Program-made: the position numbers and the translations under genes
In this document: positions 1 through 64,000 of the stretch, in pieces
How positions within the stretch are numbered: position 1 is the first letter of the stretch
How the letters are laid out: each line of letters starts with the position of its first letter
Assembly: GCA_028715175.1 (NCBI GenBank)
Contig: JAQUSJ010000001.1
Location: forward strand, 546,386 to 610,385
Source of the DNA: Candidatus Daviesbacteria bacterium
Lineage (GTDB): Bacteria > Patescibacteriota > Microgenomatia > Daviesbacterales > UBA10151
Direction: 5' to 3'
Length of the DNA stretch: 64,000 nt
The notes under the pieces: generated by a model
Seen by the model: the letters and a program-made list of their open reading frames with translations, nothing else
Database searches by the model: none
What the model was told of the DNA's origin: nothing

Positions 1-224
1 CTTAACCCTGCTTTTGTTATCGTGCTGAGATTTTGGCGGAGCATATTTGCCACATAATTTGCGAACTGAACATCTCCAGCATAACCCAATGCAATATTAT
101 CCTTGATTGGAAGAATCTTTTGAAGTTTATCTTCAACAACTCCCGGAGCTGATGCACGGCTGTCAGAAAGCATTACAGCCTCTTTATCTGCTTTAAATCC
201 AACAACAACTGTCATAATTGACAT
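1..224 (-). CDS. Partial (C-terminus beyond window start) proteasome/HslV-type Ntn-hydrolase peptidase
   Basis: Minus-strand translation from ATG at 222-224 gives MSIMTVVVGFKADKEAVMLSDSRASAPGVVEDKLQKILPIKDNIALGYAGDVQFANYV... The T-V-V-VGxK ... D-R ... GxxxD pattern resembles N-terminal-Thr hydrolases (HslV / 20S beta). It is absent from the ORF table because it has no stop in the window. Confidence 0.4.
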   Translation of the reverse strand, partial: MSIMTVVVGFKADKEAVMLSDSRASAPGVVEDKLQKILPIKDNIALGYAGDVQFANYVANMLRQNLSTITKAGL

Positions 225-363
225 TATACTCCTATAAGGTTCGATTCCGGTCACCGGTATAAAACTTTTGAGGCTAGAGAAAATCAGTTAAAAATTTAGG
301 CTCGGACTTGGGAAAATGTTGCTTTGAAGAGGAAAAATGTCAGTAGTTAAAAACAAGTCCGGT

Positions 364-379
364 TTGGAGCGGGTGAGGG
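364..379. repeat. 16-bp direct repeat (ttggagcgggtgaggg) identical to the 3' end of tRNA-Gly(UCC) at 10725..10740; putative attL of the integrated element
   Basis: Exact 16/16 match read directly from both loci. The distal copy is a displaced tRNA 3' fragment, typical of tRNA-targeted integration. Confidence 0.6.
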
Positions 380-516
380 TATTAGAGTCGGACTCCAAAA
401 CTTCTTTAATGATACCTCAGAGGAAGCTAAATTACTAGCTTTTCAGCTTCAACTTCTCAAGGATCATTTAGGAGGGAGTCTTCAGGTTTATTCTAGCTAA
501 CTGCTATAATTCCAAT

Positions 517-1302
517 ATGCATAGTTTACCTGTTTATACTGCGAATAAAAGGAAAGGGAATATAGGTGAAGCATTAGCCCAATACATTTTTTCTAAGTTT
601 TGCTTAGTTCACAAAATTGATGGAAGTAATGATCTTGGAAATGATTTTATCTGTGAGTTAATAAGAGATCAACATCCCACTAATCTATTGTTTTATGTAC
701 AAGTGAAATACACAAATAATCCGCCCAGGATAAAGGAAGAAACAAAGGAATATTGGAAAAGTTCACCAATTCCTGTCTATATTTTTTGGATAAAAGATAA
801 AAAACCACCCGTGATTTTTGATCCTGATCTTTTTAGAAAAGCTAAAACTTACTATAAAAGGTTAACTCCATTACTTCATAATGAAAGCAAACATAAAAAC
901 GAAAAGTTCAAACCTTACAAAGAAATTGATTTTAAAAGAGACCTGATAGTAGATTATGTGAGAACACAATATAAAGAAGGATTTACTCCTATTATAGAAC
1001 CAAGGGCCTTTTTGAACATAGATGAAAAACTGCAAACAGACCTACCTCAGTATGCCTTCTATATTAGGGACGTCATACCTGAATATTCAGAGGATATTTT
1101 ATCTAAGGGTTGGGCTAATTTATTTTCTTTGGCAGTTATTTTATATAAAAAAGGAGACAGAGAGAATTTGGAGCTTGCTCACCACCTAATAGATTTGGCA
1201 ATTACTCTTTATAAAAAAGAAAGAGGAGAAGATGATTCTAGAATCTATAATTCTATGGTTGAATATGAAATAGATATTGCTGATCTACTAAACAGATCTT
1301 AA
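517..1302 (+). CDS. Hypothetical protein, possible PD-(D/E)xK / HamA(DUF4365)-like nuclease fold
   Basis: 261-aa ORF with N-terminal DLGNDFICEL...LFYVQVKYT, a D...E...(Q/E)xK-like arrangement. It is convergent with, and 14 nt from, the SF2 helicase gene. No other recognisable motif. Confidence 0.45.
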   Translation: MHSLPVYTANKRKGNIGEALAQYIFSKFCLVHKIDGSNDLGNDFICELIRDQHPTNLLFYVQVKYTNNPPRIKEETKEYWKSSPIPVYIFWIKDKKPPVIFDPDLFRKAKTYYKRLTPLLHNESKHKNEKFKPYKEIDFKRDLIVDYVRTQYKEGFTPIIEPRAFLNIDEKLQTDLPQYAFYIRDVIPEYSEDILSKGWANLFSLAVILYKKGDRENLELAHHLIDLAITLYKKERGEDDSRIYNSMVEYEIDIADLLNRS

Positions 1303-1316
1303 TTAGCATTAATTAT

Positions 1317-4300
1317 CTAAAGGCTTGAAACAACTCCCAAATTAACAGCATATGTTTCTTGTAAATATAATTCCGTTACAGCAAGCAGTGATAATTGGCT
1401 ATTTGTTGCCTTTGTTTTGGAAAGTCCAGGCTGGACAATAAACACTTTGAGCTCAGGAACTAAAAATGAGCTCTTGTTCTCTATTTCTTCAAGTTTTATC
1501 AAGTCTCCTTTTTCAAATCGGGATACTCCGTATTTATTGTTCCTACTTATTTCTCTTTTACGCATATGCTTCATAAGAACCTTAAAATCGCTTTTCCATA
1601 AAACGCTTTTTTGTGCCTGACCGCAGACAGCATAAAGGTCATCAATGCGTGCAGCTGCTCTCCCTTCTTTTGCGTATTTACAATGGTAGAAGTGGGCAAT
1701 TAAGCGGTTACCCAAAATTTTAAGTGCCACAATGTCAGCAGCTTCATAAGCGTCATCATCGTCAAAAATAATATCGTAGTTGTCAGCGTAACTCTTTTGT
1801 TGGATTTTTTTGAGCACATGATATTGAATTGACCGTTTGTTTCTCTGATAAGTTTGTGACTCTTCAGACAAATTAACACCTGTCCAATCCCACGTTTCAA
1901 TCCTGTTCCTATTAAAAGAGTCTTTCCCTGCATTTTTGACTGTGTATACCTCGTTATAGATGAGAAAAGTTCCATCTTCAAAACGTATTGTCGGAGGGGC
2001 TTTTTGCATCCAATCTGATAACAATTCTTTTTTGCCTCTTACTTGTATGGATACAACTTCTTTGCCGGTGGGTAAATAATCCACTTTTCCTTTGAGGATT
2101 TTAATCATGTATTCTACGCTTTTATTGTTTGTGAAAACCTTAAACTTTAGTGAACCCTGTTTATTATTGTCTGTAAGCTCTAATCCTACTTCATAAAAAG
2201 GTACGACATCTCCTGCAACATCAAATTTGATTACGTCTTCAGCTCTAAGGAAAATATCTTCAGACCATTCAATTGTCAGAGGAACTAAATTCGGTCTTGC
2301 TTGTATTTTCTTGGGGATTATGGCATTTTCAATAATCTGATCAACTTTTATCCTATTATTTAGCAGCTTGGAACCGATATGTTTGCACCATTCTATCCAT
2401 TCAGAGATGTTGTCCGCAACCATATGAGCCCATATTTTCCCTCTCCTTGAACATCCAATGCTTATTTTTTCTCCGTTTTCAAAACCGGTTCCGAAGGCGT
2501 TTACTTTGATTGTATTATTAACTTGTGCCTCTGGCATGCCTTCTCTAACATCTGAACCAACGCGCATTGTATAGCTTGTGGTCCGACTGAAGGCAGGTTT
2601 TAAACCAAGATTGATTAGTATTAGCCTGTTTATTGAAAACAGAGTACGGAATACTTGTTCCCCTTGGACAAGTGCTACATCTTCACCAACAACTGCTTTT
2701 GCCAAAGCTGCATGATAGGAACTTTTGTCAGAACTGTTTATATATAATAGTTGTTGTGTTGGATCCCAATAAAGTAGATATAAATCCCAAACTGTATTAT
2801 ACACACCCTTAGTGTCTGCCCATTCAACAAGTTCGCGGGTGGAAGTAATAAATAAAGCTACCTTGTTTTTATTGTTTATTGTTGGTTTAGCGTAAAGATC
2901 AGACTCCTTAATAAGGTCTTTTATTCTATCCGGCCTCCATCTTATACACTTGGTTTGGTATACAACAGTGCTCATTTTTGGCAAGATATTTTGTATTGGG
3001 ATTTCAGATGGCAAGTCGTCAAAGTCTTCTAAAAACTCTGCTGCCTTTTTTTGTTCTTCAGTAGCTCCTTCACTGAGGTTGTGCAGTATAGAGTTCCAAT
3101 CCGAACCGTCTGCATATAACTCCCGAAGTGCATCTGCAATCTCGGGGTTTGCGACATTTGCGATAATTGTTGCATCTCCAATATTTGGATTGGTTCTGGT
3201 AAAACGTCCTGTAAATTGAATAGTAATAGCCAAGCTTTTATGCGCATCATGCAAAGCGGCAATTTTTAATTCAGGAAAATCAAAGCCTTCTCCAAACATA
3301 TCAACACAAACTATAATTCTTGATTGTCTGGTTCTGAGCTTCTGGAGGGCAGCTGTACGCTCGGTTTTTGTTTGCCTGCTATTAACAACCACTGGTTCAT
3401 ATTTTCTTCCAAGTTGCTGATATATTTTTACAACGTTATTTGCTCGTTCAATGTTGTTTACCCTTGCCATTACTATATGGTCTAAACCTTTTTTTATGTC
3501 CTTTTTCAATTGGGCTATTGCCACTTTGGCAATCGGTTCATCCTGGTTTTCCGTGTTATATACTCTTAGTGAGACAAAATTAATGCGCTTAAAATAACCT
3601 TCATCTTGAGCCTTTTTCAAAGGGAAATCAAATATAATTTTTCCATCAACCTGACGACCATCATTCCGGTAAGGAGTAGCCGTAAATTGGAGAATTATCT
3701 TATCCGTAAAGTTTTTGCGGAACTTTTCCCAAGTAGGGGCTGTTATATGATGGGCTTCGTCAATAAAAAGGGAATGGCATAGATTTGCAACCTGTTTCTG
3801 CATATCTTCATCAAAACCATTTATAACCTGCATAGTTGCCACTATTACGTTGCAAGACTTAAAGAAATGTTCAACCTCAGAGACTGAGCGTAATTTGTGT
3901 TCAAGTATGCCTACCACAGGATATGCCGCTTCTTTACCAACAATCCCTAAACTTTTTAGCAAACCAAGATTTATGAATTTATTTGCTATCTGGGTACGCA
4001 AAGCATCATTCGGAACAACTACCAACAATCTTTCTATGCGTTGGTTGATCAAAAGAGCAAGCATGGTTTCCGTTTTACCTGTACCTGTTGGCATTACAAT
4101 AGTTGCAGGTTTAGTACGTGCCTTCCAGTAGCCTATGGTTGTATGAAGTGCACCACTTTGTGCAGATCTTAAACCTGGTTTATCAGGTTCTTTTTCTTCT
4201 TCAACAAAGAAAAACTGCCCCTTCCAGGATTTACGGACGCTGGTACAATAATCCTGCATAGCTACTTGATTAGTAAGCTCTATAGTGTTTGTTTTAGGTT

Positions 4301-4592
4301 TAAGCCACTGCATTTTTTCCCTCAATGTTAAGAATTGTTCTTCATTGGCTGGGATTGTCGCTTGGGGGGATAATAAAACATCATATTTCCCAGGAATTAT
4401 CTTTTTTGTGCGTAGAACTAAAACATCCTTTTCACCCTTTCGTTGTATAAGTTTTGCTCTAGTATGCCTTATACGCCCATTTGAAATATTAGCATTACAG
4501 ATGATTTCTGGCTGGCTAAGTTGTAGGATATTATTCTTAAATAGCTTTCCTTTAATTAAGTACCTACTGGGTAAGTAGACTGGAGTATCCAT
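1317..4592 (-). CDS. SF2 DEAH/ResIII-type helicase (1091 aa) with a ~600-aa uncharacterised C-terminal domain, possibly a nuclease
   Basis: Walker A VMPTGTGKTET, DEAH box LFIDEAHH, motif III QFTATP, motif VI QFTGRFTR. The C-terminus has an acidic patch DDDDAYEAADIVALK...HCKYAKEGRAAARIDD. Confidence 0.85.
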   Translation of the reverse strand: MDTPVYLPSRYLIKGKLFKNNILQLSQPEIICNANISNGRIRHTRAKLIQRKGEKDVLVLRTKKIIPGKYDVLLSPQATIPANEEQFLTLREKMQWLKPKTNTIELTNQVAMQDYCTSVRKSWKGQFFFVEEEKEPDKPGLRSAQSGALHTTIGYWKARTKPATIVMPTGTGKTETMLALLINQRIERLLVVVPNDALRTQIANKFINLGLLKSLGIVGKEAAYPVVGILEHKLRSVSEVEHFFKSCNVIVATMQVINGFDEDMQKQVANLCHSLFIDEAHHITAPTWEKFRKNFTDKIILQFTATPYRNDGRQVDGKIIFDFPLKKAQDEGYFKRINFVSLRVYNTENQDEPIAKVAIAQLKKDIKKGLDHIVMARVNNIERANNVVKIYQQLGRKYEPVVVNSRQTKTERTAALQKLRTRQSRIIVCVDMFGEGFDFPELKIAALHDAHKSLAITIQFTGRFTRTNPNIGDATIIANVANPEIADALRELYADGSDWNSILHNLSEGATEEQKKAAEFLEDFDDLPSEIPIQNILPKMSTVVYQTKCIRWRPDRIKDLIKESDLYAKPTINNKNKVALFITSTRELVEWADTKGVYNTVWDLYLLYWDPTQQLLYINSSDKSSYHAALAKAVVGEDVALVQGEQVFRTLFSINRLILINLGLKPAFSRTTSYTMRVGSDVREGMPEAQVNNTIKVNAFGTGFENGEKISIGCSRRGKIWAHMVADNISEWIEWCKHIGSKLLNNRIKVDQIIENAIIPKKIQARPNLVPLTIEWSEDIFLRAEDVIKFDVAGDVVPFYEVGLELTDNNKQGSLKFKVFTNNKSVEYMIKILKGKVDYLPTGKEVVSIQVRGKKELLSDWMQKAPPTIRFEDGTFLIYNEVYTVKNAGKDSFNRNRIETWDWTGVNLSEESQTYQRNKRSIQYHVLKKIQQKSYADNYDIIFDDDDAYEAADIVALKILGNRLIAHFYHCKYAKEGRAAARIDDLYAVCGQAQKSVLWKSDFKVLMKHMRKREISRNNKYGVSRFEKGDLIKLEEIENKSSFLVPELKVFIVQPGLSKTKATNSQLSLLAVTELYLQETYAVNLGVVSSL

Positions 4593-4831
4593 AATTTTTA
4601 ATCTTAATTTTCCAGCTCATTGTAACAGAACTTATGTAAGAACACGACAATAGTAAATTACTATTTGACATCAGAGGTTAGGCTGCTACACTTAAACTAT
4701 AACAATAATTATTAAGATTAGATTGATATGACAATGAAAACTATTAGTTTCCTACCATGTAATTCCTACGATAATCATCTTCTTAATTATCTGAATCTTT
4801 GCAAATTTATGAAAGGAAGGGGGTGAACCTC

Positions 4832-5197
4832 GTGATTGAGTTATATTTGTCAACTGATGGCAAACATACAATTCATCTCCAAACAGTAAGCCAGGAAGAA
4901 ATGGATAAGCTATTCCCTTATGCCAAGCAGTTATACCAAAAGATAGTTGATGAACTAGGGACAAAAGCCCAGATGTGGCATGACGCTATAAATAGCAACG
5001 GTAATGGAGTTAAAAAGAATGGTCTAGTTAAAGTTAACAATGCTCCTATGTGTTCTATCCATAAAACACATATGCAACTAAGAAGTGGTAAGTATGGGGA
5101 ATTTTGGAGCTGCGGGACAAAATTATTAAATGGGAGTTGGTGTAGGGAAACATCTAGTGAAATCAACTCAAATGCGCAGAAATCTCTAGCAATCTAG
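4832..5197 (+). CDS. Small zinc-ribbon protein with a topoisomerase-type C4 zinc finger
   Basis: C-terminal CSIHKTHMQLRSGKYGEFWSCGTKLLNGSWC matches the zf-C4_Topoisom pattern C..C...R.G.yG.FwgC..yP.C. The likely start is GTG at 4832, 7 nt after the RBS ggaaggggg; the table ORF begins at 4799. Confidence 0.5.
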   Translation: MIELYLSTDGKHTIHLQTVSQEEMDKLFPYAKQLYQKIVDELGTKAQMWHDAINSNGNGVKKNGLVKVNNAPMCSIHKTHMQLRSGKYGEFWSCGTKLLNGSWCRETSSEINSNAQKSLAI

Positions 5198-5246
5198 TGA
5201 TATCTGAGATAAATTTGCAAAATTTGCAGAAGCTGAAGGATGAATT

Positions 5247-5951
5247 ATGAAGCAACAAGTATTACTAAAGGTTCCTGTTGAAACAGAGGAGCAAAAGATA
5301 GCAAAATATCACGGATTTGAACTGAAAACAGCAAATGGCTACAAATTAGATGAAGTAGTAAGTGCATTACAGAAAGCCTGTAGACGCGGGGAAGAAGAAA
5401 GGGCCCTCTTTTGGGCATATGAGATGATCCATGGAGGGTATATAGCCTACTTTTGGAGAAGGATGGCTGTAATTGTGGTAGAGGACATAGGTTTAGCTAA
5501 TGTGGAGGCTGCAATTCTTATCAACTCCCTAGCCCAACTAAATGAAAGGGTTAACAGGAAGGACTATGTAGAAACTTTTCACCCGACAATGGCAGTTCTT
5601 TATCTTTGTAGAAGTAACAAATCACGAGAAATTGACTTCGCTAATGACTGGATTGATCGCAACAGAGAGCTTGGATGGAGGGAAAAGATAGAAATTCAAG
5701 ATTTGGACGAACACAATGACCAAGGGAGGCAAAGGATTAAAAAGATGGGAGGTAATTACCAGCGTAAAAAAGATGAGATATTCTATTATGAGTCAATCCT
5801 TCTTAATAATCCTGTTTCAATAGCTAAGGACAAATATAAAAAGCTCGTTTGGCAGTTAAGGAAACTAGATAAAAAGAAACTTAAACTAAAGTATGCACCT
5901 AAAAAGAAGCTAAAAGGATCTATGCGGAGTCAATACCGGACAGCACAGTAG
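5247..5951 (+). CDS. Standalone RarA/MgsA C-terminal-domain-like protein (AAA_assoc_2 + MgsA_C) without an ATPase domain
   Basis: VSALQKACRRGEEERALFWAYEMIHGGYIAYFWRRMAVIVVEDIGLANVEAAI...LYLCRSNKS parallels the RarA C-terminal pattern KSIRGSDPDAALYWLARML..G.DP.FIARRL.I.ASEDIGLADP...LAVAPKSN. The C-terminus is a Lys-rich tail. Confidence 0.5.
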   Translation: MKQQVLLKVPVETEEQKIAKYHGFELKTANGYKLDEVVSALQKACRRGEEERALFWAYEMIHGGYIAYFWRRMAVIVVEDIGLANVEAAILINSLAQLNERVNRKDYVETFHPTMAVLYLCRSNKSREIDFANDWIDRNRELGWREKIEIQDLDEHNDQGRQRIKKMGGNYQRKKDEIFYYESILLNNPVSIAKDKYKKLVWQLRKLDKKKLKLKYAPKKKLKGSMRSQYRTAQ

Positions 5952-6087
5952 GTAGTGATGGTCATTTTCTAGCTTCGGATTGAGGCTAAAGAACAGTGAA
6001 GAAAACTATGAAGATACAGTATAGAAAAGGTCACAGAGGGTATGAGGAGAAAGGATAAGTTTCAATTTACCCTTGCAGCATAGAGAT

Positions 6088-6297
6088 TTATGAAGAGAGG
6101 AGGTCAGAAGAAGTGTTACCAAATACTTTTGCGATTTTGTTTAATGTTTTAAGAGTAGGGTTTTTCCTTTTAGCATGCTCAATTTCTATTATTGTCTTTG
6201 GATCAACATCAGCCAGCTCTGCAAGTTTTTCTTGGGTTAAATCTTTATCTTTCCTTAACTTTCTGATTTTCTCACCTAATTTTCTTAAGCTCGCCAT
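6088..6297 (-). CDS. XRE-family helix-turn-helix transcriptional regulator
   Basis: LRKLRKDKDLTQEKLAELADVDPKTIIEIE... is a Cro/C1-type HTH; 69 aa. Confidence 0.7.
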   Translation of the reverse strand: MASLRKLGEKIRKLRKDKDLTQEKLAELADVDPKTIIEIEHAKRKNPTLKTLNKIAKVFGNTSSDLLSS

Positions 6298-6400
6298 TGA
6301 CAGAATTATGGAATATATGCCAGACTGTGAACAGGAAATATATTCCAGATTTACGCATGAAATTAAGGCTGAAAGACGACTTGCAGGATTGCAGTAAAAT

Positions 6401-6721
6401 ATGAGGCTAGCGAATACTAAAATAGTAATAGGCTTATTAGTTTTGATTGCTGTTTCGGTTGCCTACTTCTTTCTGATTTATCTTCCGAAACAACAAGAAT
6501 TTAGATTACGACAACAGGAAACTACTCTTAGAAAACAAACTTATGAACTCTGCTTGAAAGAATGGAATGGTATGTATGATAAGGCAGGAGAACTTTTTGT
6601 AAGGGAAAACCCAGAAATTACAAAACAGGAATTGGGAGACAAATTGATACCTATCATCAATAAGAAAGATGAGATTATAACAAATTGTGTTGAGAAAAGG
6701 CTTCAAGAATATAAAAAATAG
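6401..6721 (+). CDS. Hypothetical membrane-anchored protein
   Basis: N-terminal TM helix IVIGLLVLIAVSVAYFFLIYL; no known domain. Confidence 0.45.
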   Translation: MRLANTKIVIGLLVLIAVSVAYFFLIYLPKQQEFRLRQQETTLRKQTYELCLKEWNGMYDKAGELFVRENPEITKQELGDKLIPIINKKDEIITNCVEKRLQEYKK

Positions 6722-6732
6722 GAGGTGAAAAG

Positions 6733-6969
6733 ATGAAAAGAACTATAATTTGGGCTATTGTACTGGTTATTTTTATACTGATCCTGTTCCAACAGTTTTA
6801 CCGATATGGTGAGCTTTCAATCAAAGAGGCCGAAGTTGAAAAACAGCTTTGGAAGGAGCGTTCTAACTATTTCCAGCTGTTGGATAAATACTGTAAAGAC
6901 AAGGGTTTCCAGAGTGCTCAGACTAATAAGGATGGTGTAATAACCTGCATTCCTTTAGATGGAAAGTAA
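6733..6969 (+). CDS. Hypothetical small membrane protein
   Basis: N-terminal TM helix TIIWAIVLVIFILILF; the RBS ggaggtg lies upstream. Confidence 0.45.
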   Translation: MKRTIIWAIVLVIFILILFQQFYRYGELSIKEAEVEKQLWKERSNYFQLLDKYCKDKGFQSAQTNKDGVITCIPLDGK

Positions 6970-7564
6970 AATGAAGGCTAAAGTAAAGTATTTGATCTTA
7001 GCAATTGTGATGCTAATTATTGTTCTAACTGCTCAAAAGCTGTATTTAACCCCTTCTCCGCAGAAACCACCCAATCTACCACCTGAAGCAACAAAAGCCG
7101 TTCAGTTGGAGTTAGAGTACCCTTATGAAGTCAAAAATGTAGCGGATCAGGAGAAAGTAGCGGTTTTACAACTTGTTAGGACTTTTGAAACTTTACAATA
7201 TGAAAGAAAAGCAAAAGAAGTATTAGCCTTATTCACTCCCCCCTCTAACGACAACGAGAGAAATGATTTGGATTTTCTGGAGGGAAAAGACTTGAATTCA
7301 AGCCCAAGACTTTATGTTACAGCAGGATATCCATGGTCTCTAAATTGGTACATGGTAAGAAAGATAGAGAAACAAAATGATAAGTTGCAAATAACTTTGA
7401 AAGAATTAAGAACTTATTATGCTAATTCTGATGGTGATTATACTGGTGATAACCAAAACCTGATCCTTGTAATTATTGAAAGTAGTGGAAGCTATAAAAT
7501 TGATCAATATTTCCATGAAAAGCTCTCGCCAAATGTGAATCGTAAATATGAGGGATTTAATTGA
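6959..7564 (+). CDS. Hypothetical membrane-anchored protein
   Basis: N-terminal TM helix YLILAIVMLIIVLTA. It overlaps the previous gene by 11 nt, consistent with a translationally coupled operon. Confidence 0.5.
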   Translation: MESKMKAKVKYLILAIVMLIIVLTAQKLYLTPSPQKPPNLPPEATKAVQLELEYPYEVKNVADQEKVAVLQLVRTFETLQYERKAKEVLALFTPPSNDNERNDLDFLEGKDLNSSPRLYVTAGYPWSLNWYMVRKIEKQNDKLQITLKELRTYYANSDGDYTGDNQNLILVIIESSGSYKIDQYFHEKLSPNVNRKYEGFN

Positions 7565-7750
7565 CAATGTCTGTTATAGAACCTGCCACCCCGACACAGT
7601 AGCTGATTGTTCAGTAGATAGCAAGGTAAGTATTATCTCACTCTAAATGTGCTTCATTTTAAGCCATATTTCCAACTGCAAAACTTTGCATTTGGATTGA
7701 TACAACAATCTAAACCTTGACAAAGATGTAAAAATTTTGTACTGTCAATA

Positions 7751-8227
7751 TTGATGAATATAAGTATTAATATGTTGCCCATAAAAATTTTCACTTCCGA
7801 TAAAAGGAAATTTCAAGAAATATCTAAGATAGTTGATCACTCGGAATTTCAAGAAGAATTTTTGAGACTAGCAAAAAAGTGGCGAGGGAAAACCATAGAA
7901 AGTTTAGACGAGGATTACCAAAAAGATATACTCGGTTCACTTTCCAAACTGAAGTTGCCAAATTCCCTTTATGATCTTCTATCGGATTGTGTTATTTCTG
8001 GCATTCTTTGGAAAAATTATAACTTAAGTGGTACAGAGATTTTAGAAATTCTCTTGGTTCGTTCAAGAAAATCTAAGACTTTAACAGACTTTCCCAGAGA
8101 TAGAGATTGGTATTGGAGGCATAAGTTTGGTGAAGGATATGGTGCAATCGCAAAAAGGGATGATGTGGGAAAGCACATGGTATTGAATGCAATTAAACGC
8201 TACAAGACAATGACTGGTAACGGATAA
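7751..8227 (+). CDS. Hypothetical protein
   Basis: 158-aa ORF with no recognisable motif. Confidence 0.4.
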   Translation: MMNISINMLPIKIFTSDKRKFQEISKIVDHSEFQEEFLRLAKKWRGKTIESLDEDYQKDILGSLSKLKLPNSLYDLLSDCVISGILWKNYNLSGTEILEILLVRSRKSKTLTDFPRDRDWYWRHKFGEGYGAIAKRDDVGKHMVLNAIKRYKTMTGNG

Positions 8228-8298
8228 TTCCCTAATCTAATTACTCCCTAAAACTATTAAGCTTCTATAAACTCCAATTAAAACAAGTTCTGATTAGC

Positions 8299-8532
8299 AT
8301 GAAATCTAATACATTTGAATTAACTGATTTTGAGGTTGCCACGATCTTGATTATTGAAGGATTTAATCTTCTAGAAGTTGACAAGTCTAATCCTCACAAA
8401 GCCAGCTTTATATTTGAAAACAATCCCAGAATAGCCGAAGTCATCAATTCCTACTTTAATGATAAGTTATCTGTTAATCCACGCATGCTCTTCATGGAAA
8501 GTAAAACATTAAAAAACAGACTGTATTTGTAG
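8299..8532 (+). CDS. Hypothetical protein
   Basis: 77-aa ORF with no recognisable motif. Confidence 0.35.
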   Translation: MKSNTFELTDFEVATILIIEGFNLLEVDKSNPHKASFIFENNPRIAEVINSYFNDKLSVNPRMLFMESKTLKNRLYL

Positions 8533-8791
8533 ATTTTAAGAGTCTCTGCAGCGACAAGAAAGTCATAGATAGTCTTTCAGCATACCGTATGACTTAAAAC
8601 TGCGGTCTGGCCTAAAAGGTAACTTAGGGCTCTGGTGGGGAGCGTCGCTAGTACCAGTATCAGAAAGACTAGTTACCGCCGAAAGAGAAATCTTTTGAAA
8701 CGTTAGACCCTTCTTGTAGCGATACAAGCTAACAATGACGTTCCCTGATAACTAAATAATTTCTATTTAGGAGATCAGGGAGGGAAGGCAT

Positions 8792-8959
8792 ATGGGGATG
8801 AGGAAAAAAATTGAAAGTAAACAAGTTAACAAAGAAGATACTAGTTTAGTCAGGATAAATACTGGCTTAAAGGATTCGCTTAAAGAAAAGGCAGCAGCCA
8901 AAAAAACAACCATCAAAGCTCTAGTAGAGGGTGCAGTTGCAGAGATTGAAGGGATTTAA
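8792..8959 (+). CDS. Small ribbon-helix-helix (CopG/Arc-like) protein, 55 aa, below the ORF-table cut-off
   Basis: Hand-translated as MGMRKKIESKQVNKEDTSLVRINTGLKDSLKEKAAAKKTTIKALVEGAVAEIEGI. The N-terminal beta-strand (SLVRINT) plus a two-helix pattern fits an RHH fold. It is preceded by ggagatcagggaggg and sits immediately upstream of the recombinase module. Confidence 0.4.
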   Translation: MGMRKKIESKQVNKEDTSLVRINTGLKDSLKEKAAAKKTTIKALVEGAVAEIEGI

Positions 8960-8961
8960 GG

Positions 8962-9147
8962 TTGGTTATGTTGACTAAAGAGGAAGTTGCTGAATTTAGG
9001 AGGTTGGTTCTAGAAGTTTATGGGATTAAGCTAACAACTGGAGAAGCTACGGATCAAGGTTCACGTCTAATTCAATTATTTGAGCTCATCTTGAAAAATA
9101 AGAAGCTTGTAATGATGGATGGAAAGGTGGTACAAAGTAATGAGTAG
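8962..9147 (+). CDS. Hypothetical small protein (possible recombination directionality / accessory factor)
   Basis: 61-aa ORF directly upstream of, and overlapping, the serine recombinase start by 29 nt. Confidence 0.3.
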   Translation: MVMLTKEEVAEFRRLVLEVYGIKLTTGEATDQGSRLIQLFELILKNKKLVMMDGKVVQSNE

Positions 9148-10789
9148 CAATAATTTAAATGACAATGATATGGATAATCTAGCTTTGGCTTACTGCCGGA
9201 AGTCAGAAGAAGATAAAAAGAGACAGATACTATCCCTTGATGATCAAGTTGAAGAATGTAATAAGCTAGTTGACGATCACAGTCTCACTTTAGCAACTCC
9301 TCATTTTAAAGAAGAGAAATCAGCAAAAAAAGCAGGCATGAGAATTGAGTTTTACAGAATGCTTAGCCTGCTTAAAAGCGGTAAGGCTAAGGTAATAGTC
9401 TGCTGGAATGCTAACCGTCTAGCCAGAAATATGATAGATGGTAGTGAAATAATTGATTTAGTCCAGCATAAAGAGCTTAGGATTATTACACCATACACGC
9501 AGTATGATTACTCCAACTGGTTCATGCTTCTAATAGAATTCGGAATGTCTACAGACTTCAGCTTGAAGCTCTCTAAAGACGTCAAAAGGGGCTTAGAATC
9601 AAAAGTAGCTAAAGGAATAAGGCCAGGCTTAACGCCACTTGGATATTTGAATGTAGGAGAAATTAAGGGTGAAAAAAGTATTGAGGTAGACCCTCAGAGA
9701 TATGAATTATGTGCTAGATGGTGGGGAATGATGTTAACCGGTAAATATACTGTTGAGCAGTCTTTACAGGAAATAACAGTAATGGGTTTGCGGGATAGGA
9801 GAGGAGATAAAATCTCCAGAACTGCTGCTTTTAAAATTTTCCATAATATCTTTTATGCAGGGTACTTTAACTATTTAGGTCAAATCCATAAAGGAATCCA
9901 AAAGCCAATGATTACACTTGATGAGTTCAATAAGGTTCAGGACATCATTACTGGTAAATTTGGTGGTAGATATAAACATGAAACCGAAAGGAAATCTCTT
10001 CCTCTATCTGGATTTATAAAATGTTCTGAATGCGGAGCTACTATCACCTGTGAGCGAAAAACCAAGCATTACAAAAACGGTACAACCCAGGAATTTAGCT
10101 GGTACAGATGCAAGAAAAACAAAAATCACCCTTGTAGCCAACTGTATATGCCTTCAGAAGAGTTGGAAAAACAAGTAGGAGCGTATATAAACAATCTGGA
10201 ACTTGATCCAAGATTTATTGGTTGGGTTAAGACTGTTTTAAGAAGAAGGAATCAAGACGAGTTTGAATTTGACCGCAAACAAAGGGAATTACTGATGAAA
10301 AAACTTCAAGAGCTAAGCAGTAGGAAAGAGATAATCTTCGGGATGAAAATTGACGGACTTTACCAAGACGCAGAATACAAACAAAAAGTTGCAGAAGTTT
10401 TAAGGGAAGAAGCAGATATTAAGGAAAAACTCAATTCCAATAGAATATCTTATTGGGAAGGGGTTATTGACCAAACTTTAGATTTTGCTCAAACTGTATT
10501 TGAATTATTCAATAATAAAGATCCTTATGTCAAACGGTTAGTACTTCAAATTCTTGGGTCGGACCTAAAAATAAGGGACAAATATCTTTATCTTGAAGCT
10601 AAATCTGTATTTATCTTCTTAAGAAACAAACAAAACACCCTTTTTGAAAAACACGGAATAGTCGGACTCAAAGATGGGCTGCTACGACAACCTAAACAGG
10701 ATAATTATATCCTTCCAATTCCTCTTGGAGCGGGTGAGGGGAGTCGAACCCCTTACGTCCACTTTGGAAAAGTGGCATTCTACCGGTGA
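9119..10789 (+). CDS. Large serine recombinase (resolvase/invertase N-terminal domain + recombinase domain + zinc ribbon)
   Basis: N-terminal LAYCRKSEEDKKRQILSLDDQ...AKVIVCWNANRLARN resembles the catalytic-Ser resolvase domain. The C-terminal region has CSECGATITC...YRCKK zinc ribbon and coiled-coil. Its last ~21 codons read through the tRNA-Gly gene on the opposite strand. Confidence 0.85.
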   Translation: MERWYKVMSSNNLNDNDMDNLALAYCRKSEEDKKRQILSLDDQVEECNKLVDDHSLTLATPHFKEEKSAKKAGMRIEFYRMLSLLKSGKAKVIVCWNANRLARNMIDGSEIIDLVQHKELRIITPYTQYDYSNWFMLLIEFGMSTDFSLKLSKDVKRGLESKVAKGIRPGLTPLGYLNVGEIKGEKSIEVDPQRYELCARWWGMMLTGKYTVEQSLQEITVMGLRDRRGDKISRTAAFKIFHNIFYAGYFNYLGQIHKGIQKPMITLDEFNKVQDIITGKFGGRYKHETERKSLPLSGFIKCSECGATITCERKTKHYKNGTTQEFSWYRCKKNKNHPCSQLYMPSEELEKQVGAYINNLELDPRFIGWVKTVLRRRNQDEFEFDRKQRELLMKKLQELSSRKEIIFGMKIDGLYQDAEYKQKVAEVLREEADIKEKLNSNRISYWEGVIDQTLDFAQTVFELFNNKDPYVKRLVLQILGSDLKIRDKYLYLEAKSVFIFLRNKQNTLFEKHGIVGLKDGLLRQPKQDNYILPIPLGAGEGSRTPYVHFGKVAFYR

Positions 10790-10800
10790 ATTACACCCGC
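10726..10800 (-). tRNA. tRNA-Gly (anticodon UCC)
   Basis: Reverse complement GCGGGTG TA ATTC ACCGGTA GAAT G CCACT TTTCCAA AGTGG ACGTA AGGGG TTCGACT CCCCT CACCCGC T CCA. Clean cloverleaf; CCA encoded. Confidence 0.8.
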
Positions 10801-10856
10801 GAAGTAAATTATATTGTACTCAAAAATGCTCTCTTTTTTCAAGAAAATAATGGATA

Positions 10857-11594
10857 TCAGTAAATTTCGTAGCTTAGGGTAACTATTACTTTAATCTCGG
10901 AAGACCCTGGTTCCACTGCTGTTTTTAAGTTTACACTTTCAGCCGGTGCCCCAACCGCCATCCGCAACGGCTGAGGGCTTAAGTCAAAGTTTTCCGAGTA
11001 ATTAACTATTCTGCCCAACCTGAATCCGGCAATTCTAGCAGCACTTTCAGCTTTCTTTTTGGCCGCAGCCACTGCTTTTTGTCTGGCTTCATCTTCTAAT
11101 TTGCTTTTATCATCTACATCAAAACTGATTCCTCCTATTTGATTTGCTCCGTTTCCTGTAGCCGAATCTATCACTTGATTAACATTATCAATACTGCGGA
11201 CTTTTATTGACAAATTAGTTGAAGCCGAGTAACCGGTAATGCGTTGTGAGCCACTCGAATAGTCATAAGTAGGATTAATGTTGTAGCTTGCTGTCTGAAT
11301 ATCTTTTTGTTCAACACCAGATTTTTTAATGGCAGCTGCCACATTATTGATAGTGGAATTGATCTGGTCTTGCGCGACTTTGACTGTATTGGCCTCCGCT
11401 TGAATACCGACAACCAGAATTGCCATATCCGGTTTTGCAACTGCAACACCTTCACCCGAAACATTAAAAGTATCTGTTTTAGTTGTGTTTACACTATTTA
11501 CTGAAAAGGGGATTGGCCCAAAAACTTTAGTGTAAATGAGTAAAAGCACAAAAAATGCCAGAATGGAAATGATAAAAGTGGCAAGACTTCTCAT
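10857..11594 (-). CDS. SIMPL-domain (DUF541) periplasmic/membrane-anchored protein
   Basis: Signal/TM N-terminus, then GVAVAKPDMAILVVGIQAEANTV...INPTYDY, characteristic of the SIMPL/26-kDa periplasmic immunogenic protein family. Confidence 0.65.
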   Translation of the reverse strand: MRSLATFIISILAFFVLLLIYTKVFGPIPFSVNSVNTTKTDTFNVSGEGVAVAKPDMAILVVGIQAEANTVKVAQDQINSTINNVAAAIKKSGVEQKDIQTASYNINPTYDYSSGSQRITGYSASTNLSIKVRSIDNVNQVIDSATGNGANQIGGISFDVDDKSKLEDEARQKAVAAAKKKAESAARIAGFRLGRIVNYSENFDLSPQPLRMAVGAPAESVNLKTAVEPGSSEIKVIVTLSYEIY

Positions 11595-11623
11595 ACAGTA
11601 GTATTATAACATCTAAATCTATA

Positions 11624-12733
11624 ATGATAAAAACCAATTTTGTCCGTTTTCTTTATCAAAACTTGTTAAAACCAGTCTTTTTCAAGATAGACCCGGAATC
11701 AATCCATGATTTTATGACCTGGGTTGGCATGCTCCTGGGTAAAAGCAAAATCACAAAAAGCATTACCGCCTTTTTTCTTACTTATTCCCATCCCTCTCTG
11801 GAGCAGAAAATTTTAGGGATAAAATTTAATAACCCTGTCGGGTTGGCTGCAGGATTTGATAAAAATGCCAGGCTCACACAAATTTTACCCTCGGTTGGAT
11901 TTGGCTTTACCGAAATCGGCACAATCACAGGTGAGCCTTGTTCCGGCAATCCCAAACCCCGCCTTTGGCGGTTAAAGGAGTCTAAAAGTTTGCTGGTCTA
12001 TTACGGCCTTAAAAATGACGGTTGTGAAACGATTTCAAACAGGCTGGAAAAAGAAAAATTTACCATTCCCGTTATTACCAGTATTGGAAAAACTAATTGT
12101 CAAGAAACTGTTGATAGAGAAGCCGGGATTAAAGATTATGTTAAAGCTTACAAACGCTTTACTGACATCGGACATTTTTTTGATATAAACTTAAGTTGTC
12201 CCAATGCCTTTGGCGGCCAACCATTTTCTGATCCCCAAAGTCTAGATCAACTATTAGAGGAGATAGATAAAATTGCCACCCAAAAACCCGTTTTTCTAAA
12301 AGTTTCTCCTGATTTGACTGATCAACAAATTGATGAAATCTTAAGTGTAGTCTCAAAACATAAAGTCGCAGGATTTATTTGTACTAACTTAACTAAAGAT
12401 TTCCAAAAAGCAAAAGCAAAAATCTCTGACAAAAAGTTTCCGGAAAAAGGCGGGATCAGCGGCAAAGTGGTGGAGGATTTAGCAAATGATTTAATACAAA
12501 AAATTTATCTAAAAACTAAAGGGGAATATATCATTATTGGCTGTGGGGGAGTTTTTTCTGCAGAAGACGCCTATAAAAAGATTAAACTCGGGGCTTCGCT
12601 TGTAGAGCTGATAACAGGAATGATTTTTGAAGGTCCCCAACTAATTTCCGAAATCAACCAGGGATTGGTGAAACTTTTGCAAAAAGACGGCTACAAAAAT
12701 ATCTCAGAGGCAGTTGGTGCTAATAACCCTTAG
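11624..12733 (+). CDS. pyrD: Dihydroorotate dehydrogenase (quinone), class 2
   Basis: GIKFNNPVGLAAGFDKNARL...GFGFTEIGTITGEPCSGNPKPRLWRL...NDG...SIGK...INLSCPN...GG match PyrD motifs. Confidence 0.8.
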   Translation: MIKTNFVRFLYQNLLKPVFFKIDPESIHDFMTWVGMLLGKSKITKSITAFFLTYSHPSLEQKILGIKFNNPVGLAAGFDKNARLTQILPSVGFGFTEIGTITGEPCSGNPKPRLWRLKESKSLLVYYGLKNDGCETISNRLEKEKFTIPVITSIGKTNCQETVDREAGIKDYVKAYKRFTDIGHFFDINLSCPNAFGGQPFSDPQSLDQLLEEIDKIATQKPVFLKVSPDLTDQQIDEILSVVSKHKVAGFICTNLTKDFQKAKAKISDKKFPEKGGISGKVVEDLANDLIQKIYLKTKGEYIIIGCGGVFSAEDAYKKIKLGASLVELITGMIFEGPQLISEINQGLVKLLQKDGYKNISEAVGANNP

Positions 12734-12814
12734 GTCGAATCGTTAGATCCGCCTCCGCTTCGCTTCGGCCAGGTCTTCTACTTTCGGCCGAAACTCTAAA
12801 ATTGTCGAATGATA

Positions 12815-12835
12815 ACTATAGTATGTAGAACTACA
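12815..12835. promoter_or_regulatory. Candidate C-box-like operator (palindromes ACTATAGT and TGTAG-AA-CTACA) overlapping the -35 position upstream of the C-protein gene; -10 TATAAT at 12849..12854
   Basis: Palindromes read directly from the sequence. The -10 sits 12 nt upstream of ATG 12866. Controller proteins of R-M systems bind inverted repeats at this position. Confidence 0.35.
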
Positions 12836-12865
12836 ATTAGCAAATACGTATAATTCATTCGTTAT

Positions 12866-13081
12866 ATGAAGAAAGATATCCTGATTAGATTTGGTAAAAA
12901 GATTCGTGAAGAACGGAAGAAGCTAGGTTTGTCGCAAGAAGAATTTGCTGATAGGGCAAGTGTTCATAGAACATATATAGGAATGGTCGAGCGTGGAGAG
13001 AAAAATATCACCCTTGAAAGCATCGAAAAAGTGATTAAAGCGCTCAACCTGAAATTATCGGACTTTTTCAGAGACTTTTAA
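12866..13081 (+). CDS. XRE-family HTH regulator, likely controller (C) protein of the adjacent R-M system
   Basis: LGLSQEEFADRASVHRTYIGMVERGEKNITLESIEKV; 71 aa. Its stop is 1 nt before the next gene, a C-R-M operon layout. Confidence 0.7.
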   Translation: MKKDILIRFGKKIREERKKLGLSQEEFADRASVHRTYIGMVERGEKNITLESIEKVIKALNLKLSDFFRDF

Positions 13082-13082
13082 T

Positions 13083-13913
13083 ATGACATCCTTTGATCAG
13101 TTTTTAAGTAAGTTGGAACAAAGTTTTAAAGGCAAGAACCCGATTATTTGCAGCGTATTAGCTAACGTTTTCTCTATGCGGATCATTGGCAACAAAACGC
13201 ATGGAGATCTTGCCGAAATTGCCCTTACTGAATACATCAATCAATTCGTTGACGGTTTTTCTGCACGTCATACCGGCAAGGAAAAATTTAGAGCAAAAGA
13301 ATTTGAGGAAGACATTAGAGTTAAAGATCTTAAGACGAAATCAGAAATTCCTGTGAGCATAAAAACTTATGGTGCTGGTCCATTGCAATTATCTACAAAT
13401 AAAGACGGTTCTATGTTTGCACTACTACAAAAGATTGTGAACGATCAAAACATTAGCGACATAGGTAAAATCAGAAAAATTTTGAATGGACGCTGTTTTG
13501 CAGATTTCAGCGCAGTAAATGTTCTTCCACTCATTTATAACGAGAGGCAAATGAATTTCAAAATTGTGGTGTTTAACTTAATTCATGCTTATCAATCTGT
13601 TAGACAAATCAAATTTTTCCCGCCAAGAAGATTGGGATCTAAACAAACATTCCCTATATATAAATTCTATACTGGAAAGGGGCAATACATTTTTGAAGTA
13701 AGATACGGTGGAGTAAGTGCTAATGCACTACAAAGAGGTATGTGGACACACACGGAAAATGCTAATCCCTACTTTAGGGAACTGCTTGCAGGCTCATATA
13801 GAATCAATGAGCCATTAATCAATTTAATTTCAAAGATCCTTGTTTCTCCAAAAGAGAAGCACGAAGAAATATTGAAGCTATTCCCGAAATCTAAAGAAAA
13901 ATCTGTAATATAA
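13083..13913 (+). CDS. Putative Type II restriction endonuclease
   Basis: 276-aa orphan ORF lying between the C-protein and methyltransferase genes in an operon. No conserved domain recognised; the call rests on position only. Confidence 0.45.
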   Translation: MTSFDQFLSKLEQSFKGKNPIICSVLANVFSMRIIGNKTHGDLAEIALTEYINQFVDGFSARHTGKEKFRAKEFEEDIRVKDLKTKSEIPVSIKTYGAGPLQLSTNKDGSMFALLQKIVNDQNISDIGKIRKILNGRCFADFSAVNVLPLIYNERQMNFKIVVFNLIHAYQSVRQIKFFPPRRLGSKQTFPIYKFYTGKGQYIFEVRYGGVSANALQRGMWTHTENANPYFRELLAGSYRINEPLINLISKILVSPKEKHEEILKLFPKSKEKSVI

Positions 13914-13967
13914 CTCTCGATATATATAATACCCGGTTTCTGCTAAAATAATAACGAGGATATTGAC

Positions 13968-15161
13968 ATGCAAACTCAGGGTATTAAATATACAGGATCA
14001 AAAAGAGAAATAATACCTACTCTACTTAAATTAGTAGCTTCGTTAAATGTTAGAACCATTTTTGATGGATTCTCTGGTACCACAAGAGTTTCGCAAGCTT
14101 TCAAAAATGCCGGTTATACTGTATACGCAAATGATATTGCCATATGGTCTAAAGTTTTTGGGCAGTGCTATCTCCTGAATAGAAAATCCGCCTCTTATTA
14201 TCTACCATTGATTGACCATCTAAATAAAATTCCGGGTAAACCAGGCTGGTTTTCAGAACACTATGGCGGAGAAGCAAATGGTGGTAGTGCCGTAAATAAA
14301 GACGGAAGAAAAAGAATGTGGCAATTACACAATACTATGAAGCTTGATGCTATACGAGAGGAAATCGATAAAATTGCTAATGACGAAATTGAAAAATCAG
14401 TACTTCTCACTAGTCTAATTTTAGCGATGGATAAAGTTGATAGTTCTGTTGGTCACCACGTTTCTTATCTAAAACAATGGGCTTCTCGTGCTTACAATTT
14501 AATGAAAATGGAGATTCCAAGATTAATAATCGATGATAAAAATCACAAGGTTTTCAATGATGATATTTTTGATTTACTTGATCAAGTAGAAGTTGATTTG
14601 GCTTATTATGATCCACCATACGGTTCATCTAATGAACTCATGCCCCCATCGCGTGTGCGATACGCTTCTTACTACCATATTTGGAAAACTGTTTGTATTA
14701 ACGATAAACCAAAAGTTGTAGGTGTTGCCAATCGACGCGAAGATGTAAGCGATGTGATTGCCGGATCCGTTTTTGAGGAGTTTAGGAAAAACGAAGACGG
14801 TAGATATATTGTTATAAACGCTCTTAAGAAACTAATAGAAAAGACGAAAGCAAAATATATTGTTTTGTCATATAGCAATAATGGAAGAGCAACGCTTGAT
14901 GCAATTCTTGAAATTTTACAAGAACTTAACATACCATGTTCTATTTTTGAAATGGATTATAAGAAAAACGTTATGGCAACAATGACGTGGACAAATGAAT
15001 GGCTTAACGGAGGAAATGCGCATAATCTACAAAATAAAGAATTTCTTTTCCTGATACAAAAGGGTGGAGTTGCTAAGACGGTAGGAGAAATTAAGATTGA
15101 AAAAATTAACTTGCGAGAAATAATAGATAAGAATCAACAGAAATTACCCTATTTTAATTAG
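13968..15161 (+). CDS. DNA methyltransferase (N6-adenine or N4-cytosine; DPPY motif)
   Basis: Motif I FDGFSGTTRV (FxGxG) and motif IV LAYYDPPYGSS; 397 aa. Confidence 0.8.
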   Translation: MQTQGIKYTGSKREIIPTLLKLVASLNVRTIFDGFSGTTRVSQAFKNAGYTVYANDIAIWSKVFGQCYLLNRKSASYYLPLIDHLNKIPGKPGWFSEHYGGEANGGSAVNKDGRKRMWQLHNTMKLDAIREEIDKIANDEIEKSVLLTSLILAMDKVDSSVGHHVSYLKQWASRAYNLMKMEIPRLIIDDKNHKVFNDDIFDLLDQVEVDLAYYDPPYGSSNELMPPSRVRYASYYHIWKTVCINDKPKVVGVANRREDVSDVIAGSVFEEFRKNEDGRYIVINALKKLIEKTKAKYIVLSYSNNGRATLDAILEILQELNIPCSIFEMDYKKNVMATMTWTNEWLNGGNAHNLQNKEFLFLIQKGGVAKTVGEIKIEKINLREIIDKNQQKLPYFN

Positions 15162-15261
15162 GAAATTAATCATTTGCTGCATTTTTTGACTAAATAATCT
15201 TTATTCAACCGCCCCCATCCGCGCAGAACCAATCCAAGCTCAATTCTGCGGATTCACTTTC

Positions 15262-15335
15262 GGTCGGGGTGGAGAGAATTGAACTCTCTACATCTGCGTC
15301 CCAAACGCAGCGGTCTACCGATGACCTACACCCCG
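15262..15335 (-). tRNA. tRNA-Pro (anticodon UGG)
   Basis: Reverse complement CGGGGTG TA GGTC ATCGGTA GACC G CTGCG TTTGGGA CGCAG ATGTA GAGAG TTCAATT CTCTC CACCCCG A CC. Confidence 0.8.
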
Positions 15336-15422
15336 TGGTGCCCAGGGAGGGACTCGAACCCTCACGTCCTTGCGGACAACAGCTCTTAAGGCTGCACTGT
15401 CTACCAATTCCAGCACCTGGGC
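15336..15422 (-). tRNA. tRNA-Leu (anticodon UAA), long variable arm
   Basis: Reverse complement GCCCAGG TG CTGGAATTGGTAGACAG ... GCAGC CTTAAGA GCTGT TGTCCGCAAGGACGT GAGGG TTCGAGT CCCTC CCTGGGC A CCA. It abuts tRNA-Pro with 0-nt spacing. Confidence 0.8.
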
Positions 15423-15504
15423 TTCTCACTTCGTTCGAAGTAAACTAGAGTATTGTAACAAAAAAGTATTGACATTTGAAAGAACGTGCATTATTCTACT
15501 CCTG

Positions 15505-16173
15505 ATGTCAAACCTCCAGAAAAAAATATTCTTTTTAGCGCTTTTTTCTATCTTAGGCTTTATTGCCCTGCAAATCCCTTTTAATAAAGTTATGGGTTCT
15601 AATGTATCTTTTACCATGTTTGATTTCTTCGGGCCAATGGCAGGAGGATTTTTAGGGCCTGTCTTGGGGATAGCCTCTGTATTTGCCGTAGAAACAGTTA
15701 ATATCTGGATTAAACAAACTCCGCTTACGACAAGCACAATTATCAGGCTTTTCCCGACGCTTTTTGCGGTTTTCTATTTTGCGGTCATTACCAACAAAAA
15801 ATATCAGGGAAGATGGATTTTGGCTGTTCCTGTCCTCTGTATCCTTTTCTTTATAGTACACCCGATTGGTAGACAAGTTCCATATTATCCTTTAATGTTT
15901 TGGTGGATTCCTGTTGCTGCTTATTTTAAAAGAAGCAATCTGTTCCTGAGAAGTTTGGGCGCTACTTTCACAGCCCATGCCGTAGGCAGCACTGCTTTCC
16001 TTTATGCCTTAAATCTGCCGGTGACTGTTTGGCAAAGCTTGCCTCCGATAGTAGTTTGTGAAAGGCTGCTTTTTGCCACAGGAATTACCGTATCTTACTT
16101 GGCAGTAAAATACACGCTTTCATTCCTGGCCTCTAAAAAACTGCTTCCAAAGCTGGAAATAGCTTCCTCCTGA
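15505..16173 (+). CDS. Hypothetical polytopic membrane protein
   Basis: The table ORF begins at 15370 and overlaps tRNA-Leu, so the first non-overlapping ATG (15505, MSNLQKKIFFLALFS...) is used. About 6 predicted TM helices. Confidence 0.5.
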   Translation: MSNLQKKIFFLALFSILGFIALQIPFNKVMGSNVSFTMFDFFGPMAGGFLGPVLGIASVFAVETVNIWIKQTPLTTSTIIRLFPTLFAVFYFAVITNKKYQGRWILAVPVLCILFFIVHPIGRQVPYYPLMFWWIPVAAYFKRSNLFLRSLGATFTAHAVGSTAFLYALNLPVTVWQSLPPIVVCERLLFATGITVSYLAVKYTLSFLASKKLLPKLEIASS

Positions 16174-16260
16174 AAAAATCCTACTAAAAATCCATGCCTT
16201 TCATCACTAAAAAGCACAGATTCTAGCTTTACTTATACTACAAGTTAACCGGGAAAAATT

Positions 16261-16521
16261 TTAACGGTCTTCTCTTGGTCTGGCAATGTTAACAACGATC
16301 TTACGACCATCAACATCTGCACCGTTTAAGTTTTTGACTGCGTTTTGAGCTTCCTCATCGGTTGACATCTCAACGAAACCAAATCCTCTTGACCTTCCTG
16401 TTTCGCGGTCTTTAACAACTTGTGCGCTGATAACATTACCTGCTTGAGCAAAAAGCTCAGCAAGCTTGGCATCATCAACACCCCAAGGCAGGGAACCTAC
16501 GAATAATTTCTTATTGTTCAA
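16261..16521 (-). CDS. RNA-binding protein with an RRM domain
   Basis: RNP-2 LFVGSL and RNP-1 RGFGFVEM; 86 aa; TTG start. Confidence 0.8.
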   Translation of the reverse strand: MNNKKLFVGSLPWGVDDAKLAELFAQAGNVISAQVVKDRETGRSRGFGFVEMSTDEEAQNAVKNLNGADVDGRKIVVNIARPREDR

Positions 16522-16527
16522 AAAAAT

Positions 16528-16565
16528 TCACCTCTCTTTCTTTTTAGATTTTGTGGAGGTGAATT
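16528..16565 (-). promoter_or_regulatory. 5'-UTR hairpin pairing the SD-like GAGGTGA with an upstream anti-SD (10-bp perfect stem aattcacctc/gaggtgaatt, 18-nt loop), followed by a U7 run directly before the RRM gene start
   Basis: Inverted repeat read directly from the sequence; on the mRNA the SD-proximal arm is GAGAGGUGAAUU-UUUUUUU-UUG. Confidence 0.4.
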
Positions 16566-16644
16566 ACTGTAAAAACACTAAATACACTCTACTCACATAA
16601 ATAGTATCACACATCTCCCGCAAAATAGCAAATACCCCAAAATT

Positions 16645-16678
16645 ATCACGCAATAATCGCGCAACTTATCGCGCATTA
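16645..16678. repeat. 34-bp perfect direct repeat, copy A (atcacgcaataatcgcgcaacttatcgcgcatta); contains the Fic stop codon
   Basis: 34/34 identity to 17749..17782; contains the internal tandem half-sites AATCGCGCA / TATCGCGCA. Confidence 0.85.
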
Positions 16679-17736
16679 TGCAGGGCATAGTAGGAACTGG
16701 GACCTTTACCGTTCAATTTAAGAAGACCCTTGCCTGATAAATTCTGCAATTTAAGTTGTGCCGTTCTTTTAGCCACCTTTAAAATATCCACCACATCTTC
16801 CGAAGTAATTCTACCAGTGGTGGTTAAAAAATCCATAATTTGAATCTCATCCCTGTCCAAAAAGATCTGCTCGCTCTTTTTACTAACCTTGCCAAATCCA
16901 ATAGATTGAATTTGTTCCAGTACTTTTCTTGCCTCAATCAAAAATCCGGTGGTAAAATATTCCAGCCACAAGGTAAAATCCATATCCGCTGAGTAGGTTT
17001 TGCCTTGAGATTTGTTTTCAGCGCTGTAATAAGACATTCTATCTCTGTTGTAGTAGTCTTCCAAAACCAGGATTTTCCTGAAATCCCAGCCATCTCTGTA
17101 CAACTGAAGCTGGGTTAAAAGTCTTGCTACCCTGCCATTGCCGTCTGTAAATGGATGGATAGTCACAAATTGCAAGTGCAGGATGCCGGCCCTGATGATT
17201 GGATGAACACCTTCTTTTTTCGATTCCTTAAACCACTTCAGCAAATCATCAACCATTTTTTTCACCTTACCGGCAGGGGGAGCTTTAAATCTGACCATTT
17301 CACGGCCATCACCCAAATCATCCAAAACATACACATCGGCAGGTCTAAATTTACCGGTTTTTTCTTTGTCCACCAAACCGGAAATTACTATCCTGTGCAA
17401 ATGTAAAACTTCCTCAAGCGTAATATCTCCTTTCTTTTTAGCCATTTCATCAAGGAGTTTTAACGCATTATAATAATTTTCTACCTCCAGGATATCTTTT
17501 TGAGAAGCCCTTACGGTTTTTCCCTCCAATACCTTTCCCACTTCAAATTGAGCAAGCTTATTTCCCTCAATGCTGGTTGAGGTATGGGCCATACGGAGTA
17601 TTGCCTGACGACGCAATTGTGCTTCGTTTAGGGGGAGCACCCTTGACCTTTCAACAGCGGCTTTTATTTCAGCAATCTCTGCAATCCGGGAAAGTATGGT
17701 CGAGGTAATATTATATTGAGGTTTTAACATATGCAT
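16666..17736 (-). CDS. Fic-family protein (AMPylation/adenylyltransferase fold) with a C-terminal winged-helix DNA-binding domain
   Basis: Canonical Fic motif HPFTDGNGRVARLL. The table ORF starts at 17781 inside the repeat; the likely native start is M16/M18 (MHMLKPQYNIT...), at 17736 or 17730. Confidence 0.8.
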   Translation of the reverse strand: MHMLKPQYNITSTILSRIAEIAEIKAAVERSRVLPLNEAQLRRQAILRMAHTSTSIEGNKLAQFEVGKVLEGKTVRASQKDILEVENYYNALKLLDEMAKKKGDITLEEVLHLHRIVISGLVDKEKTGKFRPADVYVLDDLGDGREMVRFKAPPAGKVKKMVDDLLKWFKESKKEGVHPIIRAGILHLQFVTIHPFTDGNGRVARLLTQLQLYRDGWDFRKILVLEDYYNRDRMSYYSAENKSQGKTYSADMDFTLWLEYFTTGFLIEARKVLEQIQSIGFGKVSKKSEQIFLDRDEIQIMDFLTTTGRITSEDVVDILKVAKRTAQLKLQNLSGKGLLKLNGKGPSSYYALHNAR

Positions 17737-17748
17737 ATTATACCATAT

Positions 17749-17782
17749 AATCACGCAATAATCGCGCAACTTATCGCGCATT
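17749..17782. repeat. 34-bp perfect direct repeat, copy B; contains an ATG in frame with the Fic gene
   Basis: Identical to copy A; both copies are in the same orientation. Confidence 0.85.
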
Positions 17783-17803
17783 AGTCTATGGTAATATCTT
17801 TAC

Positions 17804-19459
17804 ATGCGGGTGAAAATTCTGCTTTTATTTTTTGTTTTCTCTTTTCTTTTTAAAACCGACCACTCATTTGACCAGGATTTGGGACGGCATTTAAAACTGG
17901 GTGAAATTATCTGGCAAACTAAAAACGTACCCCCAACCAACCTATTTTCTTATACATATCCTGATTTCCCGTTTATTAACAGCCATTGGTTGTTTGAAGT
18001 CCTGGTATATCTGGGACAACAAACAATCGGTCTGCAAGCAGTTTTGGTTCTAAAAATTCTTACCATACTGTTGGCTGTTTGGTTAGTTCTTGAAACAATC
18101 CCTAAAAAACAATACTTACTGCTGCCTGTTGCCTTTATTTTTTTACATACCCTAAGAGAAAGACCGGAGTTGAGACCGGAGATATTCAGCTTCCTTTTTA
18201 CAGCTCTTACTATTTATCTTTTAGATAAATTTGAAAAAACCAGAACCAAGTTGGTCAGCTTATTGCCGGTAATTCAACTTCTTTGGGTCAATATTCATAT
18301 TTATTTCATCATCGGCATTATCCTGCAAGCAATTTTCTTACTACATCTAAGTTACCAATACTTACGTTTACACCCCAAGGGTGTAAAGCTAAAGTTACTG
18401 GGAATTATTTTTACACTCTCGGTAGCGGTAAGTCTTATCAATCCTAGCGGATTGAAAGGGGTACTAAACCCCTTTCTCTATAGTACAAATTACGGCTATA
18501 CCATTGTTGAAAACCAGACAATGTTCCTCCTGGAAAGCATCAATTTTAGAAACCCTAATTTTTTGTTTGTAAAACTAGCCTCTGCGGCTATTCTTTTATC
18601 AATCGCAGTAGCCTTGTTTAAAAAAAGGCTTTTGATTAAAAATCTTCTTCTTGCCGTTTTTGGGCTAACTCTTGCCTTAGCGAATGTACGTAGCTTCCCT
18701 TATCTTGTATTCATTTCACTACCGGCAATTTTGGAAAATTTCGGTACACCCAAACTCACTCTGTTGCACAAGTTTTTTATTGTAATAACAGTTCCGCTGC
18801 TTTGTTTAGAAAGCTTTTTCTATTTAAACGGGGATTATTATCAATACACCAGCAGCGACAACCGGCCAAGATTAGAATTTAAAGAAAGCGGCAAGAATGC
18901 TTTGGATTTTGTTTTAAAAAATGATTTGCCTCAACCTGTTTTTAACAATTTTGATATCGGAAGCTACATTACATATCGTGGCTGGCCCAAATACCGTGTT
19001 TTTATTGACGGCAGACCGGGGGAGTATCCTAAAGAATTTTTCCAAAGTGTTTATATTCCGATGCAATCGGACCCGCAAAAATTCAAGGAGGTAGAACAAA
19101 AATTTGGCTTTAAGACCATTATTTTTTCCCACACAGATCAAACCCCCTGGGGAAAAGCTTTTTTAGCATCAATAGTCAAAGATCCTGACTGGAAAATAGT
19201 TTATGTAGATGATTTTATGATTATACTAGTAAAAAACAATGTTGTAGCCTCGCAAGGCCTAGCCTTGCAAACTCTTAGTCCGGTTACTTATTCTTTTGAT
19301 TCTTATGTTTCTTATCTCAGACTATCTTTATTCCTGGCTCAAACCGGAAACCCTCAGTCTGCCCAAAAGTTTGCTGAGAAAGCATTATCTCTTTTTCCAA
19401 AAAGCCCTTTGGGCAATGCCCTTTTTGGAATCAGTACCCCAAACAAATTCTTCTGGTAA
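17804..19459 (+). CDS. Hypothetical polytopic membrane protein (possibly GT-C-like) with a TPR-like C-terminus; carries a family-1 palindromic insert
   Basis: About 10 TM helices and a C-terminal AQTGNPQSAQKFAEKALSLFPKSP. The insert encodes LRLHPKGVKL. Confidence 0.55.
   Translation: MRVKILLLFFVFSFLFKTDHSFDQDLGRHLKLGEIIWQTKNVPPTNLFSYTYPDFPFINSHWLFEVLVYLGQQTIGLQAVLVLKILTILLAVWLVLETIPKKQYLLLPVAFIFLHTLRERPELRPEIFSFLFTALTIYLLDKFEKTRTKLVSLLPVIQLLWVNIHIYFIIGIILQAIFLLHLSYQYLRLHPKGVKLKLLGIIFTLSVAVSLINPSGLKGVLNPFLYSTNYGYTIVENQTMFLLESINFRNPNFLFVKLASAAILLSIAVALFKKRLLIKNLLLAVFGLTLALANVRSFPYLVFISLPAILENFGTPKLTLLHKFFIVITVPLLCLESFFYLNGDYYQYTSSDNRPRLEFKESGKNALDFVLKNDLPQPVFNNFDIGSYITYRGWPKYRVFIDGRPGEYPKEFFQSVYIPMQSDPQKFKEVEQKFGFKTIIFSHTDQTPWGKAFLASIVKDPDWKIVYVDDFMIILVKNNVVASQGLALQTLSPVTYSFDSYVSYLRLSLFLAQTGNPQSAQKFAEKALSLFPKSPLGNALFGISTPNKFFW
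18365..18393. repeat. Family-1 in-frame palindromic element, copy 1 (cgTTTACACCCcaaGGGTGTAAagctaaa) inside a membrane-protein gene
   Basis: 8-bp perfect stem / 3-nt loop hairpin; 29/29 identical to 37209..37237; encodes RLHPKGVKLK. Confidence 0.8.
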
Positions 19460-19476
19460 AACTAATGGTGTGTGCG

Positions 19477-19499
19477 TATCCCACCCCAGGGGTGGGATA
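19477..19499. terminator. Perfect 11-bp-stem hairpin (tatcccacccc-a-ggggtgggata) between convergent genes; candidate bidirectional terminator, but no clear U-tract
   Basis: Palindrome read directly; it lies 18 nt after the stop of 17804..19459 and 18 nt before the stop of 19517..20425. Confidence 0.35.
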
Positions 19500-19516
19500 G
19501 GTTGACACCGTATCTT

Positions 19517-20425
19517 TTAAGCTAAGGCTTTTTTGGATTTTAGGAAGAAATAACCTACTACCAGAGCTGTTACAACAGGAGAGAGCCAGGAGGGGATATG
19601 AAAACCAAAACTATCCAAAACCATGATTACTCCCAAAAAGAAAATTGAATACATGGCCCCGTTTTTTAAAAAAATATACTTTTTAATTCTGTCTATATTA
19701 TGAATTGTAATCTCCCTGACTACAAAAGCACCAATCCCGTTGCCTATTAGAATTAAGGGGACTACAAGGGTAAAAGCAAAGGCTCCGATTACTCCATCTA
19801 TGGAAAAAGTAGCATCAATTACTTCCAAATAAAATAGCTTGCTTAAATCAGACCTGCCGGAAGAAAAAAGTTTTTTTTCCTGATCCTGGGCATTTTGCTT
19901 AAACCCATGGGTGATAAAAAAAGCAGTTGAGCCCACCACTGCTCCAAAAGCCATTAAGGGATTTACCTTTAGCGCAAACCAGACAACCGCAGATAAAATT
20001 ACGGAGGTAACTGCATAGAACCAGACGCCCTGAGAAAGCAGGAACCGCTCACCCCTGAGGCCAAAATTCTTAGTTTCCAAAAACAGCCAGTGAAAAAAGA
20101 GAAAAATCAAAAAAGTGCCCCCGCCGATTAGTAAAACAGGCGCCGAACTCTCAATTGCCTCCACCACCACAGGGTCGCTTGAAAAAGTTGCTGACAAAAT
20201 ACCCGCAACCCCTAAATCAGGGTTGGCAATCCAGACTATCAAAAAAGGCAGCAATCCTCTTATCAAAAAAACGGCTATCAGTAAACCCCAAAGAAGAAAC
20301 CATCTTTTAGCCCTCTCTCCCATGGTCGATAAAACCTGGGCATTAATAATGGCATTGTCCACCGAAGAGATAGTTTCAAATAAAACCAGGCCGGAAACTA
20401 TTAAAATTATGGTTAAAATATCCAC
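19517..20425 (-). CDS. TerC/DUF475-family integral membrane protein
   Basis: N-terminal LVLFETISSVDNAIINAQVL matches the TerC-family (E..LS.DNA.V) motif; multiple TM helices. Confidence 0.5.
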   Translation of the reverse strand: MDILTIILIVSGLVLFETISSVDNAIINAQVLSTMGERAKRWFLLWGLLIAVFLIRGLLPFLIVWIANPDLGVAGILSATFSSDPVVVEAIESSAPVLLIGGGTFLIFLFFHWLFLETKNFGLRGERFLLSQGVWFYAVTSVILSAVVWFALKVNPLMAFGAVVGSTAFFITHGFKQNAQDQEKKLFSSGRSDLSKLFYLEVIDATFSIDGVIGAFAFTLVVPLILIGNGIGAFVVREITIHNIDRIKKYIFLKNGAMYSIFFLGVIMVLDSFGFHIPSWLSPVVTALVVGYFFLKSKKALA

Positions 20426-20445
20426 TTGTTTTATTATATACTAAG

Positions 20446-21738
20446 ATGGTGAAATTTAAGATTCCCAAGTCCTTTCCAAAGACTTTTATTATACTTTTAG
20501 TGGTTTTTGCTTTGGGCGTTGGTGTTGGACAAAAATTCATCGGGATCACCCAAAATAAACCTCAGGTAAACTTTGAGAAAAATACCCCGAAGGCTTTTAC
20601 TTCCGAAATCTATGACAAGATTAAAGAAAATTATTGGAATAATATCTCTGACGGCGAACTGCTGGATCTTTTTAGATTATCCATAGACAAAAATGGCGGC
20701 AGTACCGGCGTTGCCAAATTTGAAAACAAAGAAAAATTGCTGGAAACTATCAATAAATCAATCTCAGGCATGGATGAGGATCAAAGAAATAAATTCCTGG
20801 TCTCCGTTGCCGGAGTGGTTTTAAATTCATTAACCCCCCAGGGCAGATCCGGATTGTTTACTGAAAAACAGGAAGCGCAGCTTAAAAATACTGTTTCCAA
20901 TATTAATCCGGAAAAAGATTTATATAAAGATTTAAGGTTAGCCAAAGGGGCCTCTGAGGCAGCAGTACAACAGGCTTATCAAACAGAAGAGGCCAAATTA
21001 GCTAATGATAAATCACCCGAAGCAAAGGAAAAGTTGAAGCAAATTGCTTATGCCAGGGACACTTTAACCCAAAAAGATACCAAACAAAGATATGATCAAA
21101 ATCAAGTAGAACCCACTATTTTTGCAAAAATTGTCCCGCCGGCTACCTTATATGTGGAATTTAAAAAATTCTCGCCCACTTCTTTAGAGGAATTTCAAAA
21201 AGCTTTTGACAGTTATAAAGACCAACAGCTTAACGCCTTAATCTTTGACCTTAGGGGAAATATCGGCGGAGCTATTGATGCCACTGCCTACTTTTTAGGT
21301 TTTTTCCTGGGAAAAGACCAGTACGCGTTTGATTTTTACCATAAAGGCGAATATCTGCCATTTAAGACTGCTGCGGATAAGCTAGCCAGCCTTTCTAAAT
21401 ATAAACAGGTAGTAGTGTTGGTGGACCAAAACTCACAATCTTCTGCCGAGATGATAACAGCGTCTTTGAAAAAATATCATGCGGGAGTGGTGATAGGAGT
21501 TCCTACTAAAGGATGGGGGACGGTTGAGAGGGTTTTCCCCCTGGATAACCAAATCAGCCAGAATGAAAAATACTCACTGTTTTTAGTTCATTCTGTAACT
21601 TTAAGGGATGATAATCAGCCGATTGAGGGCCGGGGAGTAGACCCGGATATCAGCATTAAAGATCCGGCATGGCCGCAAAAACTGCTTTTATATTTTAACA
21701 ATCAAACTTTAGTTGATGCAGTAAAAACAGTGCTATAA
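20446..21738 (+). CDS. S41-family (C-terminal processing) peptidase with an N-terminal TM helix and a degenerate J-like segment
   Basis: LIFDLRGNIGGAID (S41 IDLRnNgGG-like) and SQSSAEMIT (catalytic GxSASA.E). The mid-region KDLYKDLRLAKGASEAAVQQAYQ...AYARDTL is J-domain-like without HPD. Confidence 0.6.
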   Translation: MVKFKIPKSFPKTFIILLVVFALGVGVGQKFIGITQNKPQVNFEKNTPKAFTSEIYDKIKENYWNNISDGELLDLFRLSIDKNGGSTGVAKFENKEKLLETINKSISGMDEDQRNKFLVSVAGVVLNSLTPQGRSGLFTEKQEAQLKNTVSNINPEKDLYKDLRLAKGASEAAVQQAYQTEEAKLANDKSPEAKEKLKQIAYARDTLTQKDTKQRYDQNQVEPTIFAKIVPPATLYVEFKKFSPTSLEEFQKAFDSYKDQQLNALIFDLRGNIGGAIDATAYFLGFFLGKDQYAFDFYHKGEYLPFKTAADKLASLSKYKQVVVLVDQNSQSSAEMITASLKKYHAGVVIGVPTKGWGTVERVFPLDNQISQNEKYSLFLVHSVTLRDDNQPIEGRGVDPDISIKDPAWPQKLLLYFNNQTLVDAVKTVL

Positions 21739-21745
21739 TAGTATC

Positions 21746-22144
21746 TTGGAGGTGATAGAAATGGCAGGTTATATCATCAATATTGAAGAAAAAACGCTCC
21801 AGAATGACTATTTTCGTGAAGTTTTATTTACTGCCCCCCATAGCCAGCTGGTGGTGATGAGTCTTTTGCCCGGTGAAGAAATTGGCATGGAAGTGCATGA
21901 AACTGTTGACCAGTTTTTGCGGATCGAAGAAGGGGAGGGAAAAGCTATTCTAAACGGAGAAGAACATCCCATCTCAGATGGTTTTGCAATTGTCGTGCCG
22001 GCAGGGACACAGCACAATGTCGTTAATACGTCTGCGGATAAAAAGCTTAAGCTGTATACAATTTACAGCCCGGCTGAGCACAGGGATAAAACTGTTCACA
22101 AAACTAAACAGGAAGCTCTTGCAGATACAGAAGACCATCCGTAA
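21746..22144 (+). CDS. Cupin-domain protein
   Basis: SLLPGEEIGMEVHETVDQFLRIEEGEGKAILNGEEHPISDGFAIVVPAGTQHNVVN shows the two cupin motifs. Confidence 0.65.
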   Translation: MEVIEMAGYIINIEEKTLQNDYFREVLFTAPHSQLVVMSLLPGEEIGMEVHETVDQFLRIEEGEGKAILNGEEHPISDGFAIVVPAGTQHNVVNTSADKKLKLYTIYSPAEHRDKTVHKTKQEALADTEDHP

Positions 22145-22150
22145 TATACT

Positions 22151-22837
22151 ATGTTCGGGTCATTGCTGCTACTTTTGACGCTCGTTTTAAATTCGTGGAC
22201 CTGGCAACTGGTTAAACAGAATCTGTTTTTAGCCTTTATTCTTTTAACAATAACAATATCCCTTTTTGCTTTAACATTTGCCGCAGAAAAATCTTTACGG
22301 AAGATTGCTTTTTTAGTACTTTTGTTAACTTTTTGCGTAGGGTCTTTTTACTTTTTACAGGGAAATTTTGACAGATCGCTAAGAGAAAAAAATCCGACTG
22401 AAGTAAGTATTGCTCTAAAACGGCATGGTTATTTCGCTGAGGGGTTAGGGAAGTTGTTTACCAATAAATTCAGTTTACAGTTTTTTAGCAACTGGTACTA
22501 TCCGATTACCAACTATTCAAGAAACATTTCTTATAGCATTGATCCAAATCTGTATTTTTTTATGAGTCACCCCAGAGAAAAATCAGGTATTGATGAATTC
22601 GGGAAATATTCACCGCTGCTGTTGCCTGTTTTTTTACTGGGGCTATTTACTCATTTTCTATCTTTGAGCAAATACAAAACATTAACCGCCTATTTAATTA
22701 CAGCAATAATCATAACCGGTTTTGCAACTCCATATTATAAATTAGGACCGGTTTTTTTATTTCCTTATCTTAATCTGATAATAGTACTGGGAGGAATAAA
22801 TTTCTTAAATTTTGTAAGAAAAAAATATGAAACTTAA
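22151..22837 (+). CDS. Hypothetical membrane protein
   Basis: Multiple TM helices; overlaps the next gene by 11 nt. Confidence 0.5.
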   Translation: MFGSLLLLLTLVLNSWTWQLVKQNLFLAFILLTITISLFALTFAAEKSLRKIAFLVLLLTFCVGSFYFLQGNFDRSLREKNPTEVSIALKRHGYFAEGLGKLFTNKFSLQFFSNWYYPITNYSRNISYSIDPNLYFFMSHPREKSGIDEFGKYSPLLLPVFLLGLFTHFLSLSKYKTLTAYLITAIIITGFATPYYKLGPVFLFPYLNLIIVLGGINFLNFVRKKYET

Positions 22838-24464
22838 AGAAATCATGGCAGTTACTCTTATTATAGCAATGACGGCTTTAGTCAGGTTAACGACTTTGGA
22901 TCAAGTACCGGCAGGACTGTATGTAGACGAGGCCTCAATAGGCTACAATGCTTTTTCGATCGTTGAAACAGGTAAAGATGAGTACGGCAAACCTTTCCCG
23001 CTGTTTTTTAGGTCTTTTGCCACTTTTCAGGCCCCTCTTTATACATATCTAACAACCATCCCAATTTTGATTTTTGGATTAAATATATTTTCGGTACGGC
23101 TTGTTTCCGCTCTGTCGGGAATTTTACTTATTTTGATAACCTACTTTTTTGTAAAAAAATTGCAAACTAAAAACAGCACAAAACTTGCTTTTTTATCCAT
23201 TGTTGTTTTGGGATTTTCTCCCTGGGCAATATTTCAAAGCCGTGTCGCCGTTGAAGCAAATTTGGCTCTTACATTACTTATCCTCAGTTTGTATATATTC
23301 TTATTGTCACTTAAAAAGATTATTTATTTTGTTCCGGCTTGCATAACTTTAGCTATATCCAGTTATGCATATCACGGCCAGAGAATACTGGTCTTTGTTT
23401 TTTTGGCCTTTATTCTGCTTTGGTTTAATAAATATTTACGAGATCACAAAAGATTTGTAGCGTTGGGCGTTGGGTTTTTTCTTTTGATTTTAATACCGCA
23501 ACTATTGCTTTCCACCACCTCCGGATCTTTACAACGATTCAGCACGCAAGGATATATGCAACAGGAAGTTTTTGAAAAATTTGGAGCCGGCTTCAAGCAA
23601 ATTCCATTAGCTGGAAGATATTTATACATAACCAGAAAATTTGTTGCTCAGTATATTTCTTCTTATTCTCCACGGAGTTTATTTTTTGAACCGGAAAATC
23701 AGCTTTTCCGGTCAATGTCTAACTTAAGTACTTTTTATATTTGGATGATCATACCTTTTTTTCTAGGAATAAAACAGATCTGGGAAAATAAAAACGACCC
23801 GGTTATCAGGCTTATTTTAGCTTGTATTGTTTTAGGTCCGCTACCTGCCACACTGACAGGAGACCCATTCTATACCTTAAGAATGCTGCCAATGCTCTGG
23901 GGGTTAAGTATTTTAATCGCCTTTGGACTTTTTTATATTTTTAAAAAGATGCATTTAAAATTTTTTAAGTTAGGATTAGGTTTGTTGCTTATTGCGCTGT
24001 CTTGTTTTATGTTCTATACCTCATACTTTATCCTGTTTAAGAAAGAAAGATCATCTGCTTTTGGGCAACCATATTTAAAATTTGCCCAACAAACCGAACA
24101 AATGAAAGATAAAAAATTCCTTTTGGATTCTGAAATGTATGATGCGCCATACATTTTAATGGCTTTCTACAAAAAACTTGATCCTTTCAAGATGCAGCTG
24201 CAAACTGATCCGGTTTTGCTAAAGGATTATTATACAAATACCGGCTTTAACAAATACCGGGTAGTTGAAAATGTGGCTGTAAAACCGCTGAATTGGTCTT
24301 TAGATCCTTGTATAGATCAAATCATAGTGGGGGATGCAGGAACATTATCAGAAAGTCAGGCAAATGAACATTTCTTTACGCTGGTTTCAGAATATAAAGA
24401 CCTGGAAGGAAAAATAATTTTATGGGCATATCAAACTAACCCGGTAAAAGCCTGTAAAAAATAA
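22827..24464 (+). CDS. GT-C fold glycosyltransferase, family 39/83-like (ArnT/PMT-type)
   Basis: First-loop DE motif in LYVDEASIGYNAFSIVETGKDEYGKPFPLFFRSF, followed by 10+ TM helices. Confidence 0.6.
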   Translation: MKLKEIMAVTLIIAMTALVRLTTLDQVPAGLYVDEASIGYNAFSIVETGKDEYGKPFPLFFRSFATFQAPLYTYLTTIPILIFGLNIFSVRLVSALSGILLILITYFFVKKLQTKNSTKLAFLSIVVLGFSPWAIFQSRVAVEANLALTLLILSLYIFLLSLKKIIYFVPACITLAISSYAYHGQRILVFVFLAFILLWFNKYLRDHKRFVALGVGFFLLILIPQLLLSTTSGSLQRFSTQGYMQQEVFEKFGAGFKQIPLAGRYLYITRKFVAQYISSYSPRSLFFEPENQLFRSMSNLSTFYIWMIIPFFLGIKQIWENKNDPVIRLILACIVLGPLPATLTGDPFYTLRMLPMLWGLSILIAFGLFYIFKKMHLKFFKLGLGLLLIALSCFMFYTSYFILFKKERSSAFGQPYLKFAQQTEQMKDKKFLLDSEMYDAPYILMAFYKKLDPFKMQLQTDPVLLKDYYTNTGFNKYRVVENVAVKPLNWSLDPCIDQIIVGDAGTLSESQANEHFFTLVSEYKDLEGKIILWAYQTNPVKACKK

Positions 24465-24478
24465 AGTCTTAAGAATAA

Positions 24479-24709
24479 TTATTTTTTACTGTGTAAACCC
24501 AGGAGACTTACGATGAAAACAACCAGATACATTACTAATCCATAAACACAAGCGGGCAAACCTGCAATCGGCTTAGAATTCACCCCACAGCTGACAAACA
24601 AAAAATTACAGCTACCAACAAAAAGTTCCTGGTAGGAAAGGAAGCCTGAAAAAAGAATTCCTATCAAGGAGATAATTAAGATTACTTTTAATGCTCTTTC
24701 TTTTACCAT
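24479..24709 (-). CDS. Small hypothetical membrane protein
   Basis: 76 aa with two TM helices. Confidence 0.35.
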   Translation of the reverse strand: MVKERALKVILIISLIGILFSGFLSYQELFVGSCNFLFVSCGVNSKPIAGLPACVYGLVMYLVVFIVSLLGLHSKK

Positions 24710-24836
24710 TATATTTAGTATTTCACTTTAATTTTCCCCCGTCAAGCATGGCGGAACAAAGAATTGCTGTAACAGGAAATCTCAATTGACACACTTTTAG
24801 GAAGTCTGAATTGATACAACTAGAGACCAGTAAACT

Positions 24837-24903
24837 GTCATTCTGGGGAACGAAGTGACTCCAGAATCAAACCTAGAAAGGATTCTGGACAAGCCAGAAT
24901 GAC
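24837..24903. promoter_or_regulatory. Structured intergenic element with four ATTCTGG/CCAGAAT arms (outer 10-bp arms gtcattctgg/ccagaatgac; inner 8-bp arms ccagaatc/gattctgg)
   Basis: Read directly from the sequence. It allows either one nested long hairpin or two tandem 7-bp hairpins, and lies about 135-200 nt upstream of the efflux operon start. Confidence 0.4.
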
Positions 24904-24925
24904 ATGGTTAATAACAAGCTAATTT

Positions 24926-24968
24926 GTTACATTTGAGATTTCCGTTTTATGTAACATTTCAGATTTCC
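24926..24968. promoter_or_regulatory. Two 18-bp direct repeats (GTTACATTTGAGATTTCC / GTAACATTTCAGATTTCC) with 25-bp periodicity; candidate operator
   Basis: 16/18 identity; located 70-110 nt upstream of ATG 25037. Confidence 0.35.
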
Positions 24969-25036
24969 CTTAACAATCTAAGGATTAGACAAAAAGTGCC
25001 GGAAATGCGAAAATAATTAATATTAAGATTAAGAAA

Positions 25037-26221
25037 ATGTTGAAAAAAATAGTTAATTTTATTCCCGGGGCAATTGGCTGGTTTTTCAAGACTTCATGGA
25101 AGAAGAAGCTTGTTGTTACTCTGCTGATTTTGATTGCCGGTTTTTTTATAGGTTATAAAATCATTTCCGGCAGTAAAGAAGGATATACTTTGGGCACAGT
25201 CCAAAAACATACTGTAACTGAAATAGTTACCGAATCGGGTATTGTCGCTACAAACGGCAGTGTAAATATTTACTCTCCAACTAACGGGGTAATTGATCAG
25301 GTTTTTGTGGCAAATGGGGAAAGTATTAACGAAAATCAAGTACTGTTTACCGTCAAAAGTACCGCGACCTCGCAAGAGAAGACTACAGCATATGCCGCTT
25401 ACGAGGCTGCAGTAGCGGCTGTCAAACAAGCGGAGAATACTCACCGTGAGACTTTAGCAACAGTAGAACGTGTCCATGATGATGTTAAAAATCACAGTAA
25501 GGATGAGTCTTTCCTGCAAAAAGAGACCCGGACTACTGCGGAGGTAGCTAATGATAATGCTTATGACGCTCTGACAGCTGCGCGTGCGAAGTTACTTTCC
25601 GCCCAAGTTGCGTATCAGGCAACACAAAATTCGAAAGTTGTAGCACCGGTTTCCGGTACGGTTTCTAACCTGTCTGTGGTTAAAGGAAGCAGTGTGGTTG
25701 TAAATAACGTTCTTGTCCCGACTGTACCGGTATTGGTAATTAGCGGTCCAGGAGAAACTGAAATAGTGGTATCTGTTGGTGAAAATGACATCGATAAGAT
25801 AAAAACCGGTCAGGAAGTTGAAATTAAACTGGATGCGATAGATGACAGGATTTACAAAGGTATGGTCAAGAGGTTTGATAATAATGGAACCATAACGCAA
25901 GGCGTTGTTAAGTTTAACGTATATATCATACTAACAGATTCGGATGACAGGATTAAATCCGGGATGACGGCGGACGTCGATATTGTCACGAATAAGCTGA
26001 CAGACGTGCTTGCTGTGCCAAACTCTGCAATAAAACCTTATCAAAAAGGCCGTGCAGTCAGAAAACTAGGAAGCAACGGCAAACTAGAGTTTATACCGGT
26101 TAAAATTGGCCTCCGGGGAAAAGAGTTTACACAAATTATTGAAGGGTTAACAGAAAACCAGGAAATTGTAGTGTCGCTTACCAACGAGAAGACTGGTAGA
26201 AAAAGCCTCTTAGGATTTTAA
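25037..26221 (+). CDS. Efflux periplasmic adaptor (HlyD/MacA family)
   Basis: N-terminal TM, coiled-coil region, and beta-barrel motifs (VPNSAIKPYQKGRAV... C-terminal domain); it is the first gene of an ABC efflux operon. Confidence 0.75.
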   Translation: MLKKIVNFIPGAIGWFFKTSWKKKLVVTLLILIAGFFIGYKIISGSKEGYTLGTVQKHTVTEIVTESGIVATNGSVNIYSPTNGVIDQVFVANGESINENQVLFTVKSTATSQEKTTAYAAYEAAVAAVKQAENTHRETLATVERVHDDVKNHSKDESFLQKETRTTAEVANDNAYDALTAARAKLLSAQVAYQATQNSKVVAPVSGTVSNLSVVKGSSVVVNNVLVPTVPVLVISGPGETEIVVSVGENDIDKIKTGQEVEIKLDAIDDRIYKGMVKRFDNNGTITQGVVKFNVYIILTDSDDRIKSGMTADVDIVTNKLTDVLAVPNSAIKPYQKGRAVRKLGSNGKLEFIPVKIGLRGKEFTQIIEGLTENQEIVVSLTNEKTGRKSLLGF

Positions 26222-26223
26222 TA

Positions 26224-26928
26224 ATGATAAAAAATAATATACCCCTTATTAGCCTGGAAGGAGTTATTAAAAGATATCCAATTGGAATAAACGACTATTA
26301 TCAAGCTCTTAACGGTATTGATTTAAAAATCAATGAAGGAGAATTCGTAGCAATTATGGGCCCTTCAGGAAGCGGTAAATCCTCTCTTATGCATATAATA
26401 GGCGCTTTGGACAGAGTCACAGAAGGTAAGCAGTTTTTTAAAGGTAAAAACATAGCCAGCTTCAGTGAAGATCATCTCGCGGAAATAAGAAATAAGGAAA
26501 TCGGTTTCGTATTTCAGTTTTTTAATTTACTTCCCAGGATGACTGTTTTTAAAAATGTTGAGCGTCCGATGCTTTATGGAAAAATTCCGGCCAGTGAGCG
26601 TAAAAAGCGTGTCATGAATGCCTTGAATATTGTGGGTATAGCTGAAAAGGCGGAAAATCTGTCCAATCATATATCCGGAGGTCAGATACAAAGAGTGGCA
26701 ATTGCCAGAGCCTTGATCATGGAACCCTCAGTTATACTCGCAGATGAACCTACAGGGAATTTAGATACCAAAACTGCTCATGAAATTATGAGTATTTTAA
26801 CAAATTTAAATAAGGAAGGTCACACCATTGTAATTATCACTCATGAGGATGATATAGCGAGCTTTGCAAAAAGAAGAATTAGATTAGTTGACGGGAAAAT
26901 TGTGTCAGATACTGATAATAAAAGATAA
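26224..26928 (+). CDS. ABC transporter ATP-binding protein (MacB/LolD-like)
   Basis: Walker A GPSGSGKSS, signature LSGGQIQRVAIARAL, Walker B ILADEPTGNLD. Confidence 0.85.
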   Translation: MIKNNIPLISLEGVIKRYPIGINDYYQALNGIDLKINEGEFVAIMGPSGSGKSSLMHIIGALDRVTEGKQFFKGKNIASFSEDHLAEIRNKEIGFVFQFFNLLPRMTVFKNVERPMLYGKIPASERKKRVMNALNIVGIAEKAENLSNHISGGQIQRVAIARALIMEPSVILADEPTGNLDTKTAHEIMSILTNLNKEGHTIVIITHEDDIASFAKRRIRLVDGKIVSDTDNKR

Positions 26929-26930
26929 TT

Positions 26931-28136
26931 ATGGAACTTAGGGAAACTTTAAAATCTGCAATACAGGCTTTACGCATAAACGCCCTCAGATCATCCTTAA
27001 CCATGCTGGGTATCATTATAGGTATTACCGCGGTGATACTTATTTCCTCTGTCGGGCAGGGAACAGTAGCTTTCATTTCCAACGAGTTGACCTCATTTGG
27101 TACTAATTTTTTTTCAATTAATCCGGGAAATAACTTTATAAGTACAATAACCGGTGGGGGTGAACCATTAACAACTGCAGATATAGAAGCAATCAAAGAT
27201 GCCAACATCCCAAACATTGAAAACATTGCTGCTTTTTCTTATACGAGCAAAGTCGTTTCTGCCGACGAAGAGTCAAAAAGAACGAGCGTATATGGGATGA
27301 CACCGGAGGCACAAGAAATGCTTAAACCCGATTTAATTTACGGTGAATTCTTATCAGAGGATGACAGCAATAATCGTGTAGTTGTTCTCGGTTCGGATGT
27401 AGTGGAAGATTTATTTGGAAAAGATACAAATCCGGTAGGCGAATCTGTGAAAATTGATGATATCCGCTTTGTGGTAATTGGTGTTTCAAAAAGCGGTGGC
27501 AGCTTGTTTGGAAGTTTTTTTAACACTGCAGTTAATATTCCGCTTGGAACATTGCAAAATCAGATCACCGGTAATGATGAAATCAATGAGATTGATATTG
27601 GTGTCCGGAACATTGATCTTCTCAACGAAACTATGGATGAGGTCGAGTTGGTGTTAAGAGACCACCGACACATCAGTGATATGGAAGAAAATGATTTTGT
27701 TTTACAGAGTTTTGAGGGTGCTCTGGACACATTCGAAACTATTACTACTTTACTGACCGTTTTCATCACCGGAATTTCTGCCATATCGCTTTTGGTCGGC
27801 GGGGTGGGGGTTATGAACATAATGCTTGTGTCTGTTACCGAGAGAACAAAAGAGATAGGTCTTCTGAAAGCAATCGGGGCCAAACGCAAAGATATCCTGA
27901 CTCAGTTTCTGATCGAGTCGGCGGTGATGACTACAATTGGTGGATTCGCCGGTATTATATTGGGACTTGGAGGCACATTTCTGATATCTGTTACTGTCGG
28001 TATCCCTTTCATAATAAGTGTGCCCTGGATACTTTTGGGGGTTGGCATATCGACACTAGTCGGGCTTGTATTTGGTATATACCCGGCAAGAAAAGCTGCC
28101 GACCTGCTTCCTATAGATGCCTTGCGCTATGAATGA
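26931..28136 (+). CDS. ABC transporter permease (FtsX/MacB family)
   Basis: N-terminal TM, a large periplasmic domain, and a C-terminal 3-TM FtsX-like region GVGVMNIMLVSVTERTKEIGLLKAIGA. Confidence 0.8.
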   Translation: MELRETLKSAIQALRINALRSSLTMLGIIIGITAVILISSVGQGTVAFISNELTSFGTNFFSINPGNNFISTITGGGEPLTTADIEAIKDANIPNIENIAAFSYTSKVVSADEESKRTSVYGMTPEAQEMLKPDLIYGEFLSEDDSNNRVVVLGSDVVEDLFGKDTNPVGESVKIDDIRFVVIGVSKSGGSLFGSFFNTAVNIPLGTLQNQITGNDEINEIDIGVRNIDLLNETMDEVELVLRDHRHISDMEENDFVLQSFEGALDTFETITTLLTVFITGISAISLLVGGVGVMNIMLVSVTERTKEIGLLKAIGAKRKDILTQFLIESAVMTTIGGFAGIILGLGGTFLISVTVGIPFIISVPWILLGVGISTLVGLVFGIYPARKAADLLPIDALRYE

Positions 28137-28299
28137 ACCATACAGAGAATTTGTAAAAATTATTCAATTGGATGTTTCGCCCATGCTGGTATAGTGCGAA
28201 CATCTTCAACATTAAGTCTGTATGACCAATAATTTCTCCATCTATCAAGCGTAGACTTAAACCAATAATTAGCATCGGCAATAATTAATTCAAAACCCT

Positions 28300-28725
28300 T
28301 CATAGGTCTATATACCCCGGATATTCTGGTTTTAAACTAGTTCTACACACAAGTAATGCATCCACAAGTGGCCAGCCTGTTTGATTTGCAATGCGTTCAT
28401 ATACATTTACTGTATCTGAAACTCTTTTGCTCGTCTCCAAAAAATACCAATTTTCATTATCTGCATCTAAAGCAATACCGTGCCCCATCATAATCATTGC
28501 TGAAGTTATAAATTCTAACTCTTTACCTCGCTCTGTCAAAACTAACAATTGACTGTGAAAAACATGAGGAAATCCAGATACTTCCAGATAAGTTGAGTGA
28601 CCTCTTCTTGCCAAATTTATATCTTCTACAGGGCATCCCAGTTTAATACCCCAGGTTTCCAGCTCAACATCTAATTTCGGGTTTCCGGTTGTTGGAGTTG
28701 GAAATATTATTTCAGGAGTCTCCAT
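28300..28725 (-). CDS. Hypothetical protein
   Basis: 141-aa ORF with no recognised motif. Confidence 0.4.
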   Translation of the reverse strand: METPEIIFPTPTTGNPKLDVELETWGIKLGCPVEDINLARRGHSTYLEVSGFPHVFHSQLLVLTERGKELEFITSAMIMMGHGIALDADNENWYFLETSKRVSDTVNVYERIANQTGWPLVDALLVCRTSLKPEYPGYIDL

Positions 28726-28829
28726 CAGTAAATTATAGCAAGTATAGTAAAAAGTTCTAACAAAGTAGACTGAGGTTATTTAAAAAAGCTGCGGGTCTTA
28801 AACCAAGTTAGAATTTCTTTAATGAGTGT

Positions 28830-29540
28830 TTAAGACTTAACTTTTAACCCCCAAATATTAAAAGTATCACGTAATTGTCCACTTACTTGGCTTTCTACCG
28901 TTACATTTTTACTTGCCATAATTTTAACTCCACTGTGTTGCAAAAGATCAGATAGTTCATCACTTCTAAAATGATGCGCAATAAACCATATTCCTCCATC
29001 ACGAGTATTATGCACAACAACACTACCATATTCTCCGATAACATTACTGTCCCTTGTATAAACATCAACCCACCGTCGGTTATCATAATGTGTCCTTTGA
29101 AAAGGATCGTTAATTAAAGCAAACTCAGCTACATAAATTAATCCTCCGTCTTTTAAGACTCTCATGGTTTCATTTAATATTTCTTCTCTTTGGTTTCTAT
29201 TTACCGCTCCTAAAACACCGAGCATCACAGCTCCATCAAAAGTATCAGGGGGAAAGGGCTGATACTCTCCGTATGCCTGAAGAAAAGACAACTCTGGAAA
29301 TTCTGCTTTACCAGTCAATAGTTCTTGAAGATTTGGGTCAAAAGCGACAGCCCTTGCACCTAAAATATCAAGTTGGTGTGTGACTCTTCCGTGAGCACAA
29401 CCAATATCTAAAAACAAATCCCCTGGTTTTACGAGTGATATAAAATTTGCATGTAAGGTGGTGGAAGCAGGTGCATGAACACCAGTATCTTTGAGCCGAT
29501 AAATTGTTTCTAAAGAGGCAGATTCTGTTTCTACAAACAT
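28830..29540 (-). CDS. Class I SAM-dependent methyltransferase
   Basis: Motif I LDIGCAHGRVT, a downstream acidic residue, and motif post-I/II. Confidence 0.7.
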   Translation of the reverse strand: MFVETESASLETIYRLKDTGVHAPASTTLHANFISLVKPGDLFLDIGCAHGRVTHQLDILGARAVAFDPNLQELLTGKAEFPELSFLQAYGEYQPFPPDTFDGAVMLGVLGAVNRNQREEILNETMRVLKDGGLIYVAEFALINDPFQRTHYDNRRWVDVYTRDSNVIGEYGSVVVHNTRDGGIWFIAHHFRSDELSDLLQHSGVKIMASKNVTVESQVSGQLRDTFNIWGLKVKS

Positions 29541-29737
29541 CTGCTTTACCCCGATTTGATTATAGTATACCAGAAATTCTAATGTCCAAGTCCCTTATTT
29601 TAGAAAGGATTGTCAGGACAATCTAATCCAGTCTTGCTGCCGGACTAGGAGTCGGACCTAGATAGACACATCCAAAGTGTGTCGTCCTACCATTAGACGA
29701 TCCGGCAATTATTTTTTGGCTGGCATTTTTCTTAATA

Positions 29738-30031
29738 TTAAACTAAATAAACTTCCGTACCTGGTTTTGTGGGTTGATCTACTTTCAGGCCAAATGAATC
29801 TCCTTTTTTGACAGAATCTACATCTTGGTGATCTACCTGCAGACTGTCAATTTTTTGAACAAACTCTTCATCTCCTCTTTTAAATTTAACTTCATCTCCT
29901 ACTTTCAACCCGCCTGATTCCAAATCCACAATAGCCACTCCTAACTTATCATAGTAGTGAACAACTTTGCCTATAGATTTACTATCTTTACAGCAACCAT
30001 CTCCTGATTTATCCAAATTTATCACCTCCAA
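29738..30031 (-). CDS. Hypothetical small protein (beta-barrel-like)
   Basis: 97 aa with Gly/Lys-rich repeated KVGDEV / KKGDSF motifs. Confidence 0.4.
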   Translation of the reverse strand: MEVINLDKSGDGCCKDSKSIGKVVHYYDKLGVAIVDLESGGLKVGDEVKFKRGDEEFVQKIDSLQVDHQDVDSVKKGDSFGLKVDQPTKPGTEVYLV

Positions 30032-30150
30032 TTCTAATTATTCTGTACACATTATACCTTAAATACTCCAATAAGGTATGGTATTGACTATGATTTAAAA
30101 GTATGCCAACAATGGAAGTAGAGTTTTTAAAAAGAGGAGGTGATAAATAC

Positions 30151-30345
30151 ATGAATACAAAACAACTGGTAGCTTGGATATTAGTGCTTGGTGCTCTTAA
30201 CATGGGATTGGTTGGACTTTTAGGCCTTAATGTTGTTGAGACAGTTTTAGGAGCTGGTACATTACTCACCAAAGTAGTCTACATGGTGGTAGGTTTGGCA
30301 GGGCTGTATAAAGCATATTGTTTGATTGGTGGGAAGTGTAAGTAA
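30151..30345 (+). CDS. DUF378-family small membrane protein
   Basis: MNTKQLVAWILVLGALNMGLVGLLGLNVV...VVYMVVGLAGLY matches the DUF378 pattern. RBS aggagg lies 10 nt upstream of ATG 30151; the table ORF starts earlier, at 30103. Confidence 0.55.
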   Translation: MNTKQLVAWILVLGALNMGLVGLLGLNVVETVLGAGTLLTKVVYMVVGLAGLYKAYCLIGGKCK

Positions 30346-30387
30346 AAAATATATTGGCTAGCCGATATATTTTGGTAATTATTTAAA

Positions 30388-30416
30388 ATCCGGCCGTTTA
30401 TCGGCCGGATTTTTTG
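30388..30416 (+). terminator. Rho-independent terminator (9-bp stem atccggccg / cggccggat, loop tttat, then T5)
   Basis: Read directly; it follows the DUF378 gene and its T-tract abuts the 3' end of the tRNA-Gly(GCC) gene on the opposite strand. Confidence 0.6.
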
Positions 30417-30489
30417 GAGCGGGAGACGGGATTCGCACCCGCGACCTCCTACTTGGCAAGCAGGCATTCTGCTACTGAACTACTCCCGC
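30415..30489 (-). tRNA. tRNA-Gly (anticodon GCC)
   Basis: Reverse complement GCGGGAG TA GTTC AGTAGCA GAAT G CCTGC TTGCCAA GTAGG AGGTC GCGGG TGCGAAT CCCGT CTCCCGC T CCA. The D-stem contains a G-T pair. Confidence 0.7.
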
Positions 30490-30511
30490 ACTTCATCCGC
30501 CTCTGGCGGAT

Positions 30512-30760
30512 TCAGTGTAAACTATCGACCAATTTCTGTTTTTTAACTCTAGACCAACCCTTAATCTCTTTTTCTCTCTTAGCTGCAAGATATCTGTCTT
30601 TAAACCTTTCCCAATAAACCAGCCTAACAGGTATCTTGCTTAGCTGTAAACAACTCTTAATTCTACTATTATGCTCCTTTATTCTTCTTTTAAGATCCCA
30701 CGTTATCCCCGTATACAAAGACTCATCTTTACATCTTAGTATGTATGTAAACCAAGCCAT
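30512..30760 (-). CDS. GIY-YIG nuclease-family small protein
   Basis: MAWFTYILRCKDESLYTGITWDLKRRIKEHN... is a GIY-YIG motif (YIL...LYTG). The table ORF begins upstream at 30865; the internal start at 30760 matches family length (~83 aa). Confidence 0.6.
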   Translation of the reverse strand: MAWFTYILRCKDESLYTGITWDLKRRIKEHNSRIKSCLQLSKIPVRLVYWERFKDRYLAAKREKEIKGWSRVKKQKLVDSLH

Positions 30761-30889
30761 AGAGCAGTTTACACAGAGCGAAGCGAAGTGTGCCTCGACC
30801 CAGAATCGGACTGAGATAATCCGCTCTTCAGGCGGACGCCTTGACCACGTTGGCAATCGAGGCAAACTTAAGAAGATTTTACCACATAA

Positions 30890-32674
30890 TTATTTAACTG
30901 TAACGCTTTTAGCTATGTTTCTGGGTTTGTCTACATTATGACCTAATTCCACAGCCATATAATAAGCCAGAAGCTGCAAGGGGATTATATTCATGATGGC
31001 AGAGGTTTCACCGGTATCCGGAACAGGAATATAGTGGTCAAAGACAGCACAGGCAGCGGGAGAAATGCCGATTACTGTTGCACCTCTTGCCTTAACCTGA
31101 TTGACTGCATTTATCACGTCATCCCTGGCCAAATCCTCCGATACCACCGCAATCACCGGCACGCCTTTTTCCATCAAGGTTATTGCATAGTGCTTTAAAT
31201 CTCCTGCGGGGATACCATGAGCATGTATGTATGATCCTTCTATTATTTTAACCATTCCTTCACTGATAATATTAAAATTTTGATATTTGCCCAGCAGAAA
31301 GATATCTTTATGTTTAGCTAAAATTTTTGCCAGATTCTTAATCGTTTCGTGGTTTGCATTTGTATTCAAGTATTTATCCATCTCCTCAACTAACTTTTTT
31401 AAGTTAACCCTTCCTTCTTTGCTTTTTCCGCTTGCCACTTTTGCTATCAGATATCCCCAGGCAATTTGTGAGGTAAAAACTTTAGTGGACATCACACAAA
31501 TCTCCGGTCCTGCGTGCGCAGAATACGGGTGATCGGAAATACGCGCCATAGTAGAACCCGGCATATTAACATACGAAGCAATCTTAACACCTTTCTTTTT
31601 GGCAATTTCTAAAACTTCCAAAACATCTGCTGTTTCACCGGATTGTGAAGGAGCAATTATCAAGTCATCCTTGGTTAATAAATCATAGTAGTCATACATA
31701 TCAGCGCCTATGACGCTTCTTGCGTTAACTTGAGCAAATACCCGAAGGTAAAAAGCGACCTCCGATGCGGCGATGCCGGCTGTACCAGACCCGATTGTGT
31801 AGACATTTTTGGCTTCTTTTAATGTTTTGATGAAATCCTCGTATAACTTAAAGTCTTGATTTAAAACCTGACTGACAACATAAGGGCTCTCATGAATTTC
31901 CTTAAGCATGAAATGATCATAACCTTCTTTATCAACTTTGCTGTTTTTAAAATCAATCTTCTCTAAATGATAAGGCAAATCTTTGTTGGACTTGATATCC
32001 CTAAGTTGCAGCTTGCCATTCCAGGTTATCATCTGCCCGTTTTCTACAACTAGTATTCTGTTTACATAAGGAGCAAACGATAGCGTGTCGGAAGAGAAAA
32101 ATATCTCTTCACCATTAACTCCCACCACCAAAGGGGAACCGTTTCGGCAAGCTATAATCCGGCCCGCTTTTGTCACAAGAATAATGGTATTTCGTCCCTC
32201 CAATTCTAAAAACGCCAGCCTCACCGCTTCCTTTAAATCTACTTTCCCACTCGTCAAGTGGGAAGCTGTTTTTAATTTATCTTCTATTAGTCGAACAATC
32301 ACTTCTGTGTCTGTTTCTGTTTGAAATTTATAGCCTTTTTTTTGCAAAGCAGATTTCAACTTCTGATAATTTTCCACAATGCCGTTTTGCGCAAGGACAA
32401 AAGATTTGTCTGAAGAAAAATGCGGATGGGCGTTTGTGACATTTACCCCACCATGGGTAGCCCAGCGGGTATGACCAATCCCTGCATTGGATCTCGGCAG
32501 ATTAATGAGTTGGTTCAAGTCGCCAATCGCTCCAACTTTTTTGTCAATCTTGATCTGGTCTGCCACCACTGCAATACCCCAGGAATCGTAACCCCGATAT
32601 TCCAGCCTTTTTAAACCTTCCAGAATAACTTCAGAAGCATTTTTTGATCCAATATAGCCAAATATTCCACACAT
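30890..32674 (-). CDS. glmS: Glutamine--fructose-6-phosphate aminotransferase
   Basis: N-terminal MCGIFGYIG (Cys1 nucleophile), two SIS domains, 594 aa. It contains a family-2 palindromic insert encoding ASHLTSGK. Confidence 0.9.
   Translation of the reverse strand: MCGIFGYIGSKNASEVILEGLKRLEYRGYDSWGIAVVADQIKIDKKVGAIGDLNQLINLPRSNAGIGHTRWATHGGVNVTNAHPHFSSDKSFVLAQNGIVENYQKLKSALQKKGYKFQTETDTEVIVRLIEDKLKTASHLTSGKVDLKEAVRLAFLELEGRNTIILVTKAGRIIACRNGSPLVVGVNGEEIFFSSDTLSFAPYVNRILVVENGQMITWNGKLQLRDIKSNKDLPYHLEKIDFKNSKVDKEGYDHFMLKEIHESPYVVSQVLNQDFKLYEDFIKTLKEAKNVYTIGSGTAGIAASEVAFYLRVFAQVNARSVIGADMYDYYDLLTKDDLIIAPSQSGETADVLEVLEIAKKKGVKIASYVNMPGSTMARISDHPYSAHAGPEICVMSTKVFTSQIAWGYLIAKVASGKSKEGRVNLKKLVEEMDKYLNTNANHETIKNLAKILAKHKDIFLLGKYQNFNIISEGMVKIIEGSYIHAHGIPAGDLKHYAITLMEKGVPVIAVVSEDLARDDVINAVNQVKARGATVIGISPAACAVFDHYIPVPDTGETSAIMNIIPLQLLAYYMAVELGHNVDKPRNIAKSVTVK
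32244..32267. repeat. Family-2 in-frame palindromic element (TTCCCACT-cgtca-AGTGGGAA-gct) inside glmS
   Basis: 8-bp stem / 5-nt loop; encodes ASHLTSGK on the minus strand, at a site where GlmS homologs are about 5 residues shorter. Confidence 0.8.
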
Positions 32675-32702
32675 GTTATTCAGGGATTATATCATGTACA
32701 CC

Positions 32703-32735
32703 TACAAGTGGGTGCTGAGGGATTTGAACCCCCGA
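32703..32735 (-). other. Orphan tRNA 3' fragment (T-arm + acceptor 3' strand: GTCGGGGGTTCAAATCCCTCAGCACCCA) with no 5' half
   Basis: The reverse complement shows a GGGGG-TTCAAAT-CCCTC T-arm and a 7-nt acceptor strand. tRNA-Val begins 7 nt away, so no room exists for a 5' half. Confidence 0.45.
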
Positions 32736-32742
32736 CATCTTC

Positions 32743-32819
32743 TGGTGGACAAGACAGGACTCGAACCTGTGACCTCCTCAGTGTAAATGAGGCGCTCTAA
32801 CCAACTGAGCTACTTGTCC
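32743..32819 (-). tRNA. tRNA-Val (anticodon UAC)
   Basis: Reverse complement GGACAAG TAGCTCAGTTGGTTAGAGC GCCTC ATTTACA CTGAGG AGGTC ACAGG TTCGAGT CCTGT CTTGTCC A CCA. Confidence 0.8.
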
Positions 32820-32891
32820 AAATCAGCGCTCTTCCCGGTGTGTCAATCTATCCCACCCCTGGTGTGTGTTAGCTTCACACCGTAGGGTATG

Positions 32892-32974
32892 TGCCGGGAA
32901 GAGGAGTTGAACCTCCACGCCCTTACGGGCACTACCACCTCAAGGTAGCGTGTATACCATTTCACCATCCCGGC
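32892..32974 (-). tRNA. tRNA-Leu (anticodon GAG), long variable arm
   Basis: Reverse complement GCCGGGA ... CTACC TTGAGGT GGTAG T GCCCGTAAGGGCGT GGAGG TTCAACT CCTCT TCCCGGC A. Confidence 0.7.
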
Positions 32975-33052
32975 TTGCTTAGAGTATCTGATAATTTTAT
33001 CAGTTTAATGCAGGCATATCAATCTGAAACAGAGGATTAGTAACTCTTTTTC

Positions 33053-34279
33053 CTAAAGGGAATTTTGTTTTTTTGAATGCTCTGGATATAAAACTAATAT
33101 AATTCTTTCCCAGGCTACTAGAAACCTTTTCATCTCATCCATTGCTGCATCATATTCCGGTGTATCTTTATCTTGTCTAATAAAAGTTGTTTGTCTTTTC
33201 TTTAGACCGTTTCTGTAAATGCTTCTTGCTTCTTCGTAAGACATATCTTCTTCTACCCCTATTAATTCTAAAGCTTCAGCATAGTTTTTACTGGCATTTT
33301 CAAATAAATCTTCAATTCTAGATTCATCCGACCCTCTCTTTGCCTCTTCAGCTTTCCTTTCCCGTTCTTCTTGTTTAACACCAAAATTATGATACCTAAA
33401 ATGCGCATCAAAATCATAGCCTCTAGAAAAACGCATTTGACTCAACTTTGCTGGATCTATTTTAAAATCATCAGGAACTTCTCCAGCGGAAGGTTTGTTT
33501 GTACCATATTTAATCTGGGCATAGGCTTTCATTAGATCAAAATCAAAACCATTAGCTTGATATTGCCCGCTTAAAAATTCATAGGTGGCAAGGGCTTGTA
33601 ATGCCTCTATATTTTCTTCAGGTTTTTTCCCATTAGCCTGATAGGCTAAAACTATGGCTTGACGGGCTTTGATCCTCATATTAAATCTCCCCATGACTTC
33701 CTTAGCTTCCTCAAAAGATTTGCCTTCAAACTCTTGTTCTTTCGCATTCACATCCTTAAGCCGATCATCAATTTCATTTGCTACTAAAAGGACTGAATTA
33801 ATTAAATGTTTATCTGGTTGTCTAGAGTTCGGACGTGGATTATATAAAATGCTTCTTATCGTATAGAAACTTCCCTCTACAAGTAATGCATCTTGCAATG
33901 AATTTAATTCTGGAAAACCTTCTGACGTATCAATCACATATTGAACTAATCCTTCGGGATTACGAAGCTTTGCTATCCTGGATGTCTCTCTTTGAAGAAT
34001 CTCCAAGCCTTGAATGCCATACATCAAGCCGTCTTCAGAACCTTCCAATGCATCATATAGTTTGAGCATTATTTCCGGATTATCCCCGGTGTAAGGATGT
34101 CGACCAATAGCTTCACGTAGACCACCCCATTCTGTGGGCTGATCAACTGCTATACCTATAGCCCGATTTACAGCCTTAGGATCATCTAAAGAACCATCAA
34201 AGAACTGTACAAAACCTTCAATTATATTTTCCATAAAAAATCCAAGAACGAGTATAAAATTTTTATATAAAAATTTCAA
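33053..34279 (-). CDS. Hypothetical protein (408 aa), acidic/helical, with a J-domain-like C-terminal segment lacking HPD
   Basis: ORF flanked by tRNA genes; no confident domain call. Confidence 0.45.
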   Translation of the reverse strand: MKFLYKNFILVLGFFMENIIEGFVQFFDGSLDDPKAVNRAIGIAVDQPTEWGGLREAIGRHPYTGDNPEIMLKLYDALEGSEDGLMYGIQGLEILQRETSRIAKLRNPEGLVQYVIDTSEGFPELNSLQDALLVEGSFYTIRSILYNPRPNSRQPDKHLINSVLLVANEIDDRLKDVNAKEQEFEGKSFEEAKEVMGRFNMRIKARQAIVLAYQANGKKPEENIEALQALATYEFLSGQYQANGFDFDLMKAYAQIKYGTNKPSAGEVPDDFKIDPAKLSQMRFSRGYDFDAHFRYHNFGVKQEERERKAEEAKRGSDESRIEDLFENASKNYAEALELIGVEEDMSYEEARSIYRNGLKKRQTTFIRQDKDTPEYDAAMDEMKRFLVAWERIILVLYPEHSKKQNSL

Positions 34280-34305
34280 CTATGGGGCATTGCGCTTTTG
34301 AGTAG

Positions 34306-34389
34306 TGCCCCAAGGGAGATTCGAACTCCCACGCCATTTCTGGCACTGACTTCTGAGGCCAGCCTGTCTACCAATTCCAGCATCGGGGC
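34306..34389 (-). tRNA. tRNA-Leu (anticodon CAG), long variable arm
   Basis: Reverse complement GCCCCGA TG CTGGAATTGGTAGACAG GCTGG CCTCAGAA? parsed as stem CTGGC / loop CTCAGAA / GTCAG, variable arm TGCCAGAAATGGCGT, T-arm GGGAG TTCGAAT CTCCC, acceptor TTGGGGC A. Confidence 0.75.
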
Positions 34390-34447
34390 TTTATTCTCAT
34401 ATTTTAGCACTATTCCACTTTTGCAGGTAGTGTATAATACTTTCTTA

Positions 34448-35458
34448 ATGGCAAAGTATCCTTTCCAGCAAAAAATAGTCACTTTTGGCGGAGGGACAGG
34501 ACATTTCTCCCTCCTTCGCGGTTTGGTAGAACTCAACCAGCCGGAACTGATCAGTGCAGTTGTAGGCACCTGGGATTCGGGCGGATCATCAGGCAGATTA
34601 AGAACCGAACTGGGAGTTTTACCTCCCGGAGATATCAGGCAATGCCTGCTGGCTTTAATGGAAGATCCAAAACAGCGTCAGGTTGCCCAAAAGCTTTTTG
34701 ATGACAGGTTAGCAAACATTGAAGGCCCGCTAAAAGGTCATAGTTTGGGCAACTTAATTGCCGCCAGGTTAGAACACATTTATAAGGGCGCGGATAGAGG
34801 TGTGGAGGCAGAACGCTTGCTTTTTAGAATCAGATCTAGGGTTTTACCTGTGAGCATATCAGAACTAAACTTAATGGCAAAACTGGAAGGCGGAGAGGAA
34901 TTAGATGGAGAAACTAATATAGATTTAAGAGGGGAAAAGGAGAACTATGATAAAAAGAAGAAAATCACCAGGGTTTATTTTGAAACCAATGCAGACCCAA
35001 ACCCGGAAGTACTGCAAGTTATTACCGATGCTGAAAAAATAGTCTTCTCTATGGGCGATTTGTACACCAGCGTTTTACCCCATCTTTTGGTTGCCGGAAT
35101 AAAAGAGGCAATTGAGGGATCAAAAGCAAAAGTAATCCTTGTGCTCAACTTGATGACCAAAATAGGGGAAACGGACAACTTTAAAGCCTCTGATTATTTA
35201 AAAAGCTTCTCATACTACCTGGGTGGCAAAAACAGGATAGATGTGATGGTTGCAAACTCCAATGGGTTAGACAGCGAGATCTTAAAAGTCTATAAAAAAG
35301 ATAAGCAGCAACCTGTAGCAGTAGACGAAGCTGAATGCAGAAAAATTTCCCCTGGCATAAAAATAGTGCAAAAACCTTTGGCTGTTTATCATATCAGGGA
35401 ACATCTTTTCCGCCACGATCCGCAAAAATTAGCCGGCACCATTTTAGAAGTGGAATAG
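34448..35458 (+). CDS. YvcK/CofD-like (UPF0052) gluconeogenesis-factor family protein
   Basis: KIVTFGGGTGHFSLLRGL...GTWDSGGSSGRLRTELGVLPPGDIRQCL matches the YvcK/CofD pattern. The table ORF starts at 34298 inside the tRNA, so the internal ATG at 34448 (MAKYPFQQ) is used. Confidence 0.7.
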   Translation: MAKYPFQQKIVTFGGGTGHFSLLRGLVELNQPELISAVVGTWDSGGSSGRLRTELGVLPPGDIRQCLLALMEDPKQRQVAQKLFDDRLANIEGPLKGHSLGNLIAARLEHIYKGADRGVEAERLLFRIRSRVLPVSISELNLMAKLEGGEELDGETNIDLRGEKENYDKKKKITRVYFETNADPNPEVLQVITDAEKIVFSMGDLYTSVLPHLLVAGIKEAIEGSKAKVILVLNLMTKIGETDNFKASDYLKSFSYYLGGKNRIDVMVANSNGLDSEILKVYKKDKQQPVAVDEAECRKISPGIKIVQKPLAVYHIREHLFRHDPQKLAGTILEVE

Positions 35459-35544
35459 CCTCAAAAATACCTGCACGCAGGTCGCCGAAGTATTGACAAA
35501 AGACAAAAATTCTGGTTACTATCAATTGCAGAAATTTTTAGCAG

Positions 35545-36147
35545 ATGGACAATCTCAACCTTAAAACCAATGTGTGGTTTGTTGCTGCCTGGTTTGCAGC
35601 AGCAACTACCGCTTTAATATTTTCACTTACTTTTACCTTGTACCTCTCAAACGCTAAAATAATTAATCCCAATCCGCCGGCTGGCGGACAAAGCTTTAAG
35701 TTATATGCAGCTTTACCTAAGTCTGAAACATTTATTACAGACGAAATAAACTATGCTGACGGCAGGGCAAAAATAATTGAGGATTTTTTGAAAAATTACA
35801 AATCACCCTTATCCGATTATAGCCATATTTTTATCCAGGTTGCCGATAAATACCAGTTAGACTACCGGTTATTGCCTTCAATCGCCATGCAGGAATCAAA
35901 CGGCGGGAAAAAAGTTATTAATCACTCCTATAATCCATTCGGATACGGCATATATGGCAGTATGGTGCTCAAATTTAATTCATGGGAAGAGGCGATTGAA
36001 AGGGTTGGCAAAGCCCTGCGCGAGGACTACTTAAATCAGGGCTTGAAAACACCATACCAGATAATGACCAAATACACACCTCCGTCTCTGCTCGTGGACG
36101 GAAGTTGGGCTAAAGGCGTTTTTACCTTCATGGAAGAACTGCGATAA
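35545..36147 (+). CDS. Membrane-anchored glucosaminidase-domain (GH73/FlgJ-like) protein, paralog 1
   Basis: LLPSIAMQESNGGKK...NPFGYGIYG...YLNQGLKTPYQIMTKYTP. Confidence 0.6.
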   Translation: MDNLNLKTNVWFVAAWFAAATTALIFSLTFTLYLSNAKIINPNPPAGGQSFKLYAALPKSETFITDEINYADGRAKIIEDFLKNYKSPLSDYSHIFIQVADKYQLDYRLLPSIAMQESNGGKKVINHSYNPFGYGIYGSMVLKFNSWEEAIERVGKALREDYLNQGLKTPYQIMTKYTPPSLLVDGSWAKGVFTFMEELR

Positions 36148-36157
36148 TTCTTGCAGT

Positions 36158-36190
36158 CACCTCGAAAGTGAGCTTTGGCTCCTTCGAGGT
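36158..36190. repeat. Family-3 hairpin element (cacctcgaaagtg ... ttcgaggt), intergenic copy
   Basis: 8-bp stem with a 16-nt loop; related to the pheT internal copy. Confidence 0.55.
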
Positions 36191-36196
36191 AATAGT

Positions 36197-36225
36197 TTGA
36201 CTTCTGATCCCCTTTCTGCTATACT
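36197..36225 (+). promoter_or_regulatory. Sigma70-like promoter TTGACT-N17-TATACT
   Basis: -35 at 36197..36202 and -10 at 36220..36225, with exact 17-nt spacing; read directly. Confidence 0.5.
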
Positions 36226-36239
36226 ATCGGTCTTAAAAA

Positions 36240-36265
36240 CCTGTACCCTCTGGTACGGGTTTTTT
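36240..36265 (+). terminator. Terminator-like hairpin (cctgtacc-ctct-ggtacggg) + T6, located between the promoter and the start codon of glucosaminidase paralog 2; possible attenuator
   Basis: 8-bp stem with one G-U pair, 4-nt loop and T-tract at 36260..36265; ATG at 36273. Confidence 0.45.
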
Positions 36266-36272
36266 AAAAGCT

Positions 36273-36869
36273 ATGAAAACAAAAAAATTAAAAATTTTTT
36301 ATTTTTTATTAACTCTTCTATTTCTTTTCCCAAACATGCAAGTTCGGGCGGAAAAAAAGATGGAAATTACTGACCAGGTTATCCAGGTGCAATCCAGAAA
36401 ATTGGATAGCAAAGCAGAAATTTTAGCTGCCTATTTGGAAAAATTCGATTCTCCGCTGCAATATCATGCGCAGGATTTTATTGATGCTGCCAACGAATAT
36501 AATTTAGACTGGAAACTTTTACCCTCAATTGCAGGCGTTGAATCCACTTTCGGAAAAGCTATCCCGGGAGGATTTAATGGATGGGGTTGGGGAGTTTATG
36601 GCACCCAGGCTATTTATTTTAGTTCATGGAAAGAAGCTATTTTTACTGTCGCTAAAGGTTTACGCGAAAATTACTTAAACAAAGGTTTAACAAACCCTTA
36701 TTCCATAAACAGAGTTTATGCTGCTTCCCCTTATTGGGGCGGAAAGGTTTCATATTTCATGAATGATTTAGAAAAGTTCGCAAACGCTTTTGAAGGCGGA
36801 GATATGCAGGCAAATATCGGTTTTGTTCCAAAAATAGCTGCCATCTCGGGCCAATTAGCCTTAAGATAA
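36273..36869 (+). CDS. Secreted glucosaminidase-domain (GH73/FlgJ-like) protein, paralog 2
   Basis: Signal peptide MKTKKLKIFYFLLTLLFLFPNMQVRA; LLPSIAGVESTFGKA...NGWGWGVYG...YLNKGLTNPYSINRVYAASPYWG. Confidence 0.6.
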   Translation: MKTKKLKIFYFLLTLLFLFPNMQVRAEKKMEITDQVIQVQSRKLDSKAEILAAYLEKFDSPLQYHAQDFIDAANEYNLDWKLLPSIAGVESTFGKAIPGGFNGWGWGVYGTQAIYFSSWKEAIFTVAKGLRENYLNKGLTNPYSINRVYAASPYWGGKVSYFMNDLEKFANAFEGGDMQANIGFVPKIAAISGQLALR

Positions 36870-36872
36870 ATA

Positions 36873-36899
36873 ACTAGTGACTAGTGACTGGTGACTAGT
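36873..36899. repeat. Tandem TGACTAG / ACTAGT (SpeI-site) triple repeat: actagtgactagtgactggtgactagt
   Basis: Read directly; intergenic, immediately upstream of murT. Confidence 0.5.
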
Positions 36900-36911
36900 T
36901 ATAATGCCCAT

Positions 36912-38270
36912 ATGAAACTCATTCTAGCTATTCTTCTAGGTAAACTAATCCTTTTTCTCACGCGTAATTTTAAAATCGGAGGAGGCTCAGCTGCTCCGGG
37001 TTTATATGCCCTGTCTATTGAACCGGATCTGGTTGCAAAATTAGCTGCTAAAATCCCCAAAAATGTAGTGATAACCGGAACTAACGGCAAAACTACTACT
37101 GCCAAAATGCTGGCCCATTTTGCGAAAGAAACAGGGCTTAAAGTTATCAGAAACCATACCGGTTCCAATCTTGAACGCGGTATCGCCTCAGCTTTTATTC
37201 AAAACCTCCGTTTACACCCCAAGGGTGTAAAGCTAAACCATGATATTGGCATTTGGGAACTGGATGAAGCAGCTTTTAATGCCGTTGCCCCAAAACTGCA
37301 ACCTGACATTGTTGTATTTTTGAATGTCTTCCGTGATCAACTTGACCGTTATGGTGAAATTGATACTGTAATCAAAAACTGGTACCAGGCGTTAAAAAAA
37401 CTCTCTTCGGAAACTGCGGTTTTAGTTAACGGCGACGATGCCAACATATTAAAACTGGCTGCCTGTTTTAGAGGTAAAGTTCAAACATTCGGGGTTCAAA
37501 ATTGCAAAATCGCGGGGGAGGAAATTGAGCGTCAAAAAGAACAGGAAAACCTTGATTTTGAAGCAAAAAATGTCAAAACAAGCGGATTAACCGGCAGTTT
37601 ATTTCAATTAACTATTAACAATGAACTATTAACTGTTAACCTACCTCTTCCCGGTATCTACCATATCTATGATTTTTTGGCTGCCTTTACTACAGGAACA
37701 ATATTAAATATAGATCCTGATAAAATGGTTTTGTCCTTGAAAACCTATTCACCTGCCTTTGGCAGGGTCGAGAAATTCCATTTAAACCCTACGTTTCATC
37801 GTACTCCTACCTCCGAGGTAGAATACATGGGGTATATTTTCCTGATCAAAAATCCGGCCGGAGCTACCCAGGTCTTTAAAACTATTGCGCCAAATATCAA
37901 ACCCGGGGACAGAATCCTTCTGGCATTAAATGACAACATTGCGGACGGTACAGACGTATCATGGATCTGGGATGCGAATTTCGAATCACTTCGAAATTCG
38001 TCGAATCTTTCTGAACGAGCGCAGTCGAGGGACTATACAATAATTACTTCTGGAATCAGAGCAAATGATCTGGCGCTCCGCTTGAAATATGCCAATTTTA
38101 ATCCTAAAGAAATAGTTGTAGAACCGGACCTGAAACAGGCCCTGAAACAAGCTGGAGTGGGCTTAAAAGGCAAATTGTTCATCCTTCCCACATATACTGC
38201 CATGCTGAAACTGCAATCAATCCTGACTAAAGCCAGCATCAAGAAACATTACTGGGAGGAGGATAATTAG
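36912..38270 (+). CDS. murT: Mur-ligase-family protein, MurT-like (lipid II isoglutaminyl synthase ligase subunit)
   Basis: VVITGTNGKTTTAKML is the Mur ligase P-loop; the C-terminal DUF1727-like region is followed by a GatD-like partner gene. The table ORF uses GTG 36891; ATG 36912 (MKLILAIL) is preferred. It contains a family-1 palindromic insert encoding LRLHPKGVKL. Confidence 0.65.
   Translation: MKLILAILLGKLILFLTRNFKIGGGSAAPGLYALSIEPDLVAKLAAKIPKNVVITGTNGKTTTAKMLAHFAKETGLKVIRNHTGSNLERGIASAFIQNLRLHPKGVKLNHDIGIWELDEAAFNAVAPKLQPDIVVFLNVFRDQLDRYGEIDTVIKNWYQALKKLSSETAVLVNGDDANILKLAACFRGKVQTFGVQNCKIAGEEIERQKEQENLDFEAKNVKTSGLTGSLFQLTINNELLTVNLPLPGIYHIYDFLAAFTTGTILNIDPDKMVLSLKTYSPAFGRVEKFHLNPTFHRTPTSEVEYMGYIFLIKNPAGATQVFKTIAPNIKPGDRILLALNDNIADGTDVSWIWDANFESLRNSSNLSERAQSRDYTIITSGIRANDLALRLKYANFNPKEIVVEPDLKQALKQAGVGLKGKLFILPTYTAMLKLQSILTKASIKKHYWEEDN
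37209..37237. repeat. Family-1 in-frame palindromic element, copy 2, inside murT
   Basis: Identical 29-mer; encodes RLHPKGVKLN. Confidence 0.8.
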
Positions 38271-38350
38271 CTATCAGTCTTCAGCTATCAGATGTTAGAT
38301 GATTTATCTGACGACTGACAGCGAAGCGATACTGAAAGCTGACGACTATT
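38271..38350 (+). repeat. Structured leader repeat, copy X (core AGCTATCAGTCTTCAGCTATCAGAT ... TCTGACGACTGA ... CTGAAAGCTGACGACTATT) directly 5' of gatD ATG
   Basis: Shares a 25-nt core (24/25) and a 19-nt block with the atpE-atpF spacer (61570..61646), in matching orientation relative to the downstream gene. Confidence 0.6.
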
Positions 38351-39073
38351 ATGAAGCTTGTAATCGGTTATCTTTACGGCGACCTAATGAATATCTATGG
38401 AGATACAGGCAATATCATTGCCCTGAAAAAGCGGGCAGAATGGAGAGGGATTAAAGTAATAATCAAAATGTTCACGATCGGAAATGAAATGAAAAAAGGT
38501 ATGGCTGATATTTACTTTTTCGGAGGCGGGCAAGACCAGGCTCAGGAATTAGTAGCAAGGGATTTAGTTGTAAGCGGTAAGGGAAAAGTCATCAAATCAG
38601 AGGTTGAAAGAGGAGTACCACTGCTTTCTGTTTGCGGAGGATATCAGTTACTGGGTGATTATTACAAACCTCACAAAGGTCCTAAACTTCCAGGCGTAGG
38701 ACTATTTCCAGCATATACTGTAGCAAGCCATGACCGGATGATCGGCAATATCATAATCGAATCTATGTTTGGCAAATTAATTGGTTTTGAAAATCATTCC
38801 GGAAAAACTTACCTGAAAAAAGGCGCTTTACCTTTAGGCATGATAGTAAAAGGTTTTGGCAATGGCGGCACTGTCCAGACTGAAGGCTGTATTTATAAAA
38901 ATGCCGTTGGTACTTATATGCATGGCTCGCTTCTGCCTAAAAATCCCAAATTAGCAGACTGGCTGCTGAAAAAAGCTCTGGAAGTAAAATATGGAAAAGA
39001 GTTGGAGCTAAAGCAACTCGATGACACTCTTGAACTCCAAGCCCACTATAAAGCAATCCAAAAATTCGGCTAA
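38351..39073 (+). CDS. gatD: CobB/CobQ-like glutamine amidotransferase, GatD-like (glutaminase partner of MurT)
   Basis: SVCGGYQLLG (catalytic Cys in the CGGYQ context) and ...YMHGSLLPKNPKLAD (His region); 240 aa; immediately downstream of murT. Confidence 0.65.
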   Translation: MKLVIGYLYGDLMNIYGDTGNIIALKKRAEWRGIKVIIKMFTIGNEMKKGMADIYFFGGGQDQAQELVARDLVVSGKGKVIKSEVERGVPLLSVCGGYQLLGDYYKPHKGPKLPGVGLFPAYTVASHDRMIGNIIIESMFGKLIGFENHSGKTYLKKGALPLGMIVKGFGNGGTVQTEGCIYKNAVGTYMHGSLLPKNPKLADWLLKKALEVKYGKELELKQLDDTLELQAHYKAIQKFG

Positions 39074-39178
39074 GATAGTCTTACAACTACAATATATTGT
39101 ATCCTTTGGGACAAAAATATTACGATCGTATATAGTTTGTCCAATAAAGAGTGTTCATGAAGTGGAAAAGGGATAATG

Positions 39179-40024
39179 CTACTTACCTGTAGGTAACTTT
39201 AATAGAAGATGAGACTCTAATGCATCATTCTTCATAAATCGATCAAGTTGCCAAAAATATAGTCTTAGTCCAGGGTCATCAGGAATAACCAAATCCTTCA
39301 AGGTACCCAGCTTATGGATATTACACCAAACGAACAATAGCCCATTTTCCACCCCACTTGATAAATCTAGTGAGTTAGGATGGCCTCTTTTTATAGTTCT
39401 ATTGAAGTGTATGCTACTTACCGCAACATCATGGATTCCAAATATTCCGGCATTCCTACTTGTCCCTGGTGATTGCGAGTATACCCATCTCTCCTGAGCA
39501 TCTTGAGCGTGAATTTCCAAATCTAAAACAGCATTATCTAAACCTTCTCCTTGAAATGCGATAGACATTCCATCAAGTTTAGCCATAAAGCGTCCATGGA
39601 AAAAAACATGCGGTGTTATCATGAATTTTACATCCTGTGAGTCAAGAGGAACCATTGGTGTCCAGAAAGATACCCCTGATTGGTATGTTATGAAATAATC
39701 TCTACCATCATTTGGTTTTGGACGAACCGCAGAAATTAAAGAGTGCTGATAATCTTCAAGCATGTCTGCTGGTACATCTAAAGCATATAGTCTATTCGCG
39801 AGGACAGATTCTTCAAGAAGATGTCTAATGTTAAAGTGTTTATCCCACAAGTTCACTTCATCATCAAGCATCGGTCTAACTGCTTCTCCATGAATTCCAC
39901 CATAAGATAGACTACGGAAACCTACGGCTCCTCTTATTGCTTTATGAAGCAAACGTCCAAAGCTCGTTAGTATTTCCCTAATTCTCTGATCCGATATTAG
40001 TAGTTCATTGTCGGGTGTAATCAT
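39179..40024 (-). CDS. Hypothetical protein
   Basis: The table ORF (to 40105) overlaps tRNA-Leu(UAG); the first non-overlapping ATG gives 39179..40024. No motif recognised. Confidence 0.4.
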   Translation of the reverse strand: MITPDNELLISDQRIREILTSFGRLLHKAIRGAVGFRSLSYGGIHGEAVRPMLDDEVNLWDKHFNIRHLLEESVLANRLYALDVPADMLEDYQHSLISAVRPKPNDGRDYFITYQSGVSFWTPMVPLDSQDVKFMITPHVFFHGRFMAKLDGMSIAFQGEGLDNAVLDLEIHAQDAQERWVYSQSPGTSRNAGIFGIHDVAVSSIHFNRTIKRGHPNSLDLSSGVENGLLFVWCNIHKLGTLKDLVIPDDPGLRLYFWQLDRFMKNDALESHLLLKLPTGK

Positions 40025-40078
40025 CACGCCGCAATTATAAATTGTAGCTCGTATAAATTCAACTTCTATCTGTTTTTG

Positions 40079-40161
40079 TGCCCAGGGGGAGAGTTGAACT
40101 CCCACGCCCTTGCGGGCATAGCGCCCTAAACGCTACGTGTCTGCCATTCCACCACCTGGGC
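40079..40161 (-). tRNA. tRNA-Leu (anticodon UAG), long variable arm
   Basis: Reverse complement GCCCAGG TG GTGGAATGGCAGACACG TAGCG TTTAGGG CGCTA TGCCCGCAAGGGCGT GGGAG TTCAACT CTCCC CCTGGGC A. Confidence 0.75.
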
Positions 40162-40248
40162 TATTCCAAGCATATTTTACCAGTTAATTTGACATATATC
40201 TATTAAGTTGTAAAATATGCTCGTTTAATTGTTTAATTAATAATTAAT

Positions 40249-40569
40249 ATGAGGAATACGACTCCAATTTCATTAATACTATCAAAAATAGAAAAACTTG
40301 TAGGGGTAGAGCAGCCTACTATTGTTAACGAAAGTCCTGTTAATCCCGAACAATTAAGACAGACAACTGGACCTGGATGGATAGAAATTAGAAATCCCCA
40401 AGCCGAAGAATCCACTTCTAATACAACAGGTGGAGTAATAACTTTTAAGCGTGCTCTTTTACCAACTACTGATCCAAAAAGGACTATAGAAGCAGCAATT
40501 AGCAGTGGAGATTCCATAGCAAATCGTACTGAGCAATTACGCGCAGCTTTGTCTCCCGAGCAAAAATAG
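40249..40569 (+). CDS. Hypothetical protein
   Basis: 106-aa ORF; no motif. Confidence 0.35.
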   Translation: MRNTTPISLILSKIEKLVGVEQPTIVNESPVNPEQLRQTTGPGWIEIRNPQAEESTSNTTGGVITFKRALLPTTDPKRTIEAAISSGDSIANRTEQLRAALSPEQK

Positions 40570-40594
40570 GTAAAAAGGTGTAAAATATATACCT

Positions 40595-41194
40595 ATGAAC
40601 ATTCGCCGTAATATTTTGGGCGGTATTCTGGGTTCGTTTGATGAGGATGAGTTTGAAAAGGAAACTCCTCTTTTATCCACTGTTACTCAAGGAGTTGGTG
40701 GAATTTTTGCAGATATTCTCAGCCTAGGCCAGGACGTAGCAGGAGTTGAAGCAAAAACACAGTCAAATGAAAACGGAAAATTTCCCACCACCGGCACTAT
40801 TGAGTTTACTAAAAAGCAGATGGAAACTGAAGAAAAACAAAAAACAGAAACAGACAGAAAAAAAGCTTTTTACCAGACTCTGAAAGAAGATCAAGAAAGA
40901 GCCAGAAGAGCAAAAGAGCAGTTGTTGTTTGAAGAAGAGATGGATGACATTGTCACTAATTTACCAACCGAGCAAAAGAACCGTTTATTGCATTATCAAG
41001 CCAGTTATAGAGATCGAAGTATCTATCAACGAGCCGAACTCCGGAAGAAACTTATCGAAGAACGGAAGAGAGACGAAAAACAACAAAAAGAAGCTTCCGT
41101 TCCCAGTCCGGCCAAACAACCAAATTCTCTGGAGGTTGCATTTGAAGGAGCCTCCGGTTCGAAAGGTAATCTCTCCTTCCAGGCAGTAGGCTGA
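40595..41194 (+). CDS. Hypothetical charged/low-complexity protein
   Basis: 199 aa, E/K/Q-rich coiled-coil-like. Confidence 0.4.
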   Translation: MNIRRNILGGILGSFDEDEFEKETPLLSTVTQGVGGIFADILSLGQDVAGVEAKTQSNENGKFPTTGTIEFTKKQMETEEKQKTETDRKKAFYQTLKEDQERARRAKEQLLFEEEMDDIVTNLPTEQKNRLLHYQASYRDRSIYQRAELRKKLIEERKRDEKQQKEASVPSPAKQPNSLEVAFEGASGSKGNLSFQAVG

Positions 41195-41199
41195 TTCTG

Positions 41200-41272
41200 T
41201 GGGCGGTACAGGGATCGAACCTGTGACCTCATTCACGTCAAGAATGCGCTCTACCAGCTGAGCTAACCACCC
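41200..41272 (-). tRNA. tRNA-Val (anticodon GAC)
   Basis: Reverse complement GGGTGGT TA GCTC AGCTGGTA GAGC G CATTC TTGACGT GAATG AGGTC ACAGG TTCGATC CCTGT ACCGCCC A. Confidence 0.75.
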
Positions 41273-41331
41273 GAACTTTCAAATTCTATCACCTCTTTAC
41301 ATAACCCACAAGCAAACAGTAATATACGAGT

Positions 41332-42558
41332 ATGGATCAAAAGAAATTAAAGGATCACAAACAAATCGGTCAGGAGCTTGAACTTTTTTTTACAGACGAT
41401 ATTGCTCCCGGCGCTCCATTCTGGCTTCCAAAAGGAATGGTTATTTTTAAAGAGCTGGAAAAATATATCAGAGAACTAACTGAAAAAGCAGGATATCTGG
41501 AAACTTCAACACCAATTATGGTCAAAAGCGAAATATTTAAGCAATCCGGACACTGGGAAAAATTCGGTGAGCATAATATGTATAACCTTCAGCTTTCTGA
41601 CGAAACAGATGATTCTAAACCAGTTAGCTACACCTTAAAACCAATGAACTGCCCCGAATCAACTATCCTCTATAGATTCAGGCCCAGAAGCTACCGTGAG
41701 CTACCTTTAAGGCTTTCTGAAATCGGCAGGTTGCACAGAAGAGAAAAATCAGGGGAGGTCAACGGATTACTACGGGTCCGCCAACTGACTATGGATGATG
41801 CCCACATTTATGCTACAGAAGACCAAATACCGGACGAGGTGGGAAGTATTTTAGATATGATGATTGAATTCTACAAAAGTTTTAATTTTGAATACGAATT
41901 CAGGTTGGCAACCAGACCGGATATAAGAGCAGGAACTGATGAAAATTGGGGGAAAGCTGAAAAAGCTCTGGAGAATGTTTTGAAGGAAAAAGGATTAAAA
42001 GCCGGAGATAAAAAGGGTGACGGTGCATTTTATGGGCCTAAGATCGATGTACATATTAAAGATGCTCAAGGAAGAGATTGGCAACTGGCCACCGTCCAGC
42101 TTGACTTTCATCAACCTGAAGCATTTAAACTGGAATATACCGATGAAAAAGGGAATAAGCCGCGCCCGGTCATGATCCACAGAGCTATCTTTGGTTCTTT
42201 TGAAAGGTTTATAGCTATTTTAACCGAACATTTCCAGGGGGTTTTCCCAACCTGGCTCTCTCCAATCCAGGTACAAATTATACCCATTGCAGATCGGCAT
42301 CAAAAATATAGTCAAATTGTACTCGAACAATTAAAGGATGCAAATATCAGGGCAGAGCTTGATAACAGGCAAGAAACTATGCAAGCAAAAATTAGGGATG
42401 CCCAAACACAAAAAATTCCATATATGATTATCGTGGGCGACCGCGAAGAAAAAGAAAAGAAAATCGCTGTTAGGACAAAAATGGGGCAGGACTTAGGTGC
42501 ATTGGGGGTTGAAGAATTTTTAACAAGAATTAATTCGGAGATTGAATCTAAGGTATAA
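41332..42558 (+). CDS. thrS: Threonine--tRNA ligase, catalytic core + anticodon-binding domain only (no N-terminal TGS/editing domains)
   Basis: The start aligns to the class II core: FWLPKGMVIFKELEKYIRE... motifs 2/3 (RVRQLTMDDAHIY, FYGPKID, HRAIFGSFERF). 408 aa against ~640 aa in canonical bacteria. Confidence 0.8.
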   Translation: MDQKKLKDHKQIGQELELFFTDDIAPGAPFWLPKGMVIFKELEKYIRELTEKAGYLETSTPIMVKSEIFKQSGHWEKFGEHNMYNLQLSDETDDSKPVSYTLKPMNCPESTILYRFRPRSYRELPLRLSEIGRLHRREKSGEVNGLLRVRQLTMDDAHIYATEDQIPDEVGSILDMMIEFYKSFNFEYEFRLATRPDIRAGTDENWGKAEKALENVLKEKGLKAGDKKGDGAFYGPKIDVHIKDAQGRDWQLATVQLDFHQPEAFKLEYTDEKGNKPRPVMIHRAIFGSFERFIAILTEHFQGVFPTWLSPIQVQIIPIADRHQKYSQIVLEQLKDANIRAELDNRQETMQAKIRDAQTQKIPYMIIVGDREEKEKKIAVRTKMGQDLGALGVEEFLTRINSEIESKV

Positions 42559-42603
42559 TCTGTGTTAATATCTACAAAAGCAACTATGAAGGAGGCTCGT
42601 TAA

Positions 42604-43155
42604 CTGGCCAAATTTTATCGTCTTAATGAGCATATCCAGGCTCCTAAGCTTAGGGTAATAGATTCCAAGGGCGAACAGCTGGGAATCTTAACTAAGACTG
42701 AGGCTTTGGAAAAAGCTAAGGCGTTAGGACAGGATGTGATAGAAATTGCTCCCAATGCACAGCCGCCTGTTGTCAAAATAGCTGATTTTCAGAAATTCAG
42801 GTACGAAGAGAATAAGAAGGATAGGGCATCAAAAAAGGGTACATCTGCAGGGGGATTGAAAGAATTGTGGCTGTCTCCACGGATTGCGGAACATGACCTT
42901 AAAGTCAGACTAACGAGAACTGAAGAGTTCTTAAAGGAAGGTTATAAGGTAAAGTTAACGGTTAAATTTAAGGGCAGGGAAATGGCTCACCCCGAACTTG
43001 GACGCCAGGTTTTACAAGAAGCTCTAACGCTTTTAGGGGATAATGTTGCAGTAGATAAGGAAGCTAAGTTTGAAGGAAGAAAATTATCAATGATCGTAGG
43101 AAAAGGAAGAAAGGATAAAAATGCCGAAGCAGAAAACAAACAAATCAATATTTAA
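42604..43155 (+). CDS. infC: Translation initiation factor IF-3 with a probable non-AUG (CUG) start
   Basis: The upstream in-frame extension of the table ORF (which starts at TTG 42706) encodes AKFYRLNEHIQAPKLRVIDSKGEQLGILTKTEALEKAKALGQDVIEIAPNAQPPVVKI, homologous to the IF3 N-domain. The in-frame stop is at 42601..42603 and SD gaaggagg at 42588..42595. The first possible codon is CTG 42604; the next in-frame non-AUG candidate is ATC 42634. Confidence 0.7.
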   Translation: MAKFYRLNEHIQAPKLRVIDSKGEQLGILTKTEALEKAKALGQDVIEIAPNAQPPVVKIADFQKFRYEENKKDRASKKGTSAGGLKELWLSPRIAEHDLKVRLTRTEEFLKEGYKVKLTVKFKGREMAHPELGRQVLQEALTLLGDNVAVDKEAKFEGRKLSMIVGKGRKDKNAEAENKQINI

Positions 43156-43318
43156 GAGAATCAAAATTACCTCAACAGGTAAGATTTTAAGAAGACACCA
43201 GCTTGGAGCCGGACATCTCAAACGGAACAAAAGCAAGGGAGCGCTCAACCGGCAAAAGAAAACAAGTGAATATTTTAAAGGAGAAGGCAAACATCTTAGA
43301 AAGATAATAGGACTCTAA
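43121..43318 (+). CDS. rpmI: 50S ribosomal protein L35
   Basis: MPKQKTNKSIFKRIKITSTGKILRRHQLGAGHLK... Confidence 0.8.
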   Translation: MPKQKTNKSIFKRIKITSTGKILRRHQLGAGHLKRNKSKGALNRQKKTSEYFKGEGKHLRKIIGL

Positions 43319-43453
43319 TGGGTAGAGAAACAAGGAATTTTAGACAAACCGGAAGATCAAGAGCAGGCAATTTATCGGCAAGAAATTATGCCGGGATTAA
43401 CCGTACAGGATATTGGGGAAAAATAATTAATTTTTTTAAGAAAGGCGGTTACT

Positions 43454-43798
43454 ATGGCAAGAGTTAAAAGAGGAGTTACATCGCATAGAAAACACAAAAA
43501 GGTATTGAAGTTAACTCGCGGCCACAGAGGCGGCAGAAGCAAGCTCGTGAGGGAGGCAAAATCTTCTTTACTTCATGCAGGAGAATACGCTTTTGCCGGC
43601 AGAAAGCTTAGAAAGCGGGACATGAGAAGACTTTGGATTACTCAAATGGGAATCGCCCTAAAAAACGAAGGGCTTTCGTATTCCAAATTCATGGCTTCTT
43701 TAAAAGCCAAAAAAATCTTGCTTGACCGAAAAATGCTGGCAGATTTGGCAGTTAACAATATTGATGACTTTAAAAAAATCATCTCCGAAGTAAAATAA
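43454..43798 (+). CDS. rplT: 50S ribosomal protein L20
   Basis: MARVKRGVTSHRKHKKVLKLTRGHRGGRSKL... Confidence 0.85.
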   Translation: MARVKRGVTSHRKHKKVLKLTRGHRGGRSKLVREAKSSLLHAGEYAFAGRKLRKRDMRRLWITQMGIALKNEGLSYSKFMASLKAKKILLDRKMLADLAVNNIDDFKKIISEVK

Positions 43799-43816
43799 TG
43801 TGCTAGAATTAAGCTC

Positions 43817-44857
43817 ATGCAGGATAAAATTTCCCAGATTAAAAAAGAGTATTTAGAAAAAATTGGTAAAGCTTCAAGTTTAAAAGAGCTGGACAGTCTT
43901 TTTTTGGCGCTTTTTGGAAAAAAAGGCGAGATTGCGCTTTTGCCAAAAGAGTTCCCCAAACTTTCAGATACGGAGCGGAGGAAAATCGGACCTGCGTTTA
44001 ATGCTGTCAAACAGGAGCTGGAAAAAGCAATAGAAAAAAAAAGGGAAGAGGTTAGAGAAGAGTCTTACAAAGCACTGGAAAATGAAAAACTTACTCTCCA
44101 AGGCGTCCCCCTGGAGGCTAGGAAGGGACATCTGCATCTGGCTACCCAATTTAAAAAAGAAATTATTGACCTGTTCAACAAATTAGGCTTTTATCAATTT
44201 GATGCTCCACACGTAGAATGGGATAAATATAATTTTGAATACCTGAATATCCCCAAGGATCACCCTTCCCGCGATATGTGGGATACGCTGTATGTAGATA
44301 CCTCCCGGCTGGAAGTTGAACCCGGGCAAATGCTGCTGCGCACCCATACTTCTAACTTTTGGCCGAGATTAATGGAGAAAGGCAAAGCTCCGATTAGAGC
44401 GATGAGTTTTGACCGCTGTTTTAGATACGAAGCAATTGATGCAAGACATTCACACACCTTTAACCAGTTTGAGGTGGCAGTTGTCGGCGAAAAGATAACT
44501 ATGGCTAATTTAAAATTCCTATCTGATTATCTTCTCAAAGCAATTTTGGGCAAAGAGGCCAAGTCTAGATTCAGGCCAAAATATTACCCATTTGTTGAAC
44601 CAGGAGTTGGAATAGATTGCCTGTGTGTATTTTGTCATGGACGCGGTTGTAAAATCTGTTCCGGAACAGGCTGGTTTGAAATAGCAGGAGCAGGCATGAT
44701 TCATCCGAATGTTTTTAAGTCTACAGACCTGGATCCTAAAAAATATACCGGTTTAGCTTGGGGTTTTGGACCTGACAGAATGCTAATGATAAAACATGAG
44801 ATAGAAGATATCAGATATTTCCTGGAAGGAGACCTAAAGTTCCTGCAAGAGTATTAA
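43817..44857 (+). CDS. pheS: Phenylalanine--tRNA ligase alpha subunit
   Basis: Class II motifs: FRPKYYPFVEPG, FNQFE, GAGMIHPNV...GLAWGFGPDRM. Confidence 0.9.
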   Translation: MQDKISQIKKEYLEKIGKASSLKELDSLFLALFGKKGEIALLPKEFPKLSDTERRKIGPAFNAVKQELEKAIEKKREEVREESYKALENEKLTLQGVPLEARKGHLHLATQFKKEIIDLFNKLGFYQFDAPHVEWDKYNFEYLNIPKDHPSRDMWDTLYVDTSRLEVEPGQMLLRTHTSNFWPRLMEKGKAPIRAMSFDRCFRYEAIDARHSHTFNQFEVAVVGEKITMANLKFLSDYLLKAILGKEAKSRFRPKYYPFVEPGVGIDCLCVFCHGRGCKICSGTGWFEIAGAGMIHPNVFKSTDLDPKKYTGLAWGFGPDRMLMIKHEIEDIRYFLEGDLKFLQEY

Positions 44858-44861
44858 TCTT

Positions 44862-46559
44862 ATGAGAGTTTCACTTTCCTGGCTCAAAGAATTAGTTGAT
44901 TATAAACTATCTCCTCAAGAACTGGCAGATAAATTGTCGCTTATTTCCATTGGAATAAAAAATCAAACACAAGACTCTCTGGAATTAGATTTAACATACA
45001 ATCGGGGTGACTTACTTTCCATGCGCGGAGTAGCCAGAGAAGTAGCTGCTGTAACAGGCTCTAAGCTATTATTTTCAAACCTCAAACCACCTACTTATCC
45101 TTGTTTGCCTGAAACCCCGGTACAAGTTGACAATAAAAGTCTTTGTCCGGTTTATTGTGTAGCTAAAATTGAAGGCATTAAGATTGAGCCATCGTCCGAT
45201 CAATGGGTAAAAAAATTAACGGATTGCGGTGTCAGATCTGTCAATAATATTGCTGATGTCACTAATTTGATCATGCTTGAGTATGGCCAACCCATGCATG
45301 CCTTTGATGCATCTCAAGTCAAAGACGGGATGCTGATTGTGAGAACTGCCAGGCAGGGTGAAAAAATTATGACACTTGATGGAAAGGATCGAATTTTAGA
45401 TGAAACTGACTTATTAATTGCGGATTCAGAAAAAGCTCTGGCGCTTGCCGGAGTAATGGGAGGAAAAGATTCTGAAATTACGCAAACTTCAACAACTATT
45501 CTCCTGGAGGCAGCCATTTTTGATCCTGTTTCCAATAGGAAAAGTTCTAAAAAACATGGCCTTTATTCTGAAAGCACAAAAAGATTCCAGCATGGCCTAA
45601 CTAAAACTAACTTGCTCCAGGCTCTTTCTGCTGCCATAAAAATGTATGAAGGTTTGGGTGGAAAACTGACTGCCATTACACTTACGGGAAACCTTCAGGA
45701 TCAAGTAAAAACCATCCAACTGACCCAGCAAAAGATCAATTCATTAATCGGGGTAGACATTCCATCAGGGGAGGTAGAATCATCCCTCAAAAAACTAGGA
45801 TTTAGACTAGAAGCAAAACACCTCGAAGGTGAAAAAATGCGATTACACCTTCGAGGTGGAATGGTTTGGGAAATAACAGTGCCTTATTGGAGACTGGATA
45901 TAGAAATTGAGGAGGATCTGATAGAAGAAGTAGCCAGAATGTATGGGTATGAAAAAATCCCCCCAAAAGCGCTTGAAGGGAATCTTCCGGAGAAAATCGA
46001 TCAAAGTTTTCCCAATTTTATTTATGATTTGAAAAAATCCTTAAAAGAGGCAGGTTTAACAGAAGTACAAACATATTCTTTTTATTCAACAAAAGTAATT
46101 GAAATCCGCCAGCTGGCGGAGAAAACTGAAAACTTAATTAAGATTGCTAATCCTATTTCATCTGAAACCGAGTATTTAAGGGACAATCTTTGGCCAAATC
46201 TGTTAGAAGTAGCTGCCAAAAATATCAGGAACGGAATAAAAGATATAGCTATTTTCGAGGTAGGCAAAGTGTATGCGCCACAAAAAGGTGATTTACCAAA
46301 AGAAACCTACCGATTGGCGATTGCTTTAGTAAACGGCACAGATAATCCCATCCAGGAGCTTAGTCAAATCTCCCAAAGTTTAGGATTACACCCCAAGGGT
46401 GTAATCGGGGGTTTACAGCTAAACCCAAGAGAATATTTTCATCCAACAAGGTATACAGATGATATAGCCGAAATTCACCCAAGATTTGTGAATAAATTCG
46501 GGATTGATCAAAGAGTGGCTGTTTTGGAAATAGAATTAAATCCTCTAACGAGGCCCTGA
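44862..46559 (+). CDS. pheT: Phenylalanine--tRNA ligase beta subunit (short, 565 aa), with two in-frame palindromic inserts
   Basis: N-terminal MRVSLSWLKELVDY; B3/4 and B5 regions present. Inserts at 45819..45858 (HLEGEKMRLHLRGG) and 46386..46423 (LHPKGVIGGLQLN). Confidence 0.85.
   Translation: MRVSLSWLKELVDYKLSPQELADKLSLISIGIKNQTQDSLELDLTYNRGDLLSMRGVAREVAAVTGSKLLFSNLKPPTYPCLPETPVQVDNKSLCPVYCVAKIEGIKIEPSSDQWVKKLTDCGVRSVNNIADVTNLIMLEYGQPMHAFDASQVKDGMLIVRTARQGEKIMTLDGKDRILDETDLLIADSEKALALAGVMGGKDSEITQTSTTILLEAAIFDPVSNRKSSKKHGLYSESTKRFQHGLTKTNLLQALSAAIKMYEGLGGKLTAITLTGNLQDQVKTIQLTQQKINSLIGVDIPSGEVESSLKKLGFRLEAKHLEGEKMRLHLRGGMVWEITVPYWRLDIEIEEDLIEEVARMYGYEKIPPKALEGNLPEKIDQSFPNFIYDLKKSLKEAGLTEVQTYSFYSTKVIEIRQLAEKTENLIKIANPISSETEYLRDNLWPNLLEVAAKNIRNGIKDIAIFEVGKVYAPQKGDLPKETYRLAIALVNGTDNPIQELSQISQSLGLHPKGVIGGLQLNPREYFHPTRYTDDIAEIHPRFVNKFGIDQRVAVLEIELNPLTRP
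45819..45858. repeat. Family-3 hairpin element (cacctcgaaggtg-N14-caccttcgaggtg), in-frame inside pheT
   Basis: 13-bp perfect stem; encodes HLEGEKMRLHLRGG. Confidence 0.6.
46386..46423. repeat. Family-1 in-frame palindromic element, copy 3 (variant with a 12-nt tcgggggtttac internal duplication), inside pheT
   Basis: ttacaccccaagggtgtaa + tcgggggtttac + agctaaa; the extra 12 nt keep the frame (LHPKGVIGGLQLN). Confidence 0.75.
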
Positions 46560-46771
46560 AGGAATTAGAAGTACAGCGTTAGGAACACCAGGCAGACACC
46601 TAGTTGATCCAGAAATAACACCTAGACTGCTTGGAGGAATGAATCTTCTTCCCATAGGCTCTTTATCTACTGGCTGCTCACTTGCTGATTCAGCAATACC
46701 AGTATTAGCTTCCGTTCCTTTTTTTACTTCAACCATATTTATTAGAATAAATTATATCATTTATTACAAAA

Positions 46772-49327
46772 TTACAAAGCCACAGTAACACCAATTGAGG
46801 AAGAAAAACTTCCGCCGTTATTATCTTCCAAAGTTATCGTGATTGTATGCGAACCTTTATCGCCAACTGGAAATTCCACATGCAGAGCAAAGGGCTCGGA
46901 AGTTTGAGTTGATTTTACCCCGCCGTCTATCAACCATGTAACTTTTTTAACACCTGCAGGTGAGTTAGCCCTGGCCAAAACATCAAAAACCCTTGGTACG
47001 TTGGCGCCGTTACTCACATTCACAATCTCCACAACTCCACCTCCGCCGGCAGTAAATCCGGGCACTCCGGAACAACCTCTGGTAGCACCCACCAAACGGG
47101 CATCAGCAGCTGTCAAAACCCACTGGTCTATACCGGTCTGCCATTTATTTGCTCCGGTCGGATCGTCTTCTTTTAAGACCACTACATCTTTTTCCTCGTT
47201 ATCTTCGTTATCATTAGCCAACCGGTGAGGATTGCTTTTACAGACTTTCTGGCGCTGATAAGCGCTTGATTCGTTTTTCGGCTCGGTTCCGGCTATAAAG
47301 TATTCTTTTCTGGTTGGAGAACCTGTATGCGGCTTTCCGGTCATCAAGCCGTCTACTTCAACTTGCACAACGTCATCCGGTCTTGGAAACGATTCATTAG
47401 GACTATTTTTAAGCACGGCAGCCATAATTTTATTCCAGATAGGGGAGGCGCCTGTTACGCCGGAAGCAACAACAGGACTCATTATAGAATTATCATTGTT
47501 GCCAACCCAAACTCCCACAACAACAGACGGCGTATATCCGATTGTCCAATTATCTCTTTTTTCATCAGTTGTTCCGGTTTTAACTGCCACGGTTTTACCG
47601 GACACGTTTAGGACTGAATTTGAACCAAAGGCTGCTGTCCTGGCGCCATTGTCAGAAAGGATATCTGAAATAATAAAAGCAATACTCGGATCCAAAACTT
47701 CTCTTCCCGCTGACTCATGGAATTCGAAAAGGGTTTTACCTTTACTGTCTGTAACTTTCAAAATAGAAACAGGATCAAGCTGGCGACCCTGGTTGGCAAA
47801 AACTGAATAGGCCGAGGTTAAATCAAGAAGCCTGACTTCTCTGCCTCCCAAAACAAGACTTAAGCCAACTGAAGCTACATTTTCATCCGAAGGCTCCCAG
47901 GTTGTTAGACCCATTTGATAACCCAGCGACAGCACATCTTTTACTCCAACCAGGCCTAAGTTCTTAACAGCAGCAATATTGTATGAATTACCCAGGGCAT
48001 ACCTCATCTGAACAACTCCGTGATATTGACCGTCGTAATTAACAGGAATATAGGTAGGTTTATTACCTCCGGGAAACTCGGTTTTAACATCCATGTAAAC
48101 TTGATTTGCCGTATATCCCTTTTGCAAAGCTTTAGAGTAGGCGATCGGTTTGGTTGCAGAACCGGGTTGCCTTGGGCTGGTGGCTACATTTACATTAGGT
48201 TCAAAGCTGCAAGTTATTCCTTCTTTACACCCGTCAGGCGCAGATTTACCAAAATAATCCCTGCTTCCAACCATAGCAAGAATCTGGCCGGTTTTTGGAT
48301 CCAACACCACAGCTGCTCCATTACCAACTTTGGCTGATGATAAGTTATCTACTTCTTTTTTAACTATCTTCTCTGTTTGTTCCTGCAAATCATAATCCAG
48401 CGTGGTAGTTACCTTTAAACCTCCGCCTTCCACCATCTTGTCTCCGAATTGCTCGATTAGCTTCTCCTTCACATAAAGAACAAAATGAGGCGCCTTGAAA
48501 CCCTGTTCACTTTGGCCTGTCCTGTAAATCAACTGCTCCGCTGTTGCTGTCGTAGCTTGATTTTCCGTAATAAACTTATCTTCAACCATCCTGTTCAAAA
48601 CTTCTTTTTGCCTGACTTGCGCCAGCTCAGGATGGCTGCCGTAGGGTGAGTAAACAGAAGGACGCTGAGGCAAACCTGCCAAAAGGGAGGCTTCCGCAAG
48701 ATCCAAATCCTTAGCGGATTTTCCAAAATATAAATTAGCTGCAGCCTCAATTCCGTAAGCTGTCCCGCCATAAGGAATTTCGTTCAAGTACATCTCTAAA
48801 ATTTCATCCTTAGAGTAAGTGCGTTCTACCTGCACTGCCAGAATGAATTCCTTAAGTTTCCGGGTTAGAGTCCTCTCACCGGAAAGCAAAGCATTTTTAA
48901 CCAGCTGTTGAGTCAACGTAGATCCACCTTCAACCCGACGGTGAATCACCAGTTCAAAAACAGACCTGATAATACCGGTAATAGAAAAACCGGAATGTTT
49001 GTAGAAATCCTTATCCTCAATAGCAATGGTCGCTTCTTTGACATATTCAGGGATTTCGGCTAATTTTATGGGGGTCCTGTTTTGGTTTTGGTAAATGTCA
49101 TAAAGCAATTGTCCTTTTCTATCATAAATTTTGGTGGCCTGGGCAATGTCGCGGTTTGATAAATCGGAAGGATTGGGTATTTGAGTTGCAAAAAAAATTA
49201 CGGATCCAAAAAGGAGCAACAAAAAACCTACTACAATAACCAGCATTCCGGTAGATAAATTTGATAAAAACTTAAACTTCCAGATCCTTTTATTTTCCTG
49301 TCTAGTTTTCCACGAACCCGGGGTCAT
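46772..49327 (-). CDS. Penicillin-binding protein 1A (bifunctional glycosyltransferase GT51 / transpeptidase) with a C-terminal Ig-like extension
   Basis: GT51 motifs EDKDFYKH, RVEGGSTLTQQLVKN; TPase SxxK GSATKP, SYN, KTGT; N-terminal TM. Confidence 0.85.
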   Translation of the reverse strand: MTPGSWKTRQENKRIWKFKFLSNLSTGMLVIVVGFLLLLFGSVIFFATQIPNPSDLSNRDIAQATKIYDRKGQLLYDIYQNQNRTPIKLAEIPEYVKEATIAIEDKDFYKHSGFSITGIIRSVFELVIHRRVEGGSTLTQQLVKNALLSGERTLTRKLKEFILAVQVERTYSKDEILEMYLNEIPYGGTAYGIEAAANLYFGKSAKDLDLAEASLLAGLPQRPSVYSPYGSHPELAQVRQKEVLNRMVEDKFITENQATTATAEQLIYRTGQSEQGFKAPHFVLYVKEKLIEQFGDKMVEGGGLKVTTTLDYDLQEQTEKIVKKEVDNLSSAKVGNGAAVVLDPKTGQILAMVGSRDYFGKSAPDGCKEGITCSFEPNVNVATSPRQPGSATKPIAYSKALQKGYTANQVYMDVKTEFPGGNKPTYIPVNYDGQYHGVVQMRYALGNSYNIAAVKNLGLVGVKDVLSLGYQMGLTTWEPSDENVASVGLSLVLGGREVRLLDLTSAYSVFANQGRQLDPVSILKVTDSKGKTLFEFHESAGREVLDPSIAFIISDILSDNGARTAAFGSNSVLNVSGKTVAVKTGTTDEKRDNWTIGYTPSVVVGVWVGNNDNSIMSPVVASGVTGASPIWNKIMAAVLKNSPNESFPRPDDVVQVEVDGLMTGKPHTGSPTRKEYFIAGTEPKNESSAYQRQKVCKSNPHRLANDNEDNEEKDVVVLKEDDPTGANKWQTGIDQWVLTAADARLVGATRGCSGVPGFTAGGGGVVEIVNVSNGANVPRVFDVLARANSPAGVKKVTWLIDGGVKSTQTSEPFALHVEFPVGDKGSHTITITLEDNNGGSFSSSIGVTVAL

Positions 49328-49446
49328 GTAGTGATTATAGCAGAAATTAGGTATAATACACTTGTTACGAGATAGAGATCATAATGGACTTTTCAGTAGA
49401 TTGACTAAATAATAGTTTGAGGTATGGACAGAAAAATCCAAATGAT

Positions 49447-49529
49447 CCGGAGGTGGCAGAGTGGCCAATTGCAGCTGACTGTAAATCAGCCGGGATTTCC
49501 CTGCGAGGGTTCGAATCCTTCCCTCCGGA
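49447..49529 (+). tRNA. tRNA-Tyr (anticodon GUA), long variable arm
   Basis: CCGGAGG TG GCAGAGTGGCCAATTGC A GCTGA CTGTAAA TCAGC CGGGATTTCCCTGC GAGGG TTCGAAT CCTTC CCTCCGG A. Confidence 0.8.
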
Positions 49530-49655
49530 CTTTGTAAAATTTGACCAGTCTAGTACTGGACAAATTTTTGCAATTTCGAGGATTAAGGATTTGAAGAGCG
49601 CACTTGCTTGCAAGTAAGTCTGTTCGTTCTTTTTGGCTCTTGTCAAAAAGGGTAT

Positions 49656-49676
49656 ATCATCCTCCCCTCCGGACTT
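49656..49676 (+). repeat. Partial duplicate of the tRNA-Tyr 3' end (atcctcccctccggactt vs atccttccctccggactt), 130 bp downstream of the tRNA
   Basis: 17/18 identity read directly; att-site-like repeat. Confidence 0.5.
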
Positions 49677-50077
49677 AAAATGTTATAATTATCATATAAA
49701 TAATATGGGTGGAAATAATTGTGAATTCCGAACAGGCTGTCCTTATAAAAGAGAATTTTTACTCCGGGATAAATGCGCAATGGGATCAGACGATAATGAT
49801 TCATCCAGTGCTGTAGAAACCTGTGGTCGTGTACTATCTGAACTGTTGCTTGGTAATAGACTCCTACGAAGAGGAACCAAAGATACAAGAGGTTGCGTTC
49901 CTCGTGTAGCGTCAGATGGTTCGTACTCTATAACTTTTAATCGACCTCCACGAGAGGATTAAAATCCTCTGCTCCCCATAGACTTAAACTCTAGCAACAC
50001 CCCCAGTTAAACCAATGTTAAAAGTTGACAAATTTAAGGAACTTGGAGTAGTGTAAAATTACAAAGATAACCCGAAA

Positions 50078-51238
50078 ATGCAAAGAGGAATTGCTACTTT
50101 TACACTAGACTGGGGAACCTGCCCTAAATGGCTTTTTGAAAGAATGGTCCGTTTGGGCAGGGAAATAACCAGGGTTTTGATCGAAGAATATGGCCCGGAT
50201 GAGTTTATCAAAAGAATTGCTGACCCTGTCTGGTTTCAAAGTTTAGGCACAGTTTTAGCCTTTGACTGGAATGCCTCGGGACTAACAACAATACTTACAG
50301 CAGCTCTCAAAGAGGCTATAAGGGGAGAGGAGCAGCATTTTGGGATTTTTATTTGTGGAGGCAAAGGTAAAACTTCCCGCAAAACTCCTGATGAAATTCT
50401 GAGATGGGGTGAAAGATTAAATCTACCTCCAGCTCATGCTAACAACTTAGTTTATAACTCCAGAATGTCTGCCAAAGTTGACTCTTCTCTTATCCAGGAC
50501 GGTTTTCAAATCTATCACCACAGTTTCTTTTTCTCTAATCCGCCGACTGGCGGAGGTGTCTGGGCAGTTGTTCAGCAAGGGATGAATACAGGTAATCTTA
50601 CTGCCAGAAGGTACCATTGGTACTCGGAAAATATTGATGATTTAGTTTGCGAACCTCACTCCGGCATCGTTACTCAAGCTGCTCAAAACGAGGTTTTAAA
50701 TTTAACTGCCAAAGCTAGTACCAAAACCCGAAACTTAAGCACGCAGTTAGTTTCTAACGGTTACCAGACTCTAATAAAAGATATTGAACTTTTAAGAAAA
50801 CATTCATCAAAGTTAAGCAAAATGATGAAAGTATCTATAAAAGGAGAGGAGCTGACTTTGTTAAAACTGGCAGGCAGTGAATTTCATCACCATCCGGTGG
50901 AAGATGAAGATTTCTGGGATAGTCCATATCTTAAAAAGATTCTGGAAAGATTATCAGGGGAAAAGCCCAAAACCTATGAAAGTCTTCTGGGAAGCCGAGG
51001 GGTGGGGCCAAAAACTATCAGGGCTTTAAGCTTGGTTTCAGAAGTAATTTATGGGGCCACACCTTCTTATGAAGACCCTGCCCGCTATAGTTTTGCCCAC
51101 GGCGGAAAAGATGCCACTCCTTATCCGGTAGACCGGCCAACCTATGATTCGACAATTGAAACTTTAAGAAAAGTGGTGATTAAATCAAGAATCAACCCTT
51201 GGGAAAAGGACAAAGTGCTGAGACGTCTGTCTCACTAA
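50078..51238 (+). CDS. DUF763-like hypothetical protein
   Basis: The N-terminus ATFTLDWGTCPKWLFERMVRLGREITRVLIEEYGPDEFIKRIADPVWFQSLGTVLAFDWNASGLTTI resembles DUF763 as I recall it; a TTGACA -35 lies at 50022..50027. Confidence 0.4.
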   Translation: MQRGIATFTLDWGTCPKWLFERMVRLGREITRVLIEEYGPDEFIKRIADPVWFQSLGTVLAFDWNASGLTTILTAALKEAIRGEEQHFGIFICGGKGKTSRKTPDEILRWGERLNLPPAHANNLVYNSRMSAKVDSSLIQDGFQIYHHSFFFSNPPTGGGVWAVVQQGMNTGNLTARRYHWYSENIDDLVCEPHSGIVTQAAQNEVLNLTAKASTKTRNLSTQLVSNGYQTLIKDIELLRKHSSKLSKMMKVSIKGEELTLLKLAGSEFHHHPVEDEDFWDSPYLKKILERLSGEKPKTYESLLGSRGVGPKTIRALSLVSEVIYGATPSYEDPARYSFAHGGKDATPYPVDRPTYDSTIETLRKVVIKSRINPWEKDKVLRRLSH

Positions 51239-51257
51239 CAGATTAGGAAGATCTTGT

Positions 51258-53063
51258 CTATCTGCATACCGGAGTTTTAACCCGGCCAAATTTTTGGCCT
51301 AAACGTAAAACTAAAGTCAGAAAAAAGTAATAAAATTTTCCATGGTAGTGTTTTGAGGATTCTATTAAATGCTCGTTAGCTTTTTCCTGACCAATCCTTT
51401 TGGTGGAACCACCATGGAAATGGATAAATTTGGCTGATGGAACAAAATAAATCGGTATCCCAAAGGCTTTAAGCCTCCTGGCATACTCAATATCCTCAAA
51501 GAAGATAAATGTTTCCTCGTTCAATAAACCAACCCTGTTTAAAATTTTTCTCGGAATTAAAAGACACGCCATTACCAATCCTTCAACTTTATACCACCTG
51601 GGAGGTGGGCTTTGACTCCTCCCAGGTGAATCAGGCAAAAACATGAAATATGAACCTTTTTGGGCAAGGAAATATTCTTTAAAAGCACCAGATAAAGTAG
51701 GGAGATGAAAAGCAGAGTCTTGGTCACTCGTGTCCGGAAACACTAATTTTCCACCCAAAACAGCGCTACCTCCAAATTCATCTTCAGCTTTTACCAACTC
51801 CGAAATCCCGTTTTTTAAAACTTCTATATCAGAATTAAACATCAAGTAATATTCACCCAGGGAAAACCTGATTGTCTTGTTATAACCTTTGGTAAACCCC
51901 TCATTCTCTTGATTTTGTAAATATTTAATCTTGGGCAGAAACTCTTTGATGACATCCTTGCAAGGATCAGTTAAACCATTATCCAAAACAATCACTTCCA
52001 TGTCACTGGGGCGAAAGCCGGAATCTATATTAAAAATACTTTCTAAAAGTTTCTTAGTTAGATCTGGCGTATTGTAATTAACTATGCCTATCGACAGCTT
52101 AAGCGGATACTCTGCATTCCCACTCGTCAAGTGGGAAGCTAAATTTCCATTACCTGTTACCCCTAAATAAAAATCCAAAATACCTCTTCTTTGAACAGGC
52201 CTGCCAAAAATCAAAAGCTTAACCGCCTCTCGAACCAGGGCAAATCTGGTCCTCAATCTTCCGTATTGCATGCCAAAAATTAACCTGTTCCTGGTGTGAT
52301 AATAATCTGTTATCTTGGAACCAATGCCGGTTGAGCTGGAAACTTTGTGGTAAACCGCTACTTGACCATTGTAGTAAGTTTTGAATCCATTGTCTTTGGC
52401 TCTTTTTACAAAATCACTATCCTCAAAATACAGAAAATATCTCTCATCAAATCCGCTCTCCGGCGGAGCGATTTTTTCCATGACTTCTTTTTTAATCAGG
52501 ACGCATGCACCGCTAATGATTTCCGCCTCTTCAACCTTATCGTATTGTCCCTTATCTACCTCATCAATTCCGCGGTGAATGGAGCCGATATTATCCCAGT
52601 CAAATCTTCCTCCCGCATACCAGATAATCCGGCCTGAATCCTGCTTCTTGTACCTGTCCCTATGAAACTCAAAACCAGGTGCAAAGTAAATCTTGGGGGA
52701 AACCAGACCAATTTTAGGATCAAACTGCGCTGTTTTCACCAGTTCTGAAGTTAAATTAGAATCTTTTATCAAACAGTCATTGTTGATGAGTAAAAAATAA
52801 TCTGCCCCCCAAATTCTGGCATATTCAACGCCTCGGTTGTAACCGCCAGCAAATCCCAAATTTTCTCCGGTTTGTAAAATATCAACCTCCGTAAATCTTT
52901 TTCTGATCTCAGAAACACTTCCATCCCAAGAGCCATTATCTACCACAATAGTTCGTAGTTTGTAGTTTGTAGTTTGTAGTTTGCCAAGAGATTCCAGAAA
53001 TTCCAGCGTATCTTTTTTACCATTATAATTTACAGTAATAATTGCAATTTTAGTCATATTCAT
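51258..53063 (-). CDS. Tandem double family-2 glycosyltransferase (two GT2 domains), with a family-2 palindromic insert in the inter-domain linker
   Basis: Domain 1 IAIITVNYNGKKDT...VVDNGSWDGS; domain 2 LSIGIVNYNTPDLT...VLDNG; the linker NLASHLTSGN is encoded by 52117..52140. Confidence 0.8.
   Translation of the reverse strand: MNMTKIAIITVNYNGKKDTLEFLESLGKLQTTNYKLRTIVVDNGSWDGSVSEIRKRFTEVDILQTGENLGFAGGYNRGVEYARIWGADYFLLINNDCLIKDSNLTSELVKTAQFDPKIGLVSPKIYFAPGFEFHRDRYKKQDSGRIIWYAGGRFDWDNIGSIHRGIDEVDKGQYDKVEEAEIISGACVLIKKEVMEKIAPPESGFDERYFLYFEDSDFVKRAKDNGFKTYYNGQVAVYHKVSSSTGIGSKITDYYHTRNRLIFGMQYGRLRTRFALVREAVKLLIFGRPVQRRGILDFYLGVTGNGNLASHLTSGNAEYPLKLSIGIVNYNTPDLTKKLLESIFNIDSGFRPSDMEVIVLDNGLTDPCKDVIKEFLPKIKYLQNQENEGFTKGYNKTIRFSLGEYYLMFNSDIEVLKNGISELVKAEDEFGGSAVLGGKLVFPDTSDQDSAFHLPTLSGAFKEYFLAQKGSYFMFLPDSPGRSQSPPPRWYKVEGLVMACLLIPRKILNRVGLLNEETFIFFEDIEYARRLKAFGIPIYFVPSAKFIHFHGGSTKRIGQEKANEHLIESSKHYHGKFYYFFLTLVLRLGQKFGRVKTPVCR
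52117..52140. repeat. Family-2 in-frame palindromic element inside the double-GT2 gene linker
   Basis: Identical 24-mer to the glmS copy; encodes ASHLTSGN. Confidence 0.8.
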
Positions 53064-53075
53064 AAATCATAAATC

Positions 53076-53993
53076 TTAAATCACTTTTAAACCTTCCAAA
53101 TAAACTCTGGCCCTTTTAGTTTTCCCTAAAACAGAAAAGGCGATTATTCTCAAGAGTAAACCGATGATTAAAAATAGTTTTACCAACCAATAAAAAGTTC
53201 TATAATGTTTTTTCAAATAAAACTTAATGCCTTTTAATTCATTGATAAAACTGGAACTTAAGTCAAAACTTGTGCTGGCTCCATGGAGATGAACCACCTC
53301 AATACGAGGAACATACCAAATTTTAAACTTGGCATCCTTGATTCTTTTACACCATTCTACTTCTTCCATATGCATAAATAAATTCTCGTCAAAACCGCCA
53401 ACTTTACTGTAAATTTCTCTTTTCAGCATAAAAAAAGCGCCCATAACCCAACCAACTTGATGAGCTTTGGAGAAAAACTTTCTATCTCTTGGATGAAAAG
53501 AAGCAGCCAATCTGTTGATGAAAGGTATTAGACTTAAACCAAAAATCCAAAAAAATATATTTAAAGGGGTAGGCAAATTACCGCAACTCGGCTGAAGTTC
53601 TCCGCTTGCATAATTTAATCTGGCGCCCAGGGAGTCGCAATTTAAATTAACCCTAAAGTAAGCCAGCGCTTTATATAAACTCTCTTCCTCAACGTAAACA
53701 TCGGAATTAAGCAGTAGAATATACGGATACTTAGACTGCCTCAAACATACATTATTTCCCTTGCTAAATCCCAGATTTTCCTTTGAAATAATCAATTTTA
53801 CCCGGGGATATTCTGATTTTATAAGACCAACTGAACCGTCGGAAGATCCGTTATCCAAAACTATCACTTCAATTTTATTACCCAGTCTTTTTTCACAATA
53901 GCTTTTGGCTTGCTCAAGCTTAATAAGACACCTGCGAGTTATGTCTTTTGTATTAAAGCTCAAAATGATAACTGATAAATCTAAATTATTCAT
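53076..53993 (-). CDS. Family-2 glycosyltransferase
   Basis: LSVIILSFNTKDITRRCL...VLDNGSSDGS. Confidence 0.8.
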   Translation of the reverse strand: MNNLDLSVIILSFNTKDITRRCLIKLEQAKSYCEKRLGNKIEVIVLDNGSSDGSVGLIKSEYPRVKLIISKENLGFSKGNNVCLRQSKYPYILLLNSDVYVEEESLYKALAYFRVNLNCDSLGARLNYASGELQPSCGNLPTPLNIFFWIFGLSLIPFINRLAASFHPRDRKFFSKAHQVGWVMGAFFMLKREIYSKVGGFDENLFMHMEEVEWCKRIKDAKFKIWYVPRIEVVHLHGASTSFDLSSSFINELKGIKFYLKKHYRTFYWLVKLFLIIGLLLRIIAFSVLGKTKRARVYLEGLKVI

Positions 53994-54990
53994 ATCTTAA
54001 CCCTGTAATTATCCTAAATTTTCTGTAATGCTCCAAAAGTTTAATTCCCCAAAGTACAAAATCACGGAATAGGGGAGGATATTTTTTGTAGTAGTGTTTT
54101 TTATAAAAAATCCTCATGGCAGAAACACCATGAACGGCAATTTTTAACCTTTTTTCTTTACTCACTTTTAACGCCGCTGTTTTCCAAAGACCCGAAGATG
54201 AACCTTTATAATGAATGATTTTTACTTCAGGATAAAAATAAATCTTCCAGCCTTTCATCTTTAGGCAGTAACAAAACTCGATATCCTCACCATTCCAGAA
54301 ATAATCCGTATCCCACCAGTTAATTTGATCTCCGGCAATTTTTCTAACCAGCAGAAATGCCCCTGTTGCACAGTCAATCTCGTGGGCTTTTCTAACGTCA
54401 AGATAAGAAACGGTATATCCGGAAAAAATAGGGGAGCGAGGAAAGAGTTTGGAAAGACCGGAAAAAAACATCAATGAATTCCATGGGGTAGGAAAACCCC
54501 TGTGACAGGAATAATCCAGTCTTCCGTCCGGTAATTCAACTCTACAAGTTAAAGCCCCATAATCGGGGTTGGAAAACAAAACTTCCAGCGATTTTTGGAT
54601 TACATGATCCACTATAACCGTATCCGGATTCAAAAATAAAACAACAGGAGCTTTGGCATATTTAACCCCTACATTGTTTCCGGCAGCGAATCCTAAATTC
54701 TCTCTATTTTCCACCAATTCAACTACGTTCCCACTTGACGAGTGGGAAGCTGTTTTGTATTTTTCTTTTACGGCTTCTACTGACCCATCAGAAGAAGCAT
54801 TATCCACCACAATTACCTGCCATCTATCCAGTTCACCTTTGCTTTGGAAAATAGATTCCAGACACCTCAGTAGCAGATCTTTGACATTATAGTTTAGGAT
54901 AATGATGGACAGCTCAGGATTTTCTAGACTTACCATGTAGGAATTATTGTATAACGACAGAAGTTTAATTACCAATCTAGAATTTGACAA
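53986..54990 (-). CDS. Family-2 glycosyltransferase, with a family-2 palindromic insert (ASHSSSGN)
   Basis: LSIIILNYNVKDLLLRCLESI...VVDNASSDGS; insert at 54728..54751. Confidence 0.8.
   Translation of the reverse strand: MSNSRLVIKLLSLYNNSYMVSLENPELSIIILNYNVKDLLLRCLESIFQSKGELDRWQVIVVDNASSDGSVEAVKEKYKTASHSSSGNVVELVENRENLGFAAGNNVGVKYAKAPVVLFLNPDTVIVDHVIQKSLEVLFSNPDYGALTCRVELPDGRLDYSCHRGFPTPWNSLMFFSGLSKLFPRSPIFSGYTVSYLDVRKAHEIDCATGAFLLVRKIAGDQINWWDTDYFWNGEDIEFCYCLKMKGWKIYFYPEVKIIHYKGSSSGLWKTAALKVSKEKRLKIAVHGVSAMRIFYKKHYYKKYPPLFRDFVLWGIKLLEHYRKFRIITGLRYE
54728..54751. repeat. Family-2 in-frame palindromic element (opposite orientation, loop tgacg) inside a GT2 gene
   Basis: Reverse-complement form of the 24-mer; encodes ASHSSSGN; shares the 3' flank gctgtttt with the glmS copy. 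Confidence 0.8.
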
Positions 54991-55020
54991 ATTACCCTAT
55001 AAGCATTAACATTCGCTATC

Positions 55021-55734
55021 ATGCCAACAGAAAGACCAGCGCTTACAAAAGAACAAGTTGCTCAGGCGGAAAGCAGGATAGGAATCACTCATCCTGTGCT
55101 TACTGTAATAGAAAACCATCTTCCTACACTCATTCAGCTCAGTAACGATTATCCCAAAACAAGCGATAATCAAGGACAAAGTCAATATATAAGAGAGCAT
55201 TACGGATTCCTGGCTGATGCATTTGTAGAAGCAGGTCCATACACTCTTGAACCACTCGATCTCATTGCAATTTGGTCTCGCGTAACAAGAGGAGTATTTC
55301 CATTATACGCCCGATACAGACTAGCTGGTATGGTTTCAAGTATCTATGCAATTCAAGGTGTTGAAAACCCAGAGTGGAGAAAATTCCCGAGACATTATCT
55401 TGAAACAGGTGAGTTACCTGAATGTGTCACAAGAGATAGAGGCGGATTACTATATGTGCAAAGTAGATTAAGACAGATTGGCGAAAGCCTAGAAGATATA
55501 GATTTCTATATTTATGGTACTAGAGAACCAGCTATGTCTTATGCCTTCCAGCTAGCCAAAAGAGAGGCAGAGGGCGACGAGGAGGCAAAGAAAAAGCTAG
55601 AAGCTTTGATACTTCATGAAAAAACTCATACGACACCGATATTAAGCGAACTTCTTGAGAATTTTGGCAATGGCTATGTGTCTCTCTACTGGCCAATCGA
55701 GAAGACCTTAGGAGTTCTAATTGAGACTACCTAA
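55021..55734 (+). CDS. Hypothetical protein
   Basis: 237-aa ORF; no motif. Confidence 0.45.
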   Translation: MPTERPALTKEQVAQAESRIGITHPVLTVIENHLPTLIQLSNDYPKTSDNQGQSQYIREHYGFLADAFVEAGPYTLEPLDLIAIWSRVTRGVFPLYARYRLAGMVSSIYAIQGVENPEWRKFPRHYLETGELPECVTRDRGGLLYVQSRLRQIGESLEDIDFYIYGTREPAMSYAFQLAKREAEGDEEAKKKLEALILHEKTHTTPILSELLENFGNGYVSLYWPIEKTLGVLIETT

Positions 55735-56137
55735 CTCTGTGGCGGCGTTTGACCCTAAGTTGGGCCAGGGATTTTTGCAGATTTGCAAAAGTCTCTGCAT
55801 ATTCTTCATCAGATAAAGTTTGGGTTAATGCTACCTCAGCCCGTTTTTTGGCTTCTTCAACAGCTCGTTCATCTATATCTGTGGCATAAGTTGCCAGATC
55901 TGTCATCACAGTCAAAGTATTATCCGCCACCTGCAAAAACCCGTCTCCGATTGCCATGGAATCTGCTTTGCCGTTTTTTTTAATCACCAGTTCTCCGGGT
56001 GAGAGCCTGGCCATCAAATTAGCATGATGGGGGAGTATGCCGATTTGCCCTTGCTGGGTTGAAACATTAACTTGTGAGACTTCCTCATCAAAAATAAGAC
56101 TTTCAGGAGTAACAATTTTCAACTGTAGCGAAGCCAT
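55727..56137 (-). CDS. atpC: ATP synthase F1 epsilon subunit
   Basis: LQLKIVTPESLIFDEEVSQVNVSTQQGQIGILPHHANLMARL. Confidence 0.85.
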   Translation of the reverse strand: MASLQLKIVTPESLIFDEEVSQVNVSTQQGQIGILPHHANLMARLSPGELVIKKNGKADSMAIGDGFLQVADNTLTVMTDLATYATDIDERAVEEAKKRAEVALTQTLSDEEYAETFANLQKSLAQLRVKRRHRVR

Positions 56138-56171
56138 ATATGATATTATACATTATTGTCTGGTGCGAAAT

Positions 56172-56540
56172 ATGAACATTCATACTTGCGAAGCAATTAT
56201 TGTCACCTGTATAGATTTTCGGTTTCAGGAATATATAAACAATTGGATTGCGGAAAATTTTGCAGCTAAAACATATGATAGGGTAGCAATAGCAGGAGGG
56301 GTATTTGATTTGGATTATATGTTAAAACAAGTGGATATCTCACGCACGCTGCACCATATTAAAAAAGTTATTTTAATAAACCACGAAGACTGTGGAGCAT
56401 ACGGAGAAGAAGGAACCCATGAACGGCATATCCAGGACTTGGAAGTTGCAAAAAATCAAATAGTAAATCTTGATAAAAACTTAAAGGTAGAAACAATTTA
56501 TCTTCACCTTGACAGCACTTTTGAAAAAGTCTCCAGCTAG
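56172..56540 (+). CDS. Beta-carbonic-anhydrase-like small protein (CxDxR / HxxC zinc-ligand motifs), antisense insert between atpD and atpC
   Basis: VTCIDFRF (CxDxR) and INHEDCGAYG (HxxCG). The table ORF starts at 56037 and overlaps atpC, so the internal ATG 56172 is used (122 aa, shorter than typical beta-CA). Confidence 0.4.
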   Translation: MNIHTCEAIIVTCIDFRFQEYINNWIAENFAAKTYDRVAIAGGVFDLDYMLKQVDISRTLHHIKKVILINHEDCGAYGEEGTHERHIQDLEVAKNQIVNLDKNLKVETIYLHLDSTFEKVSS

Positions 56541-56564
56541 TTCAGATAAAAACGAGTTAATTAC

Positions 56565-56798
56565 TTATCCTAAGTGGCTATCCCAACTTCTAATCAGCCT
56601 CCTTACTGCTTGAAGGTAGTTAAAAATTGGGTCAGACATACCTTCAGGCTTAATCCCTAACTCAAGATCCTTCTGATATGGTTCCAAATTCATTTTTATA
56701 TATGAAGAATATTCTCCACTGCTAAGCATCTCTTGCCAAGCACTATCAACTTCCTGCGAAACGGAGTCTTCAACCAATCTACGTTCAGTTCTTACCAT
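56565..56798 (-). CDS. Hypothetical small protein
   Basis: 77 aa, lying between atpD and the antisense gene; no motif. Confidence 0.3.
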   Translation of the reverse strand: MVRTERRLVEDSVSQEVDSAWQEMLSSGEYSSYIKMNLEPYQKDLELGIKPEGMSDPIFNYLQAVRRLIRSWDSHLG

Positions 56799-56839
56799 AA
56801 TAACAGCATTATATCAGTAAAGTGTTGTATGCAGTAATT

Positions 56840-58210
<1,371 letters not shown>

Positions 58211-58213
58211 TTA

Positions 58214-59155
58214 TTACTCCATAGCAAGCGCAGCCGTTGTTATTTCCAAAAGTTCTTTGGTAATTGAATCTTGTCGAGTTTGATTATAAGTAAGATTCAA
58301 ATCCTCCACAAGCTCTAAGGCACTGTCTGTGGCATTTTGCATAGCAATCATCCTGGCAGAATGTTCGGAAGCCTTAGTTTCCAGAAGAGACTGGTAAATT
58401 TTGATTTGAAGATGATGGACTAAAATATAATCCAATAATTTATCCGGATCCGGCTCAAAAAGAAATTCACTACCTCCTGTGTCATTCCCGCGCATGCGGG
58501 AATCTAATTCCGAACGAGACTCTTTTAATTGGATCCCTGCATCCGCAGGGATGACAGTTTCAAGATCAATGGGCAAGAGCTTAACTTTTAGGGCTTCCTG
58601 GCGGAGAGTTGAGCCGAAGTGAGGATAAACAATGTAAGCCTCTCCGATTTCTTTAGCTAAAAATGCATCCATCACCAGCTTTGCCAGCTGCGCTGCCTCT
58701 CTAAATGTCACTACATCCAAATTCTCAAAATCCGCCTGTAAATTTTTTCCGGACCTGGCTATAAAATTTCTGCCTTTCTTGCCAACCGTGTAAAAAACAG
58801 TATCAACAGAAAAAAATCCTGAAGCAGTTACTAACCTGAACAGATTAGTATTTAAAGCCCCGCACAGGCTTTTGTCTGTTGTCAGCAGAACCACTCCTGT
58901 TGTTTTTGTGTCGTTGCCGGAAAGCAAAGGATGAGATTCAATCTCTACCAAAGGCAAAAGCCTTTTTAAGGCTTCACCTAAATTAAAGCTGTAGGGCCTG
59001 CCGTTTAAAGCTTGGGATTGCGCCCGTTTCATTTTGGTTGCCGCCACCATCTGCATGGCTTTGGTAATCTGGGCTGTATTTTTAACAGACTTTATTCTTC
59101 TTCTTAGCTCTCTAGTGTTAGCCATAATGCTTAGTAATAAGTACAAAAGTAACAA
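58214..59155 (-). CDS. atpG: ATP synthase F1 gamma subunit with a ~25-aa insertion encoded by two palindromic elements
   Basis: N-terminal LRRRIKSVKNTAQITKAMQMVAATKMKRAQ. The insert VIPADAGIQLKESRSELDSRMRGNDTGG maps to the hairpins 58484..58503 and 58533..58552. Confidence 0.9.
   Translation of the reverse strand: MLLLYLLLSIMANTRELRRRIKSVKNTAQITKAMQMVAATKMKRAQSQALNGRPYSFNLGEALKRLLPLVEIESHPLLSGNDTKTTGVVLLTTDKSLCGALNTNLFRLVTASGFFSVDTVFYTVGKKGRNFIARSGKNLQADFENLDVVTFREAAQLAKLVMDAFLAKEIGEAYIVYPHFGSTLRQEALKVKLLPIDLETVIPADAGIQLKESRSELDSRMRGNDTGGSEFLFEPDPDKLLDYILVHHLQIKIYQSLLETKASEHSARMIAMQNATDSALELVEDLNLTYNQTRQDSITKELLEITTAALAME
58484..58503. repeat. Family-4 palindrome a (ATTCCCGC-gcat-GCGGGAAT) inside atpG
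   Basis: Perfect 8-bp stem / 4-nt loop; encodes DSRMRGN. Confidence 0.75.
58533..58552. repeat. Family-4 palindrome b (ATCCCTGC-atcc-GCAGGGAT) inside atpG
   Basis: Perfect 8-bp stem / 4-nt loop; encodes IPADAGI; same consensus ATYCCYGC-N4-GCRGGRAT as palindrome a. Confidence 0.75.
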
Positions 59156-59175
59156 GGCATAAGTTAGTTAACTTG

Positions 59176-60693
59176 TCACTTGTTACTTGTCTCTTTTTTA
59201 GCTCCTTTCATAAATATCCCTACAAATTCTTTAGTTATTTTCTCAAGTTCGCGAACTATCTTCTCATCCAATTCTTTCTTGGATGCTATTTCAGCAAGCA
59301 GTTTTTTCTCCCGAAGTTTAATATGAGCGATATACTTTTGTTCAAATTCCCGCACCTTATCAACTTCTATCTCATCCAAAAACCCGTTTGTGACTGCCCA
59401 AAGAGAAACCACTTGTTCTTCAACCGGAACAGGATTAAACGGAGCCTGCTTTAAGATTTCCGTAATCCTTTTTCCCCGTTCTATCTGGGATTTTGTGGCG
59501 GCATCCAAATCTGAGGAAAATTGGGCAAAAGCTTGCAAAGCCCTGAATTGGGCCAAATCTAACCGGAGTTTTCCTGCCACTGCCTTCATAGCTTTTATTT
59601 GAGCATCACCGCCAACCCTGGAAACAGATAAACCCACGTTAACAGCCGGCCTGATTCCGGCAAAAAACAGGTCTGATTCTAAATAGATCTGTCCATCGGT
59701 TATTGATATAACATTGGTCGGAATATACGCTGAAACATCACCTGCTTGTGTCTCAATAATCGGCAGGGCAGTAAACGATCCCCCTCCGAAGTCTTTGTTT
59801 AGTTTTGCAGCCCGCTCGAGTAATCTGGAGTGAAGATAAAATACGTCTCCGGGATAAGCTTCACGGCCTGACGGACGCCGAAGAAGCAGCGACATTTGTC
59901 TGTATGCCCAGGCATGTTTGGAAAGGTCATCGTAAATAATTAAAGCTTCCCTGCCTTGATCCATAAAATATTCACCCATGGCACAACCGCTGTATGGAGC
60001 CAGATACTGCATGGTGGCAGAATCAGAAGCGGAGGCGGAAACTACAATGGTGTGTTCCATGGCTCCGGATTCCTCCAATTTAGCTACCAGTTGGGCAACT
60101 TTGGAAGTTTTCTGACCGATTGCAACATAAATACAAATAACGTCTTTTTGATTAATAATCGTATCTATAGCAATGGTAGTTTTGCCGGTATTTCTATCAC
60201 CAATAATAAGCTCCCGCTGCCCCCGGCCAATCGGGATCATGGCATCAATTGCTTTAATGCCTGTTTGCAGCGGAGTATTGACTGATTGCCGGGTAATAAC
60301 ACCGGGCGCAATCTTTTCCACCGGGTAATGGTCTTTAACCTTGATTACCCCTTTACCGTCAATTGGATTGCCCAAAGCATCAACAACACGGCCAATTAAT
60401 TCTTTGCCAACCGGAACCTGTAAAACAGTACTTGTAGTTTTGACTTTGTCTCCCTCTTTTACTTTTGTAAAATCCCCAAAAATAACTGCCCCGACATTAT
60501 ATTGTTCCAAATTCAAAGCCAGGCCATAAATCCCATTACCAAAATCAATCAGTTCAGAGTATTGAACATCCGATAAACCTTCAATCCTTGCTACTCCGTC
60601 ACCAATTTCAGTAACCACACCCGCATTTTCTCTCTGAGCTTTAAGTTTAAGTCCTTTTATTTGATTTTCTATATCGGCAATTAAATCAGCCAC
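59176..60693 (-). CDS. atpA: ATP synthase F1 alpha subunit
   Basis: GDRNTGKTT (P-loop); 505 aa. Confidence 0.95.
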
Positions 60694-61078
60694 TGATTAC
60701 CTCCTTCACCTGGTTAATTCCCCCTAAAATCGATTCATCCCAAATCTCATCACCTACTTTTAATTTAAATCCGCCCAAGATTTCCGGGTTAATACTCACT
60801 AAAACTTTAGTGATTTCAGCTTTTTTCTCCATCAGCTTTTTTACCTTCTTAATTTGAGCAGGGGAGAGCGGCACCACTGTTTCGATATATAATGTATGTT
60901 CTCTTTCAATTCTTCGTATTCCTTTCAAATATTCCAATAAAGCATGAATCGCTTCATGCCTTGGTAGAAATTTGAGGGCTTTAATTGACCCGGTCACTTG
61001 ATGCTCAAGCATTCTGCCGTCTTTAAAGCTGCCGTTCACCAATTTAGCGACCTTTTTTCGTAACTCTTTTTTTGTCAT
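60686..61078 (-). CDS. atpH: ATP synthase F1 delta (OSCP) subunit, short form
   Basis: Lies between atpF and atpA and overlaps both; 130 aa. Confidence 0.7.
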
Positions 61079-61569
61079 GACAAGTTTTTAACACTCCTTT
61101 CAATTATCTCTCTTTGGTCTTTTTTGTTTAAAATCTTACCTGTTACTTTTTGTAATCCTACTGCCACAATCTCCGCTACCTTATTCATTACTTCCTGCTG
61201 CATTTTTGCAGTTTCAGCGCGAGCAGCTTCTTCGCTCTTTTTAATTAACTCTTCAGCCATTCTGCCGGCCCTTATTTTGGTCTCCTCAAGATACAATACA
61301 CCTTCTTTTTTTGATTCATCAATTATTTTCTGCGCTTCGTTTGCAGCTTTACCGATCATAGCATCTATTTTCTCATTGGTTTCCTGCAATCTTTTCTCAA
61401 TCTCTTCCGCATTTTTTAAACTTTCTGCGATCCTTTTTTTACGCTCCTCTAAAACTTTTAAGATTGGCTTATACATAAACTTCTTCAAGATAAAAAGAAG
61501 TATCGCAAAATTAACTGCCTGCGCGGCTAAAAGTATTGGATTTATCCCAAATTCGTTTAATATTTCCAT
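61075..61569 (-). CDS. atpF: ATP synthase Fo b subunit
   Basis: N-terminal TM INPILLAAQAVNFAILLFILKKFMY plus a long coiled-coil. Confidence 0.8.
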   Translation of the reverse strand: MEILNEFGINPILLAAQAVNFAILLFILKKFMYKPILKVLEERKKRIAESLKNAEEIEKRLQETNEKIDAMIGKAANEAQKIIDESKKEGVLYLEETKIRAGRMAEELIKKSEEAARAETAKMQQEVMNKVAEIVAVGLQKVTGKILNKKDQREIIERSVKNLS

Positions 61570-61646
61570 AAATAGCTATCAGCCATCAGACATCAGTCGT
61601 CAGACAATCACAATAAATCTGATAGCTGAAGACTGAAAGCTGACGA
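61570..61646 (-). repeat. Structured leader repeat, copy Y (atpE-atpF spacer), same family as 38271..38350
   Basis: Minus-strand AATAGTCGTCAGCTTTCAGTCTTCAGCTATCAGAT...TCTGACGACTGA...ATG(atpF); the plus strand shows interleaved inverted repeats tagctatcag/ctgatagct and cagtcgtcag/ctgacgactat. Confidence 0.6.
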
Positions 61647-61874
61647 CTATTTAATAAACGCTATCACCAAAGCATAAATGGCAATAGCTTCTGCAAAGGC
61701 CATGCCTAAAAGCATAACCGGCAAAATTTTAGTCTGTGCGTCTGGATTTCGGCCAATTGCTTCCATTGCTTTCATACCAATAATACCGATGGCTAAAGCC
61801 GGAAACATTGCTCCCAATGCAATAGTGAAACCTGATGCAAAATTTTCTGGCATTTTATCTCCTTTCTCGTCCAA
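61647..61874 (-). CDS. atpE: ATP synthase Fo c subunit
   Basis: GIIGMKAMEAIGRNPDA...LGMAFAEAIAIYALVIAF. Confidence 0.9.
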   Translation of the reverse strand: MDEKGDKMPENFASGFTIALGAMFPALAIGIIGMKAMEAIGRNPDAQTKILPVMLLGMAFAEAIAIYALVIAFIK

Positions 61875-61898
61875 AGGACGACTAATCTTTGGCTAATT

Positions 61899-62618
61899 TT
61901 AATGCGCTTCGTGTTTTTCTGACAATAACACCATAAAAACAAGCGTCAACATCATAAAAACAGCCGCCTGTACAAATCCTACAATAATTTCCAGAAAATA
62001 AAAAGGGAGCGGCGCTATAAAAGCAAAAATCGATGAAACTGTTGATAGCACCACTTCACCTGCAAATATATTACCAAAAAGCCTGAAAGATAAGGATACT
62101 ATTTTAGTCAACTCGGAAACGATCTCCAAAATTCCCACGAATAAAAATATCGGGTTTAAACTAAACCATTTACTTAAGTAACCTAAAAAACCCAGGTATC
62201 TTATTGCAAAAGAATGGGTTAAAAAAGCAGAAGTCAAGGCCAGAGCTAAAGTCATATTTAAATCAGAATTCATGGAACGAAGCAGCGGCTCTTTATCAAA
62301 AGTAATGGTTGCAAACCCTGGCAAAAGTCCGATCCAGTTTGCGGCCAAAATAAACAAAAAAAAGGTCATGACCACCGGAAAAAACACTTTGGCTTTTTTT
62401 TCTCCTGCCAAATCCGAAACTGTAGTGTATCCAAAATCTAACACCATCTCAAATAGATTTTGTAAACCGGAGGGAACAAGTTGCACCTTGCGGGTAGCAA
62501 GGATTGACAAGACAACAAGAATAAACATTGTGATCCAGCTTACCAAAAGAGTATTGGTGATCGGGAGATTTTTAAAATACCCCAAAATTTCAGGTTTTAA
62601 GACTATTGCACTTTCCAT
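61899..62618 (-). CDS. atpB: ATP synthase Fo a subunit
   Basis: Polytopic; the conserved Arg region ...FRLFGNIFAGEV... Confidence 0.85.
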   Translation of the reverse strand: MESAIVLKPEILGYFKNLPITNTLLVSWITMFILVVLSILATRKVQLVPSGLQNLFEMVLDFGYTTVSDLAGEKKAKVFFPVVMTFFLFILAANWIGLLPGFATITFDKEPLLRSMNSDLNMTLALALTSAFLTHSFAIRYLGFLGYLSKWFSLNPIFLFVGILEIVSELTKIVSLSFRLFGNIFAGEVVLSTVSSIFAFIAPLPFYFLEIIVGFVQAAVFMMLTLVFMVLLSEKHEAH

Positions 62619-62700
62619 GATTCTCTCCTGTCATCCCGTACTTGATACGGGATCTATATAGATATTGTGCTTGAATTCCCAACATTTTACAAGAAGAAAA

Positions 62701-63984
62701 TTAATCTAATTTTTCCCTTTGCGTCCTAAGGAAGAGGAACCATTGTTCAAAAAAGGCAAAAATTCCTTTGAATGGAGTTTCAATTATAAAATCAAATATA
62801 AAAAGAATTATGTTTATTTGTGAGATTGCCATCGTTAATCTTCTTCCGACCTGTATAACAGGCAGGAAGAAAAAGTTAAAAAATAAAGAGCCAAAATTAT
62901 CCTTCCTATCCTTCATGGTATACATATTGGCTGTCCGATTTATCCGATATGTCACAAACGATACAATTGCCAAGAAAAAGATAAAGATAGCCTGAGAAAG
63001 TGGATTAACGTGCAGCTTGGTCAAAATAAACACCATCGCCCCAAAGCTTACAACAAAAGTGGTAAGCCAAAGTAGGATAAACAGTGTCCAAAACACCGGC
63101 CCTGTTTTGCCAGGTTTTTTCTTAACCGCTAAAGGCGGATCTAACTCCGGAGGATCATCATATAAAATAGTATCTATTTTTCGGAGGATTCTCATTGAAT
63201 TATCTCTACCTGGACTTTTAATGAAAAACCCAACTATGATCATCAGAAGCGGCGGCGTGAGAGTATTTAATGCCATGGATGACCATATTACATAACCGTA
63301 AATGAATCTTTCAAAAGTTCCTTCCACAAGCAAAGCAAAAATTGCTTTTGTAAAAAATATAAAAATAACGCTCCTGATAATAGCTCTTCTGACTTTCCCT
63401 GCAATTGTCTTATATCTGAAATTGCAGGCTGAAAGCACCTCCGCATTCATAAGGTCTTCATCTGCTGCCAGCGCAGAAGCTTTTCCCCGATGTTTTCTTA
63501 AAACATCATCCAGAATCAAAAAGGGGATAACCTGGTTTTTAATGTATGTGTAAATCTTATCTTTGGCAGGATGTTTAAATTGATATTCTATTTGTGCCAG
63601 TGCTTTTGGAAAATGTTCAGCGATTTTGTCTAGATTGTCTTTATTTAATCTTTCAAAATACTGTTTGAATAAATGGTAGCGGAGGAGTGCCAAATCATCA
63701 CTGGCATATGCCCTTCTTGCAGCTATAAAAACCTGTAAATCCCGGGTTTCTTCAGAATCATCAGATATTGCAATTTTGTCCTTAAAAATCCTAAATATGA
63801 AGTTGCTCATGATATCTTTTGGATCATTTGGCTTTAGAATATGTTCAATTTCCGAAGACAAAAGATTCAAAATCCATTCACTTATTAATCCTTTGTTTAT
63901 GCGGTGCTTTTTATCGATCTCTGCCTCTAAATTCAAGTACAAATCTATAATCTCTGCGACTTCTGTTACTAAAGACTCCGGCAC
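62701..63984 (-). CDS. Hypothetical membrane protein upstream of the atp operon
   Basis: 427 aa with C-terminal TM helices; start near the window edge. Confidence 0.45.
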   Translation of the reverse strand: MPESLVTEVAEIIDLYLNLEAEIDKKHRINKGLISEWILNLLSSEIEHILKPNDPKDIMSNFIFRIFKDKIAISDDSEETRDLQVFIAARRAYASDDLALLRYHLFKQYFERLNKDNLDKIAEHFPKALAQIEYQFKHPAKDKIYTYIKNQVIPFLILDDVLRKHRGKASALAADEDLMNAEVLSACNFRYKTIAGKVRRAIIRSVIFIFFTKAIFALLVEGTFERFIYGYVIWSSMALNTLTPPLLMIIVGFFIKSPGRDNSMRILRKIDTILYDDPPELDPPLAVKKKPGKTGPVFWTLFILLWLTTFVVSFGAMVFILTKLHVNPLSQAIFIFFLAIVSFVTYRINRTANMYTMKDRKDNFGSLFFNFFFLPVIQVGRRLTMAISQINIILFIFDFIIETPFKGIFAFFEQWFLFLRTQREKLD

Positions 63985-64000
63985 CGATGAATCAGGAAAA

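Follow-up and report, generated by a model that had tools for sequence, protein, structure and literature searches.

A tRNA-Gly mobile island of Candidatus Daviesbacteria with a large serine recombinase gene that appears to span its own attachment site

Within a stretch of 64,000 nucleotides from Candidatus Daviesbacteria, which we call the window, the 3' end of a tRNA-Gly(UCC) gene is repeated about 10.36 kb away from the gene itself. Does this repeat mark the borders of a mobile element and, if so, which enzyme has moved it? The 16-mer TTGGAGCGGGTGAGGG has exact copies at 364..379 and 10725..10740, of which the right one reads as the reverse complement of the 3' end of the tRNA gene, including its encoded CCA. 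The gene itself (10726..10800, reverse strand) is intact and is called tRNA-Gly(tcc) by ARAGORN. The only other near match, at 30414, differs in two letters and belongs to the 3' end of tRNA-Gly(gcc). By chance 0.01 matches are expected, and three or more were found in none of 100 shuffles: the repeat is exact in both places and beyond chance, as a preliminary description of this DNA had proposed. The displaced tRNA fragment that defines Islander-type elements is thus present opposite the tRNA gene, as a 16-bp 3' fragment at 364..379. The region in between, which we call element A (364..10740), has a GC content of 0.360. Equal-sized windows in the rest of the 64 kb have 0.396 +/- 0.010, with a minimum of 0.380, so that element A lies 3.6 standard deviations below them; this is the comparison with the flanks which the preliminary description had suggested.

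The synteny with sister genomes agrees with these borders. Homology to two of them (L015 and L017) ends exactly at the 3' end of the tRNA. In L017 the site is empty: the tRNA abuts a zf_Tbcl_2 gene and the flank is conserved up to the tetramer GAGC. The empty site had been predicted to show the tRNA beside an HslV-like gene, which was taken as housekeeping context; this is not what is found. The window contains in 1..224 (reverse strand) the 5' part of that gene (Pfam Proteasome E=3e-9 for the ORF fragment 3..224). Its full form in L101 (2817..4523) codes for 568 amino acids, with a Proteasome and a weak DUF6941 match, and it is missing at this locus in both L017 and L015. It belongs to a 3.07-kb insertion, remnant island B, together with a T5orf172/HNH-repeat gene; this insertion is absent from L017, and in L015 the gap is filled by another insert, of 2.4 kb. 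As judged from these alignments, element A is found in an insertion hotspot, with an apparently older insertion of about 3.07 kb between the element and the ancestral flank.

The recombinase at the end next to the tRNA had been described as a large serine recombinase (LSR) of 556 amino acids, and its Pfam domains bear this out. The ORF (9119..10789, forward strand) abuts the tRNA and matches Resolvase (PF00239, E=4e-18) and Zn_ribbon_recom (PF13408, E=6e-10). The match to Recombinase (PF07508, E=1e-3) is weak: its 19.6 bits are slightly below the cut-off of 21.1, and this domain is annotated in many homologs. The residues Y25, R27, K28, S29, R75, R100 and R103, that is the Y-x-R-K-S motif and the arginines, are invariant in an alignment of 26 LSR homologs. 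The protein has the features that define LSRs: the catalytic serine and arginines, a recombinase domain and a zinc ribbon with an embedded coiled coil. The closest solved structure is the SPbeta integrase, in the catalytic domain only (E=1e-13), and no LSR of the annotated phage and plasmid collections is more than 24% identical. No Phage_integrase match was found by Pfam among the ORFs of the element: the only recombinase is of the serine type, and in this the element departs from classical Islander-type islands, which carry a tyrosine-family integrase. Serine integrases join attP and attB on integration, and excision requires a directionality factor.

On this evidence, 364..10740 is very probably an integrated mobile island of about 10.36 kb, in a member of the CPR/Patescibacteria, with the adjacent LSR as its integrase and with the gene of this integrase split across the attachment site. 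The synteny break at the tRNA and the empty site of L017 sustain the proposal of a 10.4-kb tRNA-Gly(UCC) element moved by its neighbouring LSR. What had been named as speaking against it (the same 16-mer in related genomes lacking an element, a recombinase belonging to another unit, conserved core genes in the interior) was not encountered. We saw no excised circle and no empty site of exactly element A. The evidence for the attP form comes from relatives with 46-50% identical LSRs and from two fragments with attP only (L099 and L100), which are kin of the group with about 70% identity.

A peculiarity of this integrase had escaped the preliminary description: the LSR ORF crosses the attachment site. 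It continues through attR into the antisense strand of the tRNA, from which its last 15 residues, SRTPYVHFGKVAFYR, derive. The detached 3' end of the gene is found at the far end of the element, in 363..500 on the same strand, in frame with the core. It codes for FGAGEG-IRVGLQNFFNDTSEEAKLLAFQLQLLKDHLGGSLQVYSS followed by a stop, and it matches the tail HMM with E=4.5e-24. The segment 380..500 accounts for 39 codons, with a conserved amphipathic helix that contains SEEAKLLAFQLQLLKDHL. When 9119..10740 is joined to 363..500, a protein of 580 amino acids is reconstructed; only residues 542-580 are exchanged. The split falls within a linker that is predicted to be disordered, some 40 codons ahead of the stop, and all folded domains are kept. 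Body and tail form one contiguous ORF in unintegrated contigs without a tRNA (L002, L003 and L044), while in the integrated relatives L004, L014/L022, L053 and L023 the tail is detached and lies at attL, at the distal end of the element and in the same orientation. These sequences show attP to lie within the LSR gene, the excised form of which would code for 580 amino acids. Because the gene spans the recombination site, integration would trade the last 39 residues, moved to 380..500, for the 15 read from the antisense tRNA.

The tail appears to be maintained as protein. In three pairwise comparisons with L004 and L014, over 28 codons, synonymous and nonsynonymous differences are 6/4, 6/7 and 9/6: the synonymous ones are at least as numerous in two of the three. 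The extreme C-termini are not conserved; the conserved part is the internal amphipathic helix. An AF2 model of the 580-residue form is folded up to about residue 512, with helices 366-464 after the ribbon strands 300-331, followed by a disordered linker (513-552) and the tail helix (553-575). The tail helix has a pLDDT below 50 and no docking site is shown, so the model gives no structural backing to a regulatory contact.

Where the strands would be exchanged is suggested by the relatives. The attL core (364..379, forward strand) consists of TTG, GAGC (367..370) and the acceptor-stem mimic GGGTGAGGG; in the attR core (10725..10740, forward strand) GAGC occupies 10728..10731. The identity of attL and attR is 16 bp here, 7 in L004, 4 in L014 and 7 in L053, and only GAGC/GTGC is common to all. 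The 16 bp of the window is the longest identity seen, and a repeat of this length is not a rule of the system, since relatives share only 4-7 bp. The crossover is therefore placed in the 4 bp GAGC. In tRNA-Gly(UCC) these would be positions 74-71, which lie around the discriminator at the outermost 3' end. A crossover at the discriminator replaces no part of the tRNA body, which would explain why the tRNA is intact without a long duplicated fragment.

The arms to the right of the core have a related organization. At attL a P-type T-arm-like motif, GAGTCGGAC (385..393, forward strand), follows a 5-bp spacer, TATTA (380..384); at attR the B-type T-arm motif GAGTCGAAC (10741..10749, forward strand) comes directly after the 9-nt acceptor segment. 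A T-loop-like hexamer, TYGRAY, stands at +17 in all eight attP arms and at +12 in all six tRNA (attB) arms; this shift of 5 bp was scored on the right arm only. It is unusual among LSR sites that, as in attB here, the left half-site consists of flank which is not conserved; the left arms and the overall dyad symmetry of the att sites give a weak signal at best. The geometry of the LI integrase would put the central dinucleotide at the GC of GAGC, which is palindromic and atypical for LSRs. By a known rule for LSRs, attB has the motif of the zinc-ribbon domain 5 bp nearer to its centre than attP does (Rutherford 2013, PMC3783163). Under this established model, one 9-mer, GRGTCGRAC, would be common to attB and attP in their right arms, with 5 bp more between it and the core in attP, as the putative binding place of the zinc-ribbon domain. 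One detail of the site requires an additional assumption. The tRNA-Gly genes of the sister genomes L015 and L017 end in ...CACCCGCTC, without CCA, and these genomes also lack the TTG which stands to the left of GAGC in the attL flank; an earlier element at the site has to be assumed.

The same layout is found well beyond this genome. In 50 of the 71 related loci where this could be determined, the ORF of the LSR continues into the antisense strand of a tRNA, with 15 isoacceptors, and this layout is apparently common to many of the CPR integrases sampled. Such a spread would be explained by recognition of the universal T-arm; if the enzyme reads the T-arm and the acceptor end, tRNA genes would be ready-made, conserved landing sites for the whole clade. 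At least 502 relatives match one peptide pattern in JGI metagenomes. LSRs with 88-89% identity occupy the same tRNA in other genomes, with different cargo in L004, and what related elements have in common is limited to the integrase module and the tail at the left end. One member of the clade, L009, has terminase genes, and there the LSR is used by a real prophage. Beside the LSR a single other gene is conserved across the family, a 61-aa ORF (8962..9147, forward strand) which overlaps the LSR start and is a candidate accessory or directionality factor; the preliminary description had already singled it out. It is kept in the same position in L004 (78%), L019, L012, L013, L014, L053, L044 and L003 (50%). 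It belongs to no Pfam family; a single-sequence AF2 model (pLDDT 68) has two helices and a hairpin.

The rest of the cargo corresponds largely to what had been described, for example in the MgsA_C and XRE proteins recognized by Pfam. From the left, a DUF4365 (restriction-endonuclease-like) protein of 261 aa (517..1302, forward; PF14280, E=2e-8) has a partial PADLOC match to the N-terminal region of an Argonaute-associated REase (E=2e-6). It is followed by an SF2 helicase of 1091 aa (1317..4592, reverse) with ResIII and Helicase_C in residues ~130-490. This gene matches phrog_16, a DNA helicase (E=3e-44), and in the PDB XPB, RadD and the 'putative helicase' 7clg; its PADLOC matches (PbeA, type IV REase, Cas3) are partial and cover the helicase region only. 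It had been called a helicase-nuclease: the helicase is confirmed, while no nuclease domain was found and the C-terminal 600 aa have no domain assignment. Then come a Cys-rich protein of 132 aa (4799..5197, forward), zinc-ribbon-like by the cysteine pattern of its translation and with no match in Pfam, PADLOC or PHROG, an MgsA_C-only protein of 234 aa (5247..5951, forward; PF12002, E=2e-10; phrog_33349, E=2e-16) and a XRE-family HTH regulator of 69 aa (6088..6297, reverse; HTH_3, E=9e-14) with homologs of ~42% in L014, L023 and L004. Three small orphan ORFs of 106, 78 and 201 aa (6401..7564, forward) have hydrophobic N-termini and no family match in Pfam, PADLOC or PHROG. Within 7751..8532 (forward) lie an orphan ORF of 158 aa and, at 8299..8532, a DUF5659 protein (PF18903, E=2e-15) with homologs in L012 and L014. 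A 55-aa ORF (8792..8959, forward) has no match in the other loci of related elements. It stands where a small RHH protein had been announced before the LSR; the ORF is there, and its Arc/RHH identity is weak (phrog_582, E=0.003). The DUF4365 and DUF5659 genes were absent from the preliminary description.

The cargo had also been called defense-like. PADLOC finds no complete known defence system in the element, and the partial helicase-region and REase-like matches are only suggestive of such a role. No head, tail or terminase PHROG is present in the cargo of the window, which does not qualify as a prophage; Pfam matches to a relaxase or T4SS are absent from the element ORFs tested, several of which are orphans. 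No phage structural or conjugation genes were found by Pfam and PHROG.

This absence would fit a fixed and immobile relic, in which the repeat marks an old insertion; so would the lack of an observed excision product for element A and the evident decay of the neighbouring 3-kb insertion. We consider it rather unlikely: the LSR ORF is intact with its catalytic residues conserved, the two 16-bp cores are identical, the detached tail has stayed whole and in frame and seems to be under purifying selection, and close LSRs at the same tRNA elsewhere have different cargo in L004. A larger mobile unit is very unlikely. The whole block of about 13.4 kb that is missing in L017 (L101 1608..15033), made up of the proteasome-domain and T5orf172 genes and element A, might have moved as one piece; the ancestral flank does not begin again before L101 ~1604 and GAGC is again the last shared base. 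However, a complete attL module (core, P-type arm and tail) is present at 364..500, such a module always follows the host flank directly in relatives, and the gap holds a different insert in L015. L101 1604..1640 resembles P-type arms only weakly (z = 1.3-3.7), as expected of an older, decayed junction. The idea that the 16-mer is repeated by chance or natively, with no link to recombination, has only the short length in its favour and practically no probability: the 16-mer coincides with the synteny break, the 3' end of the LSR gene and the conserved tail module. The shuffle statistics, the synteny break, the tail module and the comparison with L017 refute it.

The split gene itself might be incidental, if the 'tail' were a DNA-level constraint on the attP arm and the functional protein ended near the core. 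A protein-binding arm is indeed expected in the ~30 bp that follow the core, the AF2 confidence of the tail is low and the integrated form retains every folded domain. We find this quite unlikely, because the best-conserved stretch, EEAKLLAFQLQLL, lies 45-90 bp from the core, past a typical half-site of 25 bp, and the frame is open through the tail in all of at least 10 examples, with a stop soon after. Many changes are synonymous, such as GGT/GGG and AGA/CGA, and the peptide motif persists at 46-50% LSR identity in spite of diverged DNA.

Hypothetically, the exchange of C-termini would let the enzyme report its own state, episomal or integrated. How active or stable the enzyme is, or which direction it favours, might be adjusted in this way, perhaps together with the conserved 61-aa partner whose gene lies just upstream. 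We put forward only tentatively, as a possible reading, that this is a built-in state switch of a serine integrase (580 aa when episomal, 556 aa when chromosomal), in which the state of the element would set integration or excision with or without the 61-aa partner, in a clade that reads the T-arm and acceptor end and has in tRNA genes its conserved landing sites. Serine integrases are prized tools for genome engineering, and the control of directionality is a central question. The locus may be a natural experiment on whether the C-terminus of an integrase can encode 'where am I'; if true, engineered integrase-RDF fusions would have a natural counterpart in the switch. It also gives a sequence-level picture of the harmless use of a tRNA by an LSR, with a putative crossover at the discriminator and T-arm recognition by the 5-bp rule. 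To delimit mobile islands and prophages in CPR genomes, it may serve as a practical rule to look for an LSR ORF that continues into the antisense strand of a tRNA and has its detached tail upstream.

Among known systems, the phage and ICE integrases phiC31, Bxb1, A118/LI and SPbeta SprA resemble this LSR in their Resolvase and recombinase domains and in a zinc ribbon with a long coiled-coil insertion. They also have a very short attL/attR identity, like the 4-7 bp of the relatives of element A, and a small adjacent gene that could be a directionality factor. They differ from it in the target, here a tRNA 3' end, and in the attP, here inside the integrase ORF. The phiRSM-type recombinase is said, in work by Askora from 2011, to use the 3' end of tRNA-Ser; we know of no ORF-spanning attP of this type. 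That enzyme is small and resolvase-like, without the recombinase, zinc-ribbon and coiled-coil domains of the LSR described here. It is a serine-family recombinase that does both integration and excision (cited in PMC7192596, ref. 22). The recognition motif 5 bp nearer the centre in attB is a further likeness to the phage and ICE enzymes (PMC3783163). Characterised serine integrases enter protein-coding genes, which they usually disrupt, and tRNA targeting by them is stated as not known (PMC4383910, PMC7192596, PMC8092301).

An att site inside its own gene has been described as a peculiarity of the archaeal tyrosine family (PMC8371274). In the literature searched, which is incompletely covered, we found no prior description of a serine-integrase ORF that spans its att site at a tRNA. 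The clade studied here, with dozens of CPR relatives, seems to combine both features, a tRNA target and an att site in its own gene. SSV-type 'suicidal' integrases have the recombination site inside the integrase ORF, target tRNA genes and are described as exclusive to archaea (PMC8371274). They are tyrosine recombinases whose gene is cut into two large, presumably inactive parts; in the LSR of element A, unlike these, only a tail of 39 residues is exchanged and the folded domains stay together. In the integration-dependent immunity of mycobacteriophages, as outlined in PMC8092301, attP lies in the repressor gene and the C-terminus differs between episomal and integrated forms; there, in contrast, attP crosses the repressor gene, the integrase is of the tyrosine family and the part lost is an ssrA-like degradation tag. 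The nearest parallel in layout is the IntP of Mx8, a bacterial tyrosine-family exception to the archaeal rule. Its attP is in the 3' part of the integrase gene, and integration into a tRNA gene gives a new 3' end and an altered C-terminus in an active-looking enzyme (PMC6070905; Tojo 1996 via PMC4383910). Both systems thus have attP inside the integrase coding sequence and acquire a new 3' end on integration. The Mx8 enzyme belongs to the tyrosine recombinases, whose chemistry and att-site logic are different, whereas ours is a serine recombinase; and Mx8 is a single phage, while the split layout described here spans a large clade.

Element A, the insertion next to the tRNA-Gly(UCC) gene, is limited by two exact copies of a 16-mer (TTGGAGCGGGTGAGGG), at 364..379 (attL) and 10725..10740 (attR). 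The tRNA-Gly(tcc) gene is called by ARAGORN at 10726..10800 on the minus strand and its 3' end, with the encoded CCA, is what the right copy gives in antisense. A near match occurs only once, in the 3' end of another tRNA-Gly, at 30414. Only 0.01 matches are expected by chance, so the repeat pair reported in the preliminary description is real. The gene of a large serine recombinase (LSR) adjoins the tRNA and a sister genome (L017) has an empty site: a tRNA-targeted integrative element with an LSR was the right main reading. The comparison of base composition suggested there agrees as well, since the element has a GC content of 0.360, below the minimum (0.380) of equal-sized windows elsewhere in the window (0.396 +/- 0.010).

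Between the repeats we find a DUF4365 gene, similar to restriction endonucleases, which is convergent with the gene of a 1091-aa SF2 helicase; the 600-aa C-terminal region of the helicase has no assignment. Both lie in 517..4592. The other genes code for a Cys-rich orphan, an MgsA_C-only protein, an XRE regulator, three small hydrophobic orphans, a 158-aa orphan and a DUF5659 protein; there is also a weakly Arc-like 55-aa ORF and a 61-aa ORF which overlaps the LSR start. The family searches of the ORFs gave no tyrosine integrase, virion or conjugation genes, and comparison of the cargo with PADLOC, PHROGs and PDB revealed neither virion genes nor a complete defence system. The cargo had been called defense-like; as no complete PADLOC system is present, this is a suggestion at most, derived from the DUF4365 gene and the helicase. 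From their sequences, these two neighbours could be an undescribed two-gene defence system.

Two sister genomes were found through relatives of the SIMPL gene, L015 (GCA_028712705.1, 92% protein identity) and L017. They have no LSR at the tRNA-Gly site. Their homology to the window (tRNA-Gly, SIMPL and DHODH, 83-87%) ends at the tRNA 3' end. In L017 this end adjoins the flank of a zf_Tbcl_2 gene (...atgtatacccaaaggtagaagtaaatatttgt-GAGC-gggtgagggg...). The same flank is found at 1566..1607 of L101, a Logan contig that matches window 1..10777 with full identity and has 4.3 kb more of left flank, where it is followed by GAGC and then by unrelated DNA. Compared with L017, the window genome has 13.4 kb of extra DNA: element A and a block of 3.07 kb (L101 1608..4671, its right end being window 1..363), absent from L017. 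The block contains a T5orf172/MUG113 and HNH-repeat gene and a 568-aa proteasome-domain gene. The latter is the HslV-like gene previously taken as housekeeping context; it is thus found in an older insertion. The empty site which had been anticipated does exist in L017, but there the tRNA adjoins the zf_Tbcl_2 flank and not the HslV-like gene. The 568-aa protein is an unusual fusion of an N-terminal proteasome-like domain with a weak C-terminal match to DUF6941. No LSR remnant was found in the block, and its old left junction (L101 ~1604) has a weak resemblance to attP-like arms (z = 1.3-3.7).

The window tRNA-Gly(UCC) gene encodes CCA (10726..10728); the sister genes end in ...GCTC with no CCA (L015 10867, L017 10028). 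In the relatives examined all left arms of attP end in TTG, and the TTG which codes for CCA in the window appears, by sequence, to be supplied by this arm of the element. The TTG before GAGC in the window attL would be explained by an earlier element at the site. In L015 the space from the tRNA to the conserved zf_Tbcl_2 gene is taken by a different insert of 2.4 kb (10868..13304), which contains an orphan and a nucleotidyltransferase gene of Adenyl_transf/LinB-like type. The tRNA-Gly 3' end also recurs in L015 as a 16-bp copy (GAGCGGGTGAGGGGAG), 108 bp downstream of the tRNA. The copy and the insert suggest that this hotspot bears a scar and has received cargo of a second kind. L017, and no other sister genome, has a GIY-YIG ORF (9682..9951) between the SIMPL gene and tRNA-Gly, possibly a homing-endonuclease insertion. 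The contig which carries the SIMPL gene (L001) ends inside the tRNA and has an exact 30-nt overlap with L101 (window 10748..10777), both from run SRR22315506. This end does not bear on excision; we read it as a break in the assembly graph, probably due to the tRNA of a co-occurring related species with a slightly different T-loop.

The LSR gene (9119..10789, plus strand) matches the families Resolvase (4e-18), Zn_ribbon_recom (6e-10) and, weakly, Recombinase. Its homologs are recorded as 'recombinase family protein [Candidatus Daviesbacteria]'; an exact database look-up of the 556-aa protein gave no identical record. A peculiarity of this ORF is that it passes through the repeat into the antisense of the tRNA, where its translation ends as ...LGAGEG-SRTPYVHFGKVAFYR. 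When 9119..10740 is joined to 380 onwards, as in a circle, the reconstructed ORF has 580 aa and ends as ...LGAGEG-IRVGLQNFFNDTSEEAKLLAFQLQLLKDHLGGSLQVYSS, with a tail of 39 codons (380..500). The homologs P0031 and P0036, on contigs L002 and L003 which have no tRNA, present the body and a homologous tail in one ORF; this is also the case for L044, a third tRNA-less contig from the metagenome scan. The tails of these three contigs have the consensus ..E.(K/R)(L/I)LA.QL(Q/E).L... A search with a tail profile showed that several integrated elements have a detached tail at their distal end, on the same strand and in frame: L004 (~7.4 kb, LSR 88% identical to that of the window), L014/L022 from Daviesbacteria GW2011_GWA1_41_61 (~10.6 kb), L053 (~10.7 kb) and L023. 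The test for circularity by terminal overlap was negative for contigs L002-L004 and gave no closed circle.

In 28 tail codons the pairs formed by the window, L004 and L014 differ by synonymous changes only in 6, 6 and 9 codons and by nonsynonymous changes in 4, 7 and 6; GGT/GGG and AGA/CGA are examples of the synonymous changes. We conclude from the contiguous tails, the detached tails and these codons that the tail is a translated part of the enzyme, maintained by selection; by implication the elements spend an evolutionarily relevant time excised. A search with the tail peptide in a set of 5.8 billion proteins matched just four small ORFs. Two of them (L099 296..547 and L100 700..906) are fragments with an intact attP: they have the last 25-45 LSR codons, the core and the full tail, with no LSR body upstream. 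Just upstream of attP, L099 has repeated TTGTGG/CCACAA motifs. Both fragments could be non-autonomous elements which only have attP and use an LSR in trans, or else junctions of tandem insertions. In the AF2 model of the 580-aa form the catalytic domain, the recombinase domain, the zinc ribbon, the coiled coil and a small C-terminal sub-domain are folded up to about residue 512. Residues 513-552 are disordered and contain the att core codons. The tail helix (553-575) has low confidence and is undocked, so that the model gives no support for a mechanism. The 61-aa partner, for which AF2 gives a weak model (pLDDT 68), has no Pfam family.

The sequence shared by attL and attR varies: 16 bp in the window, TTGGAGC in L004, GAGC in L014 and GTGCCGA in L053. 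The minimal common core is 4 bp, either GAGC or GTGC, at tRNA positions 74-71 around the discriminator. As this is all that the pairs share, the crossover must fall within these 4 bp. This agrees with the ancestral junction in L101, whose identity with the empty site of L017 stops exactly after GAGC. To the right of the core, the tRNA arms have 9 nt of the acceptor strand followed by GRNTYGRAC from the T-arm; the attP arms have 9 nt, a 5-nt spacer (TATTA in the window) and a similar 9-mer. The position of this spacer corresponds in attB to the point directly after GGGTGAGGG. A T-loop-like hexamer is found at +12 in 6/6 tRNA arms and at +17 in 8/8 attP arms. For the LI/A118 integrase the motif of the zinc-ribbon domain lies at positions 16-24 of the attP half-site and at 11-19 of that of attB (PMC3783163). 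To judge by sequence, the shift found here is the same spacing rule: with the C of GAGC as position 1, these positions are exactly reproduced. GC would then be the central dinucleotide; it is palindromic, and AG or GA remain as alternatives. A scan of attP and attB for dyad symmetry has its best centre between G and C of GAGC in L004 (13/24) and L014 (11/24); for the sites of the window and of the others the best centre is a different one.

Relatives were collected from viral, genome and metagenome scans and from look-ups; a profile scan of genome contigs with a narrow alignment gave three loci. The ORF end can be judged in 71 loci, and in 50 of them the LSR ORF enters an antisense tRNA that ARAGORN recognises; these are loci and not independent events, near-duplicates included. 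The targets are tRNAs for His, Gly (three anticodons), Ala, Leu (five), Thr (two), Asp, Glu, Lys and Tyr, and the identity to the window LSR is as low as ~30%. Three of the remaining 21 loci are the attP forms L002, L003 and L044, and several more have terminal peptides which look tRNA-derived. In JGI metagenomes at least 502 relatives match one peptide pattern; annotated phage and plasmid collections contain none above 24% identity. The flanks of the relatives cover 10 kb, and the attL of prophages of 30-60 kb lies beyond that reach. In one relative, L009, a prophage that has terminase genes ends with the LSR, therefore the clade serves prophages and small islands alike. We saw the conserved helical tail only in the branch at least ~39% identical to the window LSR. 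Most LSR ORFs of a distant branch (~32% identity) stop after WGG, three codons inside tRNA-His. The ORF of L060 (9772..10306), where no tRNA is present, runs on for ~170 residues, some of them HTH-like; L060 may be a form that is not integrated, in which the C-terminal domain open to exchange is much larger.

Two other places in the window recall occupied sites elsewhere. At 15262..15422 no spacer separates tRNA-Pro(tgg) from tRNA-Leu(taa), and in L053 the element of ~10.7 kb, which belongs to this LSR clade, is found exactly between these two tRNAs. By its gene order the place in the window resembles a free target; blastn finds no homology of the L053 flanks to it. The tRNA cluster Gly(gcc)-Phe-Val-Leu-Leu at 30415..34389, unoccupied in the window, has the same order as in L009 (11547..12244), where the prophage (IMG/VR UViG_3300001594_001562, LSR 44% identical) lies at tRNA-Gly(gcc). 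The parallel is one of tRNA order, as blastn between L009 and the window gives tRNA-length matches alone.

The insertion and its ends, the LSR, the attP inside the LSR ORF, the swapped tails, the link with tRNAs throughout the clade, the 4-bp core and the 5-bp shift of the motif are all read from sequence. Following the LSR paradigm, LSR dimers would bind to the tRNA end and, within the gene, to attP. The T-arm-like motif would be read at both spacings by the zinc-ribbon domain, and strand exchange at the discriminator would insert the circle and leave the tRNA body untouched. For the tail swap, one hypothesis is that loss of the tail helix upon integration alters how active, how directional or how stable the enzyme is. 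The conserved 61-aa protein may be an accessory or directionality factor. The chief interest lies in the split integrase gene and in a logic of targeting tRNA ends which is common to a large CPR clade.

In the defining features that we tested, the enzyme agrees with large serine integrases. In this family targeting of tRNA genes is not known (PMC4383910, PMC7192596) and disruption of ORFs is typical (PMC8092301); self-disrupting recombinases are considered exclusive to archaea (PMC8371274). In the literature, which we covered incompletely so that absence is no proof, we did not find a description of this clade or of tRNA-targeting LSRs with attP inside their ORF. The arrangement is similar to that of Mx8 IntP, in which attP lies in the 3' part of int and integration gives a new C-terminus (PMC6070905), but here in another recombinase family. 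It differs from the suicidal integrases of SSV type, because no folded domain is split off from the LSR.

Follow-up and report, generated by a model that had tools for sequence, protein, structure and literature searches.

A helicase-nuclease and a DUF4365/DREN nuclease as probable independent cargo of a serine-integrase element in Candidatus Daviesbacteria

Two neighbouring genes of a Candidatus Daviesbacteria bacterium, encoding proteins of 1091 and 261 aa, are best explained as independent cargo of a serine-integrase element of ~10.4 kb inserted at tRNA-Gly, rather than as a two-gene system, with the larger product acting as a single-polypeptide enzyme of immune or anti-mobile-element function. 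We assign this reading a probability of roughly 70%. The family to which the larger protein, a fused helicase-nuclease, belongs probably represents a single-protein defence enzyme that has so far gone unrecognised. A preliminary description of the window, the stretch of 64,000 nucleotides that was analysed, had proposed a Hachiman-like or novel two-gene defence module at this position. The presence of two nuclease-type genes on a mobile element stands, whereas neither a conserved pair nor a relationship to Hachiman could be retained.

Both genes lie inside the element, and their tail-to-tail arrangement was verified by translation (Table 1). Since exact copies of both are on record in a Candidatus Daviesbacteria contig of 743,708 bp and homologues of each are numerous (4,706 scored matches for the helicase and 107 for the 261-aa protein), both open reading frames are real genes and not chance occurrences. 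The spacer between them is devoid of a terminator hairpin, and scans of the region for terminators and promoters gave counts that were not above those of shuffled sequence. The view of the pair as island cargo holds: it is flanked by a 16-nt direct repeat, a tRNA-Gly 3' end and a large serine recombinase. The two repeat copies are identical, the second being the 3' end of the tRNA, and within ~11 kb such a match is expected by chance at a level of about 1e-5 or below. The 3' end of the recombinase gene overlaps the tRNA gene on the opposite strand. The helicase and the recombinase are the only element open reading frames above 400 aa; no methyltransferase was found among the element's open reading frames, and the element contains no Argonaute gene.

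Table 1. Position of the two genes, the domains of the helicase-nuclease and the borders of the mobile element within the window
Feature	Position	Strand	Description
Left 16-nt repeat copy TTGGAGCGGGTGAGGG (candidate attL)	364..379		Remnant of tRNA-Gly 3' end; left border
261-aa nuclease gene	517..1302	+	DUF4365/DREN-type PD-(D/E)xK, stand-alone
Spacer between the two convergent stop codons	1303..1316		14 nt, TTAGCATTAATTAT
1091-aa helicase-nuclease gene	1317..4592	-	Single chain; AlphaFold2 model, mean pLDDT 85
C-terminal PD-(D/E)xK-fold nuclease domain, aa 920-1091	1320..1835	-	D945-D946...E950...D953...H970-C-K972...Q992
Middle module, aa 525-900	1893..3020	-	Alpha/beta and beta-rich domains; fold like RdgC, CENP-N/Chl4, TBP-like
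SF2 helicase/translocase core, aa 140-490	3123..4175	-	ResIII E 1.8e-24; Helicase_C E 5.9e-10
N-terminal beta-rich domain, aa 1-~100	4293..4592	-	Model secondary structure; no Pfam match
Large serine recombinase (integrase)	9119..10789	+	Resolvase, Recombinase and Zn_ribbon_recom domains; phrog_95 integrase E 1.3e-56
tRNA-Gly(TCC), 10726-10800, with right repeat copy, 10725-10740 (candidate attR)	10725..10800	-	ARAGORN; right border

The 1091-aa protein forms a complete enzyme on its own, and its architecture is fixed. Its motor contains everything that an SF2 enzyme requires (motifs I, II, III and VI and two RecA-like domains), and the helicase motifs listed in the preliminary description are all present on translation: GTGKT (Walker A, 4071-4085), DEAH (3750-3761), QFTATP (motif III) and QxxGRxxR, here QFTGRFTR (motif VI). 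Residues K173, D278, E279, H281, Q459, R463 and R466 are invariant among 85 homologues. The best solved relatives of this motor are XPB, RadD, SauUSI, FANCM and Hef; beyond the motor no relative has a solved structure, and Pfam models are missing for 60% of the length of the protein. The N-terminal domain may be absent in several homologue loci, where tblastn matches begin around query residue 90-120, the starts of these homologues being taken from match limits and not from start calls. No sequence family was found for the middle module.

At the C-terminus, the acidic, nuclease-like segment noted earlier (DDDDAYEAADIVALK...HCKYAKE) is present, and the domain around it adopts a fold that resembles the cleavage domains of Type IIS/ISP enzymes. 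D953 (codon 1734-1736) would start beta2 and H970-C-K972 (codons 1677-1685) would end beta3, a mapping that rests on the model and not on an inspected superposition. The site is an invariant D...HxK, in which a His takes the place of the acidic residue of the canonical (D/E)xK, and the nearby D946 and E950 do not vary either. A sequence profile of the C-terminal half retrieved nothing from the PDB, at most ~370 of the 1091 residues align with any PDB chain, and no model in PADLOC v2 matches the protein beyond part of its motor.

From end to end, this architecture is kept in numerous phyla of Bacteria and in some archaea of the DPANN group. The family accounts for at least 595 species matches in GTDB representatives and ~2,000 clusters at 50% identity, with members in Patescibacteria, Acidobacteriota, Planctomycetota, Pseudomonadota, Bacillota, Actinomycetota, Aenigmatarchaeota and Woesearchaeota. 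A profile of aa 525-1091 recovers 2,093 cluster representatives (783 at E<=1e-30), nearly all of 1,000-1,120 aa and with the module in the C-terminal half. No split two-gene version was seen among these representatives, and the shorter matches look like contig fragments. The distribution is patchy, with frequent occurrences on plasmids (a full-length copy on 55 of them) and beside integrases, and only two phage records reach a coverage of at least 80%.

From the perspective of genomic context, the nearest neighbours of the helicase homologues include ZacC, HmaA/C, DrmA/D, LmuB, AriA, AbiLi, NsnB, BrxH and R-M genes, and the known systems that adjoin family members comprise Gabija, Shango, Azaca, DISARM, BREX and R-M. 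Examples are GajAB on a Bacillus thuringiensis plasmid, AbiE together with Shango SngABC on Sulfitobacter p3SUD7, DrmB in locus L010, and BREX and Type I R-M on other plasmids. Such defence-island settings range from CPR bacteria to Pseudomonas, Vibrio, Bacillus and Streptomyces. There is no conserved partner: among 40 downstream and 116 nearest neighbours the families vary, Phage_integrase being the most frequent (5/116), and methyltransferases are not recurrent. A repeated association is that with AddAB-like genes, which lie directly upstream of the helicase homologue in 21 of 80 genome loci, as well as in L054, L093 and on plasmids. This linkage is found in at least three separate branches of the helicase tree. 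In about a quarter of lineages the helicase-nuclease gene closes an operon with dedicated AddB-like and AddA-like helicase-nucleases, which suggests that DNA-end processing contributes to the pathway there.

The same operons would also fit a different role, in which the helicase-nuclease is a repair, recombination or mobile-element maintenance factor, either an AddAB-type end-processing accessory or a fork remodeller like FANCM, Hef or RadD that serves plasmid or island replication or stability. The similarity of the motor to FANCM, RadD, XPB and Hef, the resemblance of the middle module to RdgC (a recombination-associated DNA-binding protein) and the frequency of the family on plasmids point in this direction. 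We nevertheless consider such a role unlikely, although it is the strongest of the competing explanations. With ~600 or more matches among 185,579 species representatives, the family is too patchy for core repair; defence genes and integrases, and not repair genes, make up the overwhelming share of its neighbours; and the adjoining AddAB-like genes are themselves plasmid-borne accessory copies. The protein also falls far below the NCBIfam equivalog cut-offs of the housekeeping orthogroups, as scored for RadD (51.6 versus 720), XPB (26 versus 610), Hef (27.4 versus 610) and UvrB (34.7 versus 743), so that the assignment to a common repair helicase, which had been named as a check on the original proposal, does not apply.

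A solitary Type IV, modification-dependent ATP-dependent restriction enzyme similar to SauUSI, in which modified bases would be read by the N-terminal or the middle domains and the nuclease would be delivered by the motor, is less probable still. It is consistent with mREase_IV being the second-best PADLOC match group, with the appearance of SauUSI (7clg) among the best PDB sequence matches, with an element that lacks a methyltransferase and with a nuclease fold like that of Type IIS/ISP cleavage domains. The similarity to SauUSI is limited to the motor, and the nuclease of SauUSI is of the PLD type.

Other known helicase-containing systems match through the generic motor alone, which is the case for HmaA, DdmD, Type III Res, SauUSI, PbeA and the Dnd-associated restriction helicase. 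The match to PbeA, a PADLOC candidate, covers only aa 131-344, within the first RecA domain, and TIGR04095, for the Dnd-associated helicase, scores 53 bits against a cut-off of 600. Identity with a Type III Res subunit was rejected, as there is no adjacent Mod gene; unlike Type III and Type ISP enzymes, the element offers neither Mod nor a methyltransferase partner or domain. HmaA, which functions as a lone gene and occurs in defence islands (PMC11232893), combines Swi2/Snf2 and NOV_C domains in ~1150 aa and, like DdmD, shares with the present protein a similar size and the order of helicase followed by nuclease. Both SNF2-rel_dom and NOV_C/DUF3883 are missing from the 1091-aa protein, however, and PADLOC gives no HmaA match; HmaA and HmaC are neighbours of the family and not members of it. 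Hna from Sinorhizobium meliloti, a solitary abortive-infection protein whose SF2 motor is N-terminal and whose PD-(D/E)xK nuclease is C-terminal (PMC13381803), was considered because of this shared domain order and of rhizobial homologues. It was rejected, as Hna is an 845-aa, DinG/XPD-like protein without a sequence match.

Judged from its sequence, the 261-aa gene is an independent DUF4365/DREN nuclease, the helicase being absent at all other loci examined. The protein matches Pfam PF14280 (DUF4365; E 2.2e-8, 34.7 bits against a cut-off of 24.3, aa 16-124) and Aga_REase of PADLOC (E 2.3e-6), and the best PDB matches of its family profile are 9qbq, a 'DUF4365 domain-containing protein', and the DREN-APAZ chain 9jsb_D. 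The motifs pointed out in the preliminary description, DLGNDFICEL and LFYVQVKYT, are present in a nuclease core of aa ~7-124 (about 535-888), and this core contains E18 (568-570), D43 (643-645), E47 (655-657), Q62 (700-702) and K64 (706-708). These residues are invariant in 54 homologues, and in 9qbq and 9jsb_D their aligned counterparts form the motif GE...G(x)D..E...vQvK. The named homologues are from Patescibacteria, and their genes stand alone in variable contexts. The N-terminal ~120 aa thus share family and catalytic motif with the DREN-APAZ protein of SPARDA, whose DREN domain, when isolated, is an inactive monomer that requires tetramerisation (PMC12205087). Unlike SPARDA, the protein carries no APAZ and the element no Argonaute; a C-terminal domain of ~140 aa (aa ~125-261), for which Pfam gives no match, is found instead. 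Membership in SPARDA was ruled out, as the C-terminal half has no family match and the neighbours of homologues include no Argonaute. The DUF4365 domain and the C-terminal nuclease of the helicase, whose FYVQVKY and FYHCKY strands resemble each other, show no detectable relation (hhalign probability 0.2%).

Conservation of the pair was sought from both sides. An HMM of the 261-aa family had no match in 86 helicase loci, and 16 distinct informative DUF4365-family loci contain neither the helicase nor any conserved neighbour; the two-gene reading is not upheld. Small convergent neighbours of other helicase homologues, in L007 (215 aa, 14 nt) and L011 (200 aa, 2 nt), were considered as divergent DUF4365 proteins, and no relation was found.

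A lineage-specific module working in trans, in which the helicase senses DNA and recruits or activates the DUF4365/DREN nuclease by induced oligomerisation, is consequently very improbable. Models for such activation are provided by SPARDA, where filament formation activates DREN, and by Hachiman, where HamB releases HamA; helicase-plus-nuclease pairs are a known defence design, and the 14-nt gap inside one 10.4-kb element fits it, as does the activity of DREN only after induced oligomerisation (PMC12205087). But convergent genes cannot be co-transcribed, the helicase has a conserved nuclease of its own, the two families are greatly unequal in size and host range, and the pair is missing even from the closest relatives of the helicase (51-54% identity) and of the DUF4365 protein (57-62%).

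The kinship with Hachiman fails on all three of its defining features. In Hachiman, a separate DUF1837 nuclease, HamA, which carries a D-E(X)K site, is bound by the N-terminal helical bundle of the Ski2/Hel308-like HamB, and both are encoded at one locus (PMC12278908). The 261-aa protein matches DUF4365 only, without a DUF1837 match in Pfam or a HamA match in PADLOC; the equation of HamA with DUF4365 in the preliminary description was mistaken, since HamA is DUF1837 (PMC12278908). The 1091-aa protein has no PADLOC HamB match, its best relatives are XPB, RadD, SauUSI and FANCM, and its first 100 aa form beta strands in the model. Finally, the genes are convergent and occur together at none of the loci above. 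Unlike Hachiman and its variant AbpAB, the nuclease is fused in cis to an XPB/RadD/FANCM-like motor behind a beta-rich N-terminus.

Returning to two independent cargo genes, the helicase-nuclease would load on DNA and translocate along it through its motor, and DNA that is foreign, damaged or undergoing replication is probably detected by its N-terminal and middle domains. Nicking or cleavage by the C-terminal nuclease may then be licensed by movement driven by ATP or by a change in conformation. The logic of a sensor helicase and an effector nuclease is that of Hachiman, Hna, HmaA, DdmD and Type III/ISP enzymes, here fused in cis. The 261-aa protein, with an intact E-D-E-QxK site, would work alone as a restriction-like or toxic nuclease, and the oligomerisation or regulation for which SPARDA relies on APAZ and Argonaute probably comes from its own C-terminal domain.

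The main result is a negative one, in that the proposal of a Hachiman-like two-gene system is removed as a false lead. Searches of the literature on DUF4365 with helicases, AddAB-like defence clusters and ResIII single-gene systems turned up no account of the helicase-nuclease family. More tentatively, the ~1,100-aa family may constitute a broadly distributed single-protein immune system in which a translocase of the XPB/RadD/FANCM kind is combined with a DNA-binding module resembling RdgC/TBP and with a FokI/HamA-like nuclease whose invariant HxK site is unusual. In some lineages this system would have become part of a three-gene one with dedicated AddB-like and AddA-like enzymes for end processing. 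If true, this would link DNA-end destruction of the RecBCD/AddAB type directly to a mobile defence module, and the operon that it repeatedly forms with accessory AddAB-like genes would represent a novel type of multi-gene arrangement. CPR (candidate-phyla-radiation) bacteria, whose genomes are very small, are shown to carry such a 3.3-kb gene on integrative elements. If the protein is an immune enzyme, it adds one more cis-fused helicase-plus-nuclease design, and homologues are available in culturable, testable organisms.

The two genes at issue, one for a 1091-aa helicase and one for a 261-aa protein of the DUF4365/DREN type, are convergent, with their stop codons 14 nt apart (spacer TTAGCATTAATTAT), and identical copies of both proteins are recorded on a 743,708-bp Candidatus Daviesbacteria contig. 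The preliminary description was accurate in this arrangement and in the place of every motif that it quoted. These include GTGKT, DEAH, QFTATP and QFTGRFTR, as well as the C-terminal stretch FDDDDAYEAADIVALK...HCKYAKE, all in the helicase, and DLGNDFICEL...LFYVQVKYT in the small protein.

Positions of the features discussed (window coordinates, or genomic loci where an L-number is given)
Feature	Position or locus	Strand	Remarks
Small-protein ORF	517..1302	+	261 aa
Helicase ORF	1317..4592	-	1091 aa
GTGKT of helicase	4071-4085	-	motif check
DEAH of helicase	3750-3761	-	motif check
D953 of helicase	1734-1736		
HCK of helicase	1677-1685		
132-aa protein	4799-5197		ahead of the 234-aa gene
234-aa protein	5247-5951	+	
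Large serine recombinase gene	9119..10789	opposite to tRNA-Gly	overlaps tRNA-Gly; Resolvase, Recombinase, Zn_ribbon_recom domains; phrog_95 integrase
tRNA-Gly(TCC)	10726-10800	-	
Direct repeat	364-379 and 10725-10740		16-mer, exact
Integrated element	about 364..10740		~10.4 kb
tRNA cluster	29636-41272	-	Gln, Gly, Phe, Val, Leu x3, Val
Host flank	L001:2008-4523		just left of window start, outside element
Solo DUF4365 homologues	L002:390-8737; L004:4240-11644		other Patescibacteria
DrmA/DrmB locus	L010:1-9312		
Loci with AddA-like gene	L032, L033, L041, L050-L063, L027, L054, L093		
Plasmid loci with AddAB-like genes	L092/L129 (NZ_CP020697.1), L130 (NZ_CP023066.1)		
Azaca adjoining the cluster	L033, L041, L050, L053, L054, L055-L061		downstream of helicase

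Pfam recognises only ResIII, DEAD and Helicase_C in the helicase, at aa 140-470, and its PADLOC matches (PbeA, mREase_IV, Cas3 and DrmA) cover parts of the motor only. An alignment of 61 full-length homologues (44-57% identity) shows conservation from end to end. The AlphaFold2 model has a mean pLDDT of 85, while residues 525-1091, modelled separately, reach a pLDDT of 85.8 and a pTM of 0.85; within the model, the fold matches of the middle module are RdgC, CENP-N/Chl4 and TBP-like. Across 85 homologues drawn from many phyla, the motor residues K173, D278, E279, H281, Q459, R463 and R466 never vary, nor do D946, E950, D953, H970, K972 and Q992. The helicase therefore has a conserved nuclease-fold domain of its own, whose motif is apparently a non-canonical HxK version. 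Sequence kinship between this domain and the DUF4365 domain of the neighbour is not detectable (hhalign probability 0.2%).

The small protein matches Pfam DUF4365 at aa 16-124 (34.7 bits versus a gathering score of 24.3). In PADLOC it matches the Argonaute-associated REase model and no other. Among solved structures, a profile built from 54 homologues matches 9qbq ('DUF4365 domain-containing protein') and 9jsb_D, the DREN-APAZ of SPARDA, best, and the alignment with both brings a GE...GxD..EL...vQvK...YW motif into register, E18, D43, E47, Q62 and K64 being invariant among the 54. The family is small (107 clusters), and every named member belongs to Patescibacteria. We infer that this is an independent DREN-type nuclease. 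Its C-terminal ~140 aa have no family match in the Pfam scan; because the DREN domain in isolation is an inactive monomer that requires tetramerisation (PMC12205087), this private domain would be the probable source of assembly or control. Around solo DUF4365 homologues in other Patescibacteria lie AF1548-like and Mrr_cat endonucleases, an Eco57I-like methyltransferase, a ClpB-like ATPase, AAA_14/DUF4143 and a 1074-aa PIN-TPR protein, neighbours which suggest that solo DUF4365 genes also reside in variable, defence-like regions.

Whether the two genes form a module was addressed from both sides. On the helicase side, where at least 595 species have a relative, 80 loci were sampled from species-representative genomes, together with six contexts of close homologues and four plasmid contexts; with an HMM of the 261-aa family, none of the 86 distinct loci had a member within about 5-6 kb on either side. 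A Pfam scan found no recurrent neighbour family among 40 immediate downstream or 116 nearest two-sided neighbours, the commonest being Phage_integrase (5/116). The small, tightly convergent neighbours at two loci (L007 and L011) are unrelated to DUF4365. On the DUF4365 side, three contexts and 33 metagenome loci yielded 16 distinct loci that extend 1.5 kb or more downstream; not one of them has a member of the helicase family or, beyond near-identical strains, a recurrent neighbour family. As the genes are also convergent, and therefore not on one transcript, the pair is a one-off juxtaposition in a variable element, and the two-gene module proposed in the preliminary description is not a real feature.

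The same proposal had named Hachiman, from which the locus differs in all three defining features, and this kinship is ruled out: the helicase has no PADLOC match to HamB, the Hachiman helicase, and DUF4365, which had been equated with the nuclease HamA, is instead the DREN nuclease of SPARDA (PMC12205087), HamA being DUF1837 (PMC12278908). Thus, of the original reading, the nuclease folds and the mobile setting stand, while the pairing and the Hachiman link fall.

The genes were correctly described as island cargo, as both lie inside an integrated element with a serine recombinase. The 16-mer TTGGAGCGGGTGAGGG is the 3' end of the tRNA-Gly gene, and its exact direct repetition delimits the element. 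Within it the 261-aa gene comes first and the helicase second; the remaining genes encode a 132-aa zinc-ribbon protein, a 234-aa MgsA_C-only protein, an HTH regulator and small ORFs, and no phage structural genes were found by Pfam domains or phrog matches. The 132-aa protein has a weak match to a topoisomerase-type zinc ribbon, and the 234-aa protein is the MgsA/RarA C-terminal domain alone (PF12002, E 1.8e-10), without the AAA+ module, also matching phrog_33349 'ATPase'; both genes are divergent from the helicase gene. The host flank encodes a 568-aa Proteasome-family-matching protein and a T5orf172/MUG113 (GIY-YIG-like) protein. The window has 12 tRNA genes, eight of them within ~12 kb.

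Beyond this element, a profile of the C-terminal half of the helicase retrieves 2,093 representatives at 50% identity (783 at E<=1e-30), nearly all of which are 1,000-1,120 aa long and carry the module C-terminally. Shorter members begin mid-profile and appear to be fragments, and no split version occurs among the 2,093 matches, so that the architecture is single and fixed. Hosts include Patescibacteria, Acidobacteriota, Planctomycetota, Alpha-, Beta- and Gammaproteobacteria, Bacillota, Actinomycetota, Chloroflexota, Bacteroidota and DPANN archaea. Homologue loci include B. thuringiensis NZ_CP132201.1 231898-235170 and Sulfitobacter NZ_CP020697.1 30554-39953, and homologues that can be cultured are known from Pseudomonas taiwanensis, Vibrio coralliilyticus (p337) and a Bacillus thuringiensis plasmid. 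Full-length homologues are present on 55 plasmids and essentially absent from phage records. The nearest neighbours of family members include ZacC, HmaA/C, DrmA/D, LmuB, AriA, AbiLi, NsnB, BrxH, MzaE and R-M enzymes. On a B. thuringiensis plasmid GajA and GajB precede the homologue, as AbiE and Shango SngABC do on Sulfitobacter p3SUD7, and on further plasmids BREX or Type I R-M genes adjoin it. This plasmid carriage and these neighbours are the signature of a resident of defence islands and mobile elements. At one locus (L010), a DrmA-like gene, DrmB and a cytosine-methylase/HhH-GPD fusion precede a 1103-aa homologue on the same strand, a place that a nuclease or helicase component of DISARM might be expected to occupy.

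The recurrent partner, in a subset of the family, is AddAB-like and not DUF4365. An AddA-like gene (~1,130 aa; UvrD-helicase, UvrD_C and PDDEXK_1 domains) is the immediate upstream neighbour, in the same orientation and typically 15 nt away, in 21 of the 80 genome loci, in L054 and L093 and on plasmids. It is preceded by an AddB-like gene (PDDEXK_1, ADDB_N) in 15 of the 21 by neighbour clustering, in L093 and on both plasmids. In the helicase tree these loci are distributed over no fewer than three separate branches, namely a large alphaproteobacterial clade, a Bacillota MAG and L093, which falls in the clade of the window's protein, itself without AddAB-like genes. Many of the clusters, in numerous alphaproteobacterial loci, are flanked by Azaca ZacABC, and that of p3SUD7 by Shango and AbiE; taken together, these genes make up a conserved composite defence island. 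No dedicated PADLOC v2 model matched the AddAB-like proteins, and the AddB-like, AddA-like and helicase genes are a candidate three-gene system. The AddA-like gene is found in about a quarter of family loci, in most of them with the AddB-like gene, and these loci are often on plasmids.

The helicase combines an intact ATPase motor and an intact, conserved nuclease-fold domain in a fixed fusion with no obligatory partner. It would act on DNA as a single-chain ATP-dependent translocase-nuclease, in a sensor-motor and effector-nuclease logic like that of Hachiman (PMC12278908), Hna (PMC13381803), HmaA (PMC11232893) and the Type III/ISP enzymes, with the N-terminal beta domain and the RdgC/TBP-like module as the likely means of substrate recognition. 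An immune or anti-mobile-element role is favoured, at a probability of roughly 55-60%. Repair or maintenance is an unlikely role for the family; the helicase scores only 26-52 bits against the NCBIfam equivalogs RadD, XPB, Hef and UvrB, with cut-offs of 610-743, and so is no housekeeping orthologue. Its identification as Hna, HmaA, a Type III Res subunit or a housekeeping helicase was rejected. Solitary helicase-nuclease fusions are a known kind, which the protein joins as a new variant; judged by Pfam, PADLOC v2, the PDB and the literature searched, its sizeable family is uncharacterised. This single-protein family, together with its AddAB-like operons, is a reasonable candidate for experimental follow-up.

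What the first reader, a model, noticed from the sequence alone, without database searches (positions are those of the whole stretch)
12815..15161. C-R-M Type II restriction-modification operon with a C-box-like operator, adjacent to tRNA-Pro/tRNA-Leu
A 71-aa XRE HTH gene is followed after 1 nt by a 276-aa orphan ORF, the putative REase, and then by a DPPY methyltransferase (FxGxG ... DPPYG). Upstream, the palindromes ACTATAGT and TGTAG-AA-CTACA overlap the -35 position of a TATAAT -10, as in controller-protein systems. The location next to tRNA-Pro/Leu suggests horizontal acquisition.
Basis: partly seen in the sequence, partly recalled or inferred. Interest (0 to 1): 0.55.

Follow-up and report, generated by a model that had tools for sequence, protein, structure and literature searches.

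The report
C-controlled Type II restriction-modification cassette
This is an ordinary but intact, horizontally acquired restriction-modification defence cassette (regulator, DNA-cutting enzyme, protective methylase) inserted between pyrD and a tRNA gene in a Candidatus Daviesbacteria genome; its cutting enzyme belongs to a widespread family that public genome annotations still call 'hypothetical'.

Summary
Window 12866-15161 encodes three genes. The first is a 71-aa controller (C) protein, about 50% identical to C.BclI. The second is a 276-aa protein matching a REBASE-derived Type II REase profile end to end (2.5e-65). The third is a 397-aa alpha-class (D12) N6-adenine methyltransferase. The R gene is followed by the same M family in essentially all 80 related loci, which span many phyla. 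Upstream of C lies a 33-bp double-operator C-box (12810-12842) conserved in 13 loci. The exact 18-nt operator core occurs on at least 120 metagenome contigs and is followed by a C homologue on 111 of them. There it precedes REases of many families (TaqI-, EcoRI-, ScaI-, MunI-, SwaI-like), so it is a portable regulatory module. M has its own conserved extended -10 promoter. A close relative has an empty site (pyrD abutting tRNA-Pro), which defines a 2.43-kb insert (12779-15209). The recognition sequence remains unknown. Verdict: a new member of a known kind, of modest interest.

The parts
12779..15209 (.). Window-specific insert (2,431 bp) carrying the whole cassette
   Evidence: Left flank up to 12778 and right flank from 15210 align to Daviesbacteria relative L084, which carries a different cargo. 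L085 has pyrD abutting tRNA-Pro. GC is 34.6% against 38.9% for the window.
12810..12842 (+). C-box: 33-bp double operator TGATAACTATAGTATGTAGAACTACAATTAGCA (family consensus TGC-TA-ACTATAGT-ATGTAGA-ACTAAAGT-TA-GCA)
   Evidence: Near-invariant block in 13 distinct loci upstream of C homologues. 12 of 16 symmetric pairs around a central T. Unique in the window. Nucleotide homology to other cassettes starts at 12809-12813.
12815..12822 (+). Distal operator OL, perfect palindrome ACTATAGT (centre about -42.5 from the inferred start site)
   Evidence: The position relative to the promoter is inferred.
12830..12837 (+). Proximal operator OR, degenerate copy ACTACAAT (family ACTAAAGT), centre about -27.5
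   Evidence: It lies 15 bp centre-to-centre from OL. A weaker 3' copy is what is described for PvuII-like C-boxes (PMC2632904).
12826..12831 (+). -35-like hexamer TAGAAC (3 of 6), inside the C-box
   Evidence: 17-bp spacing to TATAAT. Conserved as part of the C-box. Its function is inferred.
12849..12854 (+). -10 hexamer TATAAT of the CR promoter
   Evidence: TATAAT or TATACT is found 5-8 bp after the C-box in most related loci. It ends 11 nt before the ATG with no Shine-Dalgarno sequence, so the mRNA is predicted to be near-leaderless (inferred).
12866..13081 (+). C gene: 71-aa controller protein (HTH_3)
   Evidence: Pfam HTH_3 8e-17. PADLOC Control_protein 1.1e-21. C.BclI 1.6e-15, C.AhdI 4.9e-11, C.Esp1396I 4.9e-8.
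13083..13913 (+). R gene: 276-aa Type II restriction endonuclease, putative PD-(D/E)XK variant (E45, D77, S92-x-K94, Q102)
   Evidence: PADLOC REase_II PDLC03568 2.5e-65 over residues 4-265. Followed by the same M family in related loci. Invariant residues across 25-82% identity. AF2 model pLDDT 85.7 with alpha-beta-beta-beta topology. Weak Foldseek hits are almost all PD-(D/E)XK nucleases.
13941..13949 (+). Extended -10 (TGCTAAAAT) of a separate M promoter in the R-M spacer
   Evidence: TGnTA(A/C)AAT is conserved in the 50-60-bp R-M spacers of close-clade loci. Function is inferred.
13956..13960 (+). Shine-Dalgarno GAGGA for M
   Evidence: Read from the sequence, 7 nt before the ATG.
13968..15161 (+). 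M gene: 397-aa alpha-class (D12) N6-adenine DNA methyltransferase
   Evidence: Pfam PF02086 3.3e-22. PADLOC MTase_II PDLC03342 5.9e-139. YTGSK at aa 8-12, FDGFSG at aa 32-37 and DPPY at aa 215-218.
15262..15422 (-). tRNA-Pro(TGG) and tRNA-Leu(TAA): conserved flank; the 3' end of tRNA-Pro faces the cassette
   Evidence: ARAGORN. The same tRNA pair follows pyrD in relatives L084-L086.
12780..12790 (+). Left copy of an 11-bp imperfect direct repeat (ACTTTCGGCCG); the right copy ACTTTCGGTCG at 15256-15266 spans the tRNA-Pro 3' end
   Evidence: family D17. The copies sit at the left insert boundary and at the tRNA junction. This could be an att-like duplication or chance; it is unresolved.

Best explanation
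This is an intact, horizontally acquired, controller-regulated Type II restriction-modification cassette. SHOWN: gene identities, conserved R-M linkage, the conserved operator and the empty site. INFERRED: (1) M is transcribed from its own extended -10 promoter (TGCTAAAAT) in the R-M spacer, independently of C, so the genome is N6-adenine methylated at the target site first. (2) C and R form one operon from a promoter with a weak -35 (TAGAAC) embedded in the C-box and a TATAAT -10. The mRNA has a 4-6-nt leader without a Shine-Dalgarno sequence, so C is translated poorly. R is translationally coupled to C (stop, 1 nt, ATG). (3) As C accumulates, a dimer binds the perfect distal operator ACTATAGT at about -42 and activates transcription. 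This raises C and the REase after a delay. (4) At high C, a second dimer is recruited cooperatively to the degenerate proximal operator (ACTACAAT, about -27), occludes the -35 and caps expression. (5) The REase cleaves unmethylated incoming DNA, probably as a PD-(D/E)XK enzyme using E45, D77, S92-x-K94 and Q102. The recognition sequence is unknown. The unit from operator to M stop (about 12809-15161) is shared at 66-83% nucleotide identity with genomes from many phyla. It sits here in a 2.43-kb insert between pyrD and tRNA-Pro.
For: Family hits: PADLOC control protein, REase_II and MTase_II, all near full length; HTH_3, MethyltransfD12; C.BclI, C.AhdI, C.Esp1396I. Linkage: R is followed by the same M family in about 75 of 80 loci from CPR phyla, Elusimicrobia, Acidobacteria, Planctomycetes, Verrucomicrobia, Proteobacteria and Cyanobacteria. 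Operator: a conserved 33-bp near-palindrome upstream of C. The exact 18-mer is on at least 120 metagenome contigs, and 111 of 120 have a C homologue right after it. The ORF after C falls in 29 clusters, including RE_TaqI, EcoRI, RE_ScaI, RestrictionMunI, RE_Bsp6I and SwaI-like, so that slot is an REase slot. Architecture and positions match the published C-box model: a strong distal activator site, a weak proximal site occluding -35, and leaderless C mRNAs (PMC2632904 and PMC2275141). M promoter: conserved TGnTAnAAT in the R-M spacers. No terminator-like site lies between R and M. Nuclease: invariant E45, D77, S92, K94 and Q102 fall on helix 39-55, strand 78-82 and strand 88-97 of a confident model. 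Foldseek top hits are Hjc, HinP1I, SwaI, HincII, DpnI and MunI. HGT: empty site in L085, alternative cargo in L084, and boundaries at 12778/12779 and 15209/15210. R and M are 82% identical to a Woykebacteria copy, while pyrD of two other Woykebacteria MAGs is only 63% identical.
Confidence: 0.85

Rival explanations
1. Same cassette, but C acts essentially as an autorepressor only. The TATAAT promoter would be constitutively active, and C binding to the OL/OR block simply shuts it down, with no activation step.
For: There is a consensus -10 (TATAAT or TATACT, conserved), whereas characterised C-activated promoters lack recognisable -10 elements (PMC2632904). The operator-to-ATG spacer is longer (23-26 nt) than the canonical 17-18. 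C-protein mechanisms do vary, for example the Kpn2I roadblock (PMC6237814, title and abstract).
Against: The -35 is poor (3 of 6) and lies between the operators. A perfect distal site is centred near -42 and a degenerate proximal site near -27, which is exactly the geometry of activator-repressor C-boxes. Glu25 of the SQEE motif aligns with C.AhdI E30, one of the two residues mutated together (E30A-F34Q) in a C.AhdI variant that cannot activate transcription.
Confidence: 0.3
2. The system is a decayed or domesticated remnant. The methyltransferase would function as a solitary epigenetic enzyme, and the 276-aa gene would be inactive or serve another role.
For: No functional data exist. The window's OR and outer operator bases deviate from the family consensus. 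Several relatives show erosion of the cassette, including truncated C genes and a shortened R in L083.
Against: All three ORFs are full length relative to thousands of homologues. All family-invariant R residues and the M motifs I and IV are intact. The promoter elements are intact.
Confidence: 0.1
3. The HTH protein and the 276-aa protein are a toxin-antitoxin-like or other two-gene module that is merely adjacent to an orphan Dam-like methylase.
For: The HTH protein has sub-threshold similarity to HipB/Y4mF-type antitoxins (TIGR03070, 53 bits against a cutoff of 71.65). The 276-aa protein has no Pfam or NCBIfam family.
Against: R co-occurs with this M family even where the HTH gene is absent. 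The HTH protein scores best against control-protein models and solved C proteins. The same HTH/operator module precedes bona fide REase families. M is not a Dam equivalog (15 bits against 115) and is absent from this locus in relatives.
Confidence: 0.03

Closest known systems
C.BclI / C.AhdI / C.Esp1396I / C.PvuII-type controller proteins with PvuII-like double-operator C-boxes
   Same: A roughly 70-80-aa single HTH_3 protein with the HRTYI..vERG.rN recognition-helix signature (about 50% identity to C.BclI). The gene lies immediately upstream of, and is coupled to, the REase gene. The roughly 33-35-bp C-box has a strong distal palindromic operator, a conserved asymmetric centre, a weaker proximal copy and complementary outer trinucleotides (TGC...GCA). 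It overlaps the -35, and the leader is very short.
   Different: The operator core is the even palindrome ACTATAGT, not GACT-N3-AGTC. The centre reads ATGTA rather than GTG. The -10 is a consensus TATAAT or TATACT. The operator-to-ATG spacer is 23-26 nt instead of 17-18. I could not match the motif to a numbered motif class of Sorokin et al., because the logos and supplement are not held.
Alpha-class (D12, PF02086) N6-adenine methyltransferases such as Dam, M.EcoRV and the M.FokI halves
   Same: Motif X-like YxGSK at the N-terminus, and motif I FxGxxG before motif IV DPPY with the target-recognition region between them. There is a PADLOC hit to a 646-aa two-domain MTase model over one half. 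That this model resembles M.FokI is my own knowledge and was not tested.
   Different: It is not a Dam (GATC) equivalog (TIGR00571 scores 15 bits against 115). It is about 100 aa longer than Dam or M.EcoRV. It has no solved relative by sequence. The target sequence is unknown.
PD-(D/E)XK Type II REases with a non-acidic residue in the (D/E)xK position (Cfr10I/NgoMIV SxK; HinP1I/MspI Q/NxK), from my own knowledge of those families
   Same: The predicted alpha-beta-beta-beta core has Glu on the first helix, Asp at the start of the second strand and S-x-K on the third strand. All are invariant family-wide. HinP1I is the best full-length Foldseek REase hit (259 aligned columns).
   Different: There is no significant sequence or fold match and no Pfam or NCBIfam model. 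The extra invariant C-terminal block ANALQRGxW has no assigned role.
tRNA-associated genomic islands
   Same: The insertion is next to a tRNA 3' end, is absent from close relatives, has alternative cargo at the same spot and has slightly lower GC.
   Different: The 2.43-kb insert has no integrase. There is only an 11-bp imperfect repeat at the boundaries. The nearest recombinase (9119-10789) is 2 kb away, beyond two conserved housekeeping genes, next to a different tRNA.

Membership tests
R-M controller (C) proteins | Small (about 70-100 aa) single-domain XRE/HTH_3 protein with sequence similarity to experimentally characterised C proteins | tested here: met
   71 aa. HTH_3 8e-17. PADLOC Control_protein 1.1e-21. 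C.BclI 1.6e-15, C.AhdI 4.9e-11, C.Esp1396I 4.9e-8 are the top PDB hits.
R-M controller (C) proteins | Gene immediately upstream of, co-oriented with and (nearly) overlapping the REase gene | tested here: met
   One nucleotide separates the C stop from the R start. The same arrangement occurs in 13 or more related loci.
R-M controller (C) proteins | Conserved C-box with two operators upstream of the C gene, overlapping the promoter | tested here: met
   A 33-bp conserved block with a perfect OL and a degenerate OR. It is unique in the window. The exact core is followed by a C homologue on 111 of 120 metagenome contigs.
R-M controller (C) proteins | Binds the C-box and activates, then represses, CR transcription | not testable with these tools
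   Requires EMSA or footprinting and reporter or in vitro transcription assays.
Type II restriction endonuclease (PD-(D/E)XK superfamily) | Homology to proteins catalogued as Type II REases | tested here: met
   PADLOC REase_II PDLC03568 2.5e-65, residues 4-265 against profile positions 6-264 of 281. There is no Pfam, NCBIfam or PDB sequence match.
Type II restriction endonuclease (PD-(D/E)XK superfamily) | Conserved genomic linkage to a cognate DNA methyltransferase | tested here: met
   The same M family is adjacent in about 75 of 80 loci: co-directional downstream in most and convergent in 3.
Type II restriction endonuclease (PD-(D/E)XK superfamily) | Catalytic E...(P)D...(D/E)xK motif on an alpha-beta-beta-beta-alpha-beta core | tested here: inconclusive
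   E45, D77, S92-x-K94 and Q102 are invariant down to 25% identity and lie on the expected secondary-structure elements. However, the second acid is Ser, and the model coordinates could not be inspected.
Type II restriction endonuclease (PD-(D/E)XK superfamily) | Significant structural similarity to a solved PD-(D/E)XK nuclease | tested here: inconclusive
Type II restriction endonuclease (PD-(D/E)XK superfamily) | Sequence-specific double-strand cleavage blocked by cognate methylation | not testable with these tools
   Needs biochemistry. Palindrome avoidance in host DNA gave no clear candidate site.
Alpha-class (D12) N6-adenine DNA methyltransferase | PF02086 match above threshold, with motif I (FxGxG) N-terminal to motif IV (DPPY) | tested here: met
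   79.9 bits against a cutoff of 22. FDGFSG at aa 32-37 and DPPY at aa 215-218.
Dam (GATC) orthologue / lineage-conserved orphan methylase | Meets the TIGR00571 Dam subfamily threshold and is conserved at this locus across the lineage | tested here: not met
   15.2 bits against a cutoff of 114.85. The gene is absent between pyrD and tRNA-Pro in L084, L085 and L086.
Integrase-mediated tRNA-targeting genomic island | Absent in relatives at the same site (empty site) | tested here: met
   In L085 pyrD runs directly into tRNA-Pro. L084 has a different cargo between the same flanks.
Integrase-mediated tRNA-targeting genomic island | Integrase gene inside the island and clear att direct repeats that include part of the tRNA | tested here: not met
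   The insert has no recombinase. There is only a 10-of-11 repeat, ACTTTCGG(C/T)CG, of which 5 nt lie in the tRNA.

The most novel reading that the evidence does not exclude
The 276-aa enzyme may represent a structurally uncharacterised REase family with a specificity not yet known. The family has more than 3,500 homologues and occurs in 464 species genomes. No source that names a listed homologue calls it anything but 'hypothetical protein', and it is absent from Pfam, NCBIfam and the PDB. Its cassette, together with a portable C/operator module (operator core ACTATAGTATGTAGAAC) serving at least 29 different downstream gene clusters, may spread without any recombinase of its own. It appears to land preferentially at tRNA 3' flanks in streamlined CPR genomes, where tRNA read-through could replace C control once C is truncated.
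Probability: 0.25. Interest if true: 0.5.

Novelty: new member of a known kind. Interest (0 to 1): 0.3.

Why it matters
On its own this is a textbook C-regulated Type II R-M system, so the biological surprise is small. It has practical value in three ways. First, it assigns a function to a large protein family that public annotation leaves as 'hypothetical'. Second, it defines a new C-box sequence class (ACTATAGT core with a conserved TATAMT -10) that can be used to find REase genes by position in metagenomes. Six of the ten clusters tested behind it were recognisable REase families, and three had no match in either library, so they are candidate new REases. Third, it documents R-M exchange between CPR bacteria and other phyla with a precisely mapped insertion, which is relevant to how ultra-small symbionts defend themselves and to a possible source of new restriction specificities.

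Tried and rejected
1. Recognition-site inference from palindrome avoidance, using a maximal-order Markov model on the window, 213 kb of close-clade loci and 376 kb of distant-clade loci. No palindrome was specifically depleted in the window. AATATT, TTTAAA and GATATC are low in pooled loci, but this is not specific enough to call.
2. Sequence and profile searches of the REase against PDB gave only noise. The MTase against PDB gave nothing.
4. tblastn of the REase against PLSDB plasmids and INPHARED phages found no match. The MTase has only homologues below 35% identity on plasmids, annotated generically. IMG/VR has only 4 contigs, all from the distant clade.
5. A full-text search for ACTATAGT plus 'restriction' returned irrelevant primer hits. 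The Sorokin et al. supplement is not held.
6. The tool's promoter scan proposed ATGATA-17-TACAAT (12809-12837). I rejected it because TACAAT is window-specific and not conserved in relatives.
7. The 'atatatataat' just after the R stop (TATAAT at 13925-13930) is not conserved, so I preferred the conserved TGCTAAAAT as the M promoter.
8. The toxin-antitoxin reading of the HTH protein was rejected.
Full report
**Observation.**
- C ORF: 12866-13081, 71 aa.
- After the C stop there is a single T and then the ATG of the 276-aa ORF (13083-13913).
- After a 54-nt spacer comes the 397-aa ORF (13968-15161), with FDGFSG at aa 32-37 and DPPY at aa 215-218.
- ACTATAGT (12815-12822), TGTAG-AA-CTACA (12824-12835) and TATAAT (12849-12854) lie upstream of C.
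- tRNA-Pro and tRNA-Leu lie on the minus strand at 15262-15422.

Taken alone, the 8-mer palindrome is a chance-level event in 64 kb (expected 0.84). Its significance comes from comparative data, described below.

**Gene identities.** The window matches a Candidatus Daviesbacteria (CPR) MAG.
- **C protein.** It is an HTH_3 protein. Its best matches are PADLOC control-protein models (1.1e-21). Among solved structures the three best are the controller proteins C.BclI (1.6e-15, about 50% identity over 66 residues), C.AhdI and C.Esp1396I.
- **276-aa protein.** It has no Pfam, NCBIfam or PDB sequence relative. It does match the REBASE-derived PADLOC model REase_II PDLC03568 end to end (2.5e-65).
- **397-aa protein.** It is a D12-class N6-adenine methyltransferase (PF02086 3.3e-22; PADLOC MTase_II 5.9e-139) with the alpha-class motif order. 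It is far below the Dam equivalog threshold.

**Is the 276-aa protein an endonuclease?** Four independent lines say yes.
- **Homologues and linkage.** It has 3,568 homologues, and every one of the listed homologues that a source names is called 'hypothetical protein'. Relatives occur in 464 species-representative genomes. In essentially every one of the 80 fetched loci with enough sequence, it is adjacent to the same methyltransferase family. These loci come from many CPR phyla, Elusimicrobia, Acidobacteria, Planctomycetes, Verrucomicrobia, Proteobacteria, Cyanobacteria and others.
- **Invariant residues.** Across the family, down to 25% identity, the invariant residues include E45, D77, S92-x-K94 and Q102. 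In a confident AlphaFold model (pLDDT 85.7, pTM 0.81) these lie on helix 39-55, the start of strand 78-82 and strand 88-97. That is the PD-(D/E)XK layout with an SxK variant.
- **Fold.** Foldseek against PDB gives no significant hit. The weak top hits are nevertheless almost exclusively PD-(D/E)XK nucleases: Hjc, HinP1I, SwaI, SPARDA nuclease, HincII, DpnI, MunI and NhoI.
- **Position.** The slot directly after this type of C gene is consistently occupied by REases (see the portable-module section below).

**The operator.** I aligned the regions upstream of C homologues from 13 distinct loci. This shows a near-invariant 33-bp block, TGC-TA-ACTATAGT-ATGTAGA-ACTAAAGT-TA-GCA, followed 5-8 bp later by TATAAT or TATACT and 11-13 nt later by the ATG.
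- The block is a near-palindrome (12 of 16 pairs) around a central T.
- It has a perfect distal operator (ACTATAGT), a one-mismatch proximal copy 15 bp away, and complementary outer trinucleotides.
- This is the architecture described for PvuII-like C-boxes: Z-X-N-X-GTG-x-n-x-Z*, with the 5' copy closer to consensus (PMC2632904).

The window's version (12810-12842) matches the 27-nt consensus with 2 mismatches and is unique in the window (0 of 100 shuffles). It overlaps the inter-operator spacer, the -35-like TAGAAC (12826-12831, 17 bp from the -10) and the degenerate proximal operator ACTACAAT (12830-12837).

With an inferred start site near 12861, OL is centred near -42.5 and OR near -27.5. 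This is the geometry of activation from the distal site and repression by -35 occlusion from the proximal site (PMC2632904 and PMC2275141). There are two differences from studied systems. Here the -10 is a conserved consensus, and the operator-to-ATG spacer is 23-26 nt instead of 17-18. C might therefore act mainly as a repressor, which is the main mechanistic rival.

- A C homologue follows it on 111 of the 120 contigs.
- 84 contigs have a co-directional ORF right after C. These ORFs fall into 29 unrelated clusters, and only 12 ORFs belong to the present REase family.
- I scanned representatives of the next ten clusters. Six hit Pfam REase families (RE_TaqI, EcoRI, RE_ScaI, RestrictionMunI, RE_Bsp6I, SwaI-like), and seven hit PADLOC REase_II models. 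Three had no match in either library.

This ties the operator to the C protein. It shows that the module is exchanged among R-M systems, and it supports the REase assignment by position.

**Methyltransferase expression.** In the close clade the 50-60-bp R-M spacer carries a conserved extended -10, TGnTA(A/C)AAT. In the window this is TGCTAAAAT at 13941-13949, followed by GAGGA at 13956-13960. No terminator-like site separates R and M. M is therefore probably made both from its own C-independent promoter and by read-through. This fits the need to methylate before restriction begins. In the distant clade (about 45% identity), which lacks C, the R and M ORFs abut or overlap.

**Horizontal acquisition.**
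- The closest pyrD relatives are Daviesbacteria.
- L085 (pyrD 81% identical) has the same gene order as the window: SIMPL, pyrD, tRNA-Pro, tRNA-Leu, membrane protein, RRM, Fic. Its pyrD stop runs straight into tRNA-Pro and it has no R-M genes.
- L084 (82% identical) shares the window's flanking spacers on both sides but carries a 1,917-aa gene instead.
- The window-specific insert is 12779-15209.
- Nucleotide homology to cassettes in other genomes (66-83%) runs from 12809-12813 to about 15150.
- Cassette GC is 34.6% against 38.9% for the window.
- R and M are 82% identical to a Woykebacteria copy, whereas pyrD of two other Woykebacteria MAGs is only 63% identical to the window's.
- The insert contains no recombinase. 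An 11-bp imperfect repeat, ACTTTCGG(C/T)CG, sits at the left boundary and at the tRNA-Pro junction, but I cannot distinguish it from chance.

**tRNA adjacency is recurrent.** In 12 of 33 close-clade loci, a co-oriented tRNA ends within about 10-320 bp upstream of the cassette, and eight different tRNA identities are involved. The figure is 3 of 47 in the distant clade. In several of these loci the C gene is missing or reduced to its last 20-90 nt, leaving R directly behind the tRNA.

**What remains unknown.** The recognition sequence is unknown, and palindrome avoidance was uninformative. The REase has no homologue in the plasmid or phage collections. A REBASE search and methylome or cleavage experiments are needed.

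**Verdict.** This is an intact, horizontally acquired C-R-M Type II system of a known kind. The operator definition is refined, and the cassette has a precisely mapped insertion site. Its REase family deserves annotation.

Noticed in passing
L005, L006, L007, L008, L009, L011, L014, L015, L016, L017, L018, L030 (upstream of the R match, about locus positions 3400-4000); also L042, L050, L066: The cassette recurrently lies just 3' of a co-oriented tRNA gene. This holds in 12 of 33 close-clade loci and involves 8 different tRNA identities. C is often deleted or truncated to its last 20-90 nt (L005, L008, L017, L024), so R would be read through from the tRNA. This suggests a tRNA-flank insertion hot spot or a shared recombination mechanism.
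   Followed up: partly
L091-L210 (metagenome contigs carrying AACTATAGTATGTAGAAC): The same C/operator module precedes at least 29 unrelated downstream ORF clusters. Several of these (for example representatives L139_362_1318 at 318 aa and L105_3330_4379 at 349 aa) have no PADLOC or Pfam hit, which makes them candidate novel REases identifiable by position alone.
   Followed up: partly
window 9119-10800: A 556-aa large serine recombinase (Resolvase, Recombinase and Zn_ribbon_recom domains) has an ORF that runs into the 3' end of tRNA-Gly(TCC) (10726-10800, -). Relatives L084 and L085 have other genes beside the same tRNA-Gly. This is probably a second, independent integrated element. No flanking direct repeats of 16 nt or longer were found in 5900-10900.
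   Followed up: partly
window 517-4592: A DUF4365 protein (517-1302, +) lies next to a convergent 1,091-aa ResIII/DEAD-helicase protein (1317-4592, -). This is a possible further defence or restriction-like gene pair upstream of the recombinase.
   Followed up: no
L084 9245-14998: At the same pyrD/tRNA-Pro spacer where the window has the R-M cassette, a Daviesbacteria relative carries a 1,917-aa surface-type protein with Big_1, GH172, LysM and CarboxypepD_reg domains. The spacer is therefore a cargo-swapping hot spot.
   Followed up: partly
L021 (about 150-220) and L031 (about 3690-3743): Two members of the same R-M family are paired with different C proteins whose upstream regions carry classical GACT-N3-AGTC-type C-boxes (tgtcacttatagtctgtag; tgtgactcatagtccatagactcatagg). 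This shows C-module replacement within one R-M family.
   Followed up: no
window 12764-12792: The inverted repeat TTCGGCC-N15-GGCCGAA lies just after pyrD and may be its terminator. It straddles the left insert boundary (12778/12779) and includes the left copy of the 11-bp boundary repeat.
   Followed up: no
L083 5158-7194: The closest M homologue (88% aa identity) is preceded by a 262-aa ORF. Nucleotide homology to the window's C-R region is interrupted there (12889-13418 and 13685 onward), so this is probably a deletion derivative of C-R, an example of cassette erosion.
   Followed up: no
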